This document shows, piece after piece, positions 1 to 64,000 of a stretch of 64,000 nucleotides of DNA; positions within the stretch are counted from its first letter, which is position 1, and the number at the start of each line of letters is the position of its first letter. Source of the DNA: a virus. The stretch spans positions 64,001 through 128,000 of IMG/VR virus record IMGVR_UViG_3300046008_000291. The stretch is one strand, 5' to 3'. Both the position numbers and the translations under genes were made by a program. The notes below the pieces were generated by a model that did not search any database, was not told where the DNA came from, and worked only from the letters and a program-made list of their open reading frames with translations.

Positions 1-2
1 AA

Positions 3-257
3 GAATTAGGTGTAGATTTTTCCTCTGCCAGAGTAATACCTATCGAAAAATTCACCAGTGATAAAAACAATTTCTCATATCATACGTTTTTACTACCCGT
101 CAATGAAGAATTTGTACCTGAATTAAATCACGAGCACAGAGGGTATTGTTGGGTTAATTTGGATGATCATCCTAAACCCTTGCATCCAGGTGTATGGCGT
201 ACTGTTAATTTTAAAGAAGTTGTTGCTAAGATTAAAACTTTAGAATCTATATTATAG
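3..257 (+). CDS. C-terminal part of a NUDIX-family hydrolase (gene starts before the window)
   Basis: Manual translation from nt 3 gives ELGVDFSSARVIPIEKF...ELNHEHRGYCWV...LHPGV...ESIL, TAG at 255-257. The leading ELG fits the end of a Nudix box and EH.GY.W fits the Nudix C-terminal motif. Confidence 0.6.
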   Translation, partial: ELGVDFSSARVIPIEKFTSDKNNFSYHTFLLPVNEEFVPELNHEHRGYCWVNLDDHPKPLHPGVWRTVNFKEVVAKIKTLESIL

Positions 258-989
258 ATCCACTTCTAACGCAAATGTGCGTAATGATGCTTGTCTAAAA
301 TTTAAACAGCCTGCCCATGTGTCCGACACAGTCATTCTTCCTGTACGCGATACTAGAATAAATTCAACATCATTATAAACATCAAACAACATCTTACGTG
401 CTTCTATCCAGCGAGTATCTAACACATCACTTCTAACCGGTTGATAACAGGCAGTGCCAGCATATACGTTATTATTAAATCCACGACCCGATTGGTGATC
501 AAAGCCCAACATATATATTCGTTTATGTCCATCAAATGCTGCAATATATGCTGCTGTGGTTCCTGCATCCATATATGAATTGTACGGAATCATATAAAAT
601 TTATTAGGATATTGTAAGGTATGTTCGGCGTTAGTGTATACAATATGATCATTGATATAAGCACTCTCCGCTAGTTCTTTAATCATTTCATTACCAGTTG
701 CTATTAGAAAATCAGGAGCAAAATCTCTATACAAGGCATTGCAACCATAACTTTGTAGAGTTTTTGCGCCAAGTAAACCACCGTGGTGATTTTTAATCAC
801 GGATAGATTTAAATCTAGTCTGCTTAATCCATTACCCAATACAATTGCTTGATTAGATATTTGTATATTAGTAATAGCGTTTGGCACATTTTCTGTTGTA
901 TCGTGCCAAACTCCGTTATTATAATTACGCTCAACTACAATTGATTCTGTAGTATAATCCTTACGATATCGTTTAACTAAAGGAAGCAT
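252..989 (-). CDS. Maf/DUF115-like (glycosyltransferase-like Rossmann) protein
   Basis: Motifs AIVLGNGLSR, SYGCNALYRD..PDFL, DAGTTAAYIAA..GHKRIYMLGFD, NNVYAGT match the pattern of this family in T4-like aquatic phages. Confidence 0.55.
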   Translation of the reverse strand: MLPLVKRYRKDYTTESIVVERNYNNGVWHDTTENVPNAITNIQISNQAIVLGNGLSRLDLNLSVIKNHHGGLLGAKTLQSYGCNALYRDFAPDFLIATGNEMIKELAESAYINDHIVYTNAEHTLQYPNKFYMIPYNSYMDAGTTAAYIAAFDGHKRIYMLGFDHQSGRGFNNNVYAGTACYQPVRSDVLDTRWIEARKMLFDVYNDVEFILVSRTGRMTVSDTWAGCLNFRQASLRTFALEVDL

Positions 990-995
990 TAATTT

Positions 996-3900
996 TTATA
1001 CCTTAATATATGTTGTTTGTATTTTTACTGCATTACCAGCATTTGCACCTTGGTATGATAACTCAACTGTCCCGCTAGTATACGTCGCTGATATAGTACC
1101 TAAACTTGCTGTACCTGTATACATAGTAGCATATTGGTTTTTGTATGCAGTGGTGCCATTGTGTACTACTAATACTTCAGCAGTTTCATACTCGCCTAGT
1201 GACGAATTTGAAATTGACAATACATATTTTGCACTTCTGTATACTGTTGCATCAAATGTATCAATCACCACATCCGAAGTACCCACCGATACTGCAGCTG
1301 GATCTGCTACAATAATTCTAGCAACAAGAGCATCGGTATAAGTATTCGCCCAACGTTTGTCGGTGGCGCCCAGATTATGAACTTCGTTACCATTTGGAAT
1401 AACATTACTATTAATGTCTGCAAAGAATATAACATTATCTGTGTTAGAATCACCAAGATTAATATTACCTGCTGTATCACCCTTGACTGTTAAGTTACCG
1501 TTAATAACAACATCATTCATGAATGTTGCTGTACCAGTAGCTGCCGAAATACTCATTCTAGTTTCAACTGTGCTTGTACCGGCTATTACGTTAGCAAAGG
1601 TATCATTAACTTTAAATTGTACATAGCCATTACCGTTGGATAATGCTGATACTGTTGTGGATGTACTTAATGCTCTAGCATCAATGATATCACCAACAGC
1701 CGGAGCTTCGGTGAATGTTAATACATCACTGTTTATTCCACCTACACTATATGATAGTGTTGGATATTGCACAACTCCGTTAATTGCAACAATAAGAGCT
1801 GATGTTGTTGATGGCGCCGATAATGTAAAGTTAGTTGCAACTCCGTTACCTGTAAATGCATTTGTTGTAACTAATGTAAATGAGCTACCTGCTACTTGCC
1901 ATGATGTACCATCAAAGAATTCAATATTGTTGGATGATGTACTATATCGTGCCATACCTATAACATCAGTGGCACCGGAATTACTTGGACGTTGACTAAC
2001 ATCACCAACTGGTAATATAATTGCACTTGAACCGGTAAATGTTGCTATAGATCCGGCAACAGCCGATGTTAAGTTGCCGCCAAACACCACAGCATTATTA
2101 GTACTATCTGCTAAGAATAAACTAGATGAATTTGTACCTTTAACAACAAAGTTTTCATTCGATTGCGTATCGTTTATTACTGCGCCATTACCCACAAACA
2201 AGCTATCACTAATACCAACACCGCCAACTACAACTAATGCACCTGTCGATATACTTGTACTTACTGTTCCACTTTGAGCAATCAAATTACCGTTTTGTGT
2301 AATTTGTACGCCAATATTACCAAGAGTTGTTGGATAGAGGCTAGTTCTTAATGTAGTTCCTGTAGCAAACTGCATTCCGGTAGCCGAGTATACATAAGTT
2401 CCATTGCTATCACCTGATGCAATGCCACCACCATAGGTATTATCATTAGCTTTTATTTGGATAGATCTTCTGCCAGAACCTTGTTCGTGGTAGATACCCT
2501 GATTGTTTATTGTAGTATATGATGAGTAAAATACAGTATTATCACCAAATGTTACATTAGCACCATCGACAGTTAAGTTGCCGCCTGCTGTAATTGATTT
2601 AGCAGCACTAATACCGCCGTCTACACTTAATGCACCGCCGCCAGAAAAGTCACTTTCAGTAGTATCACTAAACGTAACTTGTCCAGCAACAGATAATTCA
2701 CCTGATACTGTTGCATTACCTGAAATATACGCTAATCCATCAATTGTAACATTGCTAGTAGTGTCAGTGAATGTTACAAATCCATTGTAGAAATTAGCGG
2801 ATGAATTAGATATTGTAAACACATTAACAGCATCAACATTAGCTGTAATTGTACCATTGCCCGAATCAGATACAGTAACGTCTGTATTATTTTGTAAAAT
2901 AGAGGTAGCACTAGCTGAAGCCAGTGTAGTAGTTAAATAATCTAATGTTACTGCATCTTGTGCGCTGACCGGATTAGCAATATTAGATATCAACGAGCCT
3001 GTTGCATCAATTACACCACCTGCATCTGGATTCAATGTAACATTACCACTGCCGCCAATTACAGAAATTTCTGCGGTATCACCATTAATACTAAAGTTTT
3101 TAACTGTTAAAATGTTTGATGCAAAGGTAAAGTCAGATGAGTCAGATAATAAGCCACCTGTGCCAGCATAGGTAATTCTTGTTGCAGTTAAGCCTGTGTC
3201 TGTTACAGTTGTAAATGTACCAGCTGCGGCAGATACGTTACCAATTACAGTACTGTTAATATCACGTGCTGTTACTGTTAATGCAACATCTAAATCGTTA
3301 TTGACCGTTGTAGTACCTGTGGCTGCACCAACACTTAATGTTGTTGCTGCACCTGCAAAGTTTACTGTAGTGGCTGTTGTGTTAACTAGATCAAAGCTAC
3401 TAGTACCTGCTACCAATGATGTTTCTAATGTAGGGCTTGTACTGAATACTAAATTACCAGTGCCTGTTTCGTCGGTAACAGCATCTAGTAAATTACTACT
3501 TGATGGTGTTGCTAAGAATGTAGCTACATTTGCTCCAAAGCCAGTAACACCTGTTAACGGTAAGCCGGTTGCATTAGATAAGTTAGCAAAACTAGGTGTG
3601 CCGATGTTTGGCGTTGTTAGTACTGGACTTGTACTGAATACCAAATTACCAGTGCCAGTTTCATCTGTTACTACTGTGATTAAATTACTACTTGAAGGGG
3701 TGGCTAAGAATGTAGCTACTCCTGTAGCAAGTCCACTAACCCCTGTACTTATAGGCAAGTCTGTTGCATTAGATAAGTTAGCAAAGCCAGGTGTGCCAAT
3801 GTTTGGTGTTGTTAGTACTGGGCTATTACTGAATACTATATTACCTGTACCAGTAGCGCCAGATGATGTAACTCCTTCTAATGTTACATGGCCAGTTACA

Positions 3901-6900
3901 CCAAGTGTGCCACCAACTGTAGCATTACCAATAATGTTTGTTGTTTCGTTACGTATGTTTGCTATACCGGTGGTAGCACCAACTATAAGTGTTGTTGCTG
4001 CACCAAATGCATTTACAGTTGTAGCATTAGTATTGAATACATCTTGTGTTGCTTGTGTGCCAACTACTGCCGGGTTATTGATAGTCAACGTACCACTTGT
4101 GGCACCAAATTCTAAATCAGTTGCAGCTTTAAACGCATCAACTGTTGTAGCATTTGCATTTACTAAGTTAAATGTACTAGCAGTGGTTGTAATGTCTCCA
4201 CCATTAACTGCTAAGTTAGCAGTTAACGTAGTTTCACCAGTGACTGATAATGTACTACCTACTGTAGCGGCGCCAATAATATTTGTAGTTGCATTACGTA
4301 TATTTGCAATACCTGTTGTGCTACCTAATATAAGTGCAGTTGCTCCACCTGCAAAGTTTATCGTGGTAGCAGTGGTATTAAATAGGTTTGCTGTTGTTGC
4401 ACTTGTGGTGATGTCGTTACCACTTAATGTTGTTACAGAGTTGCCATCAAACGACGTTACTGTAAATCTCGGAGCTACTGTAACAGTGCCTGTGAAATTG
4501 GCACCCGGTGTAACTATATTTTTATTAAAATTAACTGATTGGGTTGCATTAGTCCATAAAATAGTTGCATTGGCGCCATCTATGGTTAGACCTGCACCGT
4601 TAGCGGCTGCTGGATTTGCAGCGCCTTTAGCCACTGTGATGTTTAAATCTTCAACATCTAATGTTGCTGTGTTAACTGATGTTACAGACCCATCAACCTG
4701 CAAGTTACCTGTGATAACTACATCACCACCTACGTTTAAGTTTTGAGCAATACCAACACCACCAAGTGTAGTAATTGCACCAGTTGAACTGTTAATACTT
4801 TGTGTAGTATCAGTTGCGTTAATGTTACCACTAATATCTACATTAGCATCAAATGTTACTGTTTTTGCAAACTGTGCTGTACTGTTGCTAACGTGGAATC
4901 CACGTCCTACACTAGCATCAACTGTAACATTTCCAATAAACTGACTGGTAGTTTGAACAAACAATGAACCACCAACGGATACATTAGAAGTAGCGTCATC
5001 TATTACTAATAAATCTGTAAAGTATGCCGCTGAATTTGTTGTAATGGTCGAAACTAATACACCGTCTACATTAGTTGTGATAACACCTGCCACGTTACCA
5101 TTGTCTGTTATAGTGATATCGGAATTATCTGTTTGTAAGTTTGTAACACCACTGTTAATTTGTGTGTTTAAATAACTTAATGTAACTGCATCTTGCAGAT
5201 CTGTAGGGTCAGCAATATTTGCCACAGTCGCACCGTTGCCATCAATTACATTGGTGCTAGCTGATAAGTTAAGATTGCCACCAACTGCAGCGATAGTATT
5301 AGTTTCACCGTTAATCGATACATTTCTAATAGATAGTGTGTCTGTAACAAACGTCAAGTTTGCGCTATCGTCTAAATCTCCACCAGTACCGGCAAATGTT
5401 ACTCTAGTTGCTGTTAATGATTCGTCGGTTACTGATGTAAATTTACCAGAGGCTGCAGTTACTGACCCAATTGGTGTTGCTTGTATACTATTTGCTGAAA
5501 GTGTAGCACCAACTACTGCATTACCTTCAATGTTTGTAGTTGCATTGCGGATGTTTGCTGTACCCGAAGTATCACCAAGTATTAGTGTAGTGGCGGCACC
5601 AAATGCATTTACTGTAGTAGCAGTTGTATTAAATACATCTTGTGTTGTTTGTGAGCCAACTACAGTTGGGTTATTAATTGTTAATGTACCAGTTGTAGCA
5701 CCTAGATCAATGGTAGTCGCTGCACCAGCAAAGTTTACAGTAGTAGCATTGGCATCAACTAAATTAAATGTGCTGGCACTTGTAGTTAAATCACCACCAT
5801 TAACAGCTAAATCATCAGTTAGTGTTACCGCACCAGTTACACCCATTGTACCAGCAACTACTAAATTACCAAGTACATTCGTAGTTGCATTACGTATGTT
5901 TGCAATGCCTGTAGTTGCGCCTACTATTAATGTAGTGGCAGCACCAAATGCATTTACTGTAGTTGCTGTTGTGTTGTATAAATCTTGTGTTGTTTGTGAG
6001 CCAACTACAGTTGGGTTATTAATTGTTAATGTACCAGTTGTAGCACCAAATTCTAAATCAGTAGCAGCTTTAAATGCATCTACAGTAGTAGCATTTGAGT
6101 TTAATAAATTAAATGCGCTAGCGGTAGTTGTTAAGTCACCACCATTAACTGCTAAGTCACCTGTTAAGGTAATATTAGCCAATGTTAAGTCTAAGCTGTA
6201 TGTAACTTCTTTAGTAACACTATTGTATTGTAATGTACCTACGTTGCCAGTGGCATTTCTAATTGGGTTTACATAGAAGCTGTCTGTTTGTGCCGCTACG
6301 CCGTTAGTTTGATCTCCGCTAGCATTAAGAACAATAGTTCTAGCAGGTTGAGCAAGATATCCAGCTTTGTATCCTATAGAAATTGCATAATCACCGTTTT
6401 CACTGTGAGCAGCTTCATAGCCTATTGCTATCGATCCTATACTTTGGTTGTATTGACCTGCCCAAGCGCCAACTGCTACGGCGTATTGTTCTTGTTGCAG
6501 AGTTCCAGAATATATACCAACCGCAACAGTTTCTGTAGCTTGAGTAGTTAAACCAGCACTACGTCCTATGGCTACAGCATAATCTGATTGTGTATTCTCT
6601 CCTGCAAACGCACCAATAGCTACCGAGCTAGGTCCTTGACTAGTTAAACCAGCACTGTGTCCAAATGCTACTGCATTGCCAGACGTGTCTTTAATTACCG
6701 CACCATTAGCTAGGGTAATAATATTACCCATTGTAAGTTTACCGCCTACAGTAGCATTACCAATAATATTGGTAGTTGCATTACGTATGTTTGCTATGCC
6801 AGTAGTTGCACCCACTATTAATGTGGTAGCTGCTCCAGCAAAGTTTAGTGTTGTAGCAACTGTATTATATAAGTCCTGCGTTGTTTGTGAGCCAACTACA

Positions 6901-8000
6901 GTCGGGTTGTTAATCGTTAGTGTGCCAGTTGTAGCACCAATATCAATAGTTGTTGCCGCACCAGCAAAGTTTACTGTGGTAGCATCTGTATCAATTAAAT
7001 TAAATGTAGCCGCTGTGGTAGTTAAATCACCACCGTTAACAGCAACATCTCCTACAGTTGTAAAGTTACCAGTACCTGATAAGTTTGCTACTAGTGTTGT
7101 AGCACCATACCATTTAAAGTTAAATGAGTCACCATATTCCGGAACGCTCGTCCATAATGTTGCAGAATCGATACCAATAGCGTAATCAACTGTGCTACCA
7201 CTTAGTGCAGGATAAAGAACTACTTTAGTACCATCGGTTCTTGTAGTAAATGCCGGAGCACCTGTGCCGTTTGTGTTCCAATCTATACGATTGCTGGTGC
7301 TACCGTTTAGGTAAATTTGGCCATCACCTGTTGTAGCACTACCAGCACGTGTAGTAACTATTTGCCCAGGTGTTGTTACAGTAGCATTGTTTAAGGTTAG
7401 TGTACCAGTTGATGCACCAATACCCAAGGTAGTTGCAGCACCAAATGCGCTGATTGTAGTAGCATCAGTGTTTAATAGATTAAATGTAGTGGCAGTTGTG
7501 GTTATATCGCCGCCATTAACTGCTAGATCGCCAGTTAATGTAAGATTGCCGGCGCCAATATCATCTATTGTTGTAATGCCAGCGACTGTAAGATTACCAA
7601 CTTTTAAGTTAGCAAATCCGCTGTTGTCAATAGTGGCGTAGCTTGTGCCAGTTTCAGTTGTATAAGTGAGTTCAAATTGGTTATCATTTTCGTTCCAAAT
7701 CAACGCTGTGCTGGTTTGATTACCACGATTGAATATTAGACCAACATCGTAACTGTTTGTTCCAGTAAACGCATTGTTTAGGACAATTAATGGATCGTTA
7801 ACATAAGTGTTGGTACTTGCTACAGTAAGGTAACTACTAGCACCTTGAACTGTTAGATTACCAGTAATGGTAACATCACTGGCTACTGTTAGATTAGCAT
7901 TAAATAAGCTACCTACAATAGATCCTGGAACAATCTTGGTGTTAGCAAGGATCGTTGAATCCGTAATCTGATTATTCTTAATTCTGGTTAGAACTGCCAT
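996..8000 (-). CDS. 2334-aa repetitive long tail fibre / virion fibre protein
   Basis: Rich in T/G/N/A/V. About six ~100-aa repeats (GDLAVNGGDLTTTA.TFNL...GATTGIANIRNATT), three TPSSSNL..VTDETGTGNLVFSTSP repeats, and a YadA-head-like block (AVAIG/AVAVG/SIAIG every 15 aa). Confidence 0.8.
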   Translation of the reverse strand: MAVLTRIKNNQITDSTILANTKIVPGSIVGSLFNANLTVASDVTITGNLTVQGASSYLTVASTNTYVNDPLIVLNNAFTGTNSYDVGLIFNRGNQTSTALIWNENDNQFELTYTTETGTSYATIDNSGFANLKVGNLTVAGITTIDDIGAGNLTLTGDLAVNGGDITTTATTFNLLNTDATTISAFGAATTLGIGASTGTLTLNNATVTTPGQIVTTRAGSATTGDGQIYLNGSTSNRIDWNTNGTGAPAFTTRTDGTKVVLYPALSGSTVDYAIGIDSATLWTSVPEYGDSFNFKWYGATTLVANLSGTGNFTTVGDVAVNGGDLTTTAATFNLIDTDATTVNFAGAATTIDIGATTGTLTINNPTVVGSQTTQDLYNTVATTLNFAGAATTLIVGATTGIANIRNATTNIIGNATVGGKLTMGNIITLANGAVIKDTSGNAVAFGHSAGLTSQGPSSVAIGAFAGENTQSDYAVAIGRSAGLTTQATETVAVGIYSGTLQQEQYAVAVGAWAGQYNQSIGSIAIGYEAAHSENGDYAISIGYKAGYLAQPARTIVLNASGDQTNGVAAQTDSFYVNPIRNATGNVGTLQYNSVTKEVTYSLDLTLANITLTGDLAVNGGDLTTTASAFNLLNSNATTVDAFKAATDLEFGATTGTLTINNPTVVGSQTTQDLYNTTATTVNAFGAATTLIVGATTGIANIRNATTNVLGNLVVAGTMGVTGAVTLTDDLAVNGGDLTTSASTFNLVDANATTVNFAGAATTIDLGATTGTLTINNPTVVGSQTTQDVFNTTATTVNAFGAATTLILGDTSGTANIRNATTNIEGNAVVGATLSANSIQATPIGSVTAASGKFTSVTDESLTATRVTFAGTGGDLDDSANLTFVTDTLSIRNVSINGETNTIAAVGGNLNLSASTNVIDGNGATVANIADPTDLQDAVTLSYLNTQINSGVTNLQTDNSDITITDNGNVAGVITTNVDGVLVSTITTNSAAYFTDLLVIDDATSNVSVGGSLFVQTTSQFIGNVTVDASVGRGFHVSNSTAQFAKTVTFDANVDISGNINATDTTQSINSSTGAITTLGGVGIAQNLNVGGDVVITGNLQVDGSVTSVNTATLDVEDLNITVAKGAANPAAANGAGLTIDGANATILWTNATQSVNFNKNIVTPGANFTGTVTVAPRFTVTSFDGNSVTTLSGNDITTSATTANLFNTTATTINFAGGATALILGSTTGIANIRNATTNIIGAATVGSTLSVTGETTLTANLAVNGGDITTTASTFNLVNANATTVDAFKAATDLEFGATSGTLTINNPAVVGTQATQDVFNTNATTVNAFGAATTLIVGATTGIANIRNETTNIIGNATVGGTLGVTGHVTLEGVTSSGATGTGNIVFSNSPVLTTPNIGTPGFANLSNATDLPISTGVSGLATGVATFLATPSSSNLITVVTDETGTGNLVFSTSPVLTTPNIGTPSFANLSNATGLPLTGVTGFGANVATFLATPSSSNLLDAVTDETGTGNLVFSTSPTLETSLVAGTSSFDLVNTTATTVNFAGAATTLSVGAATGTTTVNNDLDVALTVTARDINSTVIGNVSAAAGTFTTVTDTGLTATRITYAGTGGLLSDSSDFTFASNILTVKNFSINGDTAEISVIGGSGNVTLNPDAGGVIDATGSLISNIANPVSAQDAVTLDYLTTTLASASATSILQNNTDVTVSDSGNGTITANVDAVNVFTISNSSANFYNGFVTFTDTTSNVTIDGLAYISGNATVSGELSVAGQVTFSDTTESDFSGGGALSVDGGISAAKSITAGGNLTVDGANVTFGDNTVFYSSYTTINNQGIYHEQGSGRRSIQIKANDNTYGGGIASGDSNGTYVYSATGMQFATGTTLRTSLYPTTLGNIGVQITQNGNLIAQSGTVSTSISTGALVVVGGVGISDSLFVGNGAVINDTQSNENFVVKGTNSSSLFLADSTNNAVVFGGNLTSAVAGSIATFTGSSAIILPVGDVSQRPSNSGATDVIGMARYSTSSNNIEFFDGTSWQVAGSSFTLVTTNAFTGNGVATNFTLSAPSTTSALIVAINGVVQYPTLSYSVGGINSDVLTFTEAPAVGDIIDARALSTSTTVSALSNGNGYVQFKVNDTFANVIAGTSTVETRMSISAATGTATFMNDVVINGNLTVKGDTAGNINLGDSNTDNVIFFADINSNVIPNGNEVHNLGATDKRWANTYTDALVARIIVADPAAVSVGTSDVVIDTFDATVYRSAKYVLSISNSSLGEYETAEVLVVHNGTTAYKNQYATMYTGTASLGTISATYTSGTVELSYQGANAGNAVKIQTTYIKV
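5637..6047. repeat. 66-bp perfect direct repeat (5637-5702 = 5982-6047) inside the 2334-aa fibre gene
   Basis: ATCTTGTGTTGTTTGTGAGCCAACTACAGTTGGGTTATTAATTGTTAATGTACCAGTTGTAGCACC is read at both positions; diverged copies lie near 4050 and 6880. Confidence 0.9.
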
Positions 8001-8093
8001 AGGTTAAAACTCCGCTTATAATTATTAGTATATAGTAAACTGAATGGTAGCGGCGGTTCCATATTCCCCTGAGCTGGCACAGTTTGTTATATG

Positions 8094-8100
8094 TATTTAG
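8094..8100 (-). promoter_or_regulatory. T4-type late promoter (CTAAATA) for the 2334-aa fibre gene
   Basis: TAAATA core about 90 nt upstream of the start codon; the same motif recurs before most structural genes. Confidence 0.6.
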
Positions 8101-8144
8101 TTGAGATTTGAGATTTTAAGTTTGGTGATTTATATAGTTTTATA

Positions 8145-8261
8145 TTAGCGCAACTCATACCAAAATAACTGGGTGGCTGATGTACCAGTTGAAGTAACTA
8201 TGTAAGTTGACCCTGTTTGTATATTATGTAGTACGTCTGGTGTTACCTGTGTTAATGCCAT
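8145..8261 (-). pseudogene. 38-aa truncated/fused copy of the short-fibre gene (MALTQVTPDVLHNIQ-TGSTYIVTSTGTSATQLFWYELR)
   Basis: First 15 codons match the protein start at 10779, with the same promoter and leader; then a jump to an unrelated tail ending W.ELR-stop. Confidence 0.75.
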
Positions 8262-8287
8262 AGTTATTCTCTGTTATAGTGTATTTA
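8216..8287. repeat. 72-bp direct repeat, copy 1 (copy 2 at 10734-10805; 70/72 identical)
   Basis: Direct comparison. Includes late promoter TAAATAC, leader and codons 1-15 of the short fibre. Confidence 0.92.
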
Positions 8288-8330
8288 CTACTTTTGCTGG
8301 GTTAATATTGATCATTTTCCCTGTGAATAT

Positions 8331-8338
8331 TATTTATA
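8331..8338 (-). promoter_or_regulatory. Orphan T4 late promoter TATAAATA
   Basis: Perfect T4 late consensus followed only by a 13-codon stub (MININPAKVVNTL). Confidence 0.55.
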
Positions 8339-8346
8339 GTACATTT

Positions 8347-8418
8347 TTACATGTGGCCTTCTGCAAATATGTTTACAAATACTGTATCATCTTCTAGTGC
8401 TTCAATTTCGTGCCATTC
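8347..8418 (-). pseudogene. C-terminal remnant of a cupin-like gene (EWHEIEALEDDTVFVNIFAEGHM-stop)
   Basis: Manual translation. WHEIEALED.TVFVN.F is the cupin motif-2 end seen in small phage tail-locus cupins. No start codon or N-terminal part. Confidence 0.6.
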
Positions 8419-8422
8419 CTTA

Positions 8423-8818
8423 TTATACTGCGGCAAGTTTTGCCTCTTCAGTTATTTTCTTTTCAGCAATTACAGTAGGATAGTCTAGTTCACCAGCAAT
8501 AATTTGTGCCTTTAATGCTTCTAATACTAGGCGTGCTTTATTTTGCTCTACTCTTTCAGAACGCAACAATGAACGCAATTTATCACGGTATTGGTATTGA
8601 GCTATTGTCTGAACATCTTCATCACTCATATCCCAGGGTAAATTTTGCGTGTCTGTATTAATATGTTGTGCTAGATTATCAGGAATAGCGTCGGTTGGTA
8701 AACCAGTAAGCATCACAGTATAGTTGTCTACATTTATTTGGTATTGATAGACTTCCTTTTCTCTGTGGTATGCGTTTGTTACTAAAGTATCTAAATGTTC
8801 ATCTTGTGTTACTATCAT
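8423..8818 (-). CDS. Small alpha-helical protein downstream of adhesin (putative fibre-assembly chaperone)
   Basis: 131-aa ORF with GGAG RBS, directly after the propeller adhesin; a paralogous remnant lies at 10876-11019. Function inferred from position. Confidence 0.55.
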   Translation of the reverse strand: MIVTQDEHLDTLVTNAYHREKEVYQYQINVDNYTVMLTGLPTDAIPDNLAQHINTDTQNLPWDMSDEDVQTIAQYQYRDKLRSLLRSERVEQNKARLVLEALKAQIIAGELDYPTVIAEKKITEEAKLAAV

Positions 8819-8839
8819 GGTTATTTCTCCTATTAAAAT

Positions 8840-10027
8840 TTAAATGTAGTTAACAGCTAGTCGGGAGCTATTAGTAGGTGCATTTGCTGGGTCGGCATAT
8901 TTAGCTCCGAATCCATTGGACCAAACGTATGCCTGCATAATACCGCCAGTGCCTTGGTATTGATACGCACAAAGCACTATTACGGTTTCTGAAATATTAA
9001 ATCCGACGGAGCTAACTTGGTCCATCCCGTAATTGAGGTTTATTGGCGTCACTGGGTCGGCATATTTACTGCCAAATCCGTTGGACCAAGCGTATACAGT
9101 TACAAAAGGGAAGTGATTGTGACCAACAGCTATAGCATTTCCTGAAGGGCTAAATGTAGCGTTCCATGCACTGCCTTGGGGTGACCATAATGGGTTTGAG
9201 CCTATTGGCGTCGCTGGGGCGGCATATTTACTGCCGAATCCATTGGACCACGCCCATACATGTATATATGGTGCTATGTTAGCTACGGGAACGGCCAGAG
9301 CAGTCCCTTGCGGATTAAAGGTAATTGCTGATAGGTTATTGCCTGATCCTAGCTGAGTTGGACTGGTATATTTACTGCCAAATCCACTAGAAAAAGACCA
9401 TGCTTCGACGTAACTCCGCTGGACCATTGCTAGCACAGTTCCTTGCGGATTAAAGCACACACCTTGCCCACGGGCACCAAGTGGCAGCGATGCCGGATCG
9501 GCATATTTAATTCCAACTCCAGTAGTATTAGACCAAGAGTATGCAGATATCCTTATACCTGTAGTGGAAGCAACAGCTATTGCATCATCCGAAGGAGTAA
9601 AGGCTATAGTAGTAACAATAGTCGGTGGTGGTGTTGCTGGGTCGGCATATTTACTTCCAAATCCGCTGGACCAAGAGTATGCAACTATTCCCGGAGTTCC
9701 AGATTGTACGACTGCTATTGCTGTGCTCGAATGAGTAAACTTTAACGATCCCGGAGAAGATAATGCTGCCGACGGGTCGGCATATTTAGCGCCGAATCCA
9801 TTGGACCACGGCCATGCATATACATACGGTGCCAAAGCCGACGACATAGCTATCACTGTTCGTAAGTTACTTTTACCAAATCCGTTGCTCAAAGTAATAC
9901 GGCCGCTGGCTATTTCAAATAAGGTTCGCACAGCACTATCACTTAATTTGCGACTAGTGTTAGCTGCAACACCAAGTTCTACGTTGATGTCACTGAATTT
10001 AATTACACCACTGGATGGTAACGGCAT
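8840..10027 (-). CDS. Adhesin with gp38-type N-terminal docking domain and 7-bladed beta-propeller
   Basis: N-terminus MPLPSSG..F..INVELG...L.DSAVRTLF is shared with the 12498-13454 ORF. Seven ~45-aa repeats with core WS.GFG.KYADP. Confidence 0.7.
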   Translation of the reverse strand: MPLPSSGVIKFSDINVELGVAANTSRKLSDSAVRTLFEIASGRITLSNGFGKSNLRTVIAMSSALAPYVYAWPWSNGFGAKYADPSAALSSPGSLKFTHSSTAIAVVQSGTPGIVAYSWSSGFGSKYADPATPPPTIVTTIAFTPSDDAIAVASTTGIRISAYSWSNTTGVGIKYADPASLPLGARGQGVCFNPQGTVLAMVQRSYVEAWSFSSGFGSKYTSPTQLGSGNNLSAITFNPQGTALAVPVANIAPYIHVWAWSNGFGSKYAAPATPIGSNPLWSPQGSAWNATFSPSGNAIAVGHNHFPFVTVYAWSNGFGSKYADPVTPINLNYGMDQVSSVGFNISETVIVLCAYQYQGTGGIMQAYVWSNGFGAKYADPANAPTNSSRLAVNYI

Positions 10028-10779
10028 TACGGGGTTCCAAAGCCTGCTATGTCGCCAGTGACAGTTACGGTACCTGAGGTGTTCAGGCTCATTTTAACTG
10101 CGCCATTGTAGGCAAAATATAAACTAGTACCAGTTTCGTAAATCTGCCAACCCGTGAATTTAACGTTGGCACTGGTTGTAACATTGCCAGTGAATGTGGC
10201 TCCACTTAAATCAGCCTTACTTGCAATTTGTCCAGACTGTGTTGCAGCATTGCTAGTTAGAGTAGCAATACTACCAGCTTGTACTCCAGCATTGGCTGTC
10301 CATGCAGTAGTAACTGCGTCAACATAACCTTTCATGTTGGTGTTGGCTGTGGTTATCGATGAACTAGTAGTTGATATTTGTCCATCAACATAACCTTTCA
10401 TGTTGGTATTGGCCGTAACTATTGCAGCATTAGCACCCGTAATTGAACTACTTACTGTAGTGATTTCATTTGATTGTATAGTATTGGCTGCATCAACATA
10501 ACCTTTCATGTTGGTGTTGGCTGTAACTATTGCTGCATTCGCTCCAGCAACTGAATTACTAACGGTTGTAACTGCTGATCCTAGCGCATAACTGGCGGCT
10601 GCTGTTCCGCCAAGGAAGCTGGCATTATTTGCTAGACTAGCAGTTCCTGTAAAATTAGTTGCAGTTACATTACCTGATGTGATATTACCAGTGACCGATA
10701 GGTTACTTAGAGTACCTACTTGGGTAACATTACTTTGTATATTATGTAGTACGTCCGGTGTTACCTGTGTTAATGCCAT
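10027..10779 (-). CDS. Short tail-fibre-like protein (mini-paralogue of the 1642-aa fibre)
   Basis: Repeats GANAAIVTANTNMKGYVD shared with 13456-18384; ends GDIAGFGTP; TAATG stop/start coupling to the adhesin. Confidence 0.7.
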   Translation of the reverse strand: MALTQVTPDVLHNIQSNVTQVGTLSNLSVTGNITSGNVTATNFTGTASLANNASFLGGTAAASYALGSAVTTVSNSVAGANAAIVTANTNMKGYVDAANTIQSNEITTVSSSITGANAAIVTANTNMKGYVDGQISTTSSSITTANTNMKGYVDAVTTAWTANAGVQAGSIATLTSNAATQSGQIASKADLSGATFTGNVTTSANVKFTGWQIYETGTSLYFAYNGAVKMSLNTSGTVTVTGDIAGFGTP

Positions 10780-10805
10780 AGTTATTCTCTGTTATATTGT
10801 ATTTA
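10734..10805. repeat. 72-bp direct repeat, copy 2 (copy 1 at 8216-8287)
   Basis: Direct comparison shows 2 mismatches; copies are 2518 bp apart. Confidence 0.92.
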
Positions 10806-10875
10806 ACTAAAAGTTTTACATTACACCCGTTTAATATCAACTATAATATAGGAACACTTAAAGACAGTCTTTTAC

Positions 10876-11019
10876 CTAACTATTTGCAGCTACTTTAGCG
10901 TCTTCTACAATCTTCTTTTCAGCAATTGCGGTTGTGTAATCTAATCCACCAGCAATGATTTGTGCTTTTAATGCCTCTAATACAAGTCTAACTTTATTTT
11001 GTTCTACTCTTTCGGAACG
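10876..11019 (-). pseudogene. C-terminal remnant of a paralogue of the 8423-8818 gene
   Basis: Translates RSERVEQNKVRLVLEALKAQIIAGGLDYTTAIAEKKIVEDAKVAANS-stop versus RSERVEQNKARLVLEALKAQIIAGELDYPTVIAEKKITEEAKLAAV in the intact gene. The 5' part is missing. Confidence 0.85.
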
Positions 11020-11038
11020 CGGGCAATGTCTTATCTTA

Positions 11039-11896
11039 TTATGTAGCAATTATATTATCATATTTCAATGGTATTCCATTTGCTTTATAAAACCCCAATG
11101 TTTCTGTGGAGCCTTCCCCATTAAGAAAGGCCGCACCTTTTAATTGATTAATCGGTGCAAAGCCAGCATTGACTGCCAACCTTACGCCTGTGAATTCCTC
11201 ATCTTTAATAAATTCAAAATGACGCGGAGTTCCAGCAAAAATACTTGGCTTATATGTGTTTATATAATGGCATAAATTTAATTTTGATGGACTAGCATCC
11301 AATAAAATTGCGGTTATATCATTTTTTAATGCAACACAAATTGATAATGCAAAACCGTATGCGTGTGTTATTTTTTCCGCACAAAATAAACTTCTATCAT
11401 TTGTATCCAAAAGCAAATCCCCCATATATTCGCCCACATTTAACAATGTTTTTGGCGTATGCGAAATGAATTTTGGGGCGCCTGTTCTGCCTGATGTATG
11501 AAAAACAATACATTCTAAATCTTGCTCAAAATCTAATTGAGTTTCAATTGGCTTGAAATTTGAATAATCTATTTCATTTGCAATGATTAAAGAATTTTCA
11601 AATTTTTTTTTGGCTTGATTTAAAGTATTAAAATTATGCTCAACGCCACATTTCCCCGAACCTACTAAAACTGGGATGGCACCAATCCACATTGAACCAA
11701 ATATAGCAATTGGTAAAAAAGCCGTATCAGGCAGTTTTATAATAATAAAATTGCCCTTTTGGATATTTAAAAATTTTAAATAATTAGCAAATTTTTTAAT
11801 TGATAAAAAAATTTCATCACTTGAATGTGCCCCATTTTTATCAATAAAACATGGGTTGTTTTTATTGGTTAAAAAAAATTGTGAAATGAAATTCAT
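11039..11896 (-). CDS. C-terminally truncated ANL-superfamily adenylate-forming enzyme (acyl/aryl-CoA ligase-like); probably a pseudogene
   Basis: AMP-binding P-loop FHTSGRTGAPK, HAYG, and G(S)TE motif GEGSTE. Stops ~20 aa later, lacking the D-x-G/hinge motifs and the C-terminal lid domain (285 aa). Confidence 0.75.
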   Translation of the reverse strand: MNFISQFFLTNKNNPCFIDKNGAHSSDEIFLSIKKFANYLKFLNIQKGNFIIIKLPDTAFLPIAIFGSMWIGAIPVLVGSGKCGVEHNFNTLNQAKKKFENSLIIANEIDYSNFKPIETQLDFEQDLECIVFHTSGRTGAPKFISHTPKTLLNVGEYMGDLLLDTNDRSLFCAEKITHAYGFALSICVALKNDITAILLDASPSKLNLCHYINTYKPSIFAGTPRHFEFIKDEEFTGVRLAVNAGFAPINQLKGAAFLNGEGSTETLGFYKANGIPLKYDNIIAT

Positions 11897-12501
11897 TGTA
11901 TCAATTTTACATTTGATGAAATTTGATTTTTATTTATAAAACAAGCAAAAATTGATGGCTTAAATATATTTTCATTAACTATGTTATTGATAATTTCAAT
12001 TGCTTCAATTTTTGAATTGGCTTGAATATGGGTGCCAGTCCATAAATTAAACACTTGAAAAATTCCATCATTTTCATACGTTTCTATTGAATCAACACCG
12101 CACCATTCAACATCATTATTTTCATGATATTTTACCAAAGCGACTGAAGTCATTTTTTTGTATTTTTCAAATATAGATTCATAAATGATTTTTTGATTTT
12201 TTTTTGCTTCATTTAAAGTATTAAATTTTTGTTCAATTTCCAATACTTGGTTGTAAATAAAATAATGACTTACAGCATAACTTTCATTCCAATAATCCCA
12301 AGCATTGGTTGAATTAAATAAACTTTCCCACCATTTCAACGCTTCTTGGTCCTCTGTTTCTAAAGCTATATTGAAAACCTCATTATCTGTTTTCCCAGTC
12401 AACGGCTCATTTAATGAATTTTTACCATTAAAAAAATCCAAACCTTCTTGGCAAATTTCAACATCAGCTAATTTAATTAGATCTAAATTTACAGTTCTCA
12501 T
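11893..12501 (-). CDS. Hypothetical protein coupled to the gp38-like adhesin
   Basis: 202-aa AT-rich ORF with ATGA overlaps at both ends; no recognisable catalytic motif. Confidence 0.6.
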   Translation of the reverse strand: MRTVNLDLIKLADVEICQEGLDFFNGKNSLNEPLTGKTDNEVFNIALETEDQEALKWWESLFNSTNAWDYWNESYAVSHYFIYNQVLEIEQKFNTLNEAKKNQKIIYESIFEKYKKMTSVALVKYHENNDVEWCGVDSIETYENDGIFQVFNLWTGTHIQANSKIEAIEIINNIVNENIFKPSIFACFINKNQISSNVKLIQ

Positions 12502-13454
12502 GATACAGCCCCATAAACACGAGTTGTATTACCGCTTGTCCAAGTAACAGTGTATCCATTAAGCGCGACTGCTTTGCCACCTGCTCCACCAGCATATCCA
12601 CTCGCCGCTGCACCCCCTGCCGCCCCCCAGCCGCCACCACCGCCGCCGCTAACGGCTGCGCTGCTTATGCCCCCACCGGCATTTGCGCTACCGCCAGCAC
12701 CACCACCAGCAGTGCCACCAGCACCACCTGAGCCGGCAAATATACGGCCACCGCCACCGCCGGGATACCCTGTGGTAGATTTGCCTGAACCAGCTTGCCC
12801 ACCACCGCCACCGCCGGCGCCGCCACCTTTACCGCCTGAGGCGCCACCTGTTCCATTTGTACCGGCAGAGCCGACGCCGCCACCTACTCCGCCACCACTT
12901 TGCTGGCCAGCGTTACCGCCGCCAGCACCGCCACCACCTTGGAAAAAGCCCCCGCCACCACCGCCGCCGCCAATATAAGCAGAAGCATTCGTATTATTTA
13001 TTGTCACGATTGAACCAAGGCTTATGGCATTTCCACCGGCTAAACCTGTATATGGTGCTGTTGACGTGCCACCAGCACCACCCATTCCAGCAATAAATCC
13101 ATTGTTAATGATAGTTAAGCCGCCAGGAAAACTTCCGGTGGTTAATGCAGGAGTTCCCGTAGAAGTGGAATAAATCCAAACTCCCGAACCGATAGTGATT
13201 GTTGCGGCAGTAGAACCATCCCATCCATTCGCTAAAGCCCAAGTTCTTAAATTCAAATTGGTTTGATTTGATGAAATGGTTGCCAAGAACGCATTTGACT
13301 TACCATAGCCAACATTCATTGCTATAGCACCACTGCTTACTCCAAATAGTGTTCGTACCGCACTATCATTTAATGATATCTGTGCGGTGGCGGTTAAGCC
13401 AAGTTCTACGTTGATGTTGTTAAAGGATATCGCACCACTGGATGGTAAAGGCAT
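12498..13454 (-). CDS. gp38: gp38-like glycine-rich (polyglycine II) tail-fibre adhesin
   Basis: N-terminal docking domain, LTIINNGFIAGMGGAGG, many GGGGG tracts and C-terminal GKAVALNG..VTW..GN, the architecture of T2/S16-type gp38. Confidence 0.8.
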   Translation of the reverse strand: MPLPSSGAISFNNINVELGLTATAQISLNDSAVRTLFGVSSGAIAMNVGYGKSNAFLATISSNQTNLNLRTWALANGWDGSTAATITIGSGVWIYSTSTGTPALTTGSFPGGLTIINNGFIAGMGGAGGTSTAPYTGLAGGNAISLGSIVTINNTNASAYIGGGGGGGGFFQGGGGAGGGNAGQQSGGGVGGGVGSAGTNGTGGASGGKGGGAGGGGGGQAGSGKSTTGYPGGGGGRIFAGSGGAGGTAGGGAGGSANAGGGISSAAVSGGGGGGWGAAGGAAASGYAGGAGGKAVALNGYTVTWTSGNTTRVYGAVS

Positions 13455-13455
13455 G

Positions 13456-16400
13456 TTACTTGTCCTTTATTTGTTGCTCTAGCAAGTGGACCTGTTGTTG
13501 TAGTTCTTTAATAGCCGCAAACGCTAGGGCACACATCTTTTCATAGTCAACAGCCAAGTAGCCATCTTCTCTAGTGCGCACTGCTTCGGGTAACACCTGC
13601 TCAACGTCTTGTGCTATAACACCAAAGTCAGCTTTACGCATAAAGTAGTCATCTAAGCCACCGTGATCGGCAATGTATTCATCAGTCCAATCGAATAGTT
13701 TACCACCAATAGCTGTAACTTTAGCTAGTGCGTCGGGTATGTCACGCACATTTTCTTTTAAGCGTGAGTCCGAACTGTAGTAAGCTGTGATGTTGTTAGT
13801 GGCACGTATTTCACCACTAGTTCCACTTGCGGCTGTACCTACACCAAGACTTGAAACTTGAGTGCTTGAGTTTGGCACTGCGCTGATATAACCATTTGGA
13901 TTGGTACTGTTGTACGGAGTGTAACCAAGTGCAGTAGTAACTTGACCTGACGTTATACCAGTTAAGTAGCCACTTGGGTTTGTGCTGTTATAAGGAGTAA
14001 ATCCTAGTGCAGTAGTAACTTGACTAGAAGTAATTGCACCAACTAAATTTGTAGCACTTACGTTGCCGGCTGTAATATTTCCGTAGAAGGTAGCAGTAGA
14101 GCCGACATGTGTATTTGCATAGAGTATGCTCCACCAAGCTGATGTGCTACCTAAGTTTACGCTTACGTTAGCATTAGGTACCGGAGCACCACTTACTGTT
14201 AAACCAGTTAATGTACCAACACTAGTAACATTGGTCTGGGCCGCAGTTGTTAATGTTCCGGTTAAGTTAGTAGCACTTAGGTTATCTGCACCGACATTAC
14301 CTGTAAATGTTCCGCCAATTGATGTTAGGTTGCCAATTCGTAAGTTACTATAAGTAGCGTTAGTAAAGTCAATTGTTGTAGTAGGTTCTGCTGCTACATT
14401 AGCAAATAGTTTCCAAACGCCGTCTGTGGCATCACGCACAAAGCCAGTGTGTTGATATCCAGGATTAGTAAACGAACTTACGATACCGATATCTAATACA
14501 TCACCGGAGTTGTCATCGGCTAGATATATCAGCGAGTCAGCAATACTTAGATTGTTGGCATTAAATATTGTTTCAGTTCCAGCAACTTGTAAGTTACCGC
14601 TGATGTAAACATTTCCACTAAAACTTGCACCACCACTGACTACTAGTGCGCCGGTTCCTTCTCCGGTACTTTGTGTTGTATCAGTAACACGCAGATTACC
14701 ACTGGTCGATACGTTGCCTGTGAATGCTGCTCCTGCCAGTGCAGCTTTTTCTGTGTCTAATTCTGCCAGGGCATCTTGAACTGTAGTTGAACTAATTGTT
14801 CCAACCGGACTACTGTAGGTTGCATTAGCATAGACATTATAATCTGTATATGCGTCAACTTCTGCTAATACTACAGTTCCGCTAGTAACTCCTGTAGATA
14901 GTGTAACTGCTGAACTATTTGTTTCAGTATAGGCACTGTCAAACTGTCTAACACCATTGATGTATATGCGTAACTGTCCTGCACCCGGAGTGTATGTGAT
15001 TCCAGTGTATACAGTTTGTCCTGAAGTAGCAGTAAAATAAGTTCTACTGGTGCTGATAGTTGTACCAACTACGCTGCCTCCACCTGTTTCTGCACTCCAA
15101 TAGTAACTGCCTTCACCTGCAGTTTTTAATACGTAGCCACTGACTTCACCACTGGGTAATAGATTGTTTAATGCAGAACTAGTACTTGTTCCACCTGTAC
15201 CACCAGATGATATAGCCAGTGCAGATGTTAACGATATATTTGGTGCGGCCAAGGCGCCAGTAAATGTTGCACCCGATAATTGTGCATAGTTGTTTTGTAT
15301 AGTTGCTAATGTGCCTGCTTGTGCTCCAGCATTGGCCGTTAGAGTTGAATTTATTGCATCAACATACCCTTTCATAGCTGTGTTAGCAGTTACAATTGCA
15401 GTATTAGCACCGGTTACACTATTACTAATGGCTGTAATTTCATTTGATTGTATAGTATTGGCTGCATCAACATAATCTTTCATTGCTGTGTTGGCTGTAA
15501 CTATTGCAGCATTAGCACCGGTGACTGAATTAGTAACAGTGGTAATCTGCTCATCAACATAGCCTTTCATTGCTGTGTTGGCTGTGGTTAATGAACTTAT
15601 GTTTCCTGTATAAGATGGTAAGTATGCCGCTACATTTGTGTCAGTATACCCTGCTGGCAAGCCGGTTAGTTGACTGCCATCACCTATGATGTAGTCTGCA
15701 CTAACATTTCCTGTGATCGTTAACCCATCACTGCCAAATTTACCTACATTGCCGCCGGCAATAGAAACATTTACAAAGTCATCAGTTGCTTTGACCTGCG
15801 TGGTATTTGCAATAAGTATAGTCGGATCAACATCTGATGTTAGATTAATCGGAGTAGGGCTACCCGCAGGAGTAAAACTCAATGCATTGTCGACTACTTT
15901 AAGCAGTGCACCACCAATATGAATAGTACTGCCACTCATGTACAGGTCGCGCCACCACATTGAATCAGAACCCAGATCATATGTGACATTTGCTGTTGGT
16001 ATTAAATTACCGGTAATATTGACATTACCAGTAGATAATTCTACTTTAGACGTAGGTCCGTAGGTCAGTGATCCTATAGAAACTGCGCCAGCAACAATAT
16101 GTCGAATTTCAATAATATCAGTATCTTGCGGAGTTTCTGTGAATGTTATTACATTACCAGACATATTATATGATGTAAATGGTTGTTGCATTGTACCGTT
16201 GATACTAACTAGCAACCCGTCTGGAGTAGCCGAGGTTGTTAAATTATAGCTTGCAGTTAGTCCATCAGGGTAGACAGTTTCTGATGTAATTGTAGCTGCG
16301 CCCGGGTATGTCCATTCTGCGCCAGTCCAGTATTCCACAGCATCATTGTCAGTGTTAAAACGTATGTACCCTATCTCAGGATTTAGAGGACGAGTAATTA

Positions 16401-18384
16401 CATTTCCAACAGGAATGCCCAGTGCATCGGATCCAACAATTTGTACAATGCCTGTATTCTGTGCATCGATGTATATATTTCCACTTGATGAAATTGTGTT
16501 ATCAACTATTGATATGTTACCAATATTAACAGTATTGTAAAATGTTGATGCATTAGCTGTTATATTTGCAATTAATTCTGAATCAAGGGTAATTTCTAAT
16601 CTACTATTATTAGTTTCATCTATTAGATTTACTAGACTATCACCAATGACTAGGCTATTTGCAGCACCACTTAATGTTGTTGTTAGATAGTTTAATGTAA
16701 CTACATCCTGTGCGCTAACTGGATCAGCAACGTCAGATATAACACTACTATTAGCAAAAATATAACCATTAGTTGGTGCTATTGTTAAGTTAGCCACTGT
16801 TGATATAGTTGTATCAGTAAAGGTTACATTACCGACTTGAGTAAGAGTAATGTTAGCAATATTTGTAATGCGGCCTTTGCTGTCTACAGTAATTTTAGGA
16901 ATTCTATCCCATGTTTCATCATCTGCAGCACCATATGTGCCTGCAGTAACACCAGTGTCTGCTAAAGTTAATGCAATATTTGAAACATTACCACTGCCAG
17001 TAGCATCACCAGTAACTGTAATTGTAGTTTCTTGAGTTACAACACGAATATTACTTTCATAGATCTCATCAGCATTGATAATACCGGCTGTTGTAGTTCC
17101 TGTGATACCTAAATTTCCACTAATAGAAATGCTATCAACTGAGATGTTGCTTAAATTTGTTATGTTAGGCTGATTGCCTGTAAGTAATGTGCCAGTGATT
17201 GTGTTGGCTGTTATGGTGTTAGCAGTAATGTCTGTTCCGTTAACATTACCAGTAATACTAATATTTCCACCAATGGAAATGCTATCAACTGTAATATTTC
17301 CTAAATTAGAAATATAAGGTTGATTAGTTGTAAGTATCGTGCCATTTAAATTAGTTGCATTAATTGTATTAGCGTATACTGCACTCCACCATGTATCGGC
17401 ATAACCAATATTACCAGCAATGTTACTTGTTGGTACAATAGAGCTTTGCGCAATGATATTTCCACTGACTGTTAATGCTGATAATGTGCCCAATGATGTA
17501 ACATTAGTTTGGCTGGCCGTCAATAGTGTGCCAGTTAGATATGTACCACTAACATTGCCTGCGCCAACATTACCTGTTACGTCTAGTGATATTAATGTAC
17601 CTAAAGATGTAACATTAGGTTGTGCATTAGTCGCTAGTGTGCCGGTTAATACTGTACTTCCACTTGCACCGATGCTAGTAACACCGGATAATGTTGTGAT
17701 GTTTGGTTGAGCACTTGTTAGCAATGTACCTGTTAAGTATGTACCACTGACATTGCCTGCACCAACATTACCTGTTACATCGAGAGCAGTTAATATACCT
17801 GTTGATGTTATGTATGGTTGTGCTTGAGTTAGTAATGTACCAGTTAAATATGTACCACTAACATTGCCTGCACCAACATTACCTGTTACATCGAGAGCAG
17901 TTAATATACCCAGTGATGTTATATTTGGCTGTGCTGATGCAGTTACCGTAGTTGCCGATCCAATTACATTGCCGGTGATATTACTTATTATATTGCCTGC
18001 ATCAATATTACCAGTGACTGATAGGTTGCCTAACGTACCTACTGTGGTTATATTAGTTTGTATAGCTGTGGTTAACGTACCAGTGATATTTGTACTGGTA
18101 ATATTGCTAGTATAAAGGTTTCCGCTATAGATATTGCGCCAATATTTATTAGTCGCACCAATATCGTATGTTAAATTAGCTGAGGTTAATATATTGCCGG
18201 TTGTTACAAGAATGTTCCCAGTAACTTCTAATGATTCTTGGGGAGATGCCGTGTTGATACCAAGACGAAAGTTAGTAAAATCTAACTGTAATAATGTGTC
18301 ACTGTTGGTAGTGAAGCCTAGATCAAGACCTTGTCTATCTAGATTTCCTAACAGTGCTGCCCCGGGTACACGACCTATTGCCAT
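13456..18384 (-). CDS. 1642-aa long tail fibre with C-terminal Peptidase S74 intramolecular chaperone (gp37-like)
   Basis: C-terminus AYYSSDSRLKENV...FGVIAQDVEQVLPEAV...AVDYEKM...AIKEL; 37-aa tandem repeats; followed directly by a gp38-like adhesin. Confidence 0.85.
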   Translation of the reverse strand: MAIGRVPGAALLGNLDRQGLDLGFTTNSDTLLQLDFTNFRLGINTASPQESLEVTGNILVTTGNILTSANLTYDIGATNKYWRNIYSGNLYTSNITSTNITGTLTTAIQTNITTVGTLGNLSVTGNIDAGNIISNITGNVIGSATTVTASAQPNITSLGILTALDVTGNVGAGNVSGTYLTGTLLTQAQPYITSTGILTALDVTGNVGAGNVSGTYLTGTLLTSAQPNITTLSGVTSIGASGSTVLTGTLATNAQPNVTSLGTLISLDVTGNVGAGNVSGTYLTGTLLTASQTNVTSLGTLSALTVSGNIIAQSSIVPTSNIAGNIGYADTWWSAVYANTINATNLNGTILTTNQPYISNLGNITVDSISIGGNISITGNVNGTDITANTITANTITGTLLTGNQPNITNLSNISVDSISISGNLGITGTTTAGIINADEIYESNIRVVTQETTITVTGDATGSGNVSNIALTLADTGVTAGTYGAADDETWDRIPKITVDSKGRITNIANITLTQVGNVTFTDTTISTVANLTIAPTNGYIFANSSVISDVADPVSAQDVVTLNYLTTTLSGAANSLVIGDSLVNLIDETNNSRLEITLDSELIANITANASTFYNTVNIGNISIVDNTISSSGNIYIDAQNTGIVQIVGSDALGIPVGNVITRPLNPEIGYIRFNTDNDAVEYWTGAEWTYPGAATITSETVYPDGLTASYNLTTSATPDGLLVSINGTMQQPFTSYNMSGNVITFTETPQDTDIIEIRHIVAGAVSIGSLTYGPTSKVELSTGNVNITGNLIPTANVTYDLGSDSMWWRDLYMSGSTIHIGGALLKVVDNALSFTPAGSPTPINLTSDVDPTILIANTTQVKATDDFVNVSIAGGNVGKFGSDGLTITGNVSADYIIGDGSQLTGLPAGYTDTNVAAYLPSYTGNISSLTTANTAMKGYVDEQITTVTNSVTGANAAIVTANTAMKDYVDAANTIQSNEITAISNSVTGANTAIVTANTAMKGYVDAINSTLTANAGAQAGTLATIQNNYAQLSGATFTGALAAPNISLTSALAISSGGTGGTSTSSALNNLLPSGEVSGYVLKTAGEGSYYWSAETGGGSVVGTTISTSRTYFTATSGQTVYTGITYTPGAGQLRIYINGVRQFDSAYTETNSSAVTLSTGVTSGTVVLAEVDAYTDYNVYANATYSSPVGTISSTTVQDALAELDTEKAALAGAAFTGNVSTSGNLRVTDTTQSTGEGTGALVVSGGASFSGNVYISGNLQVAGTETIFNANNLSIADSLIYLADDNSGDVLDIGIVSSFTNPGYQHTGFVRDATDGVWKLFANVAAEPTTTIDFTNATYSNLRIGNLTSIGGTFTGNVGADNLSATNLTGTLTTAAQTNVTSVGTLTGLTVSGAPVPNANVSVNLGSTSAWWSILYANTHVGSTATFYGNITAGNVSATNLVGAITSSQVTTALGFTPYNSTNPSGYLTGITSGQVTTALGYTPYNSTNPNGYISAVPNSSTQVSSLGVGTAASGTSGEIRATNNITAYYSSDSRLKENVRDIPDALAKVTAIGGKLFDWTDEYIADHGGLDDYFMRKADFGVIAQDVEQVLPEAVRTREDGYLAVDYEKMCALAFAAIKELQQQVHLLEQQIKDK
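17750..17910. repeat. 111-bp-period tandem repeat in the 1642-aa fibre (50-bp identical core 17750-17799 = 17861-17910)
   Basis: Direct comparison; encodes ILTALDVTGNVGAGNVSGTYLTGTLLT units. Confidence 0.85.
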
Positions 18385-18403
18385 TAACTAACTCCTATTT
18401 TAA

Positions 18404-18410
18404 TATTTAG
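18404..18410 (-). promoter_or_regulatory. Late promoter (CTAAATA) for the 1642-aa fibre
   Basis: TAAATA core followed by an AGGAG RBS and ATG at 18384. Confidence 0.6.
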
Positions 18411-18422
18411 CTAAGGAACAGG

Positions 18423-18839
18423 CTATACTGTAGTGCTTGCAATATTGTGTAGTACTAATATAACTGCGCCACCAGTAGGCACACTTGTAAAATGTATATT
18501 TGTTGTTCCATTGAATGTGTAGTTAATGCCAGGATTTTGATATACAGTATTTAAAAATACCAATACCTGTGCCTCTTGTCCAGAATTATACGTTTTAGAC
18601 ATAGTAAAATCAGAAACTATATTATCACCAGCTAGGGTGTCTTTAGTAATAGTAACATCGCCTTCTTTAGCTACTGCGTTCCATACACTACTATTATAGA
18701 ATTCTAATTTGCCTGTTGAAGTATTATAACGAGTTTGCCCTACAACTGGCACATCTGGCCCAATTGAACTTGATCCAACTGGCACACCTAATGCATAGCT
18801 ACCTGTTTTAAATACTGTATTTTTAAGTAAGCGTCCCAT
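18423..18839 (-). CDS. Small virion structural protein
   Basis: 138 aa; GQTRYNTSTGKLEFY and VLVFLNTVYQNPG..Y...G..I.F...P motifs also occur in the neighbouring fibres. Confidence 0.65.
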   Translation of the reverse strand: MGRLLKNTVFKTGSYALGVPVGSSSIGPDVPVVGQTRYNTSTGKLEFYNSSVWNAVAKEGDVTITKDTLAGDNIVSDFTMSKTYNSGQEAQVLVFLNTVYQNPGINYTFNGTTNIHFTSVPTGGAVILVLHNIASTTV

Positions 18840-19151
18840 TTACATTCCTACGTAACTAACTGTTGCTGTTATTGCTGAATTTGCTGATGCTGCGGCTCGC
18901 AATGTATCACCGTTGGCTAATACAATTTTTTCCATATCAACAACAAAAGTATCATTACTTTGTATTTGAACACTTTTGTAAATTTGTACGTCACTGTTAA
19001 TTGTTGTTGTACCGCTAGGCACTGCATATAAATCAAATGTTTTAGCAGTAGCATCTGTGTTGCAAAAGTACATAACTGATACTACAGTATTGCCTGAACT
19101 GACATATACGTTTGATACCACTGTTGTTAATAAGGTGTTAGAAATTGCCAT
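18840..19151 (-). CDS. Small beta-rich virion protein (probable start MAISNT at 19151)
   Basis: FCNTD...FDLYAVPSG...KIVLANGDTLRA pattern, common in phage tail loci. Confidence 0.65.
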   Translation of the reverse strand: MAISNTLLTTVVSNVYVSSGNTVVSVMYFCNTDATAKTFDLYAVPSGTTTINSDVQIYKSVQIQSNDTFVVDMEKIVLANGDTLRAAASANSAITATVSYVGM

Positions 19152-19161
19152 TGTGTTAATC

Positions 19162-19743
19162 CTATAATAGTATTGAAAAAGCAAATGCTCGCTTTTTCGT
19201 AATTAGTTCTTCGTTAACGGCTTCACCATTAACAACATATACTCCACTTGCACCAGCGCCAGGAGTTGCTGCATATACTACAGTAGCGCCAGCGACTGCT
19301 GTTGGTGCAACTGCGGTATTATTAATTTGTATATTACCACCAAATTTTACATTTCCTACGTTTGCTAAAATTGTATAGCCATTAGTATTTAAATTGCCAC
19401 CAAGTGCAGGAGCTAAATCATCTATTAATATTGTGCTACCACTGGTTGACGATGTTATAACTGAGTAAGTCGATCCATCATTGGTCAACTCCCATTTGTT
19501 AATTGACTCATTCCAGCGTAACGCAACGTTGGCTAATGAGCCACGAGCAACAGCAATACCAGCAGTACCTAATGTAACGCCAGCGCCTGTTTCACCATCA
19601 TTGAGAACAATAACATTATCTTTTAACGTAGTGTTAGTTGTTTCGATTGCAGTTTGTGAACCTTGTACTGTTAAATTGCCTGTGATGATAACATCTGTGG
19701 TGTCAATTGTGTACGAGGTGTTAAGTTTTTTAACAGCGGCCAT
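19162..19743 (-). CDS. Virion structural protein
   Basis: 193 aa; ITGNLTVQG...DNVIVLN.GE...RWNE motif also begins the 2334-aa fibre. Confidence 0.65.
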   Translation of the reverse strand: MAAVKKLNTSYTIDTTDVIITGNLTVQGSQTAIETTNTTLKDNVIVLNDGETGAGVTLGTAGIAVARGSLANVALRWNESINKWELTNDGSTYSVITSSTSGSTILIDDLAPALGGNLNTNGYTILANVGNVKFGGNIQINNTAVAPTAVAGATVVYAATPGAGASGVYVVNGEAVNEELITKKRAFAFSILL

Positions 19744-19763
19744 TTAAATATCCTAGTTTCTAT

Positions 19764-19771
19764 TATTTATG
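19764..19771 (-). promoter_or_regulatory. Late promoter (CATAAATA)
   Basis: Lies between the terminator at 19793-19823 and the ATG at 19743. Confidence 0.6.
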
Positions 19772-19792
19772 CTAATTGTAGATAGTATAGTC

Positions 19793-19823
19793 AAAAAAAT
19801 AACAGCCGAAGCTGTTATTTTTA
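19793..19823 (-). terminator. Rho-independent terminator with cUUCGg tetraloop
   Basis: Minus strand AAAATAACAGC-TTCG-GCTGTTATTTTTTT after the 19836-20783 gene. Confidence 0.88.
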
Positions 19824-19835
19824 CTTTGACTAAAA

Positions 19836-20783
19836 TTAGTCGTTTGATGAAATTTTAACTGTTGTGCCTGCTACTGCAGCACCGGTTGAAGTCCATCTAG
19901 CATGGCTGTTTGCAGTAAACTGTACACCTGCACTATATCCGTCAACTGCTGCTGGGAATAATAATGCAGTACGTGATTCAAGTTTACCAACCAAGTAAGC
20001 ACCGTTATCAGAATCAAATGCTGTAAGGGTCATTTCGCCTGCGGCTGTTGGGCCATTAGCGGCAACAACTTGCGCTACTGTTGGACTATTAACACCATTA
20101 ACCCCTGTTGGAACTAAACGAACTACCGCAGTACCGTCAGTATTAGTAACTCTGTAACGACGTGATGAACGTTGTGAAACGATATCAGCTAGTGAACCAA
20201 TTGTAGCACCAGTAATCCATGCATTAGCTTGGATTGTATTAGCTGTAACTGTAGTTGCAGCTAAAACTGCTGTTAATGAACCTGCAGATCCAATATCACC
20301 AAAGCTAATTAATGTTGTACTTGTTGCGCTAGTATTAGCGGCACTCATTGTAACATTACCTGTGCCGATAGCTGTGATTGTAGTAGTTGCTGCAAATGCT
20401 GTATTTGCGGCCATACCGACAAATAAACCTACAGTAGTTGAAACTGTTAGTACATTTGAACCAGTGATACCACCGCCAGTTACAACAACGTTAGCTGGTT
20501 TAACTAATGTAATTACCGGTGCAGTTGTGTAACCAGTACCTGCTGTTGTAACACTAGCTGTATCGATACGACCGTTAGCTGTACTAACTGCATCGACTGT
20601 CACTCTGGCAACTGTGCCACCGATTGGGCTAAGTGCCACTGTAGCTGTTAAACCTTGTGAGTAGTTTGTACCACGGTTTGTGTAAGTAATACTCGAAATA
20701 CCTTCACCACCTGCAGCACTGTATGTTAAACCATCATTAACATTATCTGAACCAAAAAACTTTTTCTTAATAGGACGTCCCAT
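19836..20783 (-). CDS. Virion structural protein next to the major capsid gene (possible head decoration)
   Basis: 315 aa starting MGRPIKKKFFG; beta-rich; has its own late promoter, AAGGAG RBS and terminator. Confidence 0.6.
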   Translation of the reverse strand: MGRPIKKKFFGSDNVNDGLTYSAAGGEGISSITYTNRGTNYSQGLTATVALSPIGGTVARVTVDAVSTANGRIDTASVTTAGTGYTTAPVITLVKPANVVVTGGGITGSNVLTVSTTVGLFVGMAANTAFAATTTITAIGTGNVTMSAANTSATSTTLISFGDIGSAGSLTAVLAATTVTANTIQANAWITGATIGSLADIVSQRSSRRYRVTNTDGTAVVRLVPTGVNGVNSPTVAQVVAANGPTAAGEMTLTAFDSDNGAYLVGKLESRTALLFPAAVDGYSAGVQFTANSHARWTSTGAAVAGTTVKISSND

Positions 20784-20864
20784 TTGTTTCTCCTTGTATA
20801 GTTAGCGTTCTAACGCCTACGCAGTGGGTTACTGCATAAACTCTCATTCAAGAGCGAACAAATA

Positions 20865-20872
20865 TATTTATC
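20865..20872 (-). promoter_or_regulatory. Late promoter (GATAAATA) preceding a structured 76-nt leader
   Basis: TAAATA core just downstream of the gp23 terminator. Confidence 0.65.
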
Positions 20873-20894
20873 GTTTTTAATTTTTATAGCCAAC

Positions 20895-20920
20895 AAAAAA
20901 GCCCCTTACGGGGCTTTTTA
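20895..20920 (-). terminator. Rho-independent terminator of the capsid operon
   Basis: AAAAAAGCCCC-TTAC-GGGGCTTTTT, with A/T tracts on both sides. Confidence 0.9.
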
Positions 20921-20946
20921 TTTTCATATCCTACTAAGAATAAATC

Positions 20947-22125
20947 TTATTGGAATGATAAGTTTGCTACAGTGATTTTTTCTAAGTAGTCAGCTGCATT
21001 ACCAAGAGATGATGCAGTGTTACTTAATTCAACATAACCATAACGTGTCATAAAGCCCACTACTGGTTCAAAAGTAGCTGGATCTAACACAACGCCACTG
21101 CTCATTAATGGAACGTATGGGCAGTAGAACGCTGCTGCGTCTGATTCTGAAGAACCTTTGTAACCAACCAACACTGTGTCGTTTGAAGCGTATGTGTTAA
21201 CATAGATCTTCATAGCACTATTTAAAGTACCAACGAATTTTGTGTTTGTAGGAGCTTCAAATGTACCTTCTGTACTACGAGCAAAAGCTGAAGTAGTTGC
21301 AGATTGTAACACTGTTAAAGCTGATGGACTTACAACAGCCCAGTTACCAGCGCCACGACGTGTACGTTGTGCAATTTTGTTAGCACTACGGTTGATTAAA
21401 ACAGCTAAAGCAGCGTGTTCGTCACCAACGAATGTAGCAGTACCAGAAACAGTAGCTTGGTTGTAGTTGTCAGTTGCTGTAGAAGCTAATGCTGCCAATG
21501 AACCTAGAACTTCTTGGTCAATTTCAACAGTAATTTCTTGAGCCAAAGCTGCCATGATTTCTGCTTCAACATCTAAACCGTGCATAGATTGTGCATCTTG
21601 CGCAGCTTCAAATGTCCAACGAGCAGACAATTTACGTGTTTTAGCTTCAACAACTTGTTTCAAGATTTGAACGTTGATACGGTTACCTGGAACACCTTCT
21701 AGTGAGCTAGTTGAAGCTGCTGCACCTGTTGATGTTTTGCTTGAGTAAGCTGTAGCAATGTTGAATGGGCTTAATGCTTCTTGGCCTGGAGTTGCTGCGT
21801 CGCCGCCTAATGAACCAGCAGCTTGTGAATCTGCATAACGCACACGTAATGTGTGAATTTGTGCAACTGGACCAGTCATTGGTTGTACGCCAACGATTTC
21901 GTTAGCGATAACTGTTGGCATTACACGACGAATTACTGGAAGAATAACGCGGTTTAGTGTAGCAACATTACCTACTGCTGTTGCACCAGCTGAAGCGTTT
22001 TCAACTAAGTGTTTACGTGTGTTTTCTAAGATTACGGACATTGTAGAACGTTTTGAACCTTGTAGACCTTCTAACAGGGCATCCTTAGTTTCGTTCCAAC
22101 GGCCTTCTAATAGTTGGGTTGTCAT
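20947..22125 (-). CDS. gp23: Major capsid protein
   Basis: VGVQPMTGPVAQIHTLR, VEAKTRKLSARWTFEAAQD..SMHGLDVEAEIMAALAQEI..EIDQE, FYCPYVPL, GFMTRYG. Confidence 0.97.
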   Translation of the reverse strand: MTTQLLEGRWNETKDALLEGLQGSKRSTMSVILENTRKHLVENASAGATAVGNVATLNRVILPVIRRVMPTVIANEIVGVQPMTGPVAQIHTLRVRYADSQAAGSLGGDAATPGQEALSPFNIATAYSSKTSTGAAASTSSLEGVPGNRINVQILKQVVEAKTRKLSARWTFEAAQDAQSMHGLDVEAEIMAALAQEITVEIDQEVLGSLAALASTATDNYNQATVSGTATFVGDEHAALAVLINRSANKIAQRTRRGAGNWAVVSPSALTVLQSATTSAFARSTEGTFEAPTNTKFVGTLNSAMKIYVNTYASNDTVLVGYKGSSESDAAAFYCPYVPLMSSGVVLDPATFEPVVGFMTRYGYVELSNTASSLGNAADYLEKITVANLSFQ

Positions 22126-22155
22126 TTCTTTATTTTCCTTTTATAAGTTTTTGTA

Positions 22156-23256
22156 TTACTTTAGCCCTGCTAAACGTTTTAGTTCAACAACGTTGTTGTT
22201 GGTTTCTAAATTTACTGTTTTAGCAGATTTATCACCAGTTACTTCTACACGACTCTCAGCTAGTACAGACTTTTCAGCCTTTACCGGTGCTTGTGAATTG
22301 TTTAAAACTGCTGGTAGATACTTGTCGTATGCAGATTGCAATTTTGCTGTTTGCACACCTTCGAGTAGGCTGGCCATTACGCCGGCTTTCTCTTTATTTA
22401 ATGTTTTTAGTAATCCATTAAGTGTGTCCTTACGGTTAACACTTTCAGTAATTACACGTACTTCACGGTTTTTTGACTCAACTAATGCTTGTTTTTCCGC
22501 AATTACTTTTTTGCTTTCAGCTAAATCAGCTTTAACAGCTTCAATAGTTTGATGCAATTTAGCAATTTCTTTGTTCTCATTTAAATGAGTTACTGAGAAT
22601 TCGCTAGCAAATGCTTCGAATAAGCGACGACCAAACATGTTCTCACGAGCACTTTGGATGTCTTCTTTTAATTGGGTCAGTTCTGTGCCTAGATTTTGTG
22701 CTACTGATTCTTTAACAAGTTTAGCTGAACGTGCAACAAAAGCTTCTTGTAGTTTTGCTAATTTTTCTTTAGCTTCTGCTACTAGTTTAACTTTAGTTTC
22801 AACAACTGCTTTCTTGTCAGCATCGAACTCTTTGATTTCTTCAGCTAACGCTTTGATAACAAATTTTTCTAACTTAGCAGTTGCTTCGTTTTGAACTTTG
22901 CGATCTGTGCGTAATTCTTTGATTTCTTCAGCTAATTTATTAACTAAAAAGTTGTTAAATTTGCTGGCGCTTTCAACCATGTGACGTTTAAATTTCACGC
23001 GGTCTTCTGCAAGAGCTTGTTTCTCATTGGCGAACTCATTAAGTTCGGCAGTAAGACTTTCAGTAACCATTTTGTCTAGAGCTTCAACCATTACTTGTTT
23101 GTCATGAGTGTAGCGACCTGCAAACTCTTCGCGCAATTCTGCACGAACTTGTTCACGAGCCTCATTAATTTGTGATTCCCAAGCTTCGGTAATAGCTGCT
23201 TGAGTATCTTCGTTAATGATGCCACTATCTAACAATGGCTTGATAGCTGTTAACAT
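22156..23256 (-). CDS. gp22: Prohead core scaffold protein
   Basis: Coiled-coil, E/K/A-rich; lies between gp21 and gp23; ends LKRLAGLK. Confidence 0.85.
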   Translation of the reverse strand: MLTAIKPLLDSGIINEDTQAAITEAWESQINEAREQVRAELREEFAGRYTHDKQVMVEALDKMVTESLTAELNEFANEKQALAEDRVKFKRHMVESASKFNNFLVNKLAEEIKELRTDRKVQNEATAKLEKFVIKALAEEIKEFDADKKAVVETKVKLVAEAKEKLAKLQEAFVARSAKLVKESVAQNLGTELTQLKEDIQSARENMFGRRLFEAFASEFSVTHLNENKEIAKLHQTIEAVKADLAESKKVIAEKQALVESKNREVRVITESVNRKDTLNGLLKTLNKEKAGVMASLLEGVQTAKLQSAYDKYLPAVLNNSQAPVKAEKSVLAESRVEVTGDKSAKTVNLETNNNVVELKRLAGLK

Positions 23257-23265
23257 ACTGATCTC

Positions 23266-23907
23266 CTATTTTAATTTTAAATCTTTAATCAAGCGTGTAA
23301 CCTGCTCTTTTAAATATTTTTGTACCTTTTGATCTGCGCTAGCTTCTTTTGCCATTTCGAATACCTTGTGTCCGCCACGCATATTCAACAGTCCTTCGTA
23401 AATCGCTGTTGGGTATGCATTAGGAGCACTAGGTTGCGCAACTACATCTACTGTGACTATTTCAAAGTCACTCACTTGGCCGTTACTTTCGCTAACGTTG
23501 CCGCTACCTCTAGAACTAACACCAAGTTTAACTCCACTTTCCAACATTGTTTCTACTAACTTACCCATTGGAGTAGGGAGAACCTTTAATTTACCAAAGC
23601 CGTTAGGACCGTCCATCCACATATCTGTAATCATGTGACTTACACGGTCCAAATTAATTTTCAAATCATCTGGGTGATCTACTTCGCCTAAGACGCTGTA
23701 GCCACCCTTGATTTGTTCATTAATGTTTGTTACGGCATTGCTAATTTCATTTACTGGATACACTCGTTCGTTGTGGTTTTTAACGCCACCTTGAATGAAT
23801 ATGCCTTTCATATAAAGATTCTTACCTTTACCGTCATGACTATCTTCTGTCAGAATTTCCATTCTAGCATTGTCAAAGGTTAAGTTTTCTTTTAAGTATG
23901 AAGCCAT
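23266..23907 (-). CDS. gp21: Prohead protease
   Basis: GIFIQGGVKNHNERVYP, LGEVDHP, VSHMI, LGVSSRGSG, DVVAQPSAPNAYP. Confidence 0.96.
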   Translation of the reverse strand: MASYLKENLTFDNARMEILTEDSHDGKGKNLYMKGIFIQGGVKNHNERVYPVNEISNAVTNINEQIKGGYSVLGEVDHPDDLKINLDRVSHMITDMWMDGPNGFGKLKVLPTPMGKLVETMLESGVKLGVSSRGSGNVSESNGQVSDFEIVTVDVVAQPSAPNAYPTAIYEGLLNMRGGHKVFEMAKEASADQKVQKYLKEQVTRLIKDLKLK

Positions 23908-23921
23908 TGTAGTATCCTAAA

Positions 23922-24710
23922 TTATTTTGCTACTGGACTATTTGTACTTGTTGGTGCTTGTGCAGCAGGTGCTTTTTCTTTCTTAGCAAATGCATTACCA
24001 GCTTTACCACCAGGAACATTAATATTACCCATGTTATTTACTGTTGGTTTTTTAACTGTACCACCGTTCTCTGTACCACCGCGTACGATGTTAGCAGATG
24101 AACCGCCCATATCATTTTTCTTAGCTACTGTAGATTGTTTGTTGTCAGCACCTTCAGTATTTGATGGAGCAGCTACTTTTTCTACATATTCACGAACGAT
24201 AGATTCTTCAACTTCTTCTTCTTCGTCTTCTTCTGTGTCACATTCTTCAGCTTCCATGAATTCAGCTGGCGCTTCTTCTTCGCCGCCAAACATATCAGCA
24301 TGCTCTGGTTCGTTTTCTTCGCCAGCCATTAAAGCATCAAATTCAGCTTTAAGTTCGTCTAATGCTGACTCTAAATCATCAACACGTGTTTCAACGTCGC
24401 CGTGCTCTTCTTCATGTGAATCTAAATCACCTGAGTTGTCGAAATCGTTTTCTATTTCGCTGTCATCGCTGTCCATTTCAAATTCGCCAGCGCCTTCTTC
24501 ATCTTCTTCGCTGATACCTTGTTCATCGATAGTAACTTCATCCATGTAACCTTGTACTTTGTTTCCGCCTACTTCGTCTAAATCTGTTTCGTCGATTAGG
24601 CTTTCATAAATGTCACGTGATTTCTCAACAACGATGTTGTGGAATAATTCGCGAGCCTTATCAGTTTCATCATTAATGATGTGTTCTATTAACTGTTCAT
24701 ACTTGTTCAT
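23922..24710 (-). CDS. Highly acidic prohead core / internal protein (gp67/gp68-like position)
   Basis: Very D/E-rich; lies between portal and gp21. Confidence 0.6.
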   Translation of the reverse strand: MNKYEQLIEHIINDETDKARELFHNIVVEKSRDIYESLIDETDLDEVGGNKVQGYMDEVTIDEQGISEEDEEGAGEFEMDSDDSEIENDFDNSGDLDSHEEEHGDVETRVDDLESALDELKAEFDALMAGEENEPEHADMFGGEEEAPAEFMEAEECDTEEDEEEEVEESIVREYVEKVAAPSNTEGADNKQSTVAKKNDMGGSSANIVRGGTENGGTVKKPTVNNMGNINVPGGKAGNAFAKKEKAPAAQAPTSTNSPVAK

Positions 24711-24773
24711 AAAGAACTCCTTAAATTGTGTCTGTCTAGGTGAGATTTACGTTACGTAATATCTCTGTAATAT

Positions 24774-24780
24774 TATTTAC
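24774..24780 (-). promoter_or_regulatory. Late promoter (GTAAATA)
   Basis: About 65 nt upstream of ATG 24710; the leader contains a hairpin and AAGGAG. Confidence 0.6.
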
Positions 24781-24837
24781 TGGTTTATTGAAAAATTGAA
24801 GTTAAATGCGTGTTTTTTGATTGATTCTTGTTGATAA

Positions 24838-25062
24838 CTACCCCAGTGGAGCAACTTCCGCCGGTTTGTATTGTGATCTTACTCGTTCTAAATCTTGCTC
24901 TTTTTCTAATCTACGTACATCATTCATAATACGTAAACGATGCAACTGTGTTAATGTTAATTTAGTTTTACGCAGATCAGACAACTTTAAAGGAGTGTTA
25001 TCCTCTTTTTCAGTCTGGTGCTGTTGCACTAATTCAGAATTAAATATTTCAAGTAGATTCAT
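24838..25062 (-). CDS. Small conserved-looking head-cluster protein
   Basis: 74 aa (RKTKLTLTQLHRLRIMNDVR) downstream of the portal. Confidence 0.65.
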   Translation of the reverse strand: MNLLEIFNSELVQQHQTEKEDNTPLKLSDLRKTKLTLTQLHRLRIMNDVRRLEKEQDLERVRSQYKPAEVAPLG

Positions 25063-25082
25063 AATATTATTTACCTAAAATA

Positions 25083-26798
25083 TTATAAACCTGGAGGTGC
25101 TGTAGGTGTTACTGGTACTGCTGGCTGATTTCCTGTTGCAGGTAATGCACCTGGTTCTACTCCTGGAGCTGGTTCTGCAGTTAAATCAGGCATTTCTAAA
25201 TTACTCATGTCACTTTCAATTCCAGCTGGTGTAACATCAACTGCACGTAATCCAGCATCAGTATCAGCCACACCAGGAGTTTCGTTATGCTCTTCATCCC
25301 ATAAATCACTGTTACGTTGCATTTCTTCTTCGCTCAGATCTAAATAACGCTCTAATAGGAAACGTTTACTTAGATAAGGTGTTTGCTCCAATGATGTAAA
25401 TGCCTGTATACGTGCCGCATCTACTTCTGCTTGGCGATATTTGGCAAAGTTTTGTGGTTCATTAAAGCGCAATTCAAATAGCTGACCATCAATGTTAATG
25501 CCTCTCCAACGCATGAACATTTTAAACTCGTTGTCTAGTTTTTCAACTATCATAGTTTGTAAACGCATACAATATTGATTAAAACGCCATTCTTGGATTA
25601 GTGCTGTAGTCGACTTACCGTCGTTAAATGTAGATGAACTGTCATCACTGCCCGTGGGCAAATAGCTGCTAGGAATACGCAAGCCACGGAACATTTTGTT
25701 AGTGAAGAAACGTAAGTCTGTAATTTCACCTAAGTTACTACCGCCTGGTAATGGCTCAACGCTTGATCCACGACCTTCTGCGGTTACTGGAAAGAAAAAG
25801 TCTTCATTTGTGCTTAATGGATTGTAAGTAGCATCCATCATATTTTGTCCGCCACCTGTTTGTGTAGGTATACGACGTTGATGTACTTCATTTTTAATAC
25901 GATCCACAAAGGCCATGGCCATGTGTGTGGGCATATTACCTACGTCAATTTTAAATACACGACGTTCCGGTGCACGTTGTACACGATAGATAATAATAGC
26001 GTCTTCTAACAGTTCTTTTTGTTTAAAGATTTTAAATATGCTTTCAAGAATACTAGTACCAAAAGGCCAGTTTACATCTAAGCCCTCTGTTAGACTAATA
26101 TGCACTACATGTTCTGCATCTAGCACTGCTTCGTTTTGCGCATGACTAAAGCGTGAACCGCCACTATACGGAACATTTGGTTGTACGTATGAACCGGAAC
26201 CACCGCTACCACCTTGTTGCGGGTGATTTGTGTAGGTATCGCTCGAGCTTAATGCTGTCGCAGTTAAGTTTTGAAAGTTAAGATTAAGATTTTTAATTAC
26301 GTATTGTTCTGGCTCTTTGCCTTCTGCTTCGTTAACAATAACTTTGATTACACTGCCCATTTCTGTCCAGTATAATTTAAATGTTTCTGGATCACGTAAG
26401 AATACTTGATCACCATATTTTAATGTATTACGTACAAGTTTAAATAGACGTTTGTTTAATTGATTTAGATTAACCCATTGTAGCAGTTGATCTTTAAGTA
26501 GTTTAACTTCGTTGTCTGTTGGTTTTTCTTTAAAGAATAAATCAAAGCCTGTGCCATTTTCTGTATTTGGCTGTGTGCAGAATTCTGCAATAATATCAAG
26601 AGCAGCATTAACTTCACTGTCCATGTCCATTTGTTCATACTGATTGTAACGCTCAGTACGATTTGGATGGCCAATATACACTTCGGGCAATTGGCTTTGA
26701 TAGTTACGATAGCTCGGATCTGCAGAATTGTTAATTCCACTAATTGGACTTAGTTGTCCGCCAGTGTTTGCAGTTCGGAAGTGCTTTTTCCATGACAT
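25083..26798 (-). CDS. gp20: Portal protein
   Basis: YEQMDMDSEVNAALDIIAE, LLEDAIIIYRVQRAPERRVFKIDVGNMP, EDFFFP...GRGSSVEPLPGG, FFTNKMFRGLRIPSSYL. Confidence 0.96.
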   Translation of the reverse strand: MSWKKHFRTANTGGQLSPISGINNSADPSYRNYQSQLPEVYIGHPNRTERYNQYEQMDMDSEVNAALDIIAEFCTQPNTENGTGFDLFFKEKPTDNEVKLLKDQLLQWVNLNQLNKRLFKLVRNTLKYGDQVFLRDPETFKLYWTEMGSVIKVIVNEAEGKEPEQYVIKNLNLNFQNLTATALSSSDTYTNHPQQGGSGGSGSYVQPNVPYSGGSRFSHAQNEAVLDAEHVVHISLTEGLDVNWPFGTSILESIFKIFKQKELLEDAIIIYRVQRAPERRVFKIDVGNMPTHMAMAFVDRIKNEVHQRRIPTQTGGGQNMMDATYNPLSTNEDFFFPVTAEGRGSSVEPLPGGSNLGEITDLRFFTNKMFRGLRIPSSYLPTGSDDSSSTFNDGKSTTALIQEWRFNQYCMRLQTMIVEKLDNEFKMFMRWRGINIDGQLFELRFNEPQNFAKYRQAEVDAARIQAFTSLEQTPYLSKRFLLERYLDLSEEEMQRNSDLWDEEHNETPGVADTDAGLRAVDVTPAGIESDMSNLEMPDLTAEPAPGVEPGALPATGNQPAVPVTPTAPPGL

Positions 26799-26822
26799 AG
26801 TTATATTCTCTTTACGATAGTG

Positions 26823-26830
26823 TATTTATA
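26823..26830 (-). promoter_or_regulatory. Late promoter TATAAATA for the portal gene
   Basis: Perfect T4 late consensus with the CACTAT extension. Confidence 0.8.
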
Positions 26831-26832
26831 GC

Positions 26833-29400
26833 TTAATAGCTGTTCTGCAATATTCCTGACGATATAGCATTATTTTTTTGCATTGTAGTTAAAATACTTT
26901 GCAACAGAGTAATTTGTTGTTGTTCTGCTGGATTAGCAGTAGCAGAAGGTTTTTCCATAGCTTTTTTAAGTGCTTCAGCATTAGTAGCCGGTATACTATG
27001 TAATTTTGCCTGTTCAGCGGCTAACTGTTGTGCTGACACACTAGTCAACGGTTTAGGTGCAGTTGATTGAGTAGTTGCTCCGGTAGCAGCTGCTGCAACT
27101 GTGCTTGCAGCAGACTCGTCTTTCATAATGGCTTTGCCTAATTTCTCGCCACCTTCACTACCACCCCAGTATCCTAATGCTCCGCCTATTAGCCCGCCAA
27201 CTACTGTACCCACTGGTCCTGCTACTAGTGTACCTAATGCGGCACCAGCTGTGGCACCACCCCAAGCTCCACCGGCGCCTAATGCGGCACTACCAACTAT
27301 ACCGCCTTCTTTTTCGCGTTTTTGACCTTTGGTTAATGTTGCATCATTTTCTGTATCGTAGATATCACTTGCGGCCATAGCAGTTCCAAATACTGCACCA
27401 GCAATACCACCAAATTTTCCAAACGTCTTTGCACTGCTAAGAGCAGATGATGCAGTAGGAGCTTTGGCAAATTTACCCGAGGCATCACGATAACGGCCAT
27501 CTTTATCGTATCCACCTGCGCCTGGGCCGCCTATACCACCTGGCATACCTTTTAGTCCTTTAAGCAACGACGGACCTACTAGTTGCAACACTCCAAGAAT
27601 TGGTGCCGCCAATGAAAGTAGTAAAGATTTCCACGGATTGTTTTCAACCATTGTAGCTAAACTATCTAATGATTCTACAGCTTTAAAGGCAGCTTCGTAT
27701 GATGCTTGAAGAGCTGTACTAAATGAATCTAAATGGGTTAATGCAATTGCTTGCATTCTTACTGCCATTTCTTGTTGTTGTGCCATTAATTCAACAGCTA
27801 CGCCGCCTGCGCCTTTTGCTCCTGCGGCTTGTTCAGCAGCTATTTTAGCTCTTTCTTCTTCGGATTTTGCAAAATTTGCTGAATATTGAGTTGCTCTTAA
27901 ATTTATAGCACTTGCAGCTTGCGCATCGGCACTAGTTGCCATTGCCATGCCTTTATTTGCCATTGCAGCATCGTGGGTCGATTGCATAGTGTCTTTTTGT
28001 AATCGAGCTGTTTGTTCCGCAGACAGTGTGCCATCTTGTGCTGCTTTAAATGTTTTAGTATTAAACTCAGCAATGCCTCTATTAGTTGCTTGTGCTATAG
28101 CAAGGTCTTTACTAATAACACTACCGTAAATCATATTTTCACGGAATGCTCGTTGCTGATCAGCATTCATGTTCATCATCGCATCATTGATGCGTGCTTG
28201 TTCAGTAGCCGATTTGCCATCTAATATCTGTTGGAATGCTAATGTATCGTTATCTTGGCGAAGTTTTTCTTGCTTAGATTTTGTATCTTCTCCGGTTAGA
28301 TCAGACAGCACTTTCATATTTTTTGCATATTCTTGAGTCTGTGCTGCTATTTGTTCGTTTGATGCATTTAGTCTTCTCGAAGGACCAGCCATAATAGCCA
28401 TTGTTGTTGCATACGCATCGGCTTGTTCTTCTAAGCCCATGCCCAGAGCAAACATTCCGTTACGTGCTGCATCGCCGCCTTTTTGCATAGCAGCAGCCAT
28501 ACGTTTACTGCCTTCTGCTACTCCAAGACCCGATCTTGCAAAAGTATCTCTATTTTGAACAACTACTTTAGAAAACTGTTCTAATTTCATACCGGCACTT
28601 AATGCAGTATCGGTCATGCTGATCATACCACCACTATATACTGCTCCAACTGCTGACATCGATTGGAACCCAGCGATTAGTTCCTTAGTTTGTGCAAGCA
28701 TAAACCCAATACCTGCTTTAGCTAGTTCGGATACTGTATTGCTTAATGCACCTAGTGCTTCACCTGCGATTGTGGCACCAATGCCAAATTTACCTACATT
28801 GCCGCCGGCACCAGCTGTTGCAGCACCAAACGATTTCAAAGCGTTTGCGCTACCTTGATTGGCAGTGTTAACTAGATCAACACCAGCAGTCATCATCGAT
28901 GTAGCTACGTCAAATGAATCACCACCGCGTAGTGCTGTAGTAGTTGCACCTTTAAATGCATTAGCGGCACCAACAGTTAGTACCCCAGCCATGTTCCACA
29001 TGCTGTCTTTTAATGCTGCATGAGCTTTATTACGAGCATTTAGTGCTTCAAGATCAGCCTTGGCATCAAGTAGAGCTTGCTTTTTACCTTGATCTGACGT
29101 TTTATTAACTTCGTCTCTGAGAGTATTTAATTGGTCTGATAATTCTTCGGCACTAACTTCGCCTTTGTTGATGCTCTTTTTAAGATCATCCATAGATTTT
29201 TTGATTTCAACAGCCGATTTTTTCATCGTACTATTGAATTTATCAACACCACCTGCTAACTCTAATATCTTTTTCTTGGCTTCAACCCCAGAGAGATTCA
29301 TTTTTTTAGCAACATCTGCATAGATCTCCATTTGAGCTCGTGCTTTTTCTGATGCATTAGCAAGGGCTTCGATCCTCTGGTCTAATTCTTTTTCATCCAT
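26833..29400 (-). CDS. Tape-measure-like protein
   Basis: 855 aa, Ala/Gly-rich alpha-helical, with a hydrophobic glycine-zipper block (GALGAGGAWGGATAGAALG...GGLIGGALGYWGG); adjacent to hub chaperones gp26/gp51. Confidence 0.6.
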   Translation of the reverse strand: MDEKELDQRIEALANASEKARAQMEIYADVAKKMNLSGVEAKKKILELAGGVDKFNSTMKKSAVEIKKSMDDLKKSINKGEVSAEELSDQLNTLRDEVNKTSDQGKKQALLDAKADLEALNARNKAHAALKDSMWNMAGVLTVGAANAFKGATTTALRGGDSFDVATSMMTAGVDLVNTANQGSANALKSFGAATAGAGGNVGKFGIGATIAGEALGALSNTVSELAKAGIGFMLAQTKELIAGFQSMSAVGAVYSGGMISMTDTALSAGMKLEQFSKVVVQNRDTFARSGLGVAEGSKRMAAAMQKGGDAARNGMFALGMGLEEQADAYATTMAIMAGPSRRLNASNEQIAAQTQEYAKNMKVLSDLTGEDTKSKQEKLRQDNDTLAFQQILDGKSATEQARINDAMMNMNADQQRAFRENMIYGSVISKDLAIAQATNRGIAEFNTKTFKAAQDGTLSAEQTARLQKDTMQSTHDAAMANKGMAMATSADAQAASAINLRATQYSANFAKSEEERAKIAAEQAAGAKGAGGVAVELMAQQQEMAVRMQAIALTHLDSFSTALQASYEAAFKAVESLDSLATMVENNPWKSLLLSLAAPILGVLQLVGPSLLKGLKGMPGGIGGPGAGGYDKDGRYRDASGKFAKAPTASSALSSAKTFGKFGGIAGAVFGTAMAASDIYDTENDATLTKGQKREKEGGIVGSAALGAGGAWGGATAGAALGTLVAGPVGTVVGGLIGGALGYWGGSEGGEKLGKAIMKDESAASTVAAAATGATTQSTAPKPLTSVSAQQLAAEQAKLHSIPATNAEALKKAMEKPSATANPAEQQQITLLQSILTTMQKNNAISSGILQNSY

Positions 29401-29410
29401 GGTTTTAACC

Positions 29411-29418
29411 TATAAATA
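29411..29418 (+). promoter_or_regulatory. Late promoter TATAAATA for gp26
   Basis: Perfect consensus on the + strand. Confidence 0.8.
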
Positions 29419-29432
29419 TAGTATATCAATTA

Positions 29433-29440
29433 TATTTATA
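29433..29440 (-). promoter_or_regulatory. Late promoter TATAAATA for the tape-measure-like gene
   Basis: Perfect consensus on the - strand. Confidence 0.8.
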
Positions 29441-29451
29441 GGAATTAAACC

Positions 29452-30306
29452 ATGGCTCAAATCAATAACGCAAATCCGTTGGCTAAACACTTTCGCCAAC
29501 CTGCGCTGTATATCAAGTTAACCAGTGAAGGTCGGTTTTGGAAAGAAGGCTCATTGGAACTACCTGTAACAGGCGAACTTCCTGTATATCCAATGACCAC
29601 TAGAGATGAAATTACACTACGCACACCAGATGCACTGATCAGTGGTACTAGTGTAGTCGATGTTATACAAAGTTGCTGTCCAAGTATTAAAAACGCTTGG
29701 GATATGCCTAGCGTTGATGTAGACACTACATTAATTGCTATCCGTATTGCTAGTTACGGTCCTACAATGGCTATCGGATCAACTTGCCCTGAGTGTGGAA
29801 CAGAACACGATTATGATGTAGACTTAACTGCTACCTTAGGTTCCGTATCGATGCCAGATTATTCAAAAACTGTTGAACTACCCGATGGATTATCTGTTAG
29901 CCTTAAACCATTGACCTATGCTCAAATTAGCAAATCCGGTAACACTGTGTTTGAAGAAGAAAAGTTAATTCAAACACTGGCAGATCCAGATCTTGATGCC
30001 GAAGTTAGAAAAGTTAGATACACCGAACATATTAGTAAGATGGTTGAATTAAACATTGAAACTATAACTAATTGCACAGCAGCTATTACCACAGAAGACG
30101 GTGATATTGTAACAGACACAAAATTTATTAGAGAGTACTACACAAATTCTGAATCAACTGTGTTGCGTACAATACAACAGACAATTGAAGAATTAGCTAA
30201 GGCAATTAGTATTAAACCAGTTGATGTAGTATGTACTGAATGTTCAAAAGAATTTAAATTAGCCATTGATTTCGACTACGCAAGTTTTTTCGCTCGCGGC
30301 TTTTGA
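29452..30306 (+). CDS. gp26: Baseplate hub assembly protein
   Basis: FRQP.LYIKL.S.G, VYPMTTRDEITLRTPDAL, DMPSVDVD..LIAIRIASYG, two CxxC pairs (CPEC, CTEC), ends FF. Confidence 0.85.
   Translation: MAQINNANPLAKHFRQPALYIKLTSEGRFWKEGSLELPVTGELPVYPMTTRDEITLRTPDALISGTSVVDVIQSCCPSIKNAWDMPSVDVDTTLIAIRIASYGPTMAIGSTCPECGTEHDYDVDLTATLGSVSMPDYSKTVELPDGLSVSLKPLTYAQISKSGNTVFEEEKLIQTLADPDLDAEVRKVRYTEHISKMVELNIETITNCTAAITTEDGDIVTDTKFIREYYTNSESTVLRTIQQTIEELAKAISIKPVDVVCTECSKEFKLAIDFDYASFFARGF
30285..30291 (+). promoter_or_regulatory. Candidate -1 ribosomal frameshift heptamer T TTT TTC
   Basis: X XXY YYZ pattern in phase with gp26 codons (AGT TTT TTC). The -1 frame is open from 30270 and continuous with the gp51-like ORF. 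Confidence 0.6.
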
Positions 30307-30521
30307 CCTTAGATAACGATGCTATCGTAGAATTGCTTGATTCCTACGATAAAGAGTCAAAAGCCTTTAGAGAAGAAGCGTTACGTATGTGTTGGTATAT
30401 GCGTGGTGGTTTAAGTTACGAAGATGCAATGTTTTTAACACAGCAAGAAAGAGATATTATCGGAAAGATTATTAAAGATAATATGGAAACGACCCAAAAA
30501 AGTGGCCTCCCGTTTTTTTAA
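30303..30521 (+). CDS. gp51: Baseplate hub assembly catalyst-like protein
   Basis: ALRMCWYMRGGLSYEDAMFLTQQERDII; only a TTG start overlapping the gp26 TGA, with no clear SD. Confidence 0.7.
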   Translation: MTLDNDAIVELLDSYDKESKAFREEALRMCWYMRGGLSYEDAMFLTQQERDIIGKIIKDNMETTQKSGLPFF

Positions 30522-30525
30522 TATT

Positions 30526-30549
30526 AAAGCACATTTATTGTGCTTTTTT
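30526..30549 (+). terminator. Rho-independent terminator (possibly bidirectional)
   Basis: AAAGCACA-TTTAT-TGTGCTTT followed by TTT. Confidence 0.75.
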
Positions 30550-30550
30550 A

Positions 30551-31167
30551 TTGACTATGATATACGTAAGCTAAGGTCATTATAAGAGCAAAAGACATTT
30601 AAGTACATTTAAGGAATGTCTAAAGACATTCGCATTTCGCTTGCGCTCATGCCTTTTCTTCTAATCTAATTAATCTAATTTACTTTGATATGTACTGTAA
30701 TGCTTTTGACTTTAGAACTGCTTCATCCAGATTATAGTCATACTTCACCCATTACAGGCAAAGTAAAACAGAGCGACTTCATCCGAGTGCTTCATCATAC
30801 TAACTAAAAGAGATTATATTCATTTACACGGAAGCGGTCGCCCTGTACTCCCTACTCTTGCTTCTTGCGACGGTTGATGCATAATCCGTAGTTAGCCAAA
30901 CTATGTCATCATATGGGTTGTATCTTTTTCACAGTGCCCAAATCATTCGGTTTTTACACCTAATTTTTATATTGTTGATTCGCTTTTTATAGCACAATAC
31001 ACGGTCGCCATTCAGTGTGTAGTCTAGTCTACACGTTCCACGTGCGGCCATTACGCGAGCACGATCTCCTCTGAATACAGAACTTAATCTGCAATAGGGC
31101 TTTTAACTACATTTACTGCTGAGTTGGAATTTGTTTCTGTGAGAGTGACTTGGTGTCTAGGAGCTAT
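30551..31167 (-). ncRNA. Candidate large structured non-coding RNA (~620 nt), family unassigned
   Basis: No ORF of 60 aa or more; own sigma70-like promoter; nested long helices (30679-87/30759-67, 9 bp; 30695-702/30750-57, 8 bp); long-range helix 30888-97/31098-110; several hairpins; G-U pairs favour the minus strand. Confidence 0.6.
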
Positions 31168-31173
31168 GTGTTT

Positions 31174-31202
31174 ATTGTAATACGTTTAGTGTTGTTGGTC
31201 AA
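31174..31202 (-). promoter_or_regulatory. Sigma70-type promoter TTGACC-N17-TACAAT firing into the non-coding region
   Basis: -35 at 31197-31202 overlaps the TGA of the GIY-YIG gene; 17-nt spacer; -10 at 31174-31179. Confidence 0.75.
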
Positions 31203-31639
31203 CTGGTTTTATTAATTTTTAAATCTTTTACGGAACCCTTGCCTAATTTAATTTGTATAATACCATTGTAGTTATCTTCTCTCAACAGTACTTCTTCCAT
31301 AAATTGATAATGCGCTTCCATGTAGTTAGTTTCACCACGACTTAGACATAGATGTATAATTTCGCGTTTAAACTGTTCCTTGCCTAAAGCTAGGATATCT
31401 GCTACTAGTCGACTCGAAGAACCCCAATAGTCTTTCCAATCAGTTTCAATTGTTTCTAGACGTTTGTTCTTCTTGCCTTTTAACGGTGGTCTTTTTTTGA
31501 TAGTTTTAAAATACTTACGGCCAACATAATCGTAGCCGTTAGTAAGGTTGGTTATTCTATAAATGAAACCGTAGTATGCACCAATATCCTCAGAGTCAAA
31601 TATTACACCATTGTACGTCCAAGGATATTCGTATGTCAT
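31199..31639 (-). CDS. Compact stand-alone GIY-YIG nuclease-domain protein
   Basis: GFIYRITNLTNGYDYVGRK (GIY-x10-YVG), YWGSS, conserved Glu (MEAHYQ), YNG; 146 aa with no appended DNA-binding domain. Confidence 0.8.
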   Translation of the reverse strand: MTYEYPWTYNGVIFDSEDIGAYYGFIYRITNLTNGYDYVGRKYFKTIKKRPPLKGKKNKRLETIETDWKDYWGSSSRLVADILALGKEQFKREIIHLCLSRGETNYMEAHYQFMEEVLLREDNYNGIIQIKLGKGSVKDLKINKTS

Positions 31640-31646
31640 ACGTTAT

Positions 31647-31832
31647 TTATTTTGCAGCCGCTGCATTTTTCTTCTCTTGGATTTCTGCACGACGAGCTTT
31701 GGCCAATTTAGCCAAGTCACCTAATGCACCACGAGCACGTGCCGCTGCGGCTTTAACACCTTTAACTTCAAATTTTTCTGATTCTGCTACGTATAATTCT
31801 ACTGCTGCTAAAATATCATCATGAATTGCCAT
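31647..31832 (-). CDS. Histone H1-like (Hc1-family) small basic DNA-binding protein; probable start MAIHDD at 31832
   Basis: KGVKAAAARARGAL.DLAKLAKARRAEIQEKKN pattern; AAGGAG RBS before 31832. Confidence 0.7.
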   Translation of the reverse strand: MAIHDDILAAVELYVAESEKFEVKGVKAAAARARGALGDLAKLAKARRAEIQEKKNAAAAK

Positions 31833-31887
31833 GTTTACTTCTCCTTGTTGTTGTGTGTATTTAACCACCCTGTATTGGATGGTAAAA

Positions 31888-33660
31888 TTAAATTACTTCT
31901 ACGTCAGTACTATATGATGTAAACCCATTTTCTTTGGTTACAGTCATAATGTTATTAACTCGCCCCGCAAGTTCATCTTTATGCGAAACAAGCCAAATAC
32001 TTTTCTCATGCTCTCTAGACATTTTTTTAAGTATACCCAATGAACTTTCAACTCCGCTACTGTCCATGCCGCTGTCAATAAGCTCATCAATGAATAATAA
32101 GTTAATAGGATTGTATAAACTTTCCCAGACATCACGGAATGCCCACGATAAACTTAATATCAAGCGATTGCGTTCACCACGTGATAAGTTATCAAAGTCT
32201 AGTTCACGGCCTAACTCTGTAATTTCTACACTTAAATCGTTTAAGAATGTTACTGTATGTGGCAATCCTATACGATCTAAGTATTGACTTAGGCGTGCGT
32301 TTAAATGCGACAAGTTTTGATCAATAATACGTTTACGAATAAAGCTATCTTTGTTAGTTAATAGTTTCAACAAGAAGTCTTGATGTTCTTTTAACTTAAC
32401 TAGCTCGTTCATAGTAGTATAATCAGTTTCTACTAATGCAGTCTGTGTCATCTCTTCGATTTGTTCATCATATGGATCAACTTCTGTAGCCTTAGCGGCC
32501 AACTGTGTTTCTAAACTAGTAATAGAACCCTTGTGATGAAACGCATCTGCTTCTTTATCGTAATATACTCGAGGTTGCGCACCAAGAGGACCAATTTCTG
32601 TTTTAGCACCTATCAGCGCCGTTAATTGTGTTTGATCAGTTTGGTACTGTGTAGTAGCAGTTTCGAGTGATGTACGTTTAGCCGCTAACACTTCTTCGTG
32701 TTTGCTATCGTGAAAATGTTGACCGCAAGCATAACAAGTATGTGCTTCGAGGTCGGCAATTTCTTTAGTAACTTTATCTATAGTCTTTTGTTCACGGGCA
32801 ATATCTGCTTCGCTACGCAAAATGGCCTTGGTCAAATCATCTAAGTCTTTACGCTGTTGGTTGTAAGCAGTAAGCGCAGTGTGTGCCGCTAGCTCTTGTT
32901 CAATATCAATTTTACGTAGTTCTGTAAGGGCATTTTGTAGTTTTACTGTGTCATCTGCATGCTTGGTAGTCCACATAGTTTGCCGGCGTTTTAAGCTGTC
33001 AATTTGCTCTTGAATACGACCATTTGCGTCGGTTATAGCCTTAATATTGAACTCTTCTTGCTGTATTGCATCCTTAGTAGCACGACCCAACTCTTTAAGT
33101 TTTTCTGCCTTTTCACTTAAGACAGTGATACCAAGTAGCTGTTCAATAATTTCACGTTGGTCGTTAGATTTAAGACTAAGGAATGGTTCGGTGTAGGTAT
33201 TAAGCGCAACAATGTGTTTGAACATATTGTGCGACATGCTTAACAAACGTTCAATTTCAGCCTGTGTTTCTCTACTATCGCCTTGACTTTCGTCGGTAAT
33301 TTCTTTTTCTTCATCACCTACATAAAACTTCATTATGTTTGGCTTACGACCACGTTCAATCTTATAGTCTTGCCCGTTATGTTCAAATTCAACAGTAACC
33401 AACATGTTCTTACCGTTAGTTTTGTTAATTAAATTATCACGTTTGATATTGGTTAATGCCTGCCCAAACAGACTGTAGCTTAAGGCATTGATAATAGTTG
33501 TTTTACCAGTGCCATTACGTGCGCCACTATCATCGCCGCCTAAGTCAACGTTAACACCTAATACTAATGTCAGGTCGTTGCGGTCAAAGTCCACAGCTTG
33601 TGTTGCATTACCAACACTCATGAAGTTCTTGACTGTAAGATTTTTTATTTTAAATGTCAT
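31888..33660 (-). CDS. gp46: Recombination endonuclease ATPase subunit (Rad50/SbcC-like)
   Basis: KNFMSVGN, Walker A NGTGKTT, coiled coil with CYAC hook, signature LSRGE, Walker B LLFIDELID, LVSHK. Confidence 0.95.
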   Translation of the reverse strand: MTFKIKNLTVKNFMSVGNATQAVDFDRNDLTLVLGVNVDLGGDDSGARNGTGKTTIINALSYSLFGQALTNIKRDNLINKTNGKNMLVTVEFEHNGQDYKIERGRKPNIMKFYVGDEEKEITDESQGDSRETQAEIERLLSMSHNMFKHIVALNTYTEPFLSLKSNDQREIIEQLLGITVLSEKAEKLKELGRATKDAIQQEEFNIKAITDANGRIQEQIDSLKRRQTMWTTKHADDTVKLQNALTELRKIDIEQELAAHTALTAYNQQRKDLDDLTKAILRSEADIAREQKTIDKVTKEIADLEAHTCYACGQHFHDSKHEEVLAAKRTSLETATTQYQTDQTQLTALIGAKTEIGPLGAQPRVYYDKEADAFHHKGSITSLETQLAAKATEVDPYDEQIEEMTQTALVETDYTTMNELVKLKEHQDFLLKLLTNKDSFIRKRIIDQNLSHLNARLSQYLDRIGLPHTVTFLNDLSVEITELGRELDFDNLSRGERNRLILSLSWAFRDVWESLYNPINLLFIDELIDSGMDSSGVESSLGILKKMSREHEKSIWLVSHKDELAGRVNNIMTVTKENGFTSYSTDVEVI

Positions 33661-33673
33661 AATTTCTCATCAT

Positions 33674-34375
33674 TTATTTTGTCAGGTGCTTTTGTATATT
33701 ATAATACCTTTTAGGATCATAGTCAATGAAATCACAGTTAGGTTTGACTATGGTATCTAACCATTCAAGTTGTACAGCAGAATGCGGCTGTGCCAATCCA
33801 GAGTCAAGGTCTTTGTACGTGCTAATTAATCTAAAGCTACTTAAATCTTGGTCTATCCAAGGTAAATTTTTAACAGCAATGGCCATCGGACCGTCGAAAT
33901 TAAAGTCATATGCTAGAGTAAACACAAAAGGTATATTTTTATTTTTTAATAGAGTTGATGCGGCTAACATATACGATTGACTGCGCTGAGTTGCTTGCCA
34001 TTCTTTAATATATCTATTATGATATTCTTTTATATATTGATTGTTGCTGGAACTAGTAACCCACCAATCTTGATTATTAGATTGCACAATATTAAAATGA
34101 TACACAGGATCGATCTTTGCCTGCTCTTGCCAAAATTCATCAGCTACTAAATCAATTCGTGCGGGTATAGTCCATTGAATAATTGCACAGTCGATATTTT
34201 CAGTTTCAATTGATTCTGCAACCTGCATTAATATCAACTCATTACTAGCACCGATTACAGATTTATTTTTAATCTGTAATGAATCCGACGTCATTAACTG
34301 TAATAACGTTGGCCATTTTTTAAAGTCGTTGTCGACTCCATTGCCGTCACTAATTGCTAATAAGGTTTTTTTCAT
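33674..34375 (-). CDS. SGNH/GDSL-hydrolase-like protein
   Basis: Degenerate blocks AISDG..., NKSVIGASNE, IIQWT..AR.D, QPH near the C-terminus. Confidence 0.5.
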   Translation of the reverse strand: MKKTLLAISDGNGVDNDFKKWPTLLQLMTSDSLQIKNKSVIGASNELILMQVAESIETENIDCAIIQWTIPARIDLVADEFWQEQAKIDPVYHFNIVQSNNQDWWVTSSSNNQYIKEYHNRYIKEWQATQRSQSYMLAASTLLKNKNIPFVFTLAYDFNFDGPMAIAVKNLPWIDQDLSSFRLISTYKDLDSGLAQPHSAVQLEWLDTIVKPNCDFIDYDPKRYYNIQKHLTK

Positions 34376-35243
34376 TTATTTTAATAATTGCTTGTTGTAT
34401 TTGTTCAGTAGACTGAAACCAATTGCGATAGTCATATACTGGAATTTCAATATTATATCGTTTTTCTATACAATAGTTAATATATCCCTGTTCGTGTAGA
34501 TCAACTATATGAGATATATCAATATTTTTGTTATTTTCCAATGCAGATAAAATTAAATTGGCATGAAAGTATACACTAAAATATTTTGAATTAGCTGTAA
34601 ACCAATCGGCTAACACTAATGTTAACCTATCTTCATTGATTAGTTTCATACCCAACTGGTTGATTAATTTTTTTATAGTATTAATTGGCGATATTAACAA
34701 CTGTTCAAAACTCAAATTGATCGTTGATTCAGTTGGCTCCCAACCATATGACCAGTTGTGATACATTAAAGTAAAATCTTCTCGCTGAGCATAATCTTCT
34801 GCGGCATCGGACCAATTGTTTTGTACATGTTCGCTGTGATTGGCATTAAGATCCTGACATACAGCTTTGATTATGCAGGTTTGATATATTATAGGTCTAA
34901 CAGCAGGGTCGATTACTATGCGTACAATCTTAGCATTTGGAAATGTTAAGTTTATTTTATCGTAACAGTCGTTATTGATCCCATTGTCGCACAGGACTAC
35001 TACTTTATTATTCTTTGGGTCAATGTCGCAGTGCAGTTGGTATTCAGTCGGATCCATAAAATACGTATTGGTATACATTACAATACTATGACTGTTTCCG
35101 TCTTGACTAAAAGTTAATTCGTTATTTGATAATTTAACTGTTTGGTCTGCAAATTCACTTAATATATAGTATAGAAAATTTCCAAACCCACCAGAAGGGT
35201 AACTTATACAAATAATGTCGTTACTATCGGTGCAGAACCTCAT
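34350..35243 (-). CDS. Hypothetical protein, possible sulfotransferase-like P-loop fold
   Basis: N-terminal ISYPSGGFGNFL loop after a hydrophobic strand and an LSFEQL motif; weak. Confidence 0.4.
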   Translation of the reverse strand: MRFCTDSNDIICISYPSGGFGNFLYYILSEFADQTVKLSNNELTFSQDGNSHSIVMYTNTYFMDPTEYQLHCDIDPKNNKVVVLCDNGINNDCYDKINLTFPNAKIVRIVIDPAVRPIIYQTCIIKAVCQDLNANHSEHVQNNWSDAAEDYAQREDFTLMYHNWSYGWEPTESTINLSFEQLLISPINTIKKLINQLGMKLINEDRLTLVLADWFTANSKYFSVYFHANLILSALENNKNIDISHIVDLHEQGYINYCIEKRYNIEIPVYDYRNWFQSTEQIQQAIIKINEKNLISN

Positions 35244-36256
35244 AGATTCCTGTAGATGTCTAACAATAAGTTAGGATTATAATGATCACTGTTAATAGCT
35301 GTTAGTTGACTAGTTACAATAGTATCGATACTTTCAAATTGAATATTACCTAACATAATATCTGTGCCAATGTCAGTATGCTTGACTGGGATTAATGTAA
35401 GTTCACGTAGATTATACGTACCTACGAATGTTTCTTTAATAAACGTTGCTTCTTCGTACGAAATATCCACGTCGATGTTTACACGACAGTGCATGCCTTT
35501 TTGTAGTAGTGTTTCTGGTGTTTTTAAAATATTACTTAGGCTATAAACACGATACTTGGGCTGATCCGGCCAAGCATGAAACGTTGGCTCATTGCCCCAC
35601 TCTAATATCATCATGCCACGTTCATCGTCACCTGCATCTGCATAGTTGTGCGGAAACGCATTGCCTACATAGGTAATATTCTTACCTGTTTGACGTTTAT
35701 GAAAATGCCCACTGTATACATGATCAATGTGCCCGAAGTCTTCACGTCTAATCTCACCGTGTTCTGGCATCTGTACCATAGCATTCATGTAATAGCCTGG
35801 TAATTCAAAATGCCCAAACATATACTTGGCATTGATCTTAGGAATCTTTTTATGATCGTCGCCTACTAACCAGGGCACAATACTAACATCGCCCTCTTGA
35901 TAGAAGTCGTTGATAATTTCAATGTTAGGAATATGTCTAGCCCATTCAGCTGACTGTATATCACGCTTGTCACGATAATATAAATCATGATTGCCCGGAA
36001 TGAATATAACACGCTCAAAGGCTCGGCCCAACAACTCAAGTGCTGTTAGGCTGTAGTTTAACGTAATGATATTAATTGCCGCGCGGTTATTGTGCCAATC
36101 ACCTAACATAAAGCAAACATCACAACCTTCTTCTTTAGCTTTGCTAATAAACCACTTAACAAAGTTTAAACAATCATCGTTGTGTGTTTGACTATTTGAC
36201 TTTAAGCCAAAATGTATGTCAGTCAGAATTGCTGCTTTTTTAAATAAATTTGTCAT
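35240..36256 (-). CDS. gp47: Recombination endonuclease nuclease subunit (Mre11/SbcD-like)
   Basis: TDIHFG, LGDWHNNR, IPGNHD, GHFEL, SGHFHKR metallophosphoesterase motifs. Confidence 0.95.
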   Translation of the reverse strand: MTNLFKKAAILTDIHFGLKSNSQTHNDDCLNFVKWFISKAKEEGCDVCFMLGDWHNNRAAINIITLNYSLTALELLGRAFERVIFIPGNHDLYYRDKRDIQSAEWARHIPNIEIINDFYQEGDVSIVPWLVGDDHKKIPKINAKYMFGHFELPGYYMNAMVQMPEHGEIRREDFGHIDHVYSGHFHKRQTGKNITYVGNAFPHNYADAGDDERGMMILEWGNEPTFHAWPDQPKYRVYSLSNILKTPETLLQKGMHCRVNIDVDISYEEATFIKETFVGTYNLRELTLIPVKHTDIGTDIMLGNIQFESIDTIVTSQLTAINSDHYNPNLLLDIYRNL

Positions 36257-36262
36257 ATAATT

Positions 36263-36292
36263 AGTATACGTGAAATAACCTTAAGTTGTCTA
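36263..36292 (-). promoter_or_regulatory. Sigma70-type early/middle promoter TAGACA-N18-TATACT for gp47
   Basis: Hexamers read at 36287-92 and 36263-68; followed by AATTA as in the gp55 promoter. Confidence 0.55.
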
Positions 36293-36308
36293 GTGAAAGT
36301 TAGCCAAA

Positions 36309-37559
36309 TTACCTGTTGGAATGAAAATTATCCTCGCTTAAATCTGTAATAGGATCCCAATAAGGTTGTATTAATTTAAAATATTCCGGAAATGCATCGG
36401 CGAACTTCTGCTCACGATATAAGTCCTGCCGTTTAGTCCATATTACAAATTGTTTCCATAACATAGGATTATGTTCTTGTAAAGTCAAATAACCGAGCAA
36501 CTCTGTATTATTTGTCTGTGCTATTAAAGCAGTCTTGACTGATTCGGGTGCAATGTGTACTGCTAACCAAGCCGGACTGTTAACCATGTTAATATAATAA
36601 GGTCCAATTTTATCTTCAACCCATGCAGTCAATCGATCAATGGATCCTGCATTTAATACACTAACAGTAAGTGAGCCCATGGTATAAATTTCGCAATCCA
36701 TGGTACCTTTAAGTCCCAGTATATGATCAGCAACTAGATTCATTTCGTCCCATTTACCTGGCCATCGCAGATACTCAAATTCTTGTTCAAGCCCGTCGAT
36801 ACTCATAGCAATTTCAATACGTTTGAAATTATTCCAAGCACGTTTTAATCGTTCAGTTGGATGATTGGTACAATTGGTACTATAATACAAAGTAATGTTC
36901 TTGCTTAATCCCTGCTGAACCAGGTACTCTAATAGATCTAACTGCGTGGTATTCAAGAACGGATCACCACCAAAGAAGTCAATTTTTTCTAAATTATGGG
37001 CAATACTATAGTACTGACTAAAATCCATGTGCTTAGGTGGCAGCTTAGGGATGAATTTATTCCATTGTTCAATTTTACCATTGGATCGCTCTTCAGTCTT
37101 ATATTTTTCAAGATAATATAATCCTTCGGGTGTATATGAATTAGTATCCCACCCTCCGCAACTTCTACAGGCTAAATTACATACATTACTACTTTTAAAT
37201 ACTGCTGTTTTAGGCCCTTGTTGCCATTTACCACTACGAATAAAGTCCTCATAATCGTTAGGGAAATATTCAATTTGTCGCTGACGTAGACTTTTCTTAC
37301 CAGAATCTTCTTCGGCCCAACAACGGTGACAGGCACTTGGACGATCACCGTTGATAAATTCTGCCCTAAGTTGATTTAGTTCTGCACTGTCCCATCGTTG
37401 TTCTGGAGTTAGGTCACCGTGATGCCATTCGCCAGCACCAAACGCACACGGGCTATTACGCCCGTATGGGTTCTGCCTAATACTTTGAAAGGGTGCAATA
37501 CAAAAATTTGCCGGAGGCGTTTCTGGTATTAGTTGATGCAACTCAATGATTTTACTCAT
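36309..37559 (-). CDS. Radical SAM protein with N-terminal SPASM/twitch-like Cys cluster (probable start MSKIIE at 37559)
   Basis: CNLACRSC (CxxxCxxC), FFGGDPF, YSTNCT, MSIDG...EYLRWPGKW; N-terminal FCIAPF...PC...CHRCW..E. Confidence 0.88.
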   Translation of the reverse strand: MSKIIELHQLIPETPPANFCIAPFQSIRQNPYGRNSPCAFGAGEWHHGDLTPEQRWDSAELNQLRAEFINGDRPSACHRCWAEEDSGKKSLRQRQIEYFPNDYEDFIRSGKWQQGPKTAVFKSSNVCNLACRSCGGWDTNSYTPEGLYYLEKYKTEERSNGKIEQWNKFIPKLPPKHMDFSQYYSIAHNLEKIDFFGGDPFLNTTQLDLLEYLVQQGLSKNITLYYSTNCTNHPTERLKRAWNNFKRIEIAMSIDGLEQEFEYLRWPGKWDEMNLVADHILGLKGTMDCEIYTMGSLTVSVLNAGSIDRLTAWVEDKIGPYYINMVNSPAWLAVHIAPESVKTALIAQTNNTELLGYLTLQEHNPMLWKQFVIWTKRQDLYREQKFADAFPEYFKLIQPYWDPITDLSEDNFHSNR

Positions 37560-38445
37560 CTGCTCCGTGTCCGCCACCACCCCACGAACCACCGCCTTGA
37601 TTCTGTCTAGTATAACTAGGTGCAAAGTTATTCATCTCTAAGATGTCATCACGAATGTTTTGATTACGCTTTTCGATGTTTAGCACACGGGTGAAGCTGT
37701 TAGTGATAGCTGCTGTGTAATAGGCAAACGGATTGTCTGATTTACTTTCGTCAAACTGTAGGCCAATTTGACTTAGTTGTAATAATGCCTGACTGCGCAT
37801 TTCGTCATTGTAGGTGTACCCACGCCAGTTACTACGAGTAGCATAACGTTCACATAGCTTAACAAACATATGAGCTAACTTAGCAGTCATCTGACCGTGA
37901 TCTCTACTGAATTTACCAGTTTCTAAATCGCCCTTCCAGTGACTCTTGCCTACTATAACAGGAGTTAATTCTTCAGTTACTGAATAATGAAAGAATGGGG
38001 GAAAGTTTAGTTTAACGTACTTAGTAGCACCTTTGACCTTAACTGCCGGTTCATCATATTCAGTTTCAAATAAATCCTCATCGTAAGCTTCTTGAGCTTT
38101 GGCATCGGATTTTTTCTGTTTAACTTCGTCGATAGGTATATGTTCCCATGTCATGACACGGAATACAATATCAGTTACTGGAATATTTTCCACAGGAATT
38201 GCAAATTCGTCTAATTTGCGTTTGTTACCTAATAAAAGCTCGGCTTCTTGTGCTTCTTTAGCTAACCTAGTTGCACGTGTTGCTCTTGCTTCTGCTACGG
38301 ATTTTTTGTTTATTGCACTAACATTTGATACAATAGCATCGTATACGGTTACTTCTTTATTAATGAAGCTACAATATGCTAATTTACTTTTTGCTATTTC
38401 TTTTAATATGTCTTTGTTGTTGAGATAATTAATTTTACGAGCCAC
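37552..38445 (-). CDS. gp55: Late-transcription sigma factor (GTG start)
   Basis: NYLNNKDIL, NWRGYTYNDEMRSQA, FDESKSDNPFAYYT..ITNSF.RVLNIEKR.Q. Confidence 0.92.
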   Translation of the reverse strand: MARKINYLNNKDILKEIAKSKLAYCSFINKEVTVYDAIVSNVSAINKKSVAEARATRATRLAKEAQEAELLLGNKRKLDEFAIPVENIPVTDIVFRVMTWEHIPIDEVKQKKSDAKAQEAYDEDLFETEYDEPAVKVKGATKYVKLNFPPFFHYSVTEELTPVIVGKSHWKGDLETGKFSRDHGQMTAKLAHMFVKLCERYATRSNWRGYTYNDEMRSQALLQLSQIGLQFDESKSDNPFAYYTAAITNSFTRVLNIEKRNQNIRDDILEMNNFAPSYTRQNQGGGSWGGGGHGADE

Positions 38446-38466
38446 AGTGTTTGGTTCCTTTTAATT

Positions 38467-38496
38467 AGTATAACATAATAGCATTGCACTATACAA
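38467..38496 (-). promoter_or_regulatory. Sigma70-type promoter TTGTAT-N18-TATACT (TG-extended -10) for gp55
   Basis: Hexamers at 38491-96 and 38467-72; a CATAAATA late motif lies just upstream. Confidence 0.55.
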
Positions 38497-38539
38497 CCTA
38501 TTTATGCGGACAATCTTTAACTGCTACTATTTCTCCGGT

Positions 38540-38547
38540 AATAAATA
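38540..38547 (+). promoter_or_regulatory. Late promoter (AATAAATA-CACTATAAC) for the baseplate operon
   Basis: Same extended consensus as at 8281, 10799, 26823, 45819 and 49221. Confidence 0.75.
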
Positions 38548-38570
38548 CACTATAACACAGAGGTTTTATT

Positions 38571-39809
38571 ATGGCTCTAAATCCTACAGACGCACCCGTA
38601 TACGACAATAGAGGCGGATATGTACCAGGTCAAGTCGAATCCACTAATGGTGGATACGATCCTTATGCTCCACAAAACTACACTGGCGCTTATGCTCCAA
38701 GTTTTGCCGGTGGGTATAATGGCGAACAAGTATTAAGCAGTGGTGGCGGATATAATCCCAGTAACCCAAGCGCATACTTAACTGGTACAGATTCAATTGG
38801 CGGCCAAGCTGCAGTATCTGAGAATTACAATCAGGGCGCAGATTTTAGAGGCGGTTTCTACGGAGATCAAGTTGAGGAAAGCGGCGGCGGGCATGATCCA
38901 TCAAAAGATGTCAACTCCTATGAATCAGAAGCCGCAAGACGAAGCCTATTACCAGATAATGCCGCTGCGGCCGCAACAAAAAGTGATCCTTCAATAGCCA
39001 TACAAGATACAAATGCTAGTTCTAGCGGTGCCGCATCGGATGATGACTGGCGAGTACGCATAAGTTTAGCAGACAAAGCAACTATCTTTTACAAAGCAAG
39101 TGGCGCAAGTCCTAATAATCTTATGGCTCCGTTAAGAGAAACTAACGGAGTTATATTTCCGTATACACCGACTATAACAGTATCGCATGTAGCTAATTAC
39201 AGTCCAACTACTCCAGTACACAGTAATTATTCACAACAATTTTACACCAACAGTGAAGTAAGTGACATTACTATCGGTGGAGAATTTACTGTACAAGGCA
39301 TCGATGAAGGAAAATATTTACTAGCGGCTATCTACTTTTTTAGATCAGCTACTAAAATGTTCTTTGGTAGTGGAGCAAATGCAGGTAATCCACCGCCAAT
39401 TGTATTCTTGGATGGATACGGTAGTCACTATTTCCCACATGTGCCTTGTGTGATAACTAACTTTACACACACTATGCCAAACGAAGTTGATTATATACAA
39501 ATTCCAGTAACAACAACTACATTAACAGAGTCAACTGTTACTCCTTCGACTCCTATGAGTGTAGTGAATCAACTTGATAATCAAGGCATGCAATTTGCAC
39601 CACAGTGGGGTAGTAAAAAAGCCACTGCTGAATCGACTGTATCATCTTACAAGACAGTAACATCGTCGACAAGGGTGCCAGCAGTAAGTACGATATCAAT
39701 TACATTGAAACCAATATACAGTCGTAAAAATCTGCACGATAACTTTAATCTTGATGCATTTGCCGCAGGCAGACTAATACAAACTGCTACTACAGGAGGA
39801 TTCCTATAA
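38571..39809 (+). CDS. Baseplate/tail-tube-cap-like protein (gp48/gp54-like tube fold)
   Basis: GVIFPYTPTI.V.H.ANY, ITIGGEFTVQ, GNPPPIVFLDGYG...PCVITNF...P.EVDYI; low-complexity repeated N-terminus. Confidence 0.65.
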   Translation: MALNPTDAPVYDNRGGYVPGQVESTNGGYDPYAPQNYTGAYAPSFAGGYNGEQVLSSGGGYNPSNPSAYLTGTDSIGGQAAVSENYNQGADFRGGFYGDQVEESGGGHDPSKDVNSYESEAARRSLLPDNAAAAATKSDPSIAIQDTNASSSGAASDDDWRVRISLADKATIFYKASGASPNNLMAPLRETNGVIFPYTPTITVSHVANYSPTTPVHSNYSQQFYTNSEVSDITIGGEFTVQGIDEGKYLLAAIYFFRSATKMFFGSGANAGNPPPIVFLDGYGSHYFPHVPCVITNFTHTMPNEVDYIQIPVTTTTLTESTVTPSTPMSVVNQLDNQGMQFAPQWGSKKATAESTVSSYKTVTSSTRVPAVSTISITLKPIYSRKNLHDNFNLDAFAAGRLIQTATTGGFL

Positions 39810-40114
39810 TGTCAGCGGTTACCTATAGTCAAACAAGTCCATATAGCAAAACAGACTCGTATGGATTCTTTTTAGATGTCACAACATTTAGAGATATACC
39901 GGCATTGGCTGCCGATGTAGTATATAGAATTGCTGCAACCTACAAATATCGTCCAGACTTGCTGGCATATGACCTGTATGGTGACAGTGCCTTGTGGTGG
40001 GTGTTTGCTATGCGCAATCCAAACACAATACAGGACCCGGTATTTGATTTCCTGCCAGGTACAACAATATTCATTCCTAAAAAAGAAACAATCATTGCGG
40101 CATTAGGATTATAG
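39809..40114 (+). CDS. gp53: Baseplate wedge protein with LysM-like fold
   Basis: YKYRPDLLAYDLYGDSALWWVFAMRN...DPVFDF.PG..IFIP. Confidence 0.85.
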   Translation: MSAVTYSQTSPYSKTDSYGFFLDVTTFRDIPALAADVVYRIAATYKYRPDLLAYDLYGDSALWWVFAMRNPNTIQDPVFDFLPGTTIFIPKKETIIAALGL

Positions 40115-40117
40115 TAA

Positions 40118-43100
40118 ATGGCACTTACAAAAGCTGAAATAGCTCAGCAAGCTCAACTTAAATTAGTAAATGATTTGTCTGCTGGCACTATAACGCAAGC
40201 ACAATTTCAAGCCGGAATCGCAAAAATAAATGCACAATTGTTAAAAGAACAAGCTCCGACACAAGATACAGTAACAAATAAATTAGCATCTACACCACCT
40301 GCGCCTGCAGGATCAGCAGCGCAGATTAATCAGCAATACACACAATATCAAGTCAAACTAGCAAATGATCTAAAAAGCGGGAAGATAACGCAGACACAAT
40401 TTCAGAACGAATTCGAAAAACTAAGGGCACAACAAAATGCAGCACTATCAAGAGTGCCCGCAGTTTCAAAAACTGAAGATGCAAGAATAGCAAATACGTC
40501 ACCGGCAACCGTTGCTGATGCTACTACATCAACTGCATCAGAAGTTACAAGTGGTGAATCAACAAAAGCAACTACAGCAAATAATAAAAAGAAAAAAGCT
40601 CCTATACCTAATCCGTTACTAGCCTACCCGTCTTATACCTACGGAATAAGTTTAGCATTACTAACAGTTAAAGAATATAATGATATTGTTAGCGATGTTA
40701 AAAATTACCAATCAAATCGCGTTATCATAGCCAGTGCAGGCAGATATAACATCGACGAAGGTGCATCAATGTTTAAACGTGCACCATTCTTTGCTGAAGA
40801 TTTTTACTTTGACAATCTTAATATGACTACGGTAATTGGCCTTAACGATCGTTCACGTTCAACTAATGCAATTAATTTTACATTTACTATTATTGAACCA
40901 TACGGGGTTACCTTATTAAATCGAATTCTTGACCTTAGTGCTGATATTGGTTCGTTGAACTATATAGCACAGCCATATCTATTACAGATTGATTTCTTTG
41001 GCATGAACGACGCTGGTGAGATTGTTGGGATTATCCCCGATCAAACAAAACGTATACCTATTCGTATTTTAAAAATGGATATAAAAGCATCTGCAAAAGG
41101 TGCAGAATATCAAATGGAAGCATGCCCATATAGTCATTCAGCCTATGATCTATCAACAGTTACTACGCCAGCAAACTTTGAAATAACAGCTGGCACGCTT
41201 GAAAGTTTCTTACAAAGCACTGTCGAGGAAACAGCATTTGCTGACGCAAAAAAAGAACGCGAAGGATTAATTGGCAAAAACGGTCAATTTCAACAGGGTG
41301 CCAACGGACTTCTAACAGTCAGGGGAGGAACAGGCGAAGTTGTTCCGTTAACTGCTATAGGAAATGCAAGTGCAGAATCTACTAATTCTATTAGAGGCAA
41401 AGATGCATTCTATAAAGTAAAATCATATGGTGGCGCTATTAGTGCATATTATGCAGATCTCGCCGCTAGAGAAAAAACAACAGTTGCTGACAAATACTAC
41501 TTTAAAGTTCACCCAGACATTATTAAAGATGGTGGCACTCAATTTAATCTTAACATTGAAACATTAAGTACAGCACAAACACCCATGGCCAGCGAAGAAA
41601 ACGGAATGTCTATTAGGGGCACTCCTGGAAATTTGGATCATGGTATGCGGGTATTTGCAATTAATACAGGTACAAGTATAGATCAAGTTATTGCCTTTGC
41701 AATGCGTCATACCAAGTACTTACAAGGACAAGTACAACCAGTTTCAAAATTTAAAGACGATGCAGAATATAAAAAATATCTTGAATCACAGGCCGATGAG
41801 CCGCTGAAATGGTATAAGGTTGTGCCGACCATAAAGTTAGGTGAATATAATATAACACAAGAAACATGGGCTCGTGAAATTACCTATCATATACTTCCGT
41901 ATACAGTATACAATACAAAAACACGTGAAGGACCGCAGGGAACGTGGACTGAACCGTGTAAACTACATAACTATTGGTACACTGGAAAAAACAATGATGT
42001 ACTTGATTTTAATGTTGAATTTAATGCACTGTATTATACTGCCGTTACGGCATATAGAGAAAACTTATCTAAGACACAGAATCTATTAATAGATGAAACT
42101 ACTAATGCAAAAATTACGCCGGAGTCGAGAGATGCTAATGCAGTAATGCCTCAGGGCAAGAAAAAGATTGTACTAAATTCACAACAACAATCAACAGGCG
42201 GCGCTGTAACAGTTGAAGCAATTGCACTAGCTGATATAGAAGCATCATTGTATACAACAGCCGGTGGCGATATGCTTCAGGCAAAATTAAAAATAATTGG
42301 CGACCCACAGTATATTAAACAAGATGATGTTTTTTATCCACCAGAAATGACTGTATTGTCGGATCAAGTTGATGGAACAGGAATAGAACCTCGATTAATT
42401 GCCAATGGTAGTCTACGTATGGACCAAGGTGAAATCTATGTACAGATAACAGTTAAAAGTCCAAGCGATATAGATGAAGCAACCGGGTTGATGAAGTTTG
42501 ATTCTAAATATTCAACGAGTTTATTTTCAGGAATGTATCGCATATTAACTGTTGAAAGCACATTCACCGGCGGAAAATTTGAACAAACATTGGATGTGGT
42601 ACGCTTACCTCGACAAACATCACTTGAACCAAAATATCCCTCAAAAACTGCTAATAAAGAACGTGAAGTTGAAGCAGTAACTCCGGCACCAACCGATGTA
42701 GCCGCGGCTAATGTTGCATCTACTGCAACAACAACCGGTGATGATAAAGCACCGGGTAGTGCACCAGTCGAAGATACTACACCACCAGTGCAAACTGCTG
42801 AAGAAAAGGCGTTAGCCAAAGTTGACGCAACTGCACCAGAGACTGCAATAACTACACAAACAGAACCAGTAGCAATACCGAGCCCAGTTCCACCAAGTGC
42901 AGAGAAATTAGCATTAAAAGCTACATCAGATCAAGCCAGAGCCGCAAGAGATCAGGCACAATCTGCAGCAAATGCTGCGTTAGATGCAGTTGCGCAAATT
43001 GAATCTAGAATTGAGACTATACGTGCTAACCTTGATAGATATCCCGACAGAGTAGCACGGGGAGTATTAACACAAGCCGAAGCTGACCCATTAATTGCTA

Positions 43101-43237
43101 ATAATCAACAATCCTTGGCTCTAGCACAGAATCAGTTAGCAACTGCACAAGCTAAGTATGCACCTTTAGATGCAGCCAATAAAGCCGCACAAACTGCATA
43201 CGTTAACGCATTAGATGCATATACAAGAGCGGCTTAA
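40118..43237 (+). CDS. Baseplate hub protein (gp27/late-control-D-like position) with long terminal extensions
   Basis: FTIIEPYGVTLL.R, YLLQIDFFG, YWYTGKNNDVLDF, KIIGDPQYIKQD, FSGMYRILTVESTF.GGKFEQTL; lies between gp53 and gp5. Confidence 0.6.
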   Translation: MALTKAEIAQQAQLKLVNDLSAGTITQAQFQAGIAKINAQLLKEQAPTQDTVTNKLASTPPAPAGSAAQINQQYTQYQVKLANDLKSGKITQTQFQNEFEKLRAQQNAALSRVPAVSKTEDARIANTSPATVADATTSTASEVTSGESTKATTANNKKKKAPIPNPLLAYPSYTYGISLALLTVKEYNDIVSDVKNYQSNRVIIASAGRYNIDEGASMFKRAPFFAEDFYFDNLNMTTVIGLNDRSRSTNAINFTFTIIEPYGVTLLNRILDLSADIGSLNYIAQPYLLQIDFFGMNDAGEIVGIIPDQTKRIPIRILKMDIKASAKGAEYQMEACPYSHSAYDLSTVTTPANFEITAGTLESFLQSTVEETAFADAKKEREGLIGKNGQFQQGANGLLTVRGGTGEVVPLTAIGNASAESTNSIRGKDAFYKVKSYGGAISAYYADLAAREKTTVADKYYFKVHPDIIKDGGTQFNLNIETLSTAQTPMASEENGMSIRGTPGNLDHGMRVFAINTGTSIDQVIAFAMRHTKYLQGQVQPVSKFKDDAEYKKYLESQADEPLKWYKVVPTIKLGEYNITQETWAREITYHILPYTVYNTKTREGPQGTWTEPCKLHNYWYTGKNNDVLDFNVEFNALYYTAVTAYRENLSKTQNLLIDETTNAKITPESRDANAVMPQGKKKIVLNSQQQSTGGAVTVEAIALADIEASLYTTAGGDMLQAKLKIIGDPQYIKQDDVFYPPEMTVLSDQVDGTGIEPRLIANGSLRMDQGEIYVQITVKSPSDIDEATGLMKFDSKYSTSLFSGMYRILTVESTFTGGKFEQTLDVVRLPRQTSLEPKYPSKTANKEREVEAVTPAPTDVAAANVASTATTTGDDKAPGSAPVEDTTPPVQTAEEKALAKVDATAPETAITTQTEPVAIPSPVPPSAEKLALKATSDQARAARDQAQSAANAALDAVAQIESRIETIRANLDRYPDRVARGVLTQAEADPLIANNQQSLALAQNQLATAQAKYAPLDAANKAAQTAYVNALDAYTRAA

Positions 43238-43259
43238 TCAAAAATAAGGAAAGTAATAA

Positions 43260-45398
43260 ATGGCAATAGATCACAGAGTCGGTAGTAAAGTAGTTAAGCA
43301 TCTGCGCAGAGAAGATGCTGCCGCCACTAGAGTTGACCCGCACCCATACATTGGTATTGTTAAAAACAATCTTGACCCAACACGTGCCGGCCGACTACAA
43401 GTATGGGTTCCGGATTTAGGTGGCGACCCAGATGCACCATCAAATTGGCGCACAGTTAGCTATGCTAGTCCGTTTATGGGCACAACTGATATCGCATCAA
43501 AATATGCAAACAAACCCAATAGTGATAATAAATTTGTAAATGTTCCACATACCTACGGTATGTGGATGGTGCCACCTGACATCGGTGTTGAAGTAATCGT
43601 AATATTCATCGCAGGTGACCCGTTACGTGGATATTTTATTGCCTGTGTTAACTCGCATGTCAGTAGACACATGATGCCTGGTTTAGCCAGCAGTAATAAG
43701 ATTGATACATCGGGCGCATCGGCAGATACTAAAAAATCATATCAAAATGGGATTACTGCTCCAGTAGCAGAGTATAACGAAAATGATCTTACAGCTAGAT
43801 CAAATCCAAACTTTATTGACAATCCTAAACCAATACATGAACAACAATATAGTATATTAAAAACACAAGGGTTAGATAGAGATACTGCTCGCGGCACAAT
43901 TACCAGTAGTAGCCAACGTGAGAGCCCCAGTAATGTTTTTGGTATTAGCACACCTGGCCGACCGTATGCAGATGATCCGGCTAATAATCGCGAAGCATAT
44001 CTTGCCAAACAAAAAGCCGGAACCTTAACTGAAGACGATTATCGTTTTTCAACTCGTGTAGGCGGCCACACGTTTGTCATGGATGACGGTGCTGTAACGG
44101 GTGAAAATCAATTAGTAAGATTGCGTACTGCTGGTGGTCATCAGATAATGATGAATGACACTGCGACTGACAATACTTTGTATATCTCGCATAGTGATGG
44201 TACAAGCTGGGTCGAATTAACTAAAGACGGTGCGGTCAATATCTATACAAATAATGGGTTTAATGTAAGAAGTGAAGGGTCTATTAATTTACATTCAGAC
44301 AATAATATAAACCTTAATGCCGCTAATAAAATAAACATGAAATCAGGCAGTAAATTTCAAATTGACTGTGGTAGTTTTAACATGTTGTCTACTGGAGTAG
44401 TTACTGTTGGAGCGAACGGTACTATAGGACTACAAAGTGATTCACCTGTTAACATCGACGCCGCAAGTATATCAATGAAGGCAGCCGGAGATATTGCTCA
44501 CACTGGTGAATTGATAAAACAAAACAGCGGCGGCGCACAGTCAGTTAATAAGCCAAAAGAAATACAAATTAATAATTTGTCGGATGTGGTACTTAATTCA
44601 ACAGTTGGCTTATATACCAGCACCGGTAGTTTATCTTCGATAGTCACAGTTGCTCCTACGCACGAACCATATAGACGAAGTGCGCCATTGCCGTTTGCAG
44701 CGGCAGAATCAATTGGACAACAACCTGCTGAAACATATACAGGTAAGACTGATGCAACTAAAACAGCCGCCGGCATAGGAGTTAAAAATCCAGCCACCGA
44801 AGTTGATCTACGAAATCAACCTACCACTGACTGTTCAATTGGCGGTCTAACTTCTGCACAAATGACAGCGTACTATGCAGTTATAGGTAAAAGCGAAAGC
44901 GGATCTCCCGGACGTGGTGGACAAGCAAACGGTGAAAGCGGATATCGATGTATCAATAGTATCGGGTTCGTGGGGAAATATCAATTTGGATATCCTGCAT
45001 TACAGGATGCCAAACATGTTAAAATGTCCTGCGGTAGTAATGCACAGTTACGCAACCCAAATAACTGGATTGGCAAAGACGGCATTGATAGCTTAGAAAA
45101 ATTCCTAAACAGTCCAGCCATACAAGAAGCTGAGATGTGTGCTTATACCAAACGCAACTACAAAACATTATGTAATATTGGTACTGTGACTAAAGATACT
45201 CCTCTCGAAGATGTAGCGGGATTATTAGCAGTAAGTCACCTACTAGGCGCTGGCGGTGCTAAACAATGGCGCGGCGGTAGTGGTAAAACAGATGCTTTTG
45301 GTACTACCGGCGACAATTATTTTGCCAAAGGCAAATATGCTGTTGCAGTACTAGGACCAAAAATGGCCACACTAGATCAACCAATTAAATCCACATAA
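43260..45398 (+). CDS. gp5: Baseplate central spike with C-terminal lysozyme-like domain
   Basis: OB-fold GIVKNNLDPTRAGRLQVWVP...GMWMVPPDIGVEV, GGHTFVMDDG...RLRTAGGHQI, beta-helix repeats, then KSESGS..Y...N.IG..GKYQFG...HLLGAG. Confidence 0.85.
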   Translation: MAIDHRVGSKVVKHLRREDAAATRVDPHPYIGIVKNNLDPTRAGRLQVWVPDLGGDPDAPSNWRTVSYASPFMGTTDIASKYANKPNSDNKFVNVPHTYGMWMVPPDIGVEVIVIFIAGDPLRGYFIACVNSHVSRHMMPGLASSNKIDTSGASADTKKSYQNGITAPVAEYNENDLTARSNPNFIDNPKPIHEQQYSILKTQGLDRDTARGTITSSSQRESPSNVFGISTPGRPYADDPANNREAYLAKQKAGTLTEDDYRFSTRVGGHTFVMDDGAVTGENQLVRLRTAGGHQIMMNDTATDNTLYISHSDGTSWVELTKDGAVNIYTNNGFNVRSEGSINLHSDNNINLNAANKINMKSGSKFQIDCGSFNMLSTGVVTVGANGTIGLQSDSPVNIDAASISMKAAGDIAHTGELIKQNSGGAQSVNKPKEIQINNLSDVVLNSTVGLYTSTGSLSSIVTVAPTHEPYRRSAPLPFAAAESIGQQPAETYTGKTDATKTAAGIGVKNPATEVDLRNQPTTDCSIGGLTSAQMTAYYAVIGKSESGSPGRGGQANGESGYRCINSIGFVGKYQFGYPALQDAKHVKMSCGSNAQLRNPNNWIGKDGIDSLEKFLNSPAIQEAEMCAYTKRNYKTLCNIGTVTKDTPLEDVAGLLAVSHLLGAGGAKQWRGGSGKTDAFGTTGDNYFAKGKYAVAVLGPKMATLDQPIKST

Positions 45399-45404
45399 CC
45401 CTAG

Positions 45405-45412
45405 GATAAATA
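45405..45412 (+). promoter_or_regulatory. Late promoter (GATAAATA), 5 nt before the gp25 ATG
   Basis: Direct reading. Confidence 0.65.
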
Positions 45413-45417
45413 TTATT

Positions 45418-45795
45418 ATGGCTATTTTATATAAAGGTTTCTCAACAGTAGGCAGAAATAAAAAGTTTCGTCTAACTGACTTTGAGTTAATTAAACAAGA
45501 TTTAATCAATCACTTTCAAATCCGCAAAGGTGAGAAGCTGATGAATCCTAATTTTGGCACTATTATATGGAACGTCTTATATGATCCGTTTACTCCTGAA
45601 CTTAAAAGTGCTATCATAGCCGACATTAAAGCAATTGCTGCCTATGACCCACGTGTGTCGATCGATAATGTTATTGTTACTGAGTATGAAACAGGCATTC
45701 AAATCGAACTTGAACTACGCTATCTACAGACAAATCAAACAAATCTAATGAATCTAAGATTCAACAATCAAAGCAGAACACTTACCGCAAACTAA
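45418..45795 (+). CDS. gp25: Baseplate wedge subunit
   Basis: LIKQDLINHF..RKGEKLMNPNFGT.IW..LYDP...DPRV. Confidence 0.92.
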   Translation: MAILYKGFSTVGRNKKFRLTDFELIKQDLINHFQIRKGEKLMNPNFGTIIWNVLYDPFTPELKSAIIADIKAIAAYDPRVSIDNVIVTEYETGIQIELELRYLQTNQTNLMNLRFNNQSRTLTAN

Positions 45796-45818
45796 TAAAC
45801 TACGTACTTTTTTCCTTA

Positions 45819-45826
45819 AATAAATA
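45819..45826 (+). promoter_or_regulatory. Late promoter (AATAAATA-CATTATAAC) for gp6
   Basis: Direct reading; extended consensus. Confidence 0.72.
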
Positions 45827-45846
45827 CATTATAACAGGAAATTAGT

Positions 45847-48800
45847 ATGGCTATTACCACAAGACAAACCGGTTTATTAGTTGCTGAAGATTGGACTCGC
45901 GTCTATCAAACTTTCCGCAATGCAGACTTCCAAAGCTACGATTATGAAACACTTCGTAAGTCGATGATTGATTATTTGCGCTTATACTATCCGGAAGATT
46001 TCAATGACTTTATTGAATCAAGTGAGTTCATTGCTCTAATAGATTTAATTGCATTCTTAGGACAAAGTCTAGCATTCCGCGGCGATTTAAATGCTCGTGA
46101 AAACTTTATGGACACTGCACAACGTCGTGACAGTATTCTTAAACTTGCTAAACTAATTTCTTATAATCCTAAACGTAATATTCCTGCTAGCGGACTTTTA
46201 AAAGTTGACAGTGTAAGTACAACTGAAACTGTCTACGACAGTAACGGTATTAATTTATCCGGTTTAGTAATTTCGTGGGCAGACTCAGCCAATGACAATT
46301 GGTACGAGCAATTTACCGCGGTGATCAATGCAGGATTAATGTCAGCTCAATCTATAGGTAAACCTAGCAACAGTCAATTGATTAATGGTATAATCAATGA
46401 CGAATATCAGATAAATTTAGTATCAAGCATCATTGCAACCTACAGTTTTACAACTAAAATTGAAGGCACAACTACTAAGTTTGAAATGACTAGCCCAACA
46501 AGTGCCGGTAAAACTTATATATACGAAAGTGCACCTCGTCAAAATCAACCATTTAATTTACTTTACAAAAATGATAACTTGGGCAATACCAGTGCAAATA
46601 CTGGATTCTTTACCTACTTCAAACAGGGCGAATTAAAATCACTTGATTTTACATTCCAAGAAAGTACACCAAATCGTGTGTATAGTGTCAATGTTGACAA
46701 TATCAATAACACTGATATATGGTTATACAGTTTAAATGCACAGGGCTTGCCAAATGCCTTATGGACACAGGTTCCAGCAGTAAACAACACCAATGTTATC
46801 TATAATAAAAGTACTAATAAATCTATATTCCAAGTCAACACTAGAGCCAGTGATCAAATTGATCTAGTATTTGGTGATGGTGCCTTTGCTAACATTCCAC
46901 AGGGCAATTATAGACTGTACTACCGTGTGAGTAATGGTGCTGATTATAAAATCACCCCAGATGAAATGCAGGGAATAGTTGTACCAGTTAATTATACAAG
47001 CCGTAGTGGCAGAGTTGAAACCTTGACTATTCGTGCTAGCCTGCGCTACACTGTGGCTAATGCTAGCTCACGTGAATCGCTGGAAGAAATACGTCAGAAA
47101 GCACCTCAACAATACTATACACAAGATCGTATGGTAACAGGCGAAGATTACAACATCTTACCTTACACATTGTTCAGTAACATACTTAAAGTTAAAGCAG
47201 TTAACCGTACAAGTTCTGGTATTAGTCGTTACTTAGATGTTATTGATACAACTGGAAAATATTCAAGTACTAACATCTTTGCAGATGACGGTGTATTATA
47301 TCGTGATCCGTTTGTAGGTACGTTTTCCTTTGATTATAACACAAAGAATGATATTTACAAAGCAATCTATAACAAAGTGAAACCCGTGGCGTCAGCACAA
47401 GAAACACTACATTTTTTCTATAGTAAATATCCTACTATCGTTATCAGTGACACACAGTGGCATTATTCAACAACAGTGGCCAACGGATCGACTGGTTATC
47501 TAGTTAATGCATCAGACATCATATTACAAGTTGGTGATGTAGTTGCTAATAATAACAAATACATAAAACAAAGTTCTATAATTAAATTCTCAGCAGGCAC
47601 TGGCAACTATTTTGATTCACGAAATACTATTGTATATAATGATACTCCGAGCAAGCCAGGCGACAAATATTTTATATATGCATCAGTTCAACAGATTGTT
47701 GGTGATGGAACCAATGGGGGCCTGGGTAATTTAGCCAATGGCTCTGGTCCGATTATCCTGGGCGAACAAGTGCCCGATGGTGCTATAGCTGTTGCAGTAT
47801 ATGCGGTGTTAAATACTGAATTTTCAACTGCGCTAGTGGATAGCATAGTAGGTTATGTACAGTCATATCAAGATTTTGGTCTGCGTTATGATATTGACAC
47901 TACATCATGGAAATTAATATTACCTAGTAATTTAAACACAGGTGATTTTAGTCTAACTGATGCAGGAAATACCAGTGGCGCCGCTTTAGATGCTAGTTGG
48001 TTGATCCGTTTTAAAACAGTAGGACAAACTTACACTGTGCTATATCGTGGACTTAATTATGTATTTGAAAGTGTAAAAGAAACTAATTTCTACTTTGACA
48101 ATACAGTTAAAGTGTTTGACCCTAAAACAGGTCTTACTGTACATGATAACATTAAAGTATTAAAGGTAAACGCCAATCCCGATGATTCAAATCCTCTAGC
48201 ATTGGATTATACATGGTACATTTATAAAAATATTATTGAAGTTGATGGTTACGAAAATCCTAATAAAATATTAGTTACGTTTTCTGATATAGATACCAAT
48301 GGTATATTAGATAATCCAGAATTGTTTGAATTAATTGTTAGCCCGGATGTTGATAGCAATAGCAAATATGTATACTTTCAAGCAACCTATGGATATGATA
48401 ATTTTGTTACACAAACGCTTGTCAGCAACGATCTTATCAATTCCTCTTATGCAACCCTGATAGCAGCGCAGGCAGTTAGTCAAACTTGGCCTATTGGACA
48501 ATTATTTTATATTGCAGCTGAGAATAAATTTTATCAGTCTGATGCAACCTACGTATTATCTGAGGTAACCGGATATACTGCTAAAGTTGGTCGTCAAGAT
48601 ATATATTTCCAATATCGTCATAATAGCCCTAACTATCGTCGTATCGATCCAAGCCCAAATAATATTATTGACTTGTATCTATTAACAAAACAATACGCCA
48701 CTGATTATACTGCATGGATACAGGATACTACAGGTGTAGTCGCTGAGCCAACGGCTCCAACCGTTGATGCATTGAGTACAGAGTTTAGTAGTTTGGAAAA

Positions 48801-49224
48801 TTATAAAAATTTAACAGATACTATCATTTATAACCCTGCTAAATTTAAACCAATATTTGGCGCCAAAGCAGCAATTTCATTACAGGCAACATTTAAAGTG
48901 GTAAAAAATACAAGTATAGTGGTCAGTGATAATGATATTAAAACTAAAGTCATTGATGCAATTAACAGTTACTTTGATGTAGCTAACTGGGACTTTGGTG
49001 AAACATTCTACTTCAGTGAATTGAGTGCGTACCTGCATAGTGTGCTTGCACCTAATATTGCAAGTATCACTATTGTTCCATCGAGTGAAACTGGCACATT
49101 CGGTAGCCTACTACAAATCAATGCAAACTATAATGAAATTATTGTAAGTGCTGCAACTGTGGACAATGTACAGATTATTAGTGCAATCACCGCAGCGCAA
49201 ATCAACCAAACTGTATTGGCTTAA
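45847..49224 (+). CDS. gp6: Baseplate wedge protein
   Basis: DF.SYDYETLR..MIDYL...PEDFNDFIESSE, RENFMDTAQRRDS, FGDG.F..IP, ESLEEIRQKAP..Y.TQDRMVT.EDY, WDFGETFYFSEL. Confidence 0.9.
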   Translation: MAITTRQTGLLVAEDWTRVYQTFRNADFQSYDYETLRKSMIDYLRLYYPEDFNDFIESSEFIALIDLIAFLGQSLAFRGDLNARENFMDTAQRRDSILKLAKLISYNPKRNIPASGLLKVDSVSTTETVYDSNGINLSGLVISWADSANDNWYEQFTAVINAGLMSAQSIGKPSNSQLINGIINDEYQINLVSSIIATYSFTTKIEGTTTKFEMTSPTSAGKTYIYESAPRQNQPFNLLYKNDNLGNTSANTGFFTYFKQGELKSLDFTFQESTPNRVYSVNVDNINNTDIWLYSLNAQGLPNALWTQVPAVNNTNVIYNKSTNKSIFQVNTRASDQIDLVFGDGAFANIPQGNYRLYYRVSNGADYKITPDEMQGIVVPVNYTSRSGRVETLTIRASLRYTVANASSRESLEEIRQKAPQQYYTQDRMVTGEDYNILPYTLFSNILKVKAVNRTSSGISRYLDVIDTTGKYSSTNIFADDGVLYRDPFVGTFSFDYNTKNDIYKAIYNKVKPVASAQETLHFFYSKYPTIVISDTQWHYSTTVANGSTGYLVNASDIILQVGDVVANNNKYIKQSSIIKFSAGTGNYFDSRNTIVYNDTPSKPGDKYFIYASVQQIVGDGTNGGLGNLANGSGPIILGEQVPDGAIAVAVYAVLNTEFSTALVDSIVGYVQSYQDFGLRYDIDTTSWKLILPSNLNTGDFSLTDAGNTSGAALDASWLIRFKTVGQTYTVLYRGLNYVFESVKETNFYFDNTVKVFDPKTGLTVHDNIKVLKVNANPDDSNPLALDYTWYIYKNIIEVDGYENPNKILVTFSDIDTNGILDNPELFELIVSPDVDSNSKYVYFQATYGYDNFVTQTLVSNDLINSSYATLIAAQAVSQTWPIGQLFYIAAENKFYQSDATYVLSEVTGYTAKVGRQDIYFQYRHNSPNYRRIDPSPNNIIDLYLLTKQYATDYTAWIQDTTGVVAEPTAPTVDALSTEFSSLENYKNLTDTIIYNPAKFKPIFGAKAAISLQATFKVVKNTSIVVSDNDIKTKVIDAINSYFDVANWDFGETFYFSELSAYLHSVLAPNIASITIVPSSETGTFGSLLQINANYNEIIVSAATVDNVQIISAITAAQINQTVLA

Positions 49225-49228
49225 ATAC
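49221..49228 (+). promoter_or_regulatory. Late promoter variant (TTAAATAC-TATATAAC) for the 4504-aa gene
   Basis: Overlaps the gp6 stop codon; extended consensus. Confidence 0.6.
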
Positions 49229-49254
49229 TATATAACACTTGAGATTATAACGAC

Positions 49255-52200
49255 ATGGCGACAAAAAAGACTTCAAATTTTCTTCCTACCATATTTCAAA
49301 CCGATACTAACAATAAGTTTTTGTCGGCAACAATGGATCAGTTAGTAACTGAGCCAAATTTAAGAAATATACACGGCTATATCGGAAGAACATTTGCTCC
49401 AACTTATAAAAGTAAAGACAGCTATGTAATCGAAAATTCAGCTGAAAGACAAAAGTATCAACTTGAACCAGGTATTGTTGTTCGCAATGATCGACAAGAA
49501 ATTACATTTTTTGCCAGTTATACTGATCTGTTAAACAAAATTGAATATTATGGTGGGCTAACTGCAAACCATGATAGATTATTTGACGACGAATATTATA
49601 GCTTTGACCCACAAATATCATTTGATAAATTTATTAATTTTAGTCAATACTACTGGCTTGCAGATGGTCCAAACGCTGTTGATGTTAACACCAGCGGAGT
49701 TGATTTAGAAAAAACCTATAATGTTGTTCGTAATGTAAGTTCGTCTCGTTACGAGTTTACATCTACTAGCCCGACAAAAAATACTCTTACTCTAGCACGT
49801 GGTGGCCGATACACATTTGAAGTTGATCAATTGGGTAATCAATTCTGGATACAAACTGAATTAGGTGTAGATGGTCTAGTAAATGCAACTCCGACAGTTA
49901 GTACACGTGATGTATTCGGAGTTATTAACAACGGTGCAGACTCGGGTACAATTACATTTAATGTGCCGCAGGCAAGTGCCCAAGACAGATATGTGTTAAT
50001 GAATGTAGTGGCCAACGTAGAGTACGCAGTGCCTCTTGCCTATGCTGATATACAAAATCATACTGTTAGTCAATTCCTTGCTGCGTTTCCAGGCTATGCA
50101 GGTGTTGCTACTCAACTCAACGGTAAAACTGCAATATTCATTGATCAAAATTTATTAACAAACCGTGGTGAAGAAGCATGGACTGTACCTAATGTTTACG
50201 ATGGCAACGGTGATATTGTGTCTGGCTATAATGCCGGCGAGGTAATACCCGAGGCACAACGTTACGGAGTTTGGCGTGTACAATTTGCAGACAGTGGTGA
50301 TATCAACGATCCATTAATTCGATTGGCCTGTGTACAAGATGTACAAATCAACGAAAAGGTCTATATCAGATCTGGTGTAGTTAATGCCAATAAAGAATTC
50401 TTTAAAGATTATGATGGATTTTTTCATGTTGTTCCTGTGATATCAAGTATACAAGATACTTTGTACTTTCAAGATGGTAACAATCCGTCTATCTATGGTA
50501 CAATTAAACTAGTTGATATCGCTGGCTGGTCTATAGATGTTGAAAATGATATTTTAGGAAAAACTACATACACCAGTCCCAATGGAGTGGTATTTACTAG
50601 CGGATTGAAAATAAGATTTGGTACTGATGCTATCCCAGCAACATATCAGGATAAGGAATATTATGTAGAAGGAGTAGGGTCTGCTACAGGCATACAATTA
50701 GTTGATACAACATTATTAGTTACACCTGAACCCTACAATGATGAGATTATCACTAATTATCCATTGAATAGAATTAGTTTAAGTGCAGTTACTACAGATG
50801 TAATCCCTGCAGGTACTGTTATTAACATTGGCACTATTGAAGTTGAAGTATATTATGAAGTTACAGTTGGATCTTTGTACATTGTTACATTGAGCGATGT
50901 ATCTTCAATAGTAAATGGATCGGCTATAACTGGAACAGGCATTGCCAGCGGAACATCAGTAATCAATACACGTCGAGACACTGTGTATCCAGAATATATT
51001 ACCATTAACAGAGCTAGTGTAGATTTAAATGCATGGTCGAGAAATAATCGATGGTTCCATCGAGATATAATCACTGCCACTGCTACCTATAACAATGAAC
51101 AATATATATTTGACCAAGACCTTCGCGCACGTCGTCCAATTGTACAGTTTGAATCAGACCTGCAATTGTTCAATTACGGCAGGATTGGAAAAGCACCAGT
51201 TGATATATTAGATACTACAACACAAGATGCATTTAATAATTTGAATGGACAGGTATTTTCTGTAGCGTTTGGAGTCACATTATTTGATGGCATGCGAGTT
51301 ATATTTGCCAACGATGTTGATCCGTTGGTTCGTAATAAAATTTTTGTACTTAATTTAGTGCAAACTGCAATTGATGGTGAAGGATTATTAACTGGGCCCA
51401 AATATATAAATTTAAATCCAGCTGCCGATGGTGCAGTTGAAACTTACGATTCTGTAGTTATAACTGATGGTGTTTACAAAGGCACTCAGTGGTGGTACAA
51501 TGGTGATACTTGGATAGCTAGTCAGCAAAAAACTAGCCTACAACAAGATCCGTTATTTGACATGTACGATAGTGCTGAACAGAGTTTTTCGCTTTATCCG
51601 TTGAGTACGTTTACCGGCACACGATTATTTGGCTACAACAGATCAAGTACCGGCACTATTTCTGATTCAGTATTGGCCTTTCCGCTGACTTACACATCAT
51701 TCCAAACTCAGGGAAATATTGAATTCATCAATTACTTTGATACTGATACGTTTAGTTATGTAGCTAATCAAACTCAACTTACTGAACGAATTGCCACAGG
51801 GTTCCTACATCAAATAGTAGATAGATACACATCACTACCAAAAAATAATTGGAATACAGTTACTGAAAAAAATAATCAATATCAATTGATTACCTATGTA
51901 TACGATGGTATTAATAGTCCATTTAAAATTGATGTCACTGTACCAGATGCAGTTACGATACCATATGTTAAAGTTTATAAAAATAATGTATTCTTAAAAA
52001 CATCTCAATGGACTTTAACAAATGGAGCATTGACATTATCCACTGCACCTACTATAGGTGATAAGATCGACATTCTAGTCTATAGTAATGAAGTAAGTGC
52101 GCTTGGGCAATACCAGATACCAAAAAATCTAGAGCTCAATGCACAAAATACTGATTTATCAACATTGACATTGGGTCAAATCAGAAATCACCTAGTGGAA

Positions 52201-55200
52201 CTAAGTCAAAATAGTACAGAGTTAGTGGGTGATGTACTCAGTGATAGTAATCTTAGAGATATTGAGATTAAATCACAAGGCGGCACCATATTACAACACA
52301 GTGCACCTTTATCGAATGCAGCATTATTTTTAGTAAATGACAGCACAAACTTTATTGACGCCGTTCGTTACGCACAGCAAGAATATGCTAGATTTAAAAA
52401 TAAATTTTTAGAGTTAAGTGTAACTTTGTCTGGCATACAACCGACTGATCCTGTGGCCAGTGTTGATTTAATCATAACCGAAATTAATAAGATTAAAAAC
52501 AGTACGTTCCCTTGGTATTACAGTGACATGATACCGTATGGTACATTAAAAAATATTGTCAATGGCGTGGGCTATACAATATTTGACCCATTGGTTCGTT
52601 CATATGAAATTACTACAACATTCGATGCCCGTGCATTAAGTAATAAAGCAGTACTTGTTTATTTAAATGATGTACAGTTAATAATAGATATAGATTATAC
52701 ATTTGATACAGATCGTCCAGCAATAACGTTTACCGACACTGTTACTTTGGAAGTTGATGACAATGTTAAAATTGTAGAATATGCAGATACTAATGGATCT
52801 TATGTACCAGAAACTCCAACTAAGTTAGGGTTATATCCTAAATTTATTCCTGAGATCTTTTTAGACGATACCTATCGTACATCCATTAATGTTATTCGCG
52901 GCCACGACGGTAGCATAACACCAGCATTTGATGATTATAGAGATGAATTTTTATTAGAGTTAGAAAAACGTATATACAATAACATCACGCTGCGTGATAT
53001 CGGTAGCTATCAAGACATTTATAACGTAATGCCGGGTAAATTTAGAAATAATGATTATTCGATAAATGAAATAAATCAATTAACGTCTAAGAATTTCCTT
53101 ATATGGATAGGCAATAATAAAATTGATTTCACAGTCAACGACACATTTGACAGCAATGATCCCTTTACATGGAATTACAGCCGTTTTGTGGATCGAATTG
53201 ATAGTGAAGCATTACCAGGTAGTTGGAGAGCATGCTATCAATATTTCTATGATACATTACGTCCGCATTTAACTCCGTGGGAGATGTTGGGTTTCTCTAC
53301 CATGCCATCATGGTGGGTAGAAGAATACGGTCCTGCACCTTATACTGGCGGCAATAAATTACTATGGGACGACCTAGAAGCTGGATTGATTAAACAAGGT
53401 ACTCGCGCAGGTATAGATACAACCTTTGCACGCCCTGGATTGTCAGAAGTTATACCAGTTGATGCAAACGGATTTTTATTAAGTCCGGCAGCAATAATGA
53501 CTGCATCATTTAATGCTACTCATGCGGCAACTGCATGGGCAGTAGGACAACAGGGACCGGTCGAAACAGCGTGGCGCCACAGCAGTGACTTTGCGTTTGC
53601 TGTACAACAAGCACTGGCATTGGCTAAACCAGCCAAGTATTTTAGTCTATTAATGGATGTGTCACGTTATTCAAAAAATACTATGTTGGAGCAATATGTA
53701 ACTGATACCAATGATCACATTAAACAAACATCACTGACATTCAATGGTGACACATCAGCTGGCACTGTGGTTAGAACCGCCGGTTATATAAACTGGATTG
53801 CTGACTTTTTAATACATCAAGGTGTAGATCCTGCTACTGTTATTACTCCGCTGATATCACATTATCAAATTAATCTTGCATATAAACTGGCCGGATTTAG
53901 TGATCAAAAATATCTACAAATTTTAGCAGAACAAAGTTCACCGACCAGTACAAATGATAGTATTATTGTACCAAATGAAAATTATAATGTACATTTGTAT
54001 AAATCGACGCCTGTTGACAAACTAGTCTACAGTGGTGTGATTATTGAAAAGACCACAAATGGCTATAGTGTACGTGGGTATAATTTAGCTAACCCGTACT
54101 TTACTATTATTCCAAGTGTGATAAATTCAAATGCATACAAAATTACTGTATTAACTAATTCAGTAACAGTGTTTAAAGATTATCAAAACTTAAAATTAAC
54201 CGTACCTTATGGGTATGAGTTTAATAGCCAACAACAAATAGCTGATTTCTTAATTAGCTACGAAAGATATTTAATGGCGCAGGGTTTTACCTTCAATGAC
54301 ACAGATGAACAACTAGGCGAAACACGCAACTGGAAACTATCAACTAAAGAATTCTTATTCTGGGCACAGCAAGGTTGGGCACCGGGCAGTATCTTAGTAT
54401 TATCACCGGTGGCTAACACAATAAATGCAGTTACAGTTGGTGCAATCACTGATGCAATTACTGATAGTCAGCATGGTTCAAAAGTATTAGATCAAAATTT
54501 TGCCTTGGTTAAAACTACAAATTACAATGTGTTACGTAGCCCAACTGCATTTAAATTAACATTGACCAATGATGCAGTTATTGGCTATATTGAATTAAAT
54601 CTAGTACAATACGAGCATGTGTTAATTTTTGATAACACCACAGTGTTTAATGATATCATTTACAAACCTGAACTTGGTAATAGACAATACAGGTTAAAAT
54701 TGATTGGACAAAAAACCGCAGACTGGGATGGCAGTTTAAGTGCGCCAGGCTTCATCTACAATTCTGGCAACATAGATGCGTGGTCCAGTAATAAAGATTA
54801 TTTAAAAGGTGACCTAGTACAATATAAAAATCAATATTATGTTGCATTGAATAATGTTACTCAAACAACTAATGCTGAATTTGCCTTTGCTTATTGGAAA
54901 CAAATTGCCGCAAGTGAAATTAAAAAAGGGCTATTGCCAAACTTTGCCACCATTGCTGCTAAATCTCAGGTATATTATGATTCATATACAAATTTTAAAG
55001 ATGCGGATCAAATCAACTACAGCCATGGATTAATTGGATTTAAAACACGTCAATATCTGTCAGATCTTGGTTTAAGTGATACGACACAAATTGAATTATA
55101 CAAAGGATTCATTAAACAAAAAGGTTCTGCTAATGCAATTAATCAATTGACCAGTGCAGAATTTAATAATTTAAGCAGTGCCATAAATTTCTATGAAGAA

Positions 55201-58200
55201 TGGGCAATACGTGTGGGCGAATATGGTGCATTAGATACAAACCCATACGTGGAAATTGCACTCGATGAAAAAGCATTTTCAGTTAATCCTGCAACTGCTA
55301 CATTTGTAACTGATTCCAGCAGTGACGGTGTAACTACATTTAACAAATCACAATTATATAAATCAACCGAGCAGTATAACGGAATTATTGCATTAGATAG
55401 AGATGCACAAAGTGATTACAATAACGATATCACTACTGCTGGATATGTAAATATCGATGATGTTGATACTACTATATTTGATCTAGCCAACTTCACTGAT
55501 TTGAACAATCAATTATCTGCAATCGGTACTGGCTATACTATATGGTGTGCAAAAGACTTTTCGCAAAACTGGAATGTATATCGAGTAACAGAAACTGATA
55601 ATACAGTTACATCAGTGGCTAACTCGTTAGATGGATATGTAACATTTACCACCACTAATCCTCATGGATTGGTTGCTGGCGACATATTTTTAGTTCGTAG
55701 TTTTGCCACTGAGTTCGACGGCTTCTATCAAGTCGACAGTGTAATAGACCTTGATAACATATTAGTCAGATACGCAGGTGACACTTCACAACTAACTACC
55801 TTAGATGGCGACGGCATGTTGTTTATTCTAGACAGTGTACGTTTTAACTACATGGAAACTGCACGTTTATATACGCCGCCGCATCAATGGAAAGTCGGTG
55901 AAAAGATTTGGATCGATGAAGATGCGGAAACTAATGCTGTACAAGGCCAGCCATTTGGTACGCAACCAAGCGGTACATGGAAAGTATACGAAAAAACACA
56001 CCCATGGGAAATGGATCAACGTCTAGTTAAAACCAATGATATGTACATTACATTTAGTAATGTGGCACTGGCCAATGCAACTAGTACATTAACCATTGGC
56101 GGAAATGCTGTGACTAATATCACAACTATTACAGGTAATGCAGTGGGCATTATATCAAATTTCCTTACTAGTAGTAATGCATCTAATGTAAGCACAAGTC
56201 AGATAGTTAGTACTAATAATATATTTCCAGCAAACACTACAGTATCTTCATTAACAACTAATAATGAATATTCTGCAAACATAGGCTACGGTCAAGCATT
56301 AAAAATGATTGACAACATCGAGCAAACTATTTTTGTCGGTACCACTTTGTATGCAAACTTATCTGTTTCTACTAACACAGGTGCAGTAAATGTATTTGAT
56401 AAAAATACTTCAAATGTCTATACTGAATCGACAACTATAACACCTGATGGTGCAAATACATTTACTTACGGTTCGCACATTGATACAGCAGTTGATCCGT
56501 TCATTGATGATGGAGTTGCCGGAAGAGAAACGTTAGCAGTTAACGCACCAACAAGTTCTGGTGCCGGCGGCGCCGCTAATGTTGGTTTAATCTATACCTA
56601 TAATAAACTTGAAGGCGAAACTGTATGGAATAGAGGACAGGTTATTACAGGCAATGTTAGTGCTGTCGATGGACAGTTTGGCTATGGCTTTGCGTTTGAT
56701 GAGTTAGGCCACTGGTTGTATGTTGGCGCTCCGTACGAAGCAACTCCAAAAGTGTATGTATATGGCTTACAACGCTTTGTAACTAAAGCTACGGGAAATG
56801 TTACTACATCTGGTTCTGTATCTACAATAACAGTACCATTTACACCCGAAGTTACTAATGATGCAAATGCACTAGTTGTGACTAGCTCAACACGTACATA
56901 CATTCCAAATATTGATTACACATTATCTGGCACAACTATAACATTTATATCTGGAAATGTTAATGGTACACTAACAATTTCACAAGGTCCGTACTACACA
57001 TTAGTTAAAACTATTAACGGACCGGCGGGCAGTGAATTTGGTTTTTGTATTGATGCTAGTTTAAACGGTGCACAACTTGGTGTTGGCGCACCAGCTGACA
57101 GTGTAATTGGCTCTAGTGGCGACTTGCTCGATGAAGCCGGCGCAGTATACGCATACGATCGTGTTATCGAAGCATTTACCAGTACAACTGGTACAGTGTA
57201 TACCACAGTAGAAACAATTGCACCTGTGTATAAAGTAACTGTTGACGGAATTGAATTGCCTCGCAGCGAATATACTGCAACCCCGGGAACTAATACAGTT
57301 ACATTAAATGTTCCATTAGGTGTTGGTAAAGTTGTCAATGTTGAAACAAATGAATTTACTCTATTAGAAAGATTGATTGGCATTGACAGTTTAGATGGTA
57401 GTCTAAATGCTATTCAAGAAGGTGCACGATTTGGTACAGCCCTGACTATCTGTTCAAACAACTGCGCATTCTATATTGGTGCTCCTTATTATAATGCCGG
57501 TACAATTTACAATACTGGTGCAGTATGGAAATTCCATAACAGAGGAACCTTGTACGGTACTAACACAGGCTATACACAAAATCCAACGTTTACTCCAGGC
57601 AATACAATTCGACTAGATAACTTCCAAATTACTGTGACTGGTACAAGTTTAGATAGTTTAATCGAAGATATTAATGATGCTAACCTATTAGGTATCACCG
57701 CAGTTAATGAAAATGGATACTTAAGATTAGACAGTGATAAAACTGTAGCTAAAAATCGCTTACGTGTCTTATCAGGCAGTGGTACAGTGTATGAAGATGC
57801 AGGCTTGGCTATATTTGCGTTCATGCAGATTATTGTTAACCCATATCGTAGTAACAATGAATATTTTGGTACTAAAGTTATCTTGGCTCGCAATGCATAC
57901 ATGCTGGTTATTAGTAGTGAACGTGGAACAACAAAACATTATGCTACATTTGATGCGCATACAGACTTATTATATCCTAACGCACCTGAATATATTATTG
58001 ACACTGACCCAACCAGTCTAACCTATAACGAATTAATAGTAAATCCAGAACAATATCTATTAGATTCAACTAGCACACTGCACAATATTAACACAACACT
58101 CGATGATGATTCTACAGCACTATTAGACGAAGTTAAAGCAAGTGGTAGTGTTTACACATATGAATTATATGATGACCCACGTGACCATGTTGAGAATCCA

Positions 58201-61200
58201 GGACGTTATGCATTCTGTCAACAACTCGATCCAACAGATTTAAACTCAGGCGACGGATTTGGCGCGGCATTTGATGTAATCGGTGGACATATTGTAGTAA
58301 GTGCACCAACTGATGATACTACTATAGAAAATGGTGGCAGTATCTACTTGTTTAACAATCCGACTGGTCGTCGTGGTTGGAGTTTAATTAGATATCAAGA
58401 GCCACGTGTAGACATCGAATCAGTTACTAGAATGTATCTATACAGTAATTTAACAAATACTATTTTAACATCATTGGAATTCATTGATCCTGCCAAAGGC
58501 AAAATCCTCGGTCGTGCAGATCAGGAAATATCATACAAAACTGGCTATGATCCGGCAATATACAATCGCGGAACAAACACCGCAGTTAGCCTAAACGATA
58601 ATATATTCTGGAGTACTACTCAAGTTGGTGAAGTGTGGTGGAATCTAAGTCAACTTAGTTACATAGATTATGAGCAAGATACATTAACATATCGCAGTAT
58701 TAATTGGGGTAATTTATTCCCTGGATCAACTGTGGAAGTGTTAGAGTGGGTAGAAAGTATATATCTACCTAGTGCTTATGTTGCCAACGGTGGTGATGGC
58801 GTGCCTAAATATGCCGATGATAGTGCTTATGTTGAACTTGTTTATGTTGATCAAGTTACTAACATTATTAGTATTAAATATTTCTACTGGGTCAAAGATA
58901 AAACAACTGTTGATCCAACTAACGAAACTAGACAATTGACCACAACATCAATACAGGATATAATACAAAATCCAAAAAATCAAGGCATTCCGTATGCGGC
59001 AGTTATACAGAATAATTCAGTTGTTGTATATAATGTAGCTGATTATCTGTCTGCGCAAACTACTATATTGCACCTTGACTATAATACAGTTAAGAATACT
59101 AATATTATTCATAGTGAATATGAACTAGTACAAAAAGGAAATGCAGATAGTATAATATCTCCTAAGATTATTAATAAATTAATTGATAGTCTGGCTGGTA
59201 TCGATATACTGGGTGCAGAGGTGCCTGACCCAACACTAAGCGTTGCTGATAAATTTGGCTTAGGCACAAGACCACGTCAGGCTATATTTGCTGACAGAAT
59301 TGCTGCCTATGCTAACTTAGTAGAATATGCTAACAGTATTTTGATAACTAAACCGATTACAAGAAACTGTGACCTAACTACTATTAGTTCAGCTGAAGCA
59401 GAGCCTAGTTTTAAATTGGGAGAGTACGATTTAAAAATTGAAACAGAAATAGAATTAGATTATCTCGATGTGGCATTATTAACCGCAGGATACAAAGTTT
59501 TAGTAAATCAAGATACTACCCAGGATAATTTATGGGTATTATATGAATTGTCTGCGGATAAAACTTGGACCGCTATTAGAACACAAAGTTACAAAACCGA
59601 CTTGTATTGGGATTATGTTGATTGGTATGCGCCCGGTTATGGTACAGATACTCAACTTGAATATGTAGTTGACACATTAACTGATGCATTAAAATTACCA
59701 GTAGCAGTCGGCGATGATGTTTTAGTCAGAGTTGCCAACGGAGTCAATCGCGGATGGAATTTACTTGTTCTCAATGGCAATAATCAATTTGATGTAGTCG
59801 GTATACAAGACGGAACTATTCAATTAAAAACATCAAATGGTAATTTTGTTAACAATAAAACCCCAACTACTGAAATTCGTTATATAATTACTGCACTTAA
59901 AGATGATATTTTTGTTGGCGAGTTAGACACAGAATTTAATAAATTATTCTTTGTAATGATTAACTATCTATTCAATGAACAAAAATATGTTGACTGGATA
60001 TTTAAAACTAGTTTTATTAGTGTATCGCATAAATTGCGTTCACTATTACAATATCCTAATTATATTAAAGATAATCAAACGTATTATGAAAGTTATATTA
60101 CTGAGGTTAAACCGTATTCAACTAAAATACGTGAATACTCTATTAACTATGACAGTACTGATGAATTTGCAGGCAGTGTAACTGACTTCGATCTATCTCC
60201 ATATTACGATACGGATACTAAAATATTCCGTAGCCCTAGTGGTGAAGATGTAATCAAAGACGAGGCTCTATGGCAAACTGACACATACAATCAATGGTAT
60301 GCAAATAGAAATCATCGTGTTGAAAGTATCGTAGTAGAATACGGTGGAAGTGGCTACACATCAGAACCGATAGTTACTATTGTCGATGGTGGACTTGCAG
60401 CCACAGGCGCAACTGCCCGTGCAATTATTGATTTTGACTCAGGCGCAGTAACTAGCATTGAACTTTTAACATCTGGCAGTGGATATTATATAACACCGAC
60501 CGTGATTATTAATGGTGGATGCACTATACCTGCAACTGCGTATGCAATACTTAAAAACAAACAAGTTAGAAGTGTTAATACAACATTAAAATTTGATAGA
60601 GTTAGTTACACTAGTTCTGTGCAGGAATGGGCCGCTAACACTGCTTATACTGCTGGTGATATTGTAACTCATGTGGGTTCACTGGCCGGTGCTGTTCGTC
60701 ATGCATTTATAGTAAATGCAAACATAACATCGGGATCTACGTTTGTACACACTGAGGATTATACACGATACAGTTCGGCTAATTTTACCAATGCAAATGA
60801 TCGTATTGTAGGATACTACGAACCAACTGCTGCCATGCCTGCAATCGAAACGATTAATAAAGATATTACAATCGCGGCCTCTGTCACAAACTCCAATGTA
60901 TTATTTGTAACAGCCACTCCTGGATTGCATAAAAATATGACTATTAGCAGTAATTCTGCTAATGCAACAATAATCACTGAAGCAGTATCTGGAATATTAT
61001 TATTAAGTGGTAATATCTCTGCCAACGTCGGTGATTATTTAACTCAAACCAGGGTATCAAACATATATAATGTTACTAGCAATGTTGCTACATCATATTG
61101 GGCAAATGTATTTGTAACAGCTAATGTACAGATCCTCACAACTCTGCCTGCAATATTTGGAAATATAACCAATGCATATCGTGTAGGCGCATACTTAACT

Positions 61201-62769
61201 GAGCATGAGTTTAATTTAACCGATGTTATTAGTATTGTTGATAATTCAACAATCACAACTACTAGCGTTTACCCACAGGCAACTAATCTGACAGCATTAA
61301 AATTAGAACGCCCCCAAACACAAACTCAGGGCAATGTTCTAATTGCATCTTATAGAAATATGGGGCAATTACTACGCGGCATTGATTATCCGGGGGTACA
61401 AGTACAAGGAATCGAATTTAATCAAGCTCCGGAATTTGATGGAGCAACACCATTTGATAACGGCTTGTTTGATAATATTCAATACGATGTTGACGGCTTG
61501 CCTATGCTAGATGATGCTGCTGTTGACACAATTATACAGAGTAACTATACCGATTTAGCTCTTGGTACACGTGCTGAAGATATCGATGTTGTCGGTGGTG
61601 CGTATGTTGATGCATACAGTTCACATGCTCCAGAAGAAATGGTTCCTGGTATTGTATTTGACACACTAGACATGCAGGTCTATACTAAAATTAACGGTAA
61701 TGTTGATGTAATTGCCTATAGAATGTTTAGTAATATGATGCGTGAAGAAAGTTATTTACGTATTGCTGATGCACATGCAACAACACTTGCTTCTAATTTA
61801 GCAATAACCGACACTACAATTGTTGTGGCAGATGCAAGTAAGTTAACTGCACCATTTATCGACACAGTAGGATTAGGACAAATTGCTATCCCTGGCGTGA
61901 TATTTATTAATGGTGAACGTATAACTTATTACACACGTAATCTATTAACAAATACACTTGGGCAAATACGTCGAGGCACACAAGGTACAGGTACACCAGC
62001 ACTTTACACTGCTGGAACACTTATAACTGATGGTAGCATTGATCAACTTGTGCCAAATGTAGTTTCTAATATTTCACTTAGCACAATTACACCATATACG
62101 GTAACAACAACTCGTTCGTACTATCTTTCATTAACTGGTAACGTAAGTGCCAATGTTGGTGATGTAATAACACAATCTGTATCTGGTGCGTCGATGACAG
62201 TAGCTGGTATTGATTCAGTTGCAAGAGTGTTGTTGGTTATACGCAATAATACAAATAGTCTAACATATCAAAATAATGATGTAGCTCTAAGTGGAAATGT
62301 TACTGTAACTGCTGGTGATTATATAACACAATCATCGACTGGTGCTAATTTAACAGTATTAACAAGCGGTGCTAATGTTAGCAACATTTCATTAAGTTAC
62401 TATGGAATTACAACATTAACTACTGGTAAAGCTGGTAGTAATATTGCAATTAATGGATCTAATGTTGCAATCTATCCAACTACAATAACTAGCAATGTAT
62501 CACTTAGTTCAGCGATAATAATAAATGGAACAAGCACAGGTAATGTGTATCCATTAAGTATTGTGCCGGTTGGTAGAAACGATGCTGGCAACCCATTTGT
62601 TGATAGCAACGGTAACGTAACTATTGTAGCTAATATATCATTGCATACAACCAACGTATGGTATAATTTAGGTAGCGGAGTAGCAACAGATGGGACAGGA
62701 TTTAATGGAGCAACAACTGAGCAAGTGACATTCTTAAAAGCTAGCACAGCAACATTAATCGCACCTTAA
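49255..62769 (+). CDS. Giant (4504-aa) baseplate/virion structural protein (gp7-like position)
   Basis: Single uninterrupted ORF after gp6. Contains FG-GAP-like repeats (FG....G..LYVGAPY), CBM5/12-like W...DY.KGD.V.Y motifs, I....GGSGY...P.V.I repeats and N/T/S-rich inserts. Confidence 0.75.
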   Translation: MATKKTSNFLPTIFQTDTNNKFLSATMDQLVTEPNLRNIHGYIGRTFAPTYKSKDSYVIENSAERQKYQLEPGIVVRNDRQEITFFASYTDLLNKIEYYGGLTANHDRLFDDEYYSFDPQISFDKFINFSQYYWLADGPNAVDVNTSGVDLEKTYNVVRNVSSSRYEFTSTSPTKNTLTLARGGRYTFEVDQLGNQFWIQTELGVDGLVNATPTVSTRDVFGVINNGADSGTITFNVPQASAQDRYVLMNVVANVEYAVPLAYADIQNHTVSQFLAAFPGYAGVATQLNGKTAIFIDQNLLTNRGEEAWTVPNVYDGNGDIVSGYNAGEVIPEAQRYGVWRVQFADSGDINDPLIRLACVQDVQINEKVYIRSGVVNANKEFFKDYDGFFHVVPVISSIQDTLYFQDGNNPSIYGTIKLVDIAGWSIDVENDILGKTTYTSPNGVVFTSGLKIRFGTDAIPATYQDKEYYVEGVGSATGIQLVDTTLLVTPEPYNDEIITNYPLNRISLSAVTTDVIPAGTVINIGTIEVEVYYEVTVGSLYIVTLSDVSSIVNGSAITGTGIASGTSVINTRRDTVYPEYITINRASVDLNAWSRNNRWFHRDIITATATYNNEQYIFDQDLRARRPIVQFESDLQLFNYGRIGKAPVDILDTTTQDAFNNLNGQVFSVAFGVTLFDGMRVIFANDVDPLVRNKIFVLNLVQTAIDGEGLLTGPKYINLNPAADGAVETYDSVVITDGVYKGTQWWYNGDTWIASQQKTSLQQDPLFDMYDSAEQSFSLYPLSTFTGTRLFGYNRSSTGTISDSVLAFPLTYTSFQTQGNIEFINYFDTDTFSYVANQTQLTERIATGFLHQIVDRYTSLPKNNWNTVTEKNNQYQLITYVYDGINSPFKIDVTVPDAVTIPYVKVYKNNVFLKTSQWTLTNGALTLSTAPTIGDKIDILVYSNEVSALGQYQIPKNLELNAQNTDLSTLTLGQIRNHLVELSQNSTELVGDVLSDSNLRDIEIKSQGGTILQHSAPLSNAALFLVNDSTNFIDAVRYAQQEYARFKNKFLELSVTLSGIQPTDPVASVDLIITEINKIKNSTFPWYYSDMIPYGTLKNIVNGVGYTIFDPLVRSYEITTTFDARALSNKAVLVYLNDVQLIIDIDYTFDTDRPAITFTDTVTLEVDDNVKIVEYADTNGSYVPETPTKLGLYPKFIPEIFLDDTYRTSINVIRGHDGSITPAFDDYRDEFLLELEKRIYNNITLRDIGSYQDIYNVMPGKFRNNDYSINEINQLTSKNFLIWIGNNKIDFTVNDTFDSNDPFTWNYSRFVDRIDSEALPGSWRACYQYFYDTLRPHLTPWEMLGFSTMPSWWVEEYGPAPYTGGNKLLWDDLEAGLIKQGTRAGIDTTFARPGLSEVIPVDANGFLLSPAAIMTASFNATHAATAWAVGQQGPVETAWRHSSDFAFAVQQALALAKPAKYFSLLMDVSRYSKNTMLEQYVTDTNDHIKQTSLTFNGDTSAGTVVRTAGYINWIADFLIHQGVDPATVITPLISHYQINLAYKLAGFSDQKYLQILAEQSSPTSTNDSIIVPNENYNVHLYKSTPVDKLVYSGVIIEKTTNGYSVRGYNLANPYFTIIPSVINSNAYKITVLTNSVTVFKDYQNLKLTVPYGYEFNSQQQIADFLISYERYLMAQGFTFNDTDEQLGETRNWKLSTKEFLFWAQQGWAPGSILVLSPVANTINAVTVGAITDAITDSQHGSKVLDQNFALVKTTNYNVLRSPTAFKLTLTNDAVIGYIELNLVQYEHVLIFDNTTVFNDIIYKPELGNRQYRLKLIGQKTADWDGSLSAPGFIYNSGNIDAWSSNKDYLKGDLVQYKNQYYVALNNVTQTTNAEFAFAYWKQIAASEIKKGLLPNFATIAAKSQVYYDSYTNFKDADQINYSHGLIGFKTRQYLSDLGLSDTTQIELYKGFIKQKGSANAINQLTSAEFNNLSSAINFYEEWAIRVGEYGALDTNPYVEIALDEKAFSVNPATATFVTDSSSDGVTTFNKSQLYKSTEQYNGIIALDRDAQSDYNNDITTAGYVNIDDVDTTIFDLANFTDLNNQLSAIGTGYTIWCAKDFSQNWNVYRVTETDNTVTSVANSLDGYVTFTTTNPHGLVAGDIFLVRSFATEFDGFYQVDSVIDLDNILVRYAGDTSQLTTLDGDGMLFILDSVRFNYMETARLYTPPHQWKVGEKIWIDEDAETNAVQGQPFGTQPSGTWKVYEKTHPWEMDQRLVKTNDMYITFSNVALANATSTLTIGGNAVTNITTITGNAVGIISNFLTSSNASNVSTSQIVSTNNIFPANTTVSSLTTNNEYSANIGYGQALKMIDNIEQTIFVGTTLYANLSVSTNTGAVNVFDKNTSNVYTESTTITPDGANTFTYGSHIDTAVDPFIDDGVAGRETLAVNAPTSSGAGGAANVGLIYTYNKLEGETVWNRGQVITGNVSAVDGQFGYGFAFDELGHWLYVGAPYEATPKVYVYGLQRFVTKATGNVTTSGSVSTITVPFTPEVTNDANALVVTSSTRTYIPNIDYTLSGTTITFISGNVNGTLTISQGPYYTLVKTINGPAGSEFGFCIDASLNGAQLGVGAPADSVIGSSGDLLDEAGAVYAYDRVIEAFTSTTGTVYTTVETIAPVYKVTVDGIELPRSEYTATPGTNTVTLNVPLGVGKVVNVETNEFTLLERLIGIDSLDGSLNAIQEGARFGTALTICSNNCAFYIGAPYYNAGTIYNTGAVWKFHNRGTLYGTNTGYTQNPTFTPGNTIRLDNFQITVTGTSLDSLIEDINDANLLGITAVNENGYLRLDSDKTVAKNRLRVLSGSGTVYEDAGLAIFAFMQIIVNPYRSNNEYFGTKVILARNAYMLVISSERGTTKHYATFDAHTDLLYPNAPEYIIDTDPTSLTYNELIVNPEQYLLDSTSTLHNINTTLDDDSTALLDEVKASGSVYTYELYDDPRDHVENPGRYAFCQQLDPTDLNSGDGFGAAFDVIGGHIVVSAPTDDTTIENGGSIYLFNNPTGRRGWSLIRYQEPRVDIESVTRMYLYSNLTNTILTSLEFIDPAKGKILGRADQEISYKTGYDPAIYNRGTNTAVSLNDNIFWSTTQVGEVWWNLSQLSYIDYEQDTLTYRSINWGNLFPGSTVEVLEWVESIYLPSAYVANGGDGVPKYADDSAYVELVYVDQVTNIISIKYFYWVKDKTTVDPTNETRQLTTTSIQDIIQNPKNQGIPYAAVIQNNSVVVYNVADYLSAQTTILHLDYNTVKNTNIIHSEYELVQKGNADSIISPKIINKLIDSLAGIDILGAEVPDPTLSVADKFGLGTRPRQAIFADRIAAYANLVEYANSILITKPITRNCDLTTISSAEAEPSFKLGEYDLKIETEIELDYLDVALLTAGYKVLVNQDTTQDNLWVLYELSADKTWTAIRTQSYKTDLYWDYVDWYAPGYGTDTQLEYVVDTLTDALKLPVAVGDDVLVRVANGVNRGWNLLVLNGNNQFDVVGIQDGTIQLKTSNGNFVNNKTPTTEIRYIITALKDDIFVGELDTEFNKLFFVMINYLFNEQKYVDWIFKTSFISVSHKLRSLLQYPNYIKDNQTYYESYITEVKPYSTKIREYSINYDSTDEFAGSVTDFDLSPYYDTDTKIFRSPSGEDVIKDEALWQTDTYNQWYANRNHRVESIVVEYGGSGYTSEPIVTIVDGGLAATGATARAIIDFDSGAVTSIELLTSGSGYYITPTVIINGGCTIPATAYAILKNKQVRSVNTTLKFDRVSYTSSVQEWAANTAYTAGDIVTHVGSLAGAVRHAFIVNANITSGSTFVHTEDYTRYSSANFTNANDRIVGYYEPTAAMPAIETINKDITIAASVTNSNVLFVTATPGLHKNMTISSNSANATIITEAVSGILLLSGNISANVGDYLTQTRVSNIYNVTSNVATSYWANVFVTANVQILTTLPAIFGNITNAYRVGAYLTEHEFNLTDVISIVDNSTITTTSVYPQATNLTALKLERPQTQTQGNVLIASYRNMGQLLRGIDYPGVQVQGIEFNQAPEFDGATPFDNGLFDNIQYDVDGLPMLDDAAVDTIIQSNYTDLALGTRAEDIDVVGGAYVDAYSSHAPEEMVPGIVFDTLDMQVYTKINGNVDVIAYRMFSNMMREESYLRIADAHATTLASNLAITDTTIVVADASKLTAPFIDTVGLGQIAIPGVIFINGERITYYTRNLLTNTLGQIRRGTQGTGTPALYTAGTLITDGSIDQLVPNVVSNISLSTITPYTVTTTRSYYLSLTGNVSANVGDVITQSVSGASMTVAGIDSVARVLLVIRNNTNSLTYQNNDVALSGNVTVTAGDYITQSSTGANLTVLTSGANVSNISLSYYGITTLTTGKAGSNIAINGSNVAIYPTTITSNVSLSSAIIINGTSTGNVYPLSIVPVGRNDAGNPFVDSNGNVTIVANISLHTTNVWYNLGSGVATDGTGFNGATTEQVTFLKASTATLIAP

Positions 62770-62805
62770 GTATACGGTAAATACAATAACTGTTAGTAGG
62801 ATTGA

Positions 62806-62813
62806 AATAAATA
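62806..62813 (+). promoter_or_regulatory. Late promoter (AATAAATA), 5 nt before ATG 62819
   Basis: Direct reading. Confidence 0.62.
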
Positions 62814-62818
62814 AGTAT

Positions 62819-63493
62819 ATGGATAAAAAAATGCAAGATTTAACAATGAAAACACAAACAACTACTGCACCAGCTAAACAACCTGATGAGCGTGGTGGTA
62901 TACACCTTCAAGGTCATATTAAGATATTTGATCCTGAGACTAATGAAGTGTACGTAAACAAACGCAACGCTATTCATTATGAAAATATGAGTGAAGCAAT
63001 TGCACAAAGTTTAAGTAATAAAGGCACACAATTTATTACTGAAATGCATTTTGGTAATGGCGGTACTACAGTTGACCCCACTGGTGTTATTACATACTTG
63101 CCTACAAACACCAACGTACAAAATGCTGACTTGTATAGTCCACAATATTTTAAGATTATCGATGACACAAATGCTGCCAACGGTGACCCATTGCGTAATA
63201 AAATGGTAATTATACACACTCCTGGACAGATCTATAGTGACATTATTGTAAGTTGTTTATTAGACTACGGCGAGCCTAGCGGTCAAGCTGTGTTTGACAA
63301 CAGTCAAGACTTGAACGGTCAATTTGTCTTTGACGAACTGGGCCTAAAAGGATTTACATCGTCGGGTGAAGGACTTGGTAAACTATTGACACACGTGATT
63401 TTTAGTCCGGTGCAAAAATCCTTAAACAGATTGATTCAAATTGATTACACGGTGCGCATACAAACACTGACTAATTTAAGTACTACTGCATAA
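62819..63493 (+). CDS. Virion (baseplate-associated) structural protein
   Basis: GHIKIFDPET.EV..NKRNAIHYENMS, CLLDYGEPSGQ, FVFDELGL, LLTHVIFSPVQKSLNRLIQIDYTVRIQ. Confidence 0.7.
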   Translation: MDKKMQDLTMKTQTTTAPAKQPDERGGIHLQGHIKIFDPETNEVYVNKRNAIHYENMSEAIAQSLSNKGTQFITEMHFGNGGTTVDPTGVITYLPTNTNVQNADLYSPQYFKIIDDTNAANGDPLRNKMVIIHTPGQIYSDIIVSCLLDYGEPSGQAVFDNSQDLNGQFVFDELGLKGFTSSGEGLGKLLTHVIFSPVQKSLNRLIQIDYTVRIQTLTNLSTTA

Positions 63494-63506
63494 CTAGGAT
63501 AATAAA

Positions 63507-64000
63507 ATGGCGTATATAATAAGAAAAACAAACGGAACAACACTTGGTACTATCCTAGATGGTACTGTAGATACTGCGCAGACTAGTTTAACATTAGTTG
63601 GTCGTAACTACAGTAACTACGGTCAGATAATGACTGATAACCTAGTATCATTACTTGAAAATTTTGCCTATGACATTGAACCAAGCAATCCATTAAGTGG
63701 GCAATTGTGGTGGGACACATCGGCTAAATTATTAAAAGTATACACTGGTACATATTTTAAAATTATCAGTAGTGCCACTGCGCAGAATAGTGATATAGTT
63801 GGTGCACCATCGACAGTAGTCGCAGGCGACATATGGTGGGATACCTATGCTGAACAACTATACGTATATGATGGCACAACTCCGTATGATGTCGATGGCT
63901 GGAAATTAGTTGGCCCAGTATGGAGCAAAGTAAACGGCAAGAGTGGTGCATTGTGGGAACAAATTACAGACACTGGTTCTGCAATTCATAATGTTGTATC
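63507..64000 (+). CDS. N-terminal part of a fibre/baseplate-wedge protein (runs off the window)
   Basis: Manual translation MAYIIRKTNGTTLGTILDGTVD...LVGRNYSNYGQ....NLVSLLENFA...P.NPLSGQLWWDT; open to the window end. Confidence 0.8.
   Translation, partial: MAYIIRKTNGTTLGTILDGTVDTAQTSLTLVGRNYSNYGQIMTDNLVSLLENFAYDIEPSNPLSGQLWWDTSAKLLKVYTGTYFKIISSATAQNSDIVGAPSTVVAGDIWWDTYAEQLYVYDGTTPYDVDGWKLVGPVWSKVNGKSGALWEQITDTGSAIHNVV

What the first reader, a model, noticed from the sequence alone, without database searches (positions are those of the whole stretch)
30551..31202. Candidate ~620-nt structured non-coding RNA with its own promoter
This is the only large ORF-free gap in a gene-dense window. Seen directly: a near-consensus sigma70 promoter (TTGACC-N17-TACAAT, minus strand, predicted start ~31167) and a terminator-like hairpin at the far end (30526-30549). 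Nested perfect helices pair 30679-87 with 30759-67 (9 bp), 30695-702 with 30750-57 (8 bp), 30707-11 with 30736-40, and 30718-20 with 30728-30. A long-range 6+4-bp helix pairs 30888-97 with 31098-110. A multiloop is closed by 31010-15/31071-76 and contains the hairpin 31017-22/31029-34; there is also a 7-bp hairpin 30614-20/30625-31 and a GCAA tetraloop. G-U pairs in several stems work only on the minus strand. Inference: a large phage ncRNA of unknown function, in the size class of ROOL/GOLLD/OLE, though I do not recognise it as any of them.
Basis: partly seen in the sequence, partly recalled or inferred. Interest (0 to 1): 0.85.

Follow-up and report, generated by a model that had tools for sequence, protein, structure and literature searches.

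The report
Large folded RNA of jumbo phages
The gene-free gap encodes a real, intricately folded RNA of about 485 bases from a widespread family of freshwater giant phages and Polynucleobacter islands, of which only a 141-base piece was catalogued, and it carries two 7-base segments that match each other but differ between genomes, which suggests a programmable recognition role.

Summary

It is a structured RNA on the minus strand. The conserved part runs about 31098-30614. The same about 240-nt pseudoknotted core occurs once in each of 100 of 100 tested IMG/VR contigs (E 1e-7 to 1e-33). Covariation is strong: 78% of cells paired against 40-46% in slid controls.

The sigma70-like promoter lies in a roughly 100-nt insert specific to this lineage. 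In relatives the RNA abuts the stop codon of a small nuclease gene: GIY-YIG in 83 of 109 loci, PD-(D/E)XK in 12.

In the sister subtype the 5' domain is Rfam Polynucleobacter-1 (RF01718), an orphan motif. The window itself does not score to that model. Polynucleobacter chromosomes carry a diverged version beside a catalytic-domain-only tyrosine recombinase.

The most striking feature is two 7-nt segments, 'ACUC-GGAUGAA' and 'AUCU-GGAUGAA'. They are identical within a genome and vary between genomes. I found no complementary partner.

Function is unknown. My best guess, at about one in three, is a bivalent sequence-recognition RNA that works with the neighbouring DNA enzymes.

Earlier notes of this scan found the same family on other DNA.

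The parts
31199..31639 (-). Upstream gene p146: a 146-aa GIY-YIG nuclease with the catalytic domain only (SegE/DenA-like)
   Evidence: Pfam PF19835, E = 1e-34. A homologue lies directly upstream on the same strand in 83 of 109 family loci. In 12 other loci a PDDEXK_15 nuclease takes this place.
31099..31205 (-). Lineage-specific leader carrying the sigma70-like motif: -35 at 31202-31197, -10 at 31179-31174, predicted start about 31167
   Evidence: Promoter scan, 10 of 12 positions. The segment is absent from relatives L011, L055, L051, L115, L123, L150 and L081, where the RNA abuts the nuclease stop codon.
30990..31098 (-). 5' domain: hairpin 31091-88/31081-78, then a three-way junction closed by 31076-71/31015-10 that holds hairpins 31063-59/31045-41 and 31034-29/31022-17
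   Evidence: All four helices keep pairing through compensatory changes in eight type-A relatives. The domain does not score to RF01718.
30717..30985 (-). Conserved pseudoknotted core. Helices: P1 30960-58/30951-49; Py 30944-41/30733-30; P2 30940-37/30917-14; Px 30915-11/30743-39; P3 30905-897/30888-80; pk1 30896-89/30806-799; pk2 30871-67/30841-37; P4 30859-55/30812-08; P5 30852-48/30834-30; P5b 30828-25/30818-15; P6 30763-56/30750-43
   Evidence: nhmmer and covariance-model matches in every family locus. Pair counts on an unfitted MAFFT alignment give 78.4% paired against 40-46% when slid, and a covariation score of 0.359 against 0.127 or less. pk2 is counted, and P5 and P6.
30778..30788 (-). 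M1: ACUC followed by the variable 7-mer GGAUGAA, displayed in a hairpin loop
   Evidence: It is identical to M2 in the window and at about 99% of the variable positions across 75 family members, with mutual information of 0.9-1.0 bit.
30722..30732 (-). M2: AUCU followed by the same 7-mer GGAUGAA, immediately 3' of helix Py
   Evidence: M2 switches together with M1 in 5 of 5 well-supported independent pairs of sequences on the tree, never the opposite way.
30614..30652 (-). 3' domain: hairpin 30652-49/30635-32 with the conserved loop GAGCGCAAGCGAA, then hairpin 30631-25/30620-14
   Evidence: Both hairpins recur with covarying stems in phage members and in Polynucleobacter chromosomal copies.
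30526..30546 (.). Terminator-like hairpin between the convergent RNA and the gp51/p72 operon
   Evidence: 8-bp stem with the T-run on the + strand. Whether it also ends the minus-strand RNA is not known.

Best explanation
Shown: the gap is the gene for a large structured RNA on the minus strand. The conserved part is about 485 nt, and the transcript could reach about 640 nt if the local promoter and terminator are used. It has three parts: a 5' three-way-junction domain, a roughly 240-nt core with two pseudoknots, and two 3' hairpins. It belongs to a family carried by uncultured Rak2-like jumbo phages. A diverged form occurs on Polynucleobacter chromosomes. Only the 5' domain of the sister subtype was catalogued, as RF01718.

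Inferred: the RNA acts in trans as a scaffold that displays two single-stranded 7-nt specificity segments, M1 and M2. Each sits 3' of a short pyrimidine tract (ACUC or AUCU). Each is proposed to bind one copy of the same short nucleic-acid sequence by base pairing, making the RNA a bivalent guide or bridge. It would serve the small DNA-cutting or DNA-joining enzyme encoded beside it: a GIY-YIG or PD-(D/E)XK nuclease in phages, and a catalytic-domain-only tyrosine recombinase in bacteria. Seven bases is also the usual length of the crossover region that two partner sites of a tyrosine recombinase must share (established knowledge of that enzyme family). That would explain why M1 must equal M2.

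That this is a real structured RNA I hold at about 0.93. The confidence below is for the mechanism.
For: Family and fold:
- A core HMM finds the element in about 140 viral loci.
- Model R1 hits once in each of 100 of 100 loci.
- Covariation is reported.

Twin segments:
- Across 75 sequences under 90% identical, the 7-mer after ACUC equals the 7-mer after AUCU. It varies as GGAUGAA, AGAUGAU, GGAUAAU, GCAUAAU and others, with deviant types in L024, L059 and L013.
- The fewest changes needed on the tree are about 20-30 per position. In 5 of 5 supported independent pairs M2 goes the same way as M1.
- In 12 Polynucleobacter copies the flanks and the intervening hairpin are nearly constant. The 7-mer differs between copies (AUCAAAA, AGCGAAA, AACAAAA, AGAGAAA, GGAGAAA) and M1 = M2 in 9 of the 12.
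- Two copies in one genome carry different 7-mers.

Neighbours:
- Three unrelated enzymes without recognisable DNA-binding domains sit next to the RNA. GIY-YIG is upstream in 83 of 109 loci, PDDEXK_15 in 12 loci, and a 188-198-aa tyrosine recombinase is downstream in 12 of 12 bacterial loci.
Against: - No target was found. There is no complement of the 7-mer in the RNA or its flanks. It is not enriched in flanking DNA or in the 177-kb genome.
- Seven bases give little specificity.
- The segments do not covary with residues of p146, p72 or gp51 beyond background.
- The nucleases do not need the RNA. p146 homologues are core genes of cyanophages where no gap follows them. PA5oct has a PDDEXK_15 gene, yet R1 finds no core in PA5oct, 121Q, RaK2 or Atu_ph07.
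- The same 7-mer types occur beside either nuclease type.
- Frequent concerted G/A switching is awkward if an external partner must change too.
- Expression, RNA ends and any processing are untested.
- Three bacterial copies have 1-2 mismatches between M1 and M2.
Confidence: 0.33

Rival explanations
1. A stand-alone ornate RNA, in the manner of GOLLD and ROOL, whose job has nothing to do with the neighbouring enzymes. The nuclease and recombinase genes are neighbours by synteny, or are selfish genes that settle beside a conserved RNA gene as Seg and Mob endonucleases do beside tRNA genes in T4 (established knowledge of T4). M1 and M2 are two equivalent sites for one protein, for processing, or for self-assembly.
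For: - The fold is large, pseudoknotted and highly conserved.
- The nucleases occur without the RNA elsewhere.
- The upstream nuclease is replaced by a non-homologous one while the RNA stays. That is what a landing site for homing endonucleases looks like.
- An earlier scan note (e1-3731804, not tested here) judged the recombinase independent of the RNA.
- GOLLD and ROOL are phage-borne and form RNA-only assemblies (PMC12286853).
Against: - It does not explain why the two 7-mers must be identical yet are free to vary.
- No residue of the neighbouring proteins covaries with them. That test covers only three proteins.
- The adjacency is very regular: about 95 of 109 phage loci and 12 of 12 bacterial loci.
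Confidence: 0.3
2. The two identical 7-mers are realignment sites for a strand being copied. A nascent product ending in the complement of one site (or the same sequence, for RNA polymerase on DNA) re-pairs at the other. The 47-61-nt unit is then skipped or copied repeatedly. The logic is that of telomerase templates, DRT2 rolling-circle reverse transcription, or take-off and landing in T4 gene 60.
For: - Identity with free drift needs no third partner. That fits about 20 concerted switches with nothing else covarying.
- Seven bases is about the length of a primer-template duplex (established knowledge of polymerases).
- The unit of 47-61 nt holds a conserved hairpin.
- In nearly all of the 75 aligned members the 7-mer reads as a codon followed by UGA or UAA, as at the gene 60 take-off site.
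Against: - No reverse transcriptase is found in the 177 kb held, which is about half the genome.
- Concatenated units have no conserved open frame: none in 70 of 75 in sense and none in 57 of 75 in antisense.
- No ORF runs into M1.
- The identity extends past the codon.
- No member has one or three units: R1 gives exactly one full hit per locus.
Confidence: 0.1
3. A cis-acting 3' untranslated element of the nuclease mRNA, or an antitoxin-like RNA. It would stabilise the message, time its expression or restrain the nuclease.
For: - In most members the RNA starts within about 10 nt of the nuclease stop codon on the same strand, with no room for an intergenic promoter.
- Weinberg et al. also noted the motif downstream of one gene family (PMC2864571, supplement).
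Against: - About 485 nt with two pseudoknots is far more than known 3' stabilisers need.
- The same RNA follows two unrelated nucleases and precedes a recombinase in bacteria. In L052 the PDDEXK gene is downstream of the RNA.
- The window lineage has inserted a promoter-like leader between the gene and the RNA.
Confidence: 0.12
4. The repeats act as DNA: two directly repeated recombinase core sites or iterons about five helical turns apart. The RNA-level structure would be secondary.
For: - A tyrosine recombinase is adjacent in bacteria.
- Partner sites of such enzymes need identical 6-8-bp crossover regions (established knowledge).
Against: - The phage loci fetched show no recombinase gene beside the RNA.
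- The segment between the repeats is an integral, covarying part of the RNA fold: Px, Py and P6.
- No variant lacks the unit.
- No consistent terminal repeats flank the bacterial module.
- Earlier scan notes found no sign of a DNA switch (not tested here).
Confidence: 0.05

Closest known systems
Polynucleobacter-1 RNA motif (Rfam RF01718; Weinberg et al. 2010, PMC2864571)
   Same: It lies at the same locus and belongs to the same family. In type-B members the 141-nt motif scores 82-121 bits and ends about 10 nt before the core defined here. It comes from freshwater samples and sits downstream of a gene with a cyanophage homologue, as its authors noted. Its function is unknown.
   Different: The catalogued motif is only the 5' third of the RNA. 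The 240-nt pseudoknotted core, the twin 7-mers and the 3' hairpins are not part of it. The window and 16 of 16 tested type-A members do not reach its threshold. Their 5' domain is a different-looking three-way junction.
GOLLD and ROOL RNAs (large ornate RNAs, often phage-borne; PMC12286853)
   Same: They share the size class, the complex fold, carriage by phages, freshwater or lake origin for GOLLD, and an unknown function.
   Different: There is no sequence or structure match to their Rfam models. They sit near tRNA genes rather than nuclease genes. Nothing like the twin covarying 7-mers has been described for them.
IS110/IS1111 bridge and seek RNAs (PMC11208158)
   Same: These are structured RNAs encoded next to a recombinase. 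They have two programmable loops that share a core sequence because donor and target must share it.
   Different: Their partner is a DEDD/RuvC-like recombinase, and none is present here. Their guides are split, are longer, and differ between the two loops. Their targets are known, whereas none was found here. The resemblance is one of logic only.
T4 gene 60 translational bypass element
   Same: It has matched short sequences flanking a gap of about 50 nt. A stop codon follows the first copy. A hairpin lies in the gap. The host is a T4-type phage and the element is linked to a homing endonuclease.
   Different: No reading frame enters M1. The identity covers 7 nt, not 3. The second copy is also followed by the stop. 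The unit is part of a covarying RNA fold.
Type III antitoxin RNAs (ToxI and relatives)
   Same: They are repeated RNA units bounded by identical short sites, they form a pseudoknot, and they are encoded next to a nuclease.
   Different: Those units are whole tandem repeats cut by an RNase toxin encoded downstream. Here only 7-11 nt are repeated inside a large unique fold, and the neighbouring enzymes are of DNA-enzyme families.

Membership tests
Extended Polynucleobacter-1 family (this report's core) | The roughly 240-nt core sequence with GGUAY-NGG-NNNN-CCGCYUC, ACUC-M, the P6 hairpin, AGURUGAC and AUCU-M in order | tested here: met
   BLASTN of the window against loci found through gp51 hits distant members (L013, L019-L021, L028) at 67-87% identity. 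The core HMM and model R1 score the window at 202 and 104 bits, but the window is in both seeds.
Extended Polynucleobacter-1 family (this report's core) | Helices kept through compensatory changes | tested here: met
   The structure was drawn partly from the window sequence, so the slid controls flatter it somewhat.
Extended Polynucleobacter-1 family (this report's core) | M1 and M2 are identical within a genome | tested here: met
   GGAUGAA at 30784-78 and at 30728-22.
Rfam RF01718 Polynucleobacter-1 | Score at or above the gathering threshold of 37 bits | tested here: not met
   No match in the window at gathering scores or at E <= 10. None in 16 type-A relatives. All 12 tested type-B relatives score 82-121 bits.
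Rfam RF01718 Polynucleobacter-1 | Lies downstream of the GOS11034 / P-SSM2 locus 218-like gene | tested here: inconclusive
   p146 has homologues in T4-like cyanophages, annotated 'NAD synthetase', T4-GC 213. I could not check that this is the same family the authors meant.
GOLLD / ROOL / OLE / HEARO / raiA | Match to the family's covariance model | tested here: not met
tRNA / tmRNA | tRNA-like domain, tag reading frame | tested here: not met
   ARAGORN finds none in the window.
IS110-type bridge RNA | Adjacent DEDD (RuvC-like) recombinase, and two loops with split guides complementary to the element ends and to the target | tested here: not met
   The neighbours are GIY-YIG, PDDEXK_15 or a tyrosine recombinase. 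No complementary site was found nearby.
Gene-60-type translational bypass | An open reading frame that enters the take-off codon and resumes after the landing codon | tested here: not met
   No ORF crosses the region in any of three codes. A stop follows the second copy as well.
Protein-coding gene in a recoded genome | A long open frame when TGA or TAG is read as sense | tested here: not met
   The longest frame inside the gap is 92 codons with TGA=W and 73 with TAG=Q. The rest of the window is open under code 11.

The most novel reading that the evidence does not exclude
One RNA scaffold serves as the programmable specificity subunit for three unrelated minimal DNA enzymes: a GIY-YIG nuclease, a PD-(D/E)XK nuclease and a catalytic-domain-only tyrosine recombinase. 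Its twin 7-nt segments would pair with the two DNA partners or strands. With the recombinase, they would spell out the 7-bp crossover sequence that both sites must share. That would make it an RNA-guided tyrosine recombinase, which I found nowhere in the papers searched.
Probability: 0.12. Interest if true: 0.95.

Novelty: new variant of a known kind. Interest (0 to 1): 0.77.

Why it matters
It turns a 16-sequence orphan motif from 2010 into a large RNA class of about 450-500 nt with two pseudoknots. More than a hundred diverse members are already in hand, from freshwater jumbo phages and Polynucleobacter chromosomes. That is enough for structure determination and for designing experiments.

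The twin 7-mers are identical within a genome and hypervariable between genomes, and they sit inside an otherwise fixed scaffold. This is the signature expected of a programmable element, and it gives a direct handle: swap one 7-mer, or swap both.

If the RNA does work with the neighbouring minimal enzymes, it would be a new kind of RNA-directed DNA cutting or recombination. If it does not, it joins GOLLD, ROOL and OLE as another large phage-borne RNA whose biology is open.

Tried and rejected
1. Alternative genetic codes (TGA=W, TAG=Q): no long frame opens.
2. BLASTN of the window region and of a type-B core against 50,697 phage records: no match.
3. Model R1 on whole genomes of 121Q, RaK2, Atu_ph07 and PA5oct, and with filters off on their gp51 neighbourhoods: only chance-level hits. 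R1 covers only the 3' half of the core and also misses the true Polynucleobacter copies, so this does not show absence.
4. PA5oct ncRNA004 (PMC7318152) lies elsewhere in that genome and is unrelated.
6. A cis complement of the 7-mer was not found.
7. The 7-mer is neither enriched nor avoided in the genome or in flanking DNA.
8. The 7-mers do not covary with p72, p146 or gp51 residues beyond background.
9. Pairing of M1 with M2 is rejected. The GCAU variants would break it, and A variants give a C-A mismatch (reasoned).
10. I first read L033/L035/L041 as showing a nuclease+RNA cassette moving between phages. The mosaic turned out to be a swapped tape-measure+gp51 module.
11. The idea of a never-ending ORF on concatenated units is rejected.
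12. No reverse transcriptase is present in the genome held.
13. No consistent terminal inverted repeats surround the bacterial module.
14. A third 7-mer-like site inside an AAA ATPase gene of L283 and L281 was judged to be chance.
16. The genome contigs pattern scan gave mostly chance hits in high-GC genomes. Only 8 loci, all from freshwater MAG bins, are real members.
Full report
**Setting.** The window is bases 64001-128000 of a 177.7-kb IMG/VR virus record judged about half complete. Around the finding lie T4-type genes:
- a gp51/gp26-like baseplate hub gene, 29452-30306 (+);
- a conserved 72-aa gene, p72, 30303-30521 (+);
- on the minus strand, a Rad50-like gp46 gene (31888-33660), an Hc1 histone-like gene (31647-31868) and a 146-aa GIY-YIG gene, p146 (31199-31639).

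The nearest cultured relatives of the hub protein, at 28-32% identity, are Rak2-like jumbo phages such as RaK2, 121Q, PA5oct and Atu_ph07.

**The observation.**
- Window 30522-31198 has no ORF of 60 codons or more. No long frame opens when TGA or TAG is read as sense.
- The promoter-like TTGACC-N17-TACAAT and the hairpin at 30526-46 exist.
- The minus strand folds better than shuffled sequence (z = -2.95). The plus strand does so less clearly (z = -1.97).
- Rfam gives nothing for the window, and ARAGORN finds no tRNA or tmRNA.

**Related loci.**
- Loci were first collected through the hub protein and through a 36-nt piece of the gap. In relatives whose hub protein is only 37-50% identical, the layout is the same: gp51 and p72 on one strand, a gap of 450-540 nt, then a p146 homologue converging on them. 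The gaps align, with a strongly conserved stretch of about 240 nt.
Nearly all of them are true members by HMM.
- 81 core sequences are under 90% identical to one another.
- A covariance model of the 3' half of the core (R1, 148 positions) hits exactly once in each of 100 tested loci, with E from 1e-7 to 1e-33.

**Structure.** I drew a structure from the window and from visible compensatory changes, then counted it on a plain MAFFT alignment of 75 members that was not fitted to any structure.
- 78.4% of cells are paired, against 40-46% when the partners are slid.
- 590 cells show changes on both sides, against 132-196 in the slid controls.
- The covariation score is 0.359, against 0.127 or less. 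No shuffle out of 500 reached the observed score.

The core holds hairpins P1, P2, P3 and P6. It also holds a P4/P5 junction with an optional hairpin P5b, two long-range helices (Px and Py), and two pseudoknots.
- pk1 pairs the P3 loop with the strand after P4.
- pk2 pairs CCGUYRN with the P5a loop, and shows UA/CG, GC/AU and UA/GC exchanges.
- On the model-fitted alignment of 100 members, P6 is 98.7% paired with four compensating pairs.
- Frequent G-U pairs in conserved helices fix the strand as minus.

In the window's own subgroup (type A) the 5' domain is a three-way junction.

After an A-rich linker come two hairpins. The first has the conserved loop GAGCGNNAGCGAA. Both recur with covarying stems.

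The helix 30888-97/31098-110 competes with P3 and pk1. They may be alternative pairings confined to this lineage, but the family does not support them.

**Ends.** In seven type-A relatives the first conserved helix begins within about 10 nt of the nuclease stop codon. The window and its close kin carry an extra segment of roughly 100 nt (about 31200-31100), and the sigma70-like motif lies inside it. An independent promoter is therefore not a family trait. The conserved RNA in the window runs from about 31098 to 30614.

**Neighbours.**
- A p146 homologue lies directly upstream on the same strand in 83 of 109 loci.
- In 12 others the gene in that place is a roughly 170-aa PDDEXK_15 endonuclease, PF24608.
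- p146 homologues are core genes of T4-like cyanophages, and no gap follows them there.
- A mosaic that I first read as a mobile nuclease+RNA cassette is in fact a swapped tape-measure+gp51 module.

**Link to a catalogued motif.** Scanning other members against Rfam gave strong matches to RF01718, Polynucleobacter-1 (141 nt), at 82-121 bits. The matches end about 10 nt before my core. This holds for all 12 tested type-B loci and for none of 16 type-A loci. Weinberg et al. described that motif from 16 sequences. They noted that its 3' half is not always detected and that it lies downstream of a gene with a cyanophage homologue. They did not find it in any purified phage (PMC2864571, supplement). 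The catalogued motif is therefore the 5' domain of the type-B form of this larger RNA.

**Bacterial copies.**
- RF01718 is present in 16 of 141 Polynucleobacter genomes searched, on chromosomes, sometimes twice.
- R1 does not score those copies, but they follow the same plan. After the 5' domain come ACUC plus a 7-mer, then a conserved hairpin, then AUCU plus the same 7-mer. The GAGCGNNAGCGAA hairpin and a second hairpin close the RNA.
- All 12 loci examined share one arrangement. A DUF6641 gene diverges upstream. A 188-198-aa tyrosine recombinase consisting of the catalytic domain alone lies 0.5-1.2 kb downstream on the same strand. An AAA ATPase gene lies beyond it.
- Among bacterial and archaeal genome records, the phage-type core occurs only on contigs of freshwater MAG bins. 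These are Bacteroidota bins, including Flavobacteriales and two Haliscomenobacter contigs of 148 and 183 kb, plus one Polynucleobacter bin. They are probably mis-binned phage DNA and give only a weak hint at hosts.

**The twin 7-mers.**
- In the window, ACUC-GGAUGAA (30788-30778) and AUCU-GGAUGAA (30732-30722) lie 56 nt apart.
- Across 75 members the two 7-mers are the same in each genome but differ between genomes (GGAUGAA, AGAUGAA, GGAUGAU, AGAUAAU, GCAUAAU, GGAUGAG and others). Mutual information between the copies is 0.9-1.0 bit at three positions. No other column of the core exceeds 0.42 bit.
- Deviant members keep the rule with quite different sequences: L024 GCGAAUAG, L059 GCGAAKAUAUC, L013 CYACAGAGAG.
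- On a tree built without these columns, the fewest changes needed are about 20-30 per position. In all 5 well-supported independent pairs the second copy changed with the first. The short alignment gives a weakly supported tree, and the sign test cannot reach 0.05 with 5 pairs.
- In Polynucleobacter the flanks and the intervening hairpin are nearly invariant while the 7-mer varies. M1 equals M2 in 9 of 12 copies. Two copies in one genome differ in their 7-mer.
- They are direct repeats, so they do not pair with each other.
- I found no complement in the RNA or within 700 nt of it. There is no enrichment in flanking DNA or in the genome, and no coupling to residues of p72, p146 or gp51.
- The unit is 47-61 nt with no preference for multiples of three. 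Concatenated units have no conserved open frame.

**Reading.** That this is a genuine structured RNA of a large family is, in my view, settled (about 0.93). Its function is not.

Identity of two short segments that drift freely means either that both are read by one partner or that a strand made on one must re-pair on the other.

I rank first, at about one in three, a bivalent base-pairing role linked to the adjacent enzymes. My reasons are these. Three unrelated enzymes, each a catalytic domain without a recognisable DNA-binding part, sit beside the same RNA. The 7-mers behave like a programmable insert in a fixed scaffold. Seven bases is the crossover length that two tyrosine-recombinase sites must share.

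Against this reading, the nucleases exist without the RNA elsewhere, no target was found, and 7 nt is short.

The main rival is an autonomous ornate RNA whose neighbours are incidental. A strand-realignment mechanism explains the free concerted drift best, but it has no polymerase or product to point to.

**Limits.**
- Expression could not be tested.
- R1 covers only part of the RNA and misses known distant members, so 'not found' in cultured phages is weak evidence.
- The structure was derived partly from the window sequence.
- The 7-mer tables rest on alignments and regular expressions that mis-placed a few rows.

**Prior notes of this scan.** Earlier follow-up notes on other genomes reached the same reading, that this RNA extends Polynucleobacter-1, for the bacterial islands and for a jumbo phage. 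I reached the bacterial link independently through before reading them.

Noticed in passing
window 30789-30795: A third copy of GAUGAAG lies just upstream of M1 (UAUGAUGAAGCACUCGGAUGAAG). It occurs in the window lineage only. Other members have exactly two copies.
   Followed up: partly
window 30679-30767: The 3' tail is complementary over 25 bp (9+8+5+3) to the P6/M2 region. The pairing is partly kept in L055 and L123, with one apparent compensating change in the P6 loop. It may be a lineage-specific alternative fold that would undo P6.
   Followed up: partly
L004:6072-6878 (also L003 and L012); corresponds to window about 30523-30573: An insertion of about 750-800 nt carrying a 253-aa ORF on the gp51 strand sits between p72 and the RNA's 3' end in otherwise 92-95% identical phages.
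   Followed up: no
window 26885-30215: L035 and its kin are about 90% identical to the window on both sides. Across the 855-aa tape-measure/hub gene and gp51, however, protein identity is only about 43%. This is a swapped structural module, with one junction inside p72.
   Followed up: partly
window 31647-31868: A 73-aa homologue of the chlamydial/Bacteroidota histone-like protein Hc1 (PF07432, E = 2e-9) lies between gp46 and the nuclease gene.
   Followed up: no
window 49255-62769, 996-8000, 13456-18384: Three giant ORFs of 4504, 2334 and 1642 aa. I did not examine them.
   Followed up: no
L165:5037-5874 (Escherichia phage 121Q): An unannotated 840-nt gap lies between the p72 homologue and the EndoVII gene. 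On the minus strand it holds two GAUGAGCA repeats and a UCAGGAUGAUUAAG stretch. R1 does not match it. It may be a remote analogue.
   Followed up: partly
L272:2167-3680 and 4172-4342 (Pseudomonas phage PA5oct, record 75666-77180 and 77671-77841): A stretch of about 1.5 kb with only tiny annotated ORFs lies next to a PDDEXK_15 gene. An unannotated p72 homologue lies beside the hub gene. The published RNA-seq annotation lists no ncRNA there.
   Followed up: partly
L209 and L220 (contigs of 148 and 183 kb in one Haliscomenobacter MAG): Two long contigs in one bacterial bin each carry the phage-type RNA core. They are probably jumbo-phage DNA binned with a possible host.
   Followed up: no
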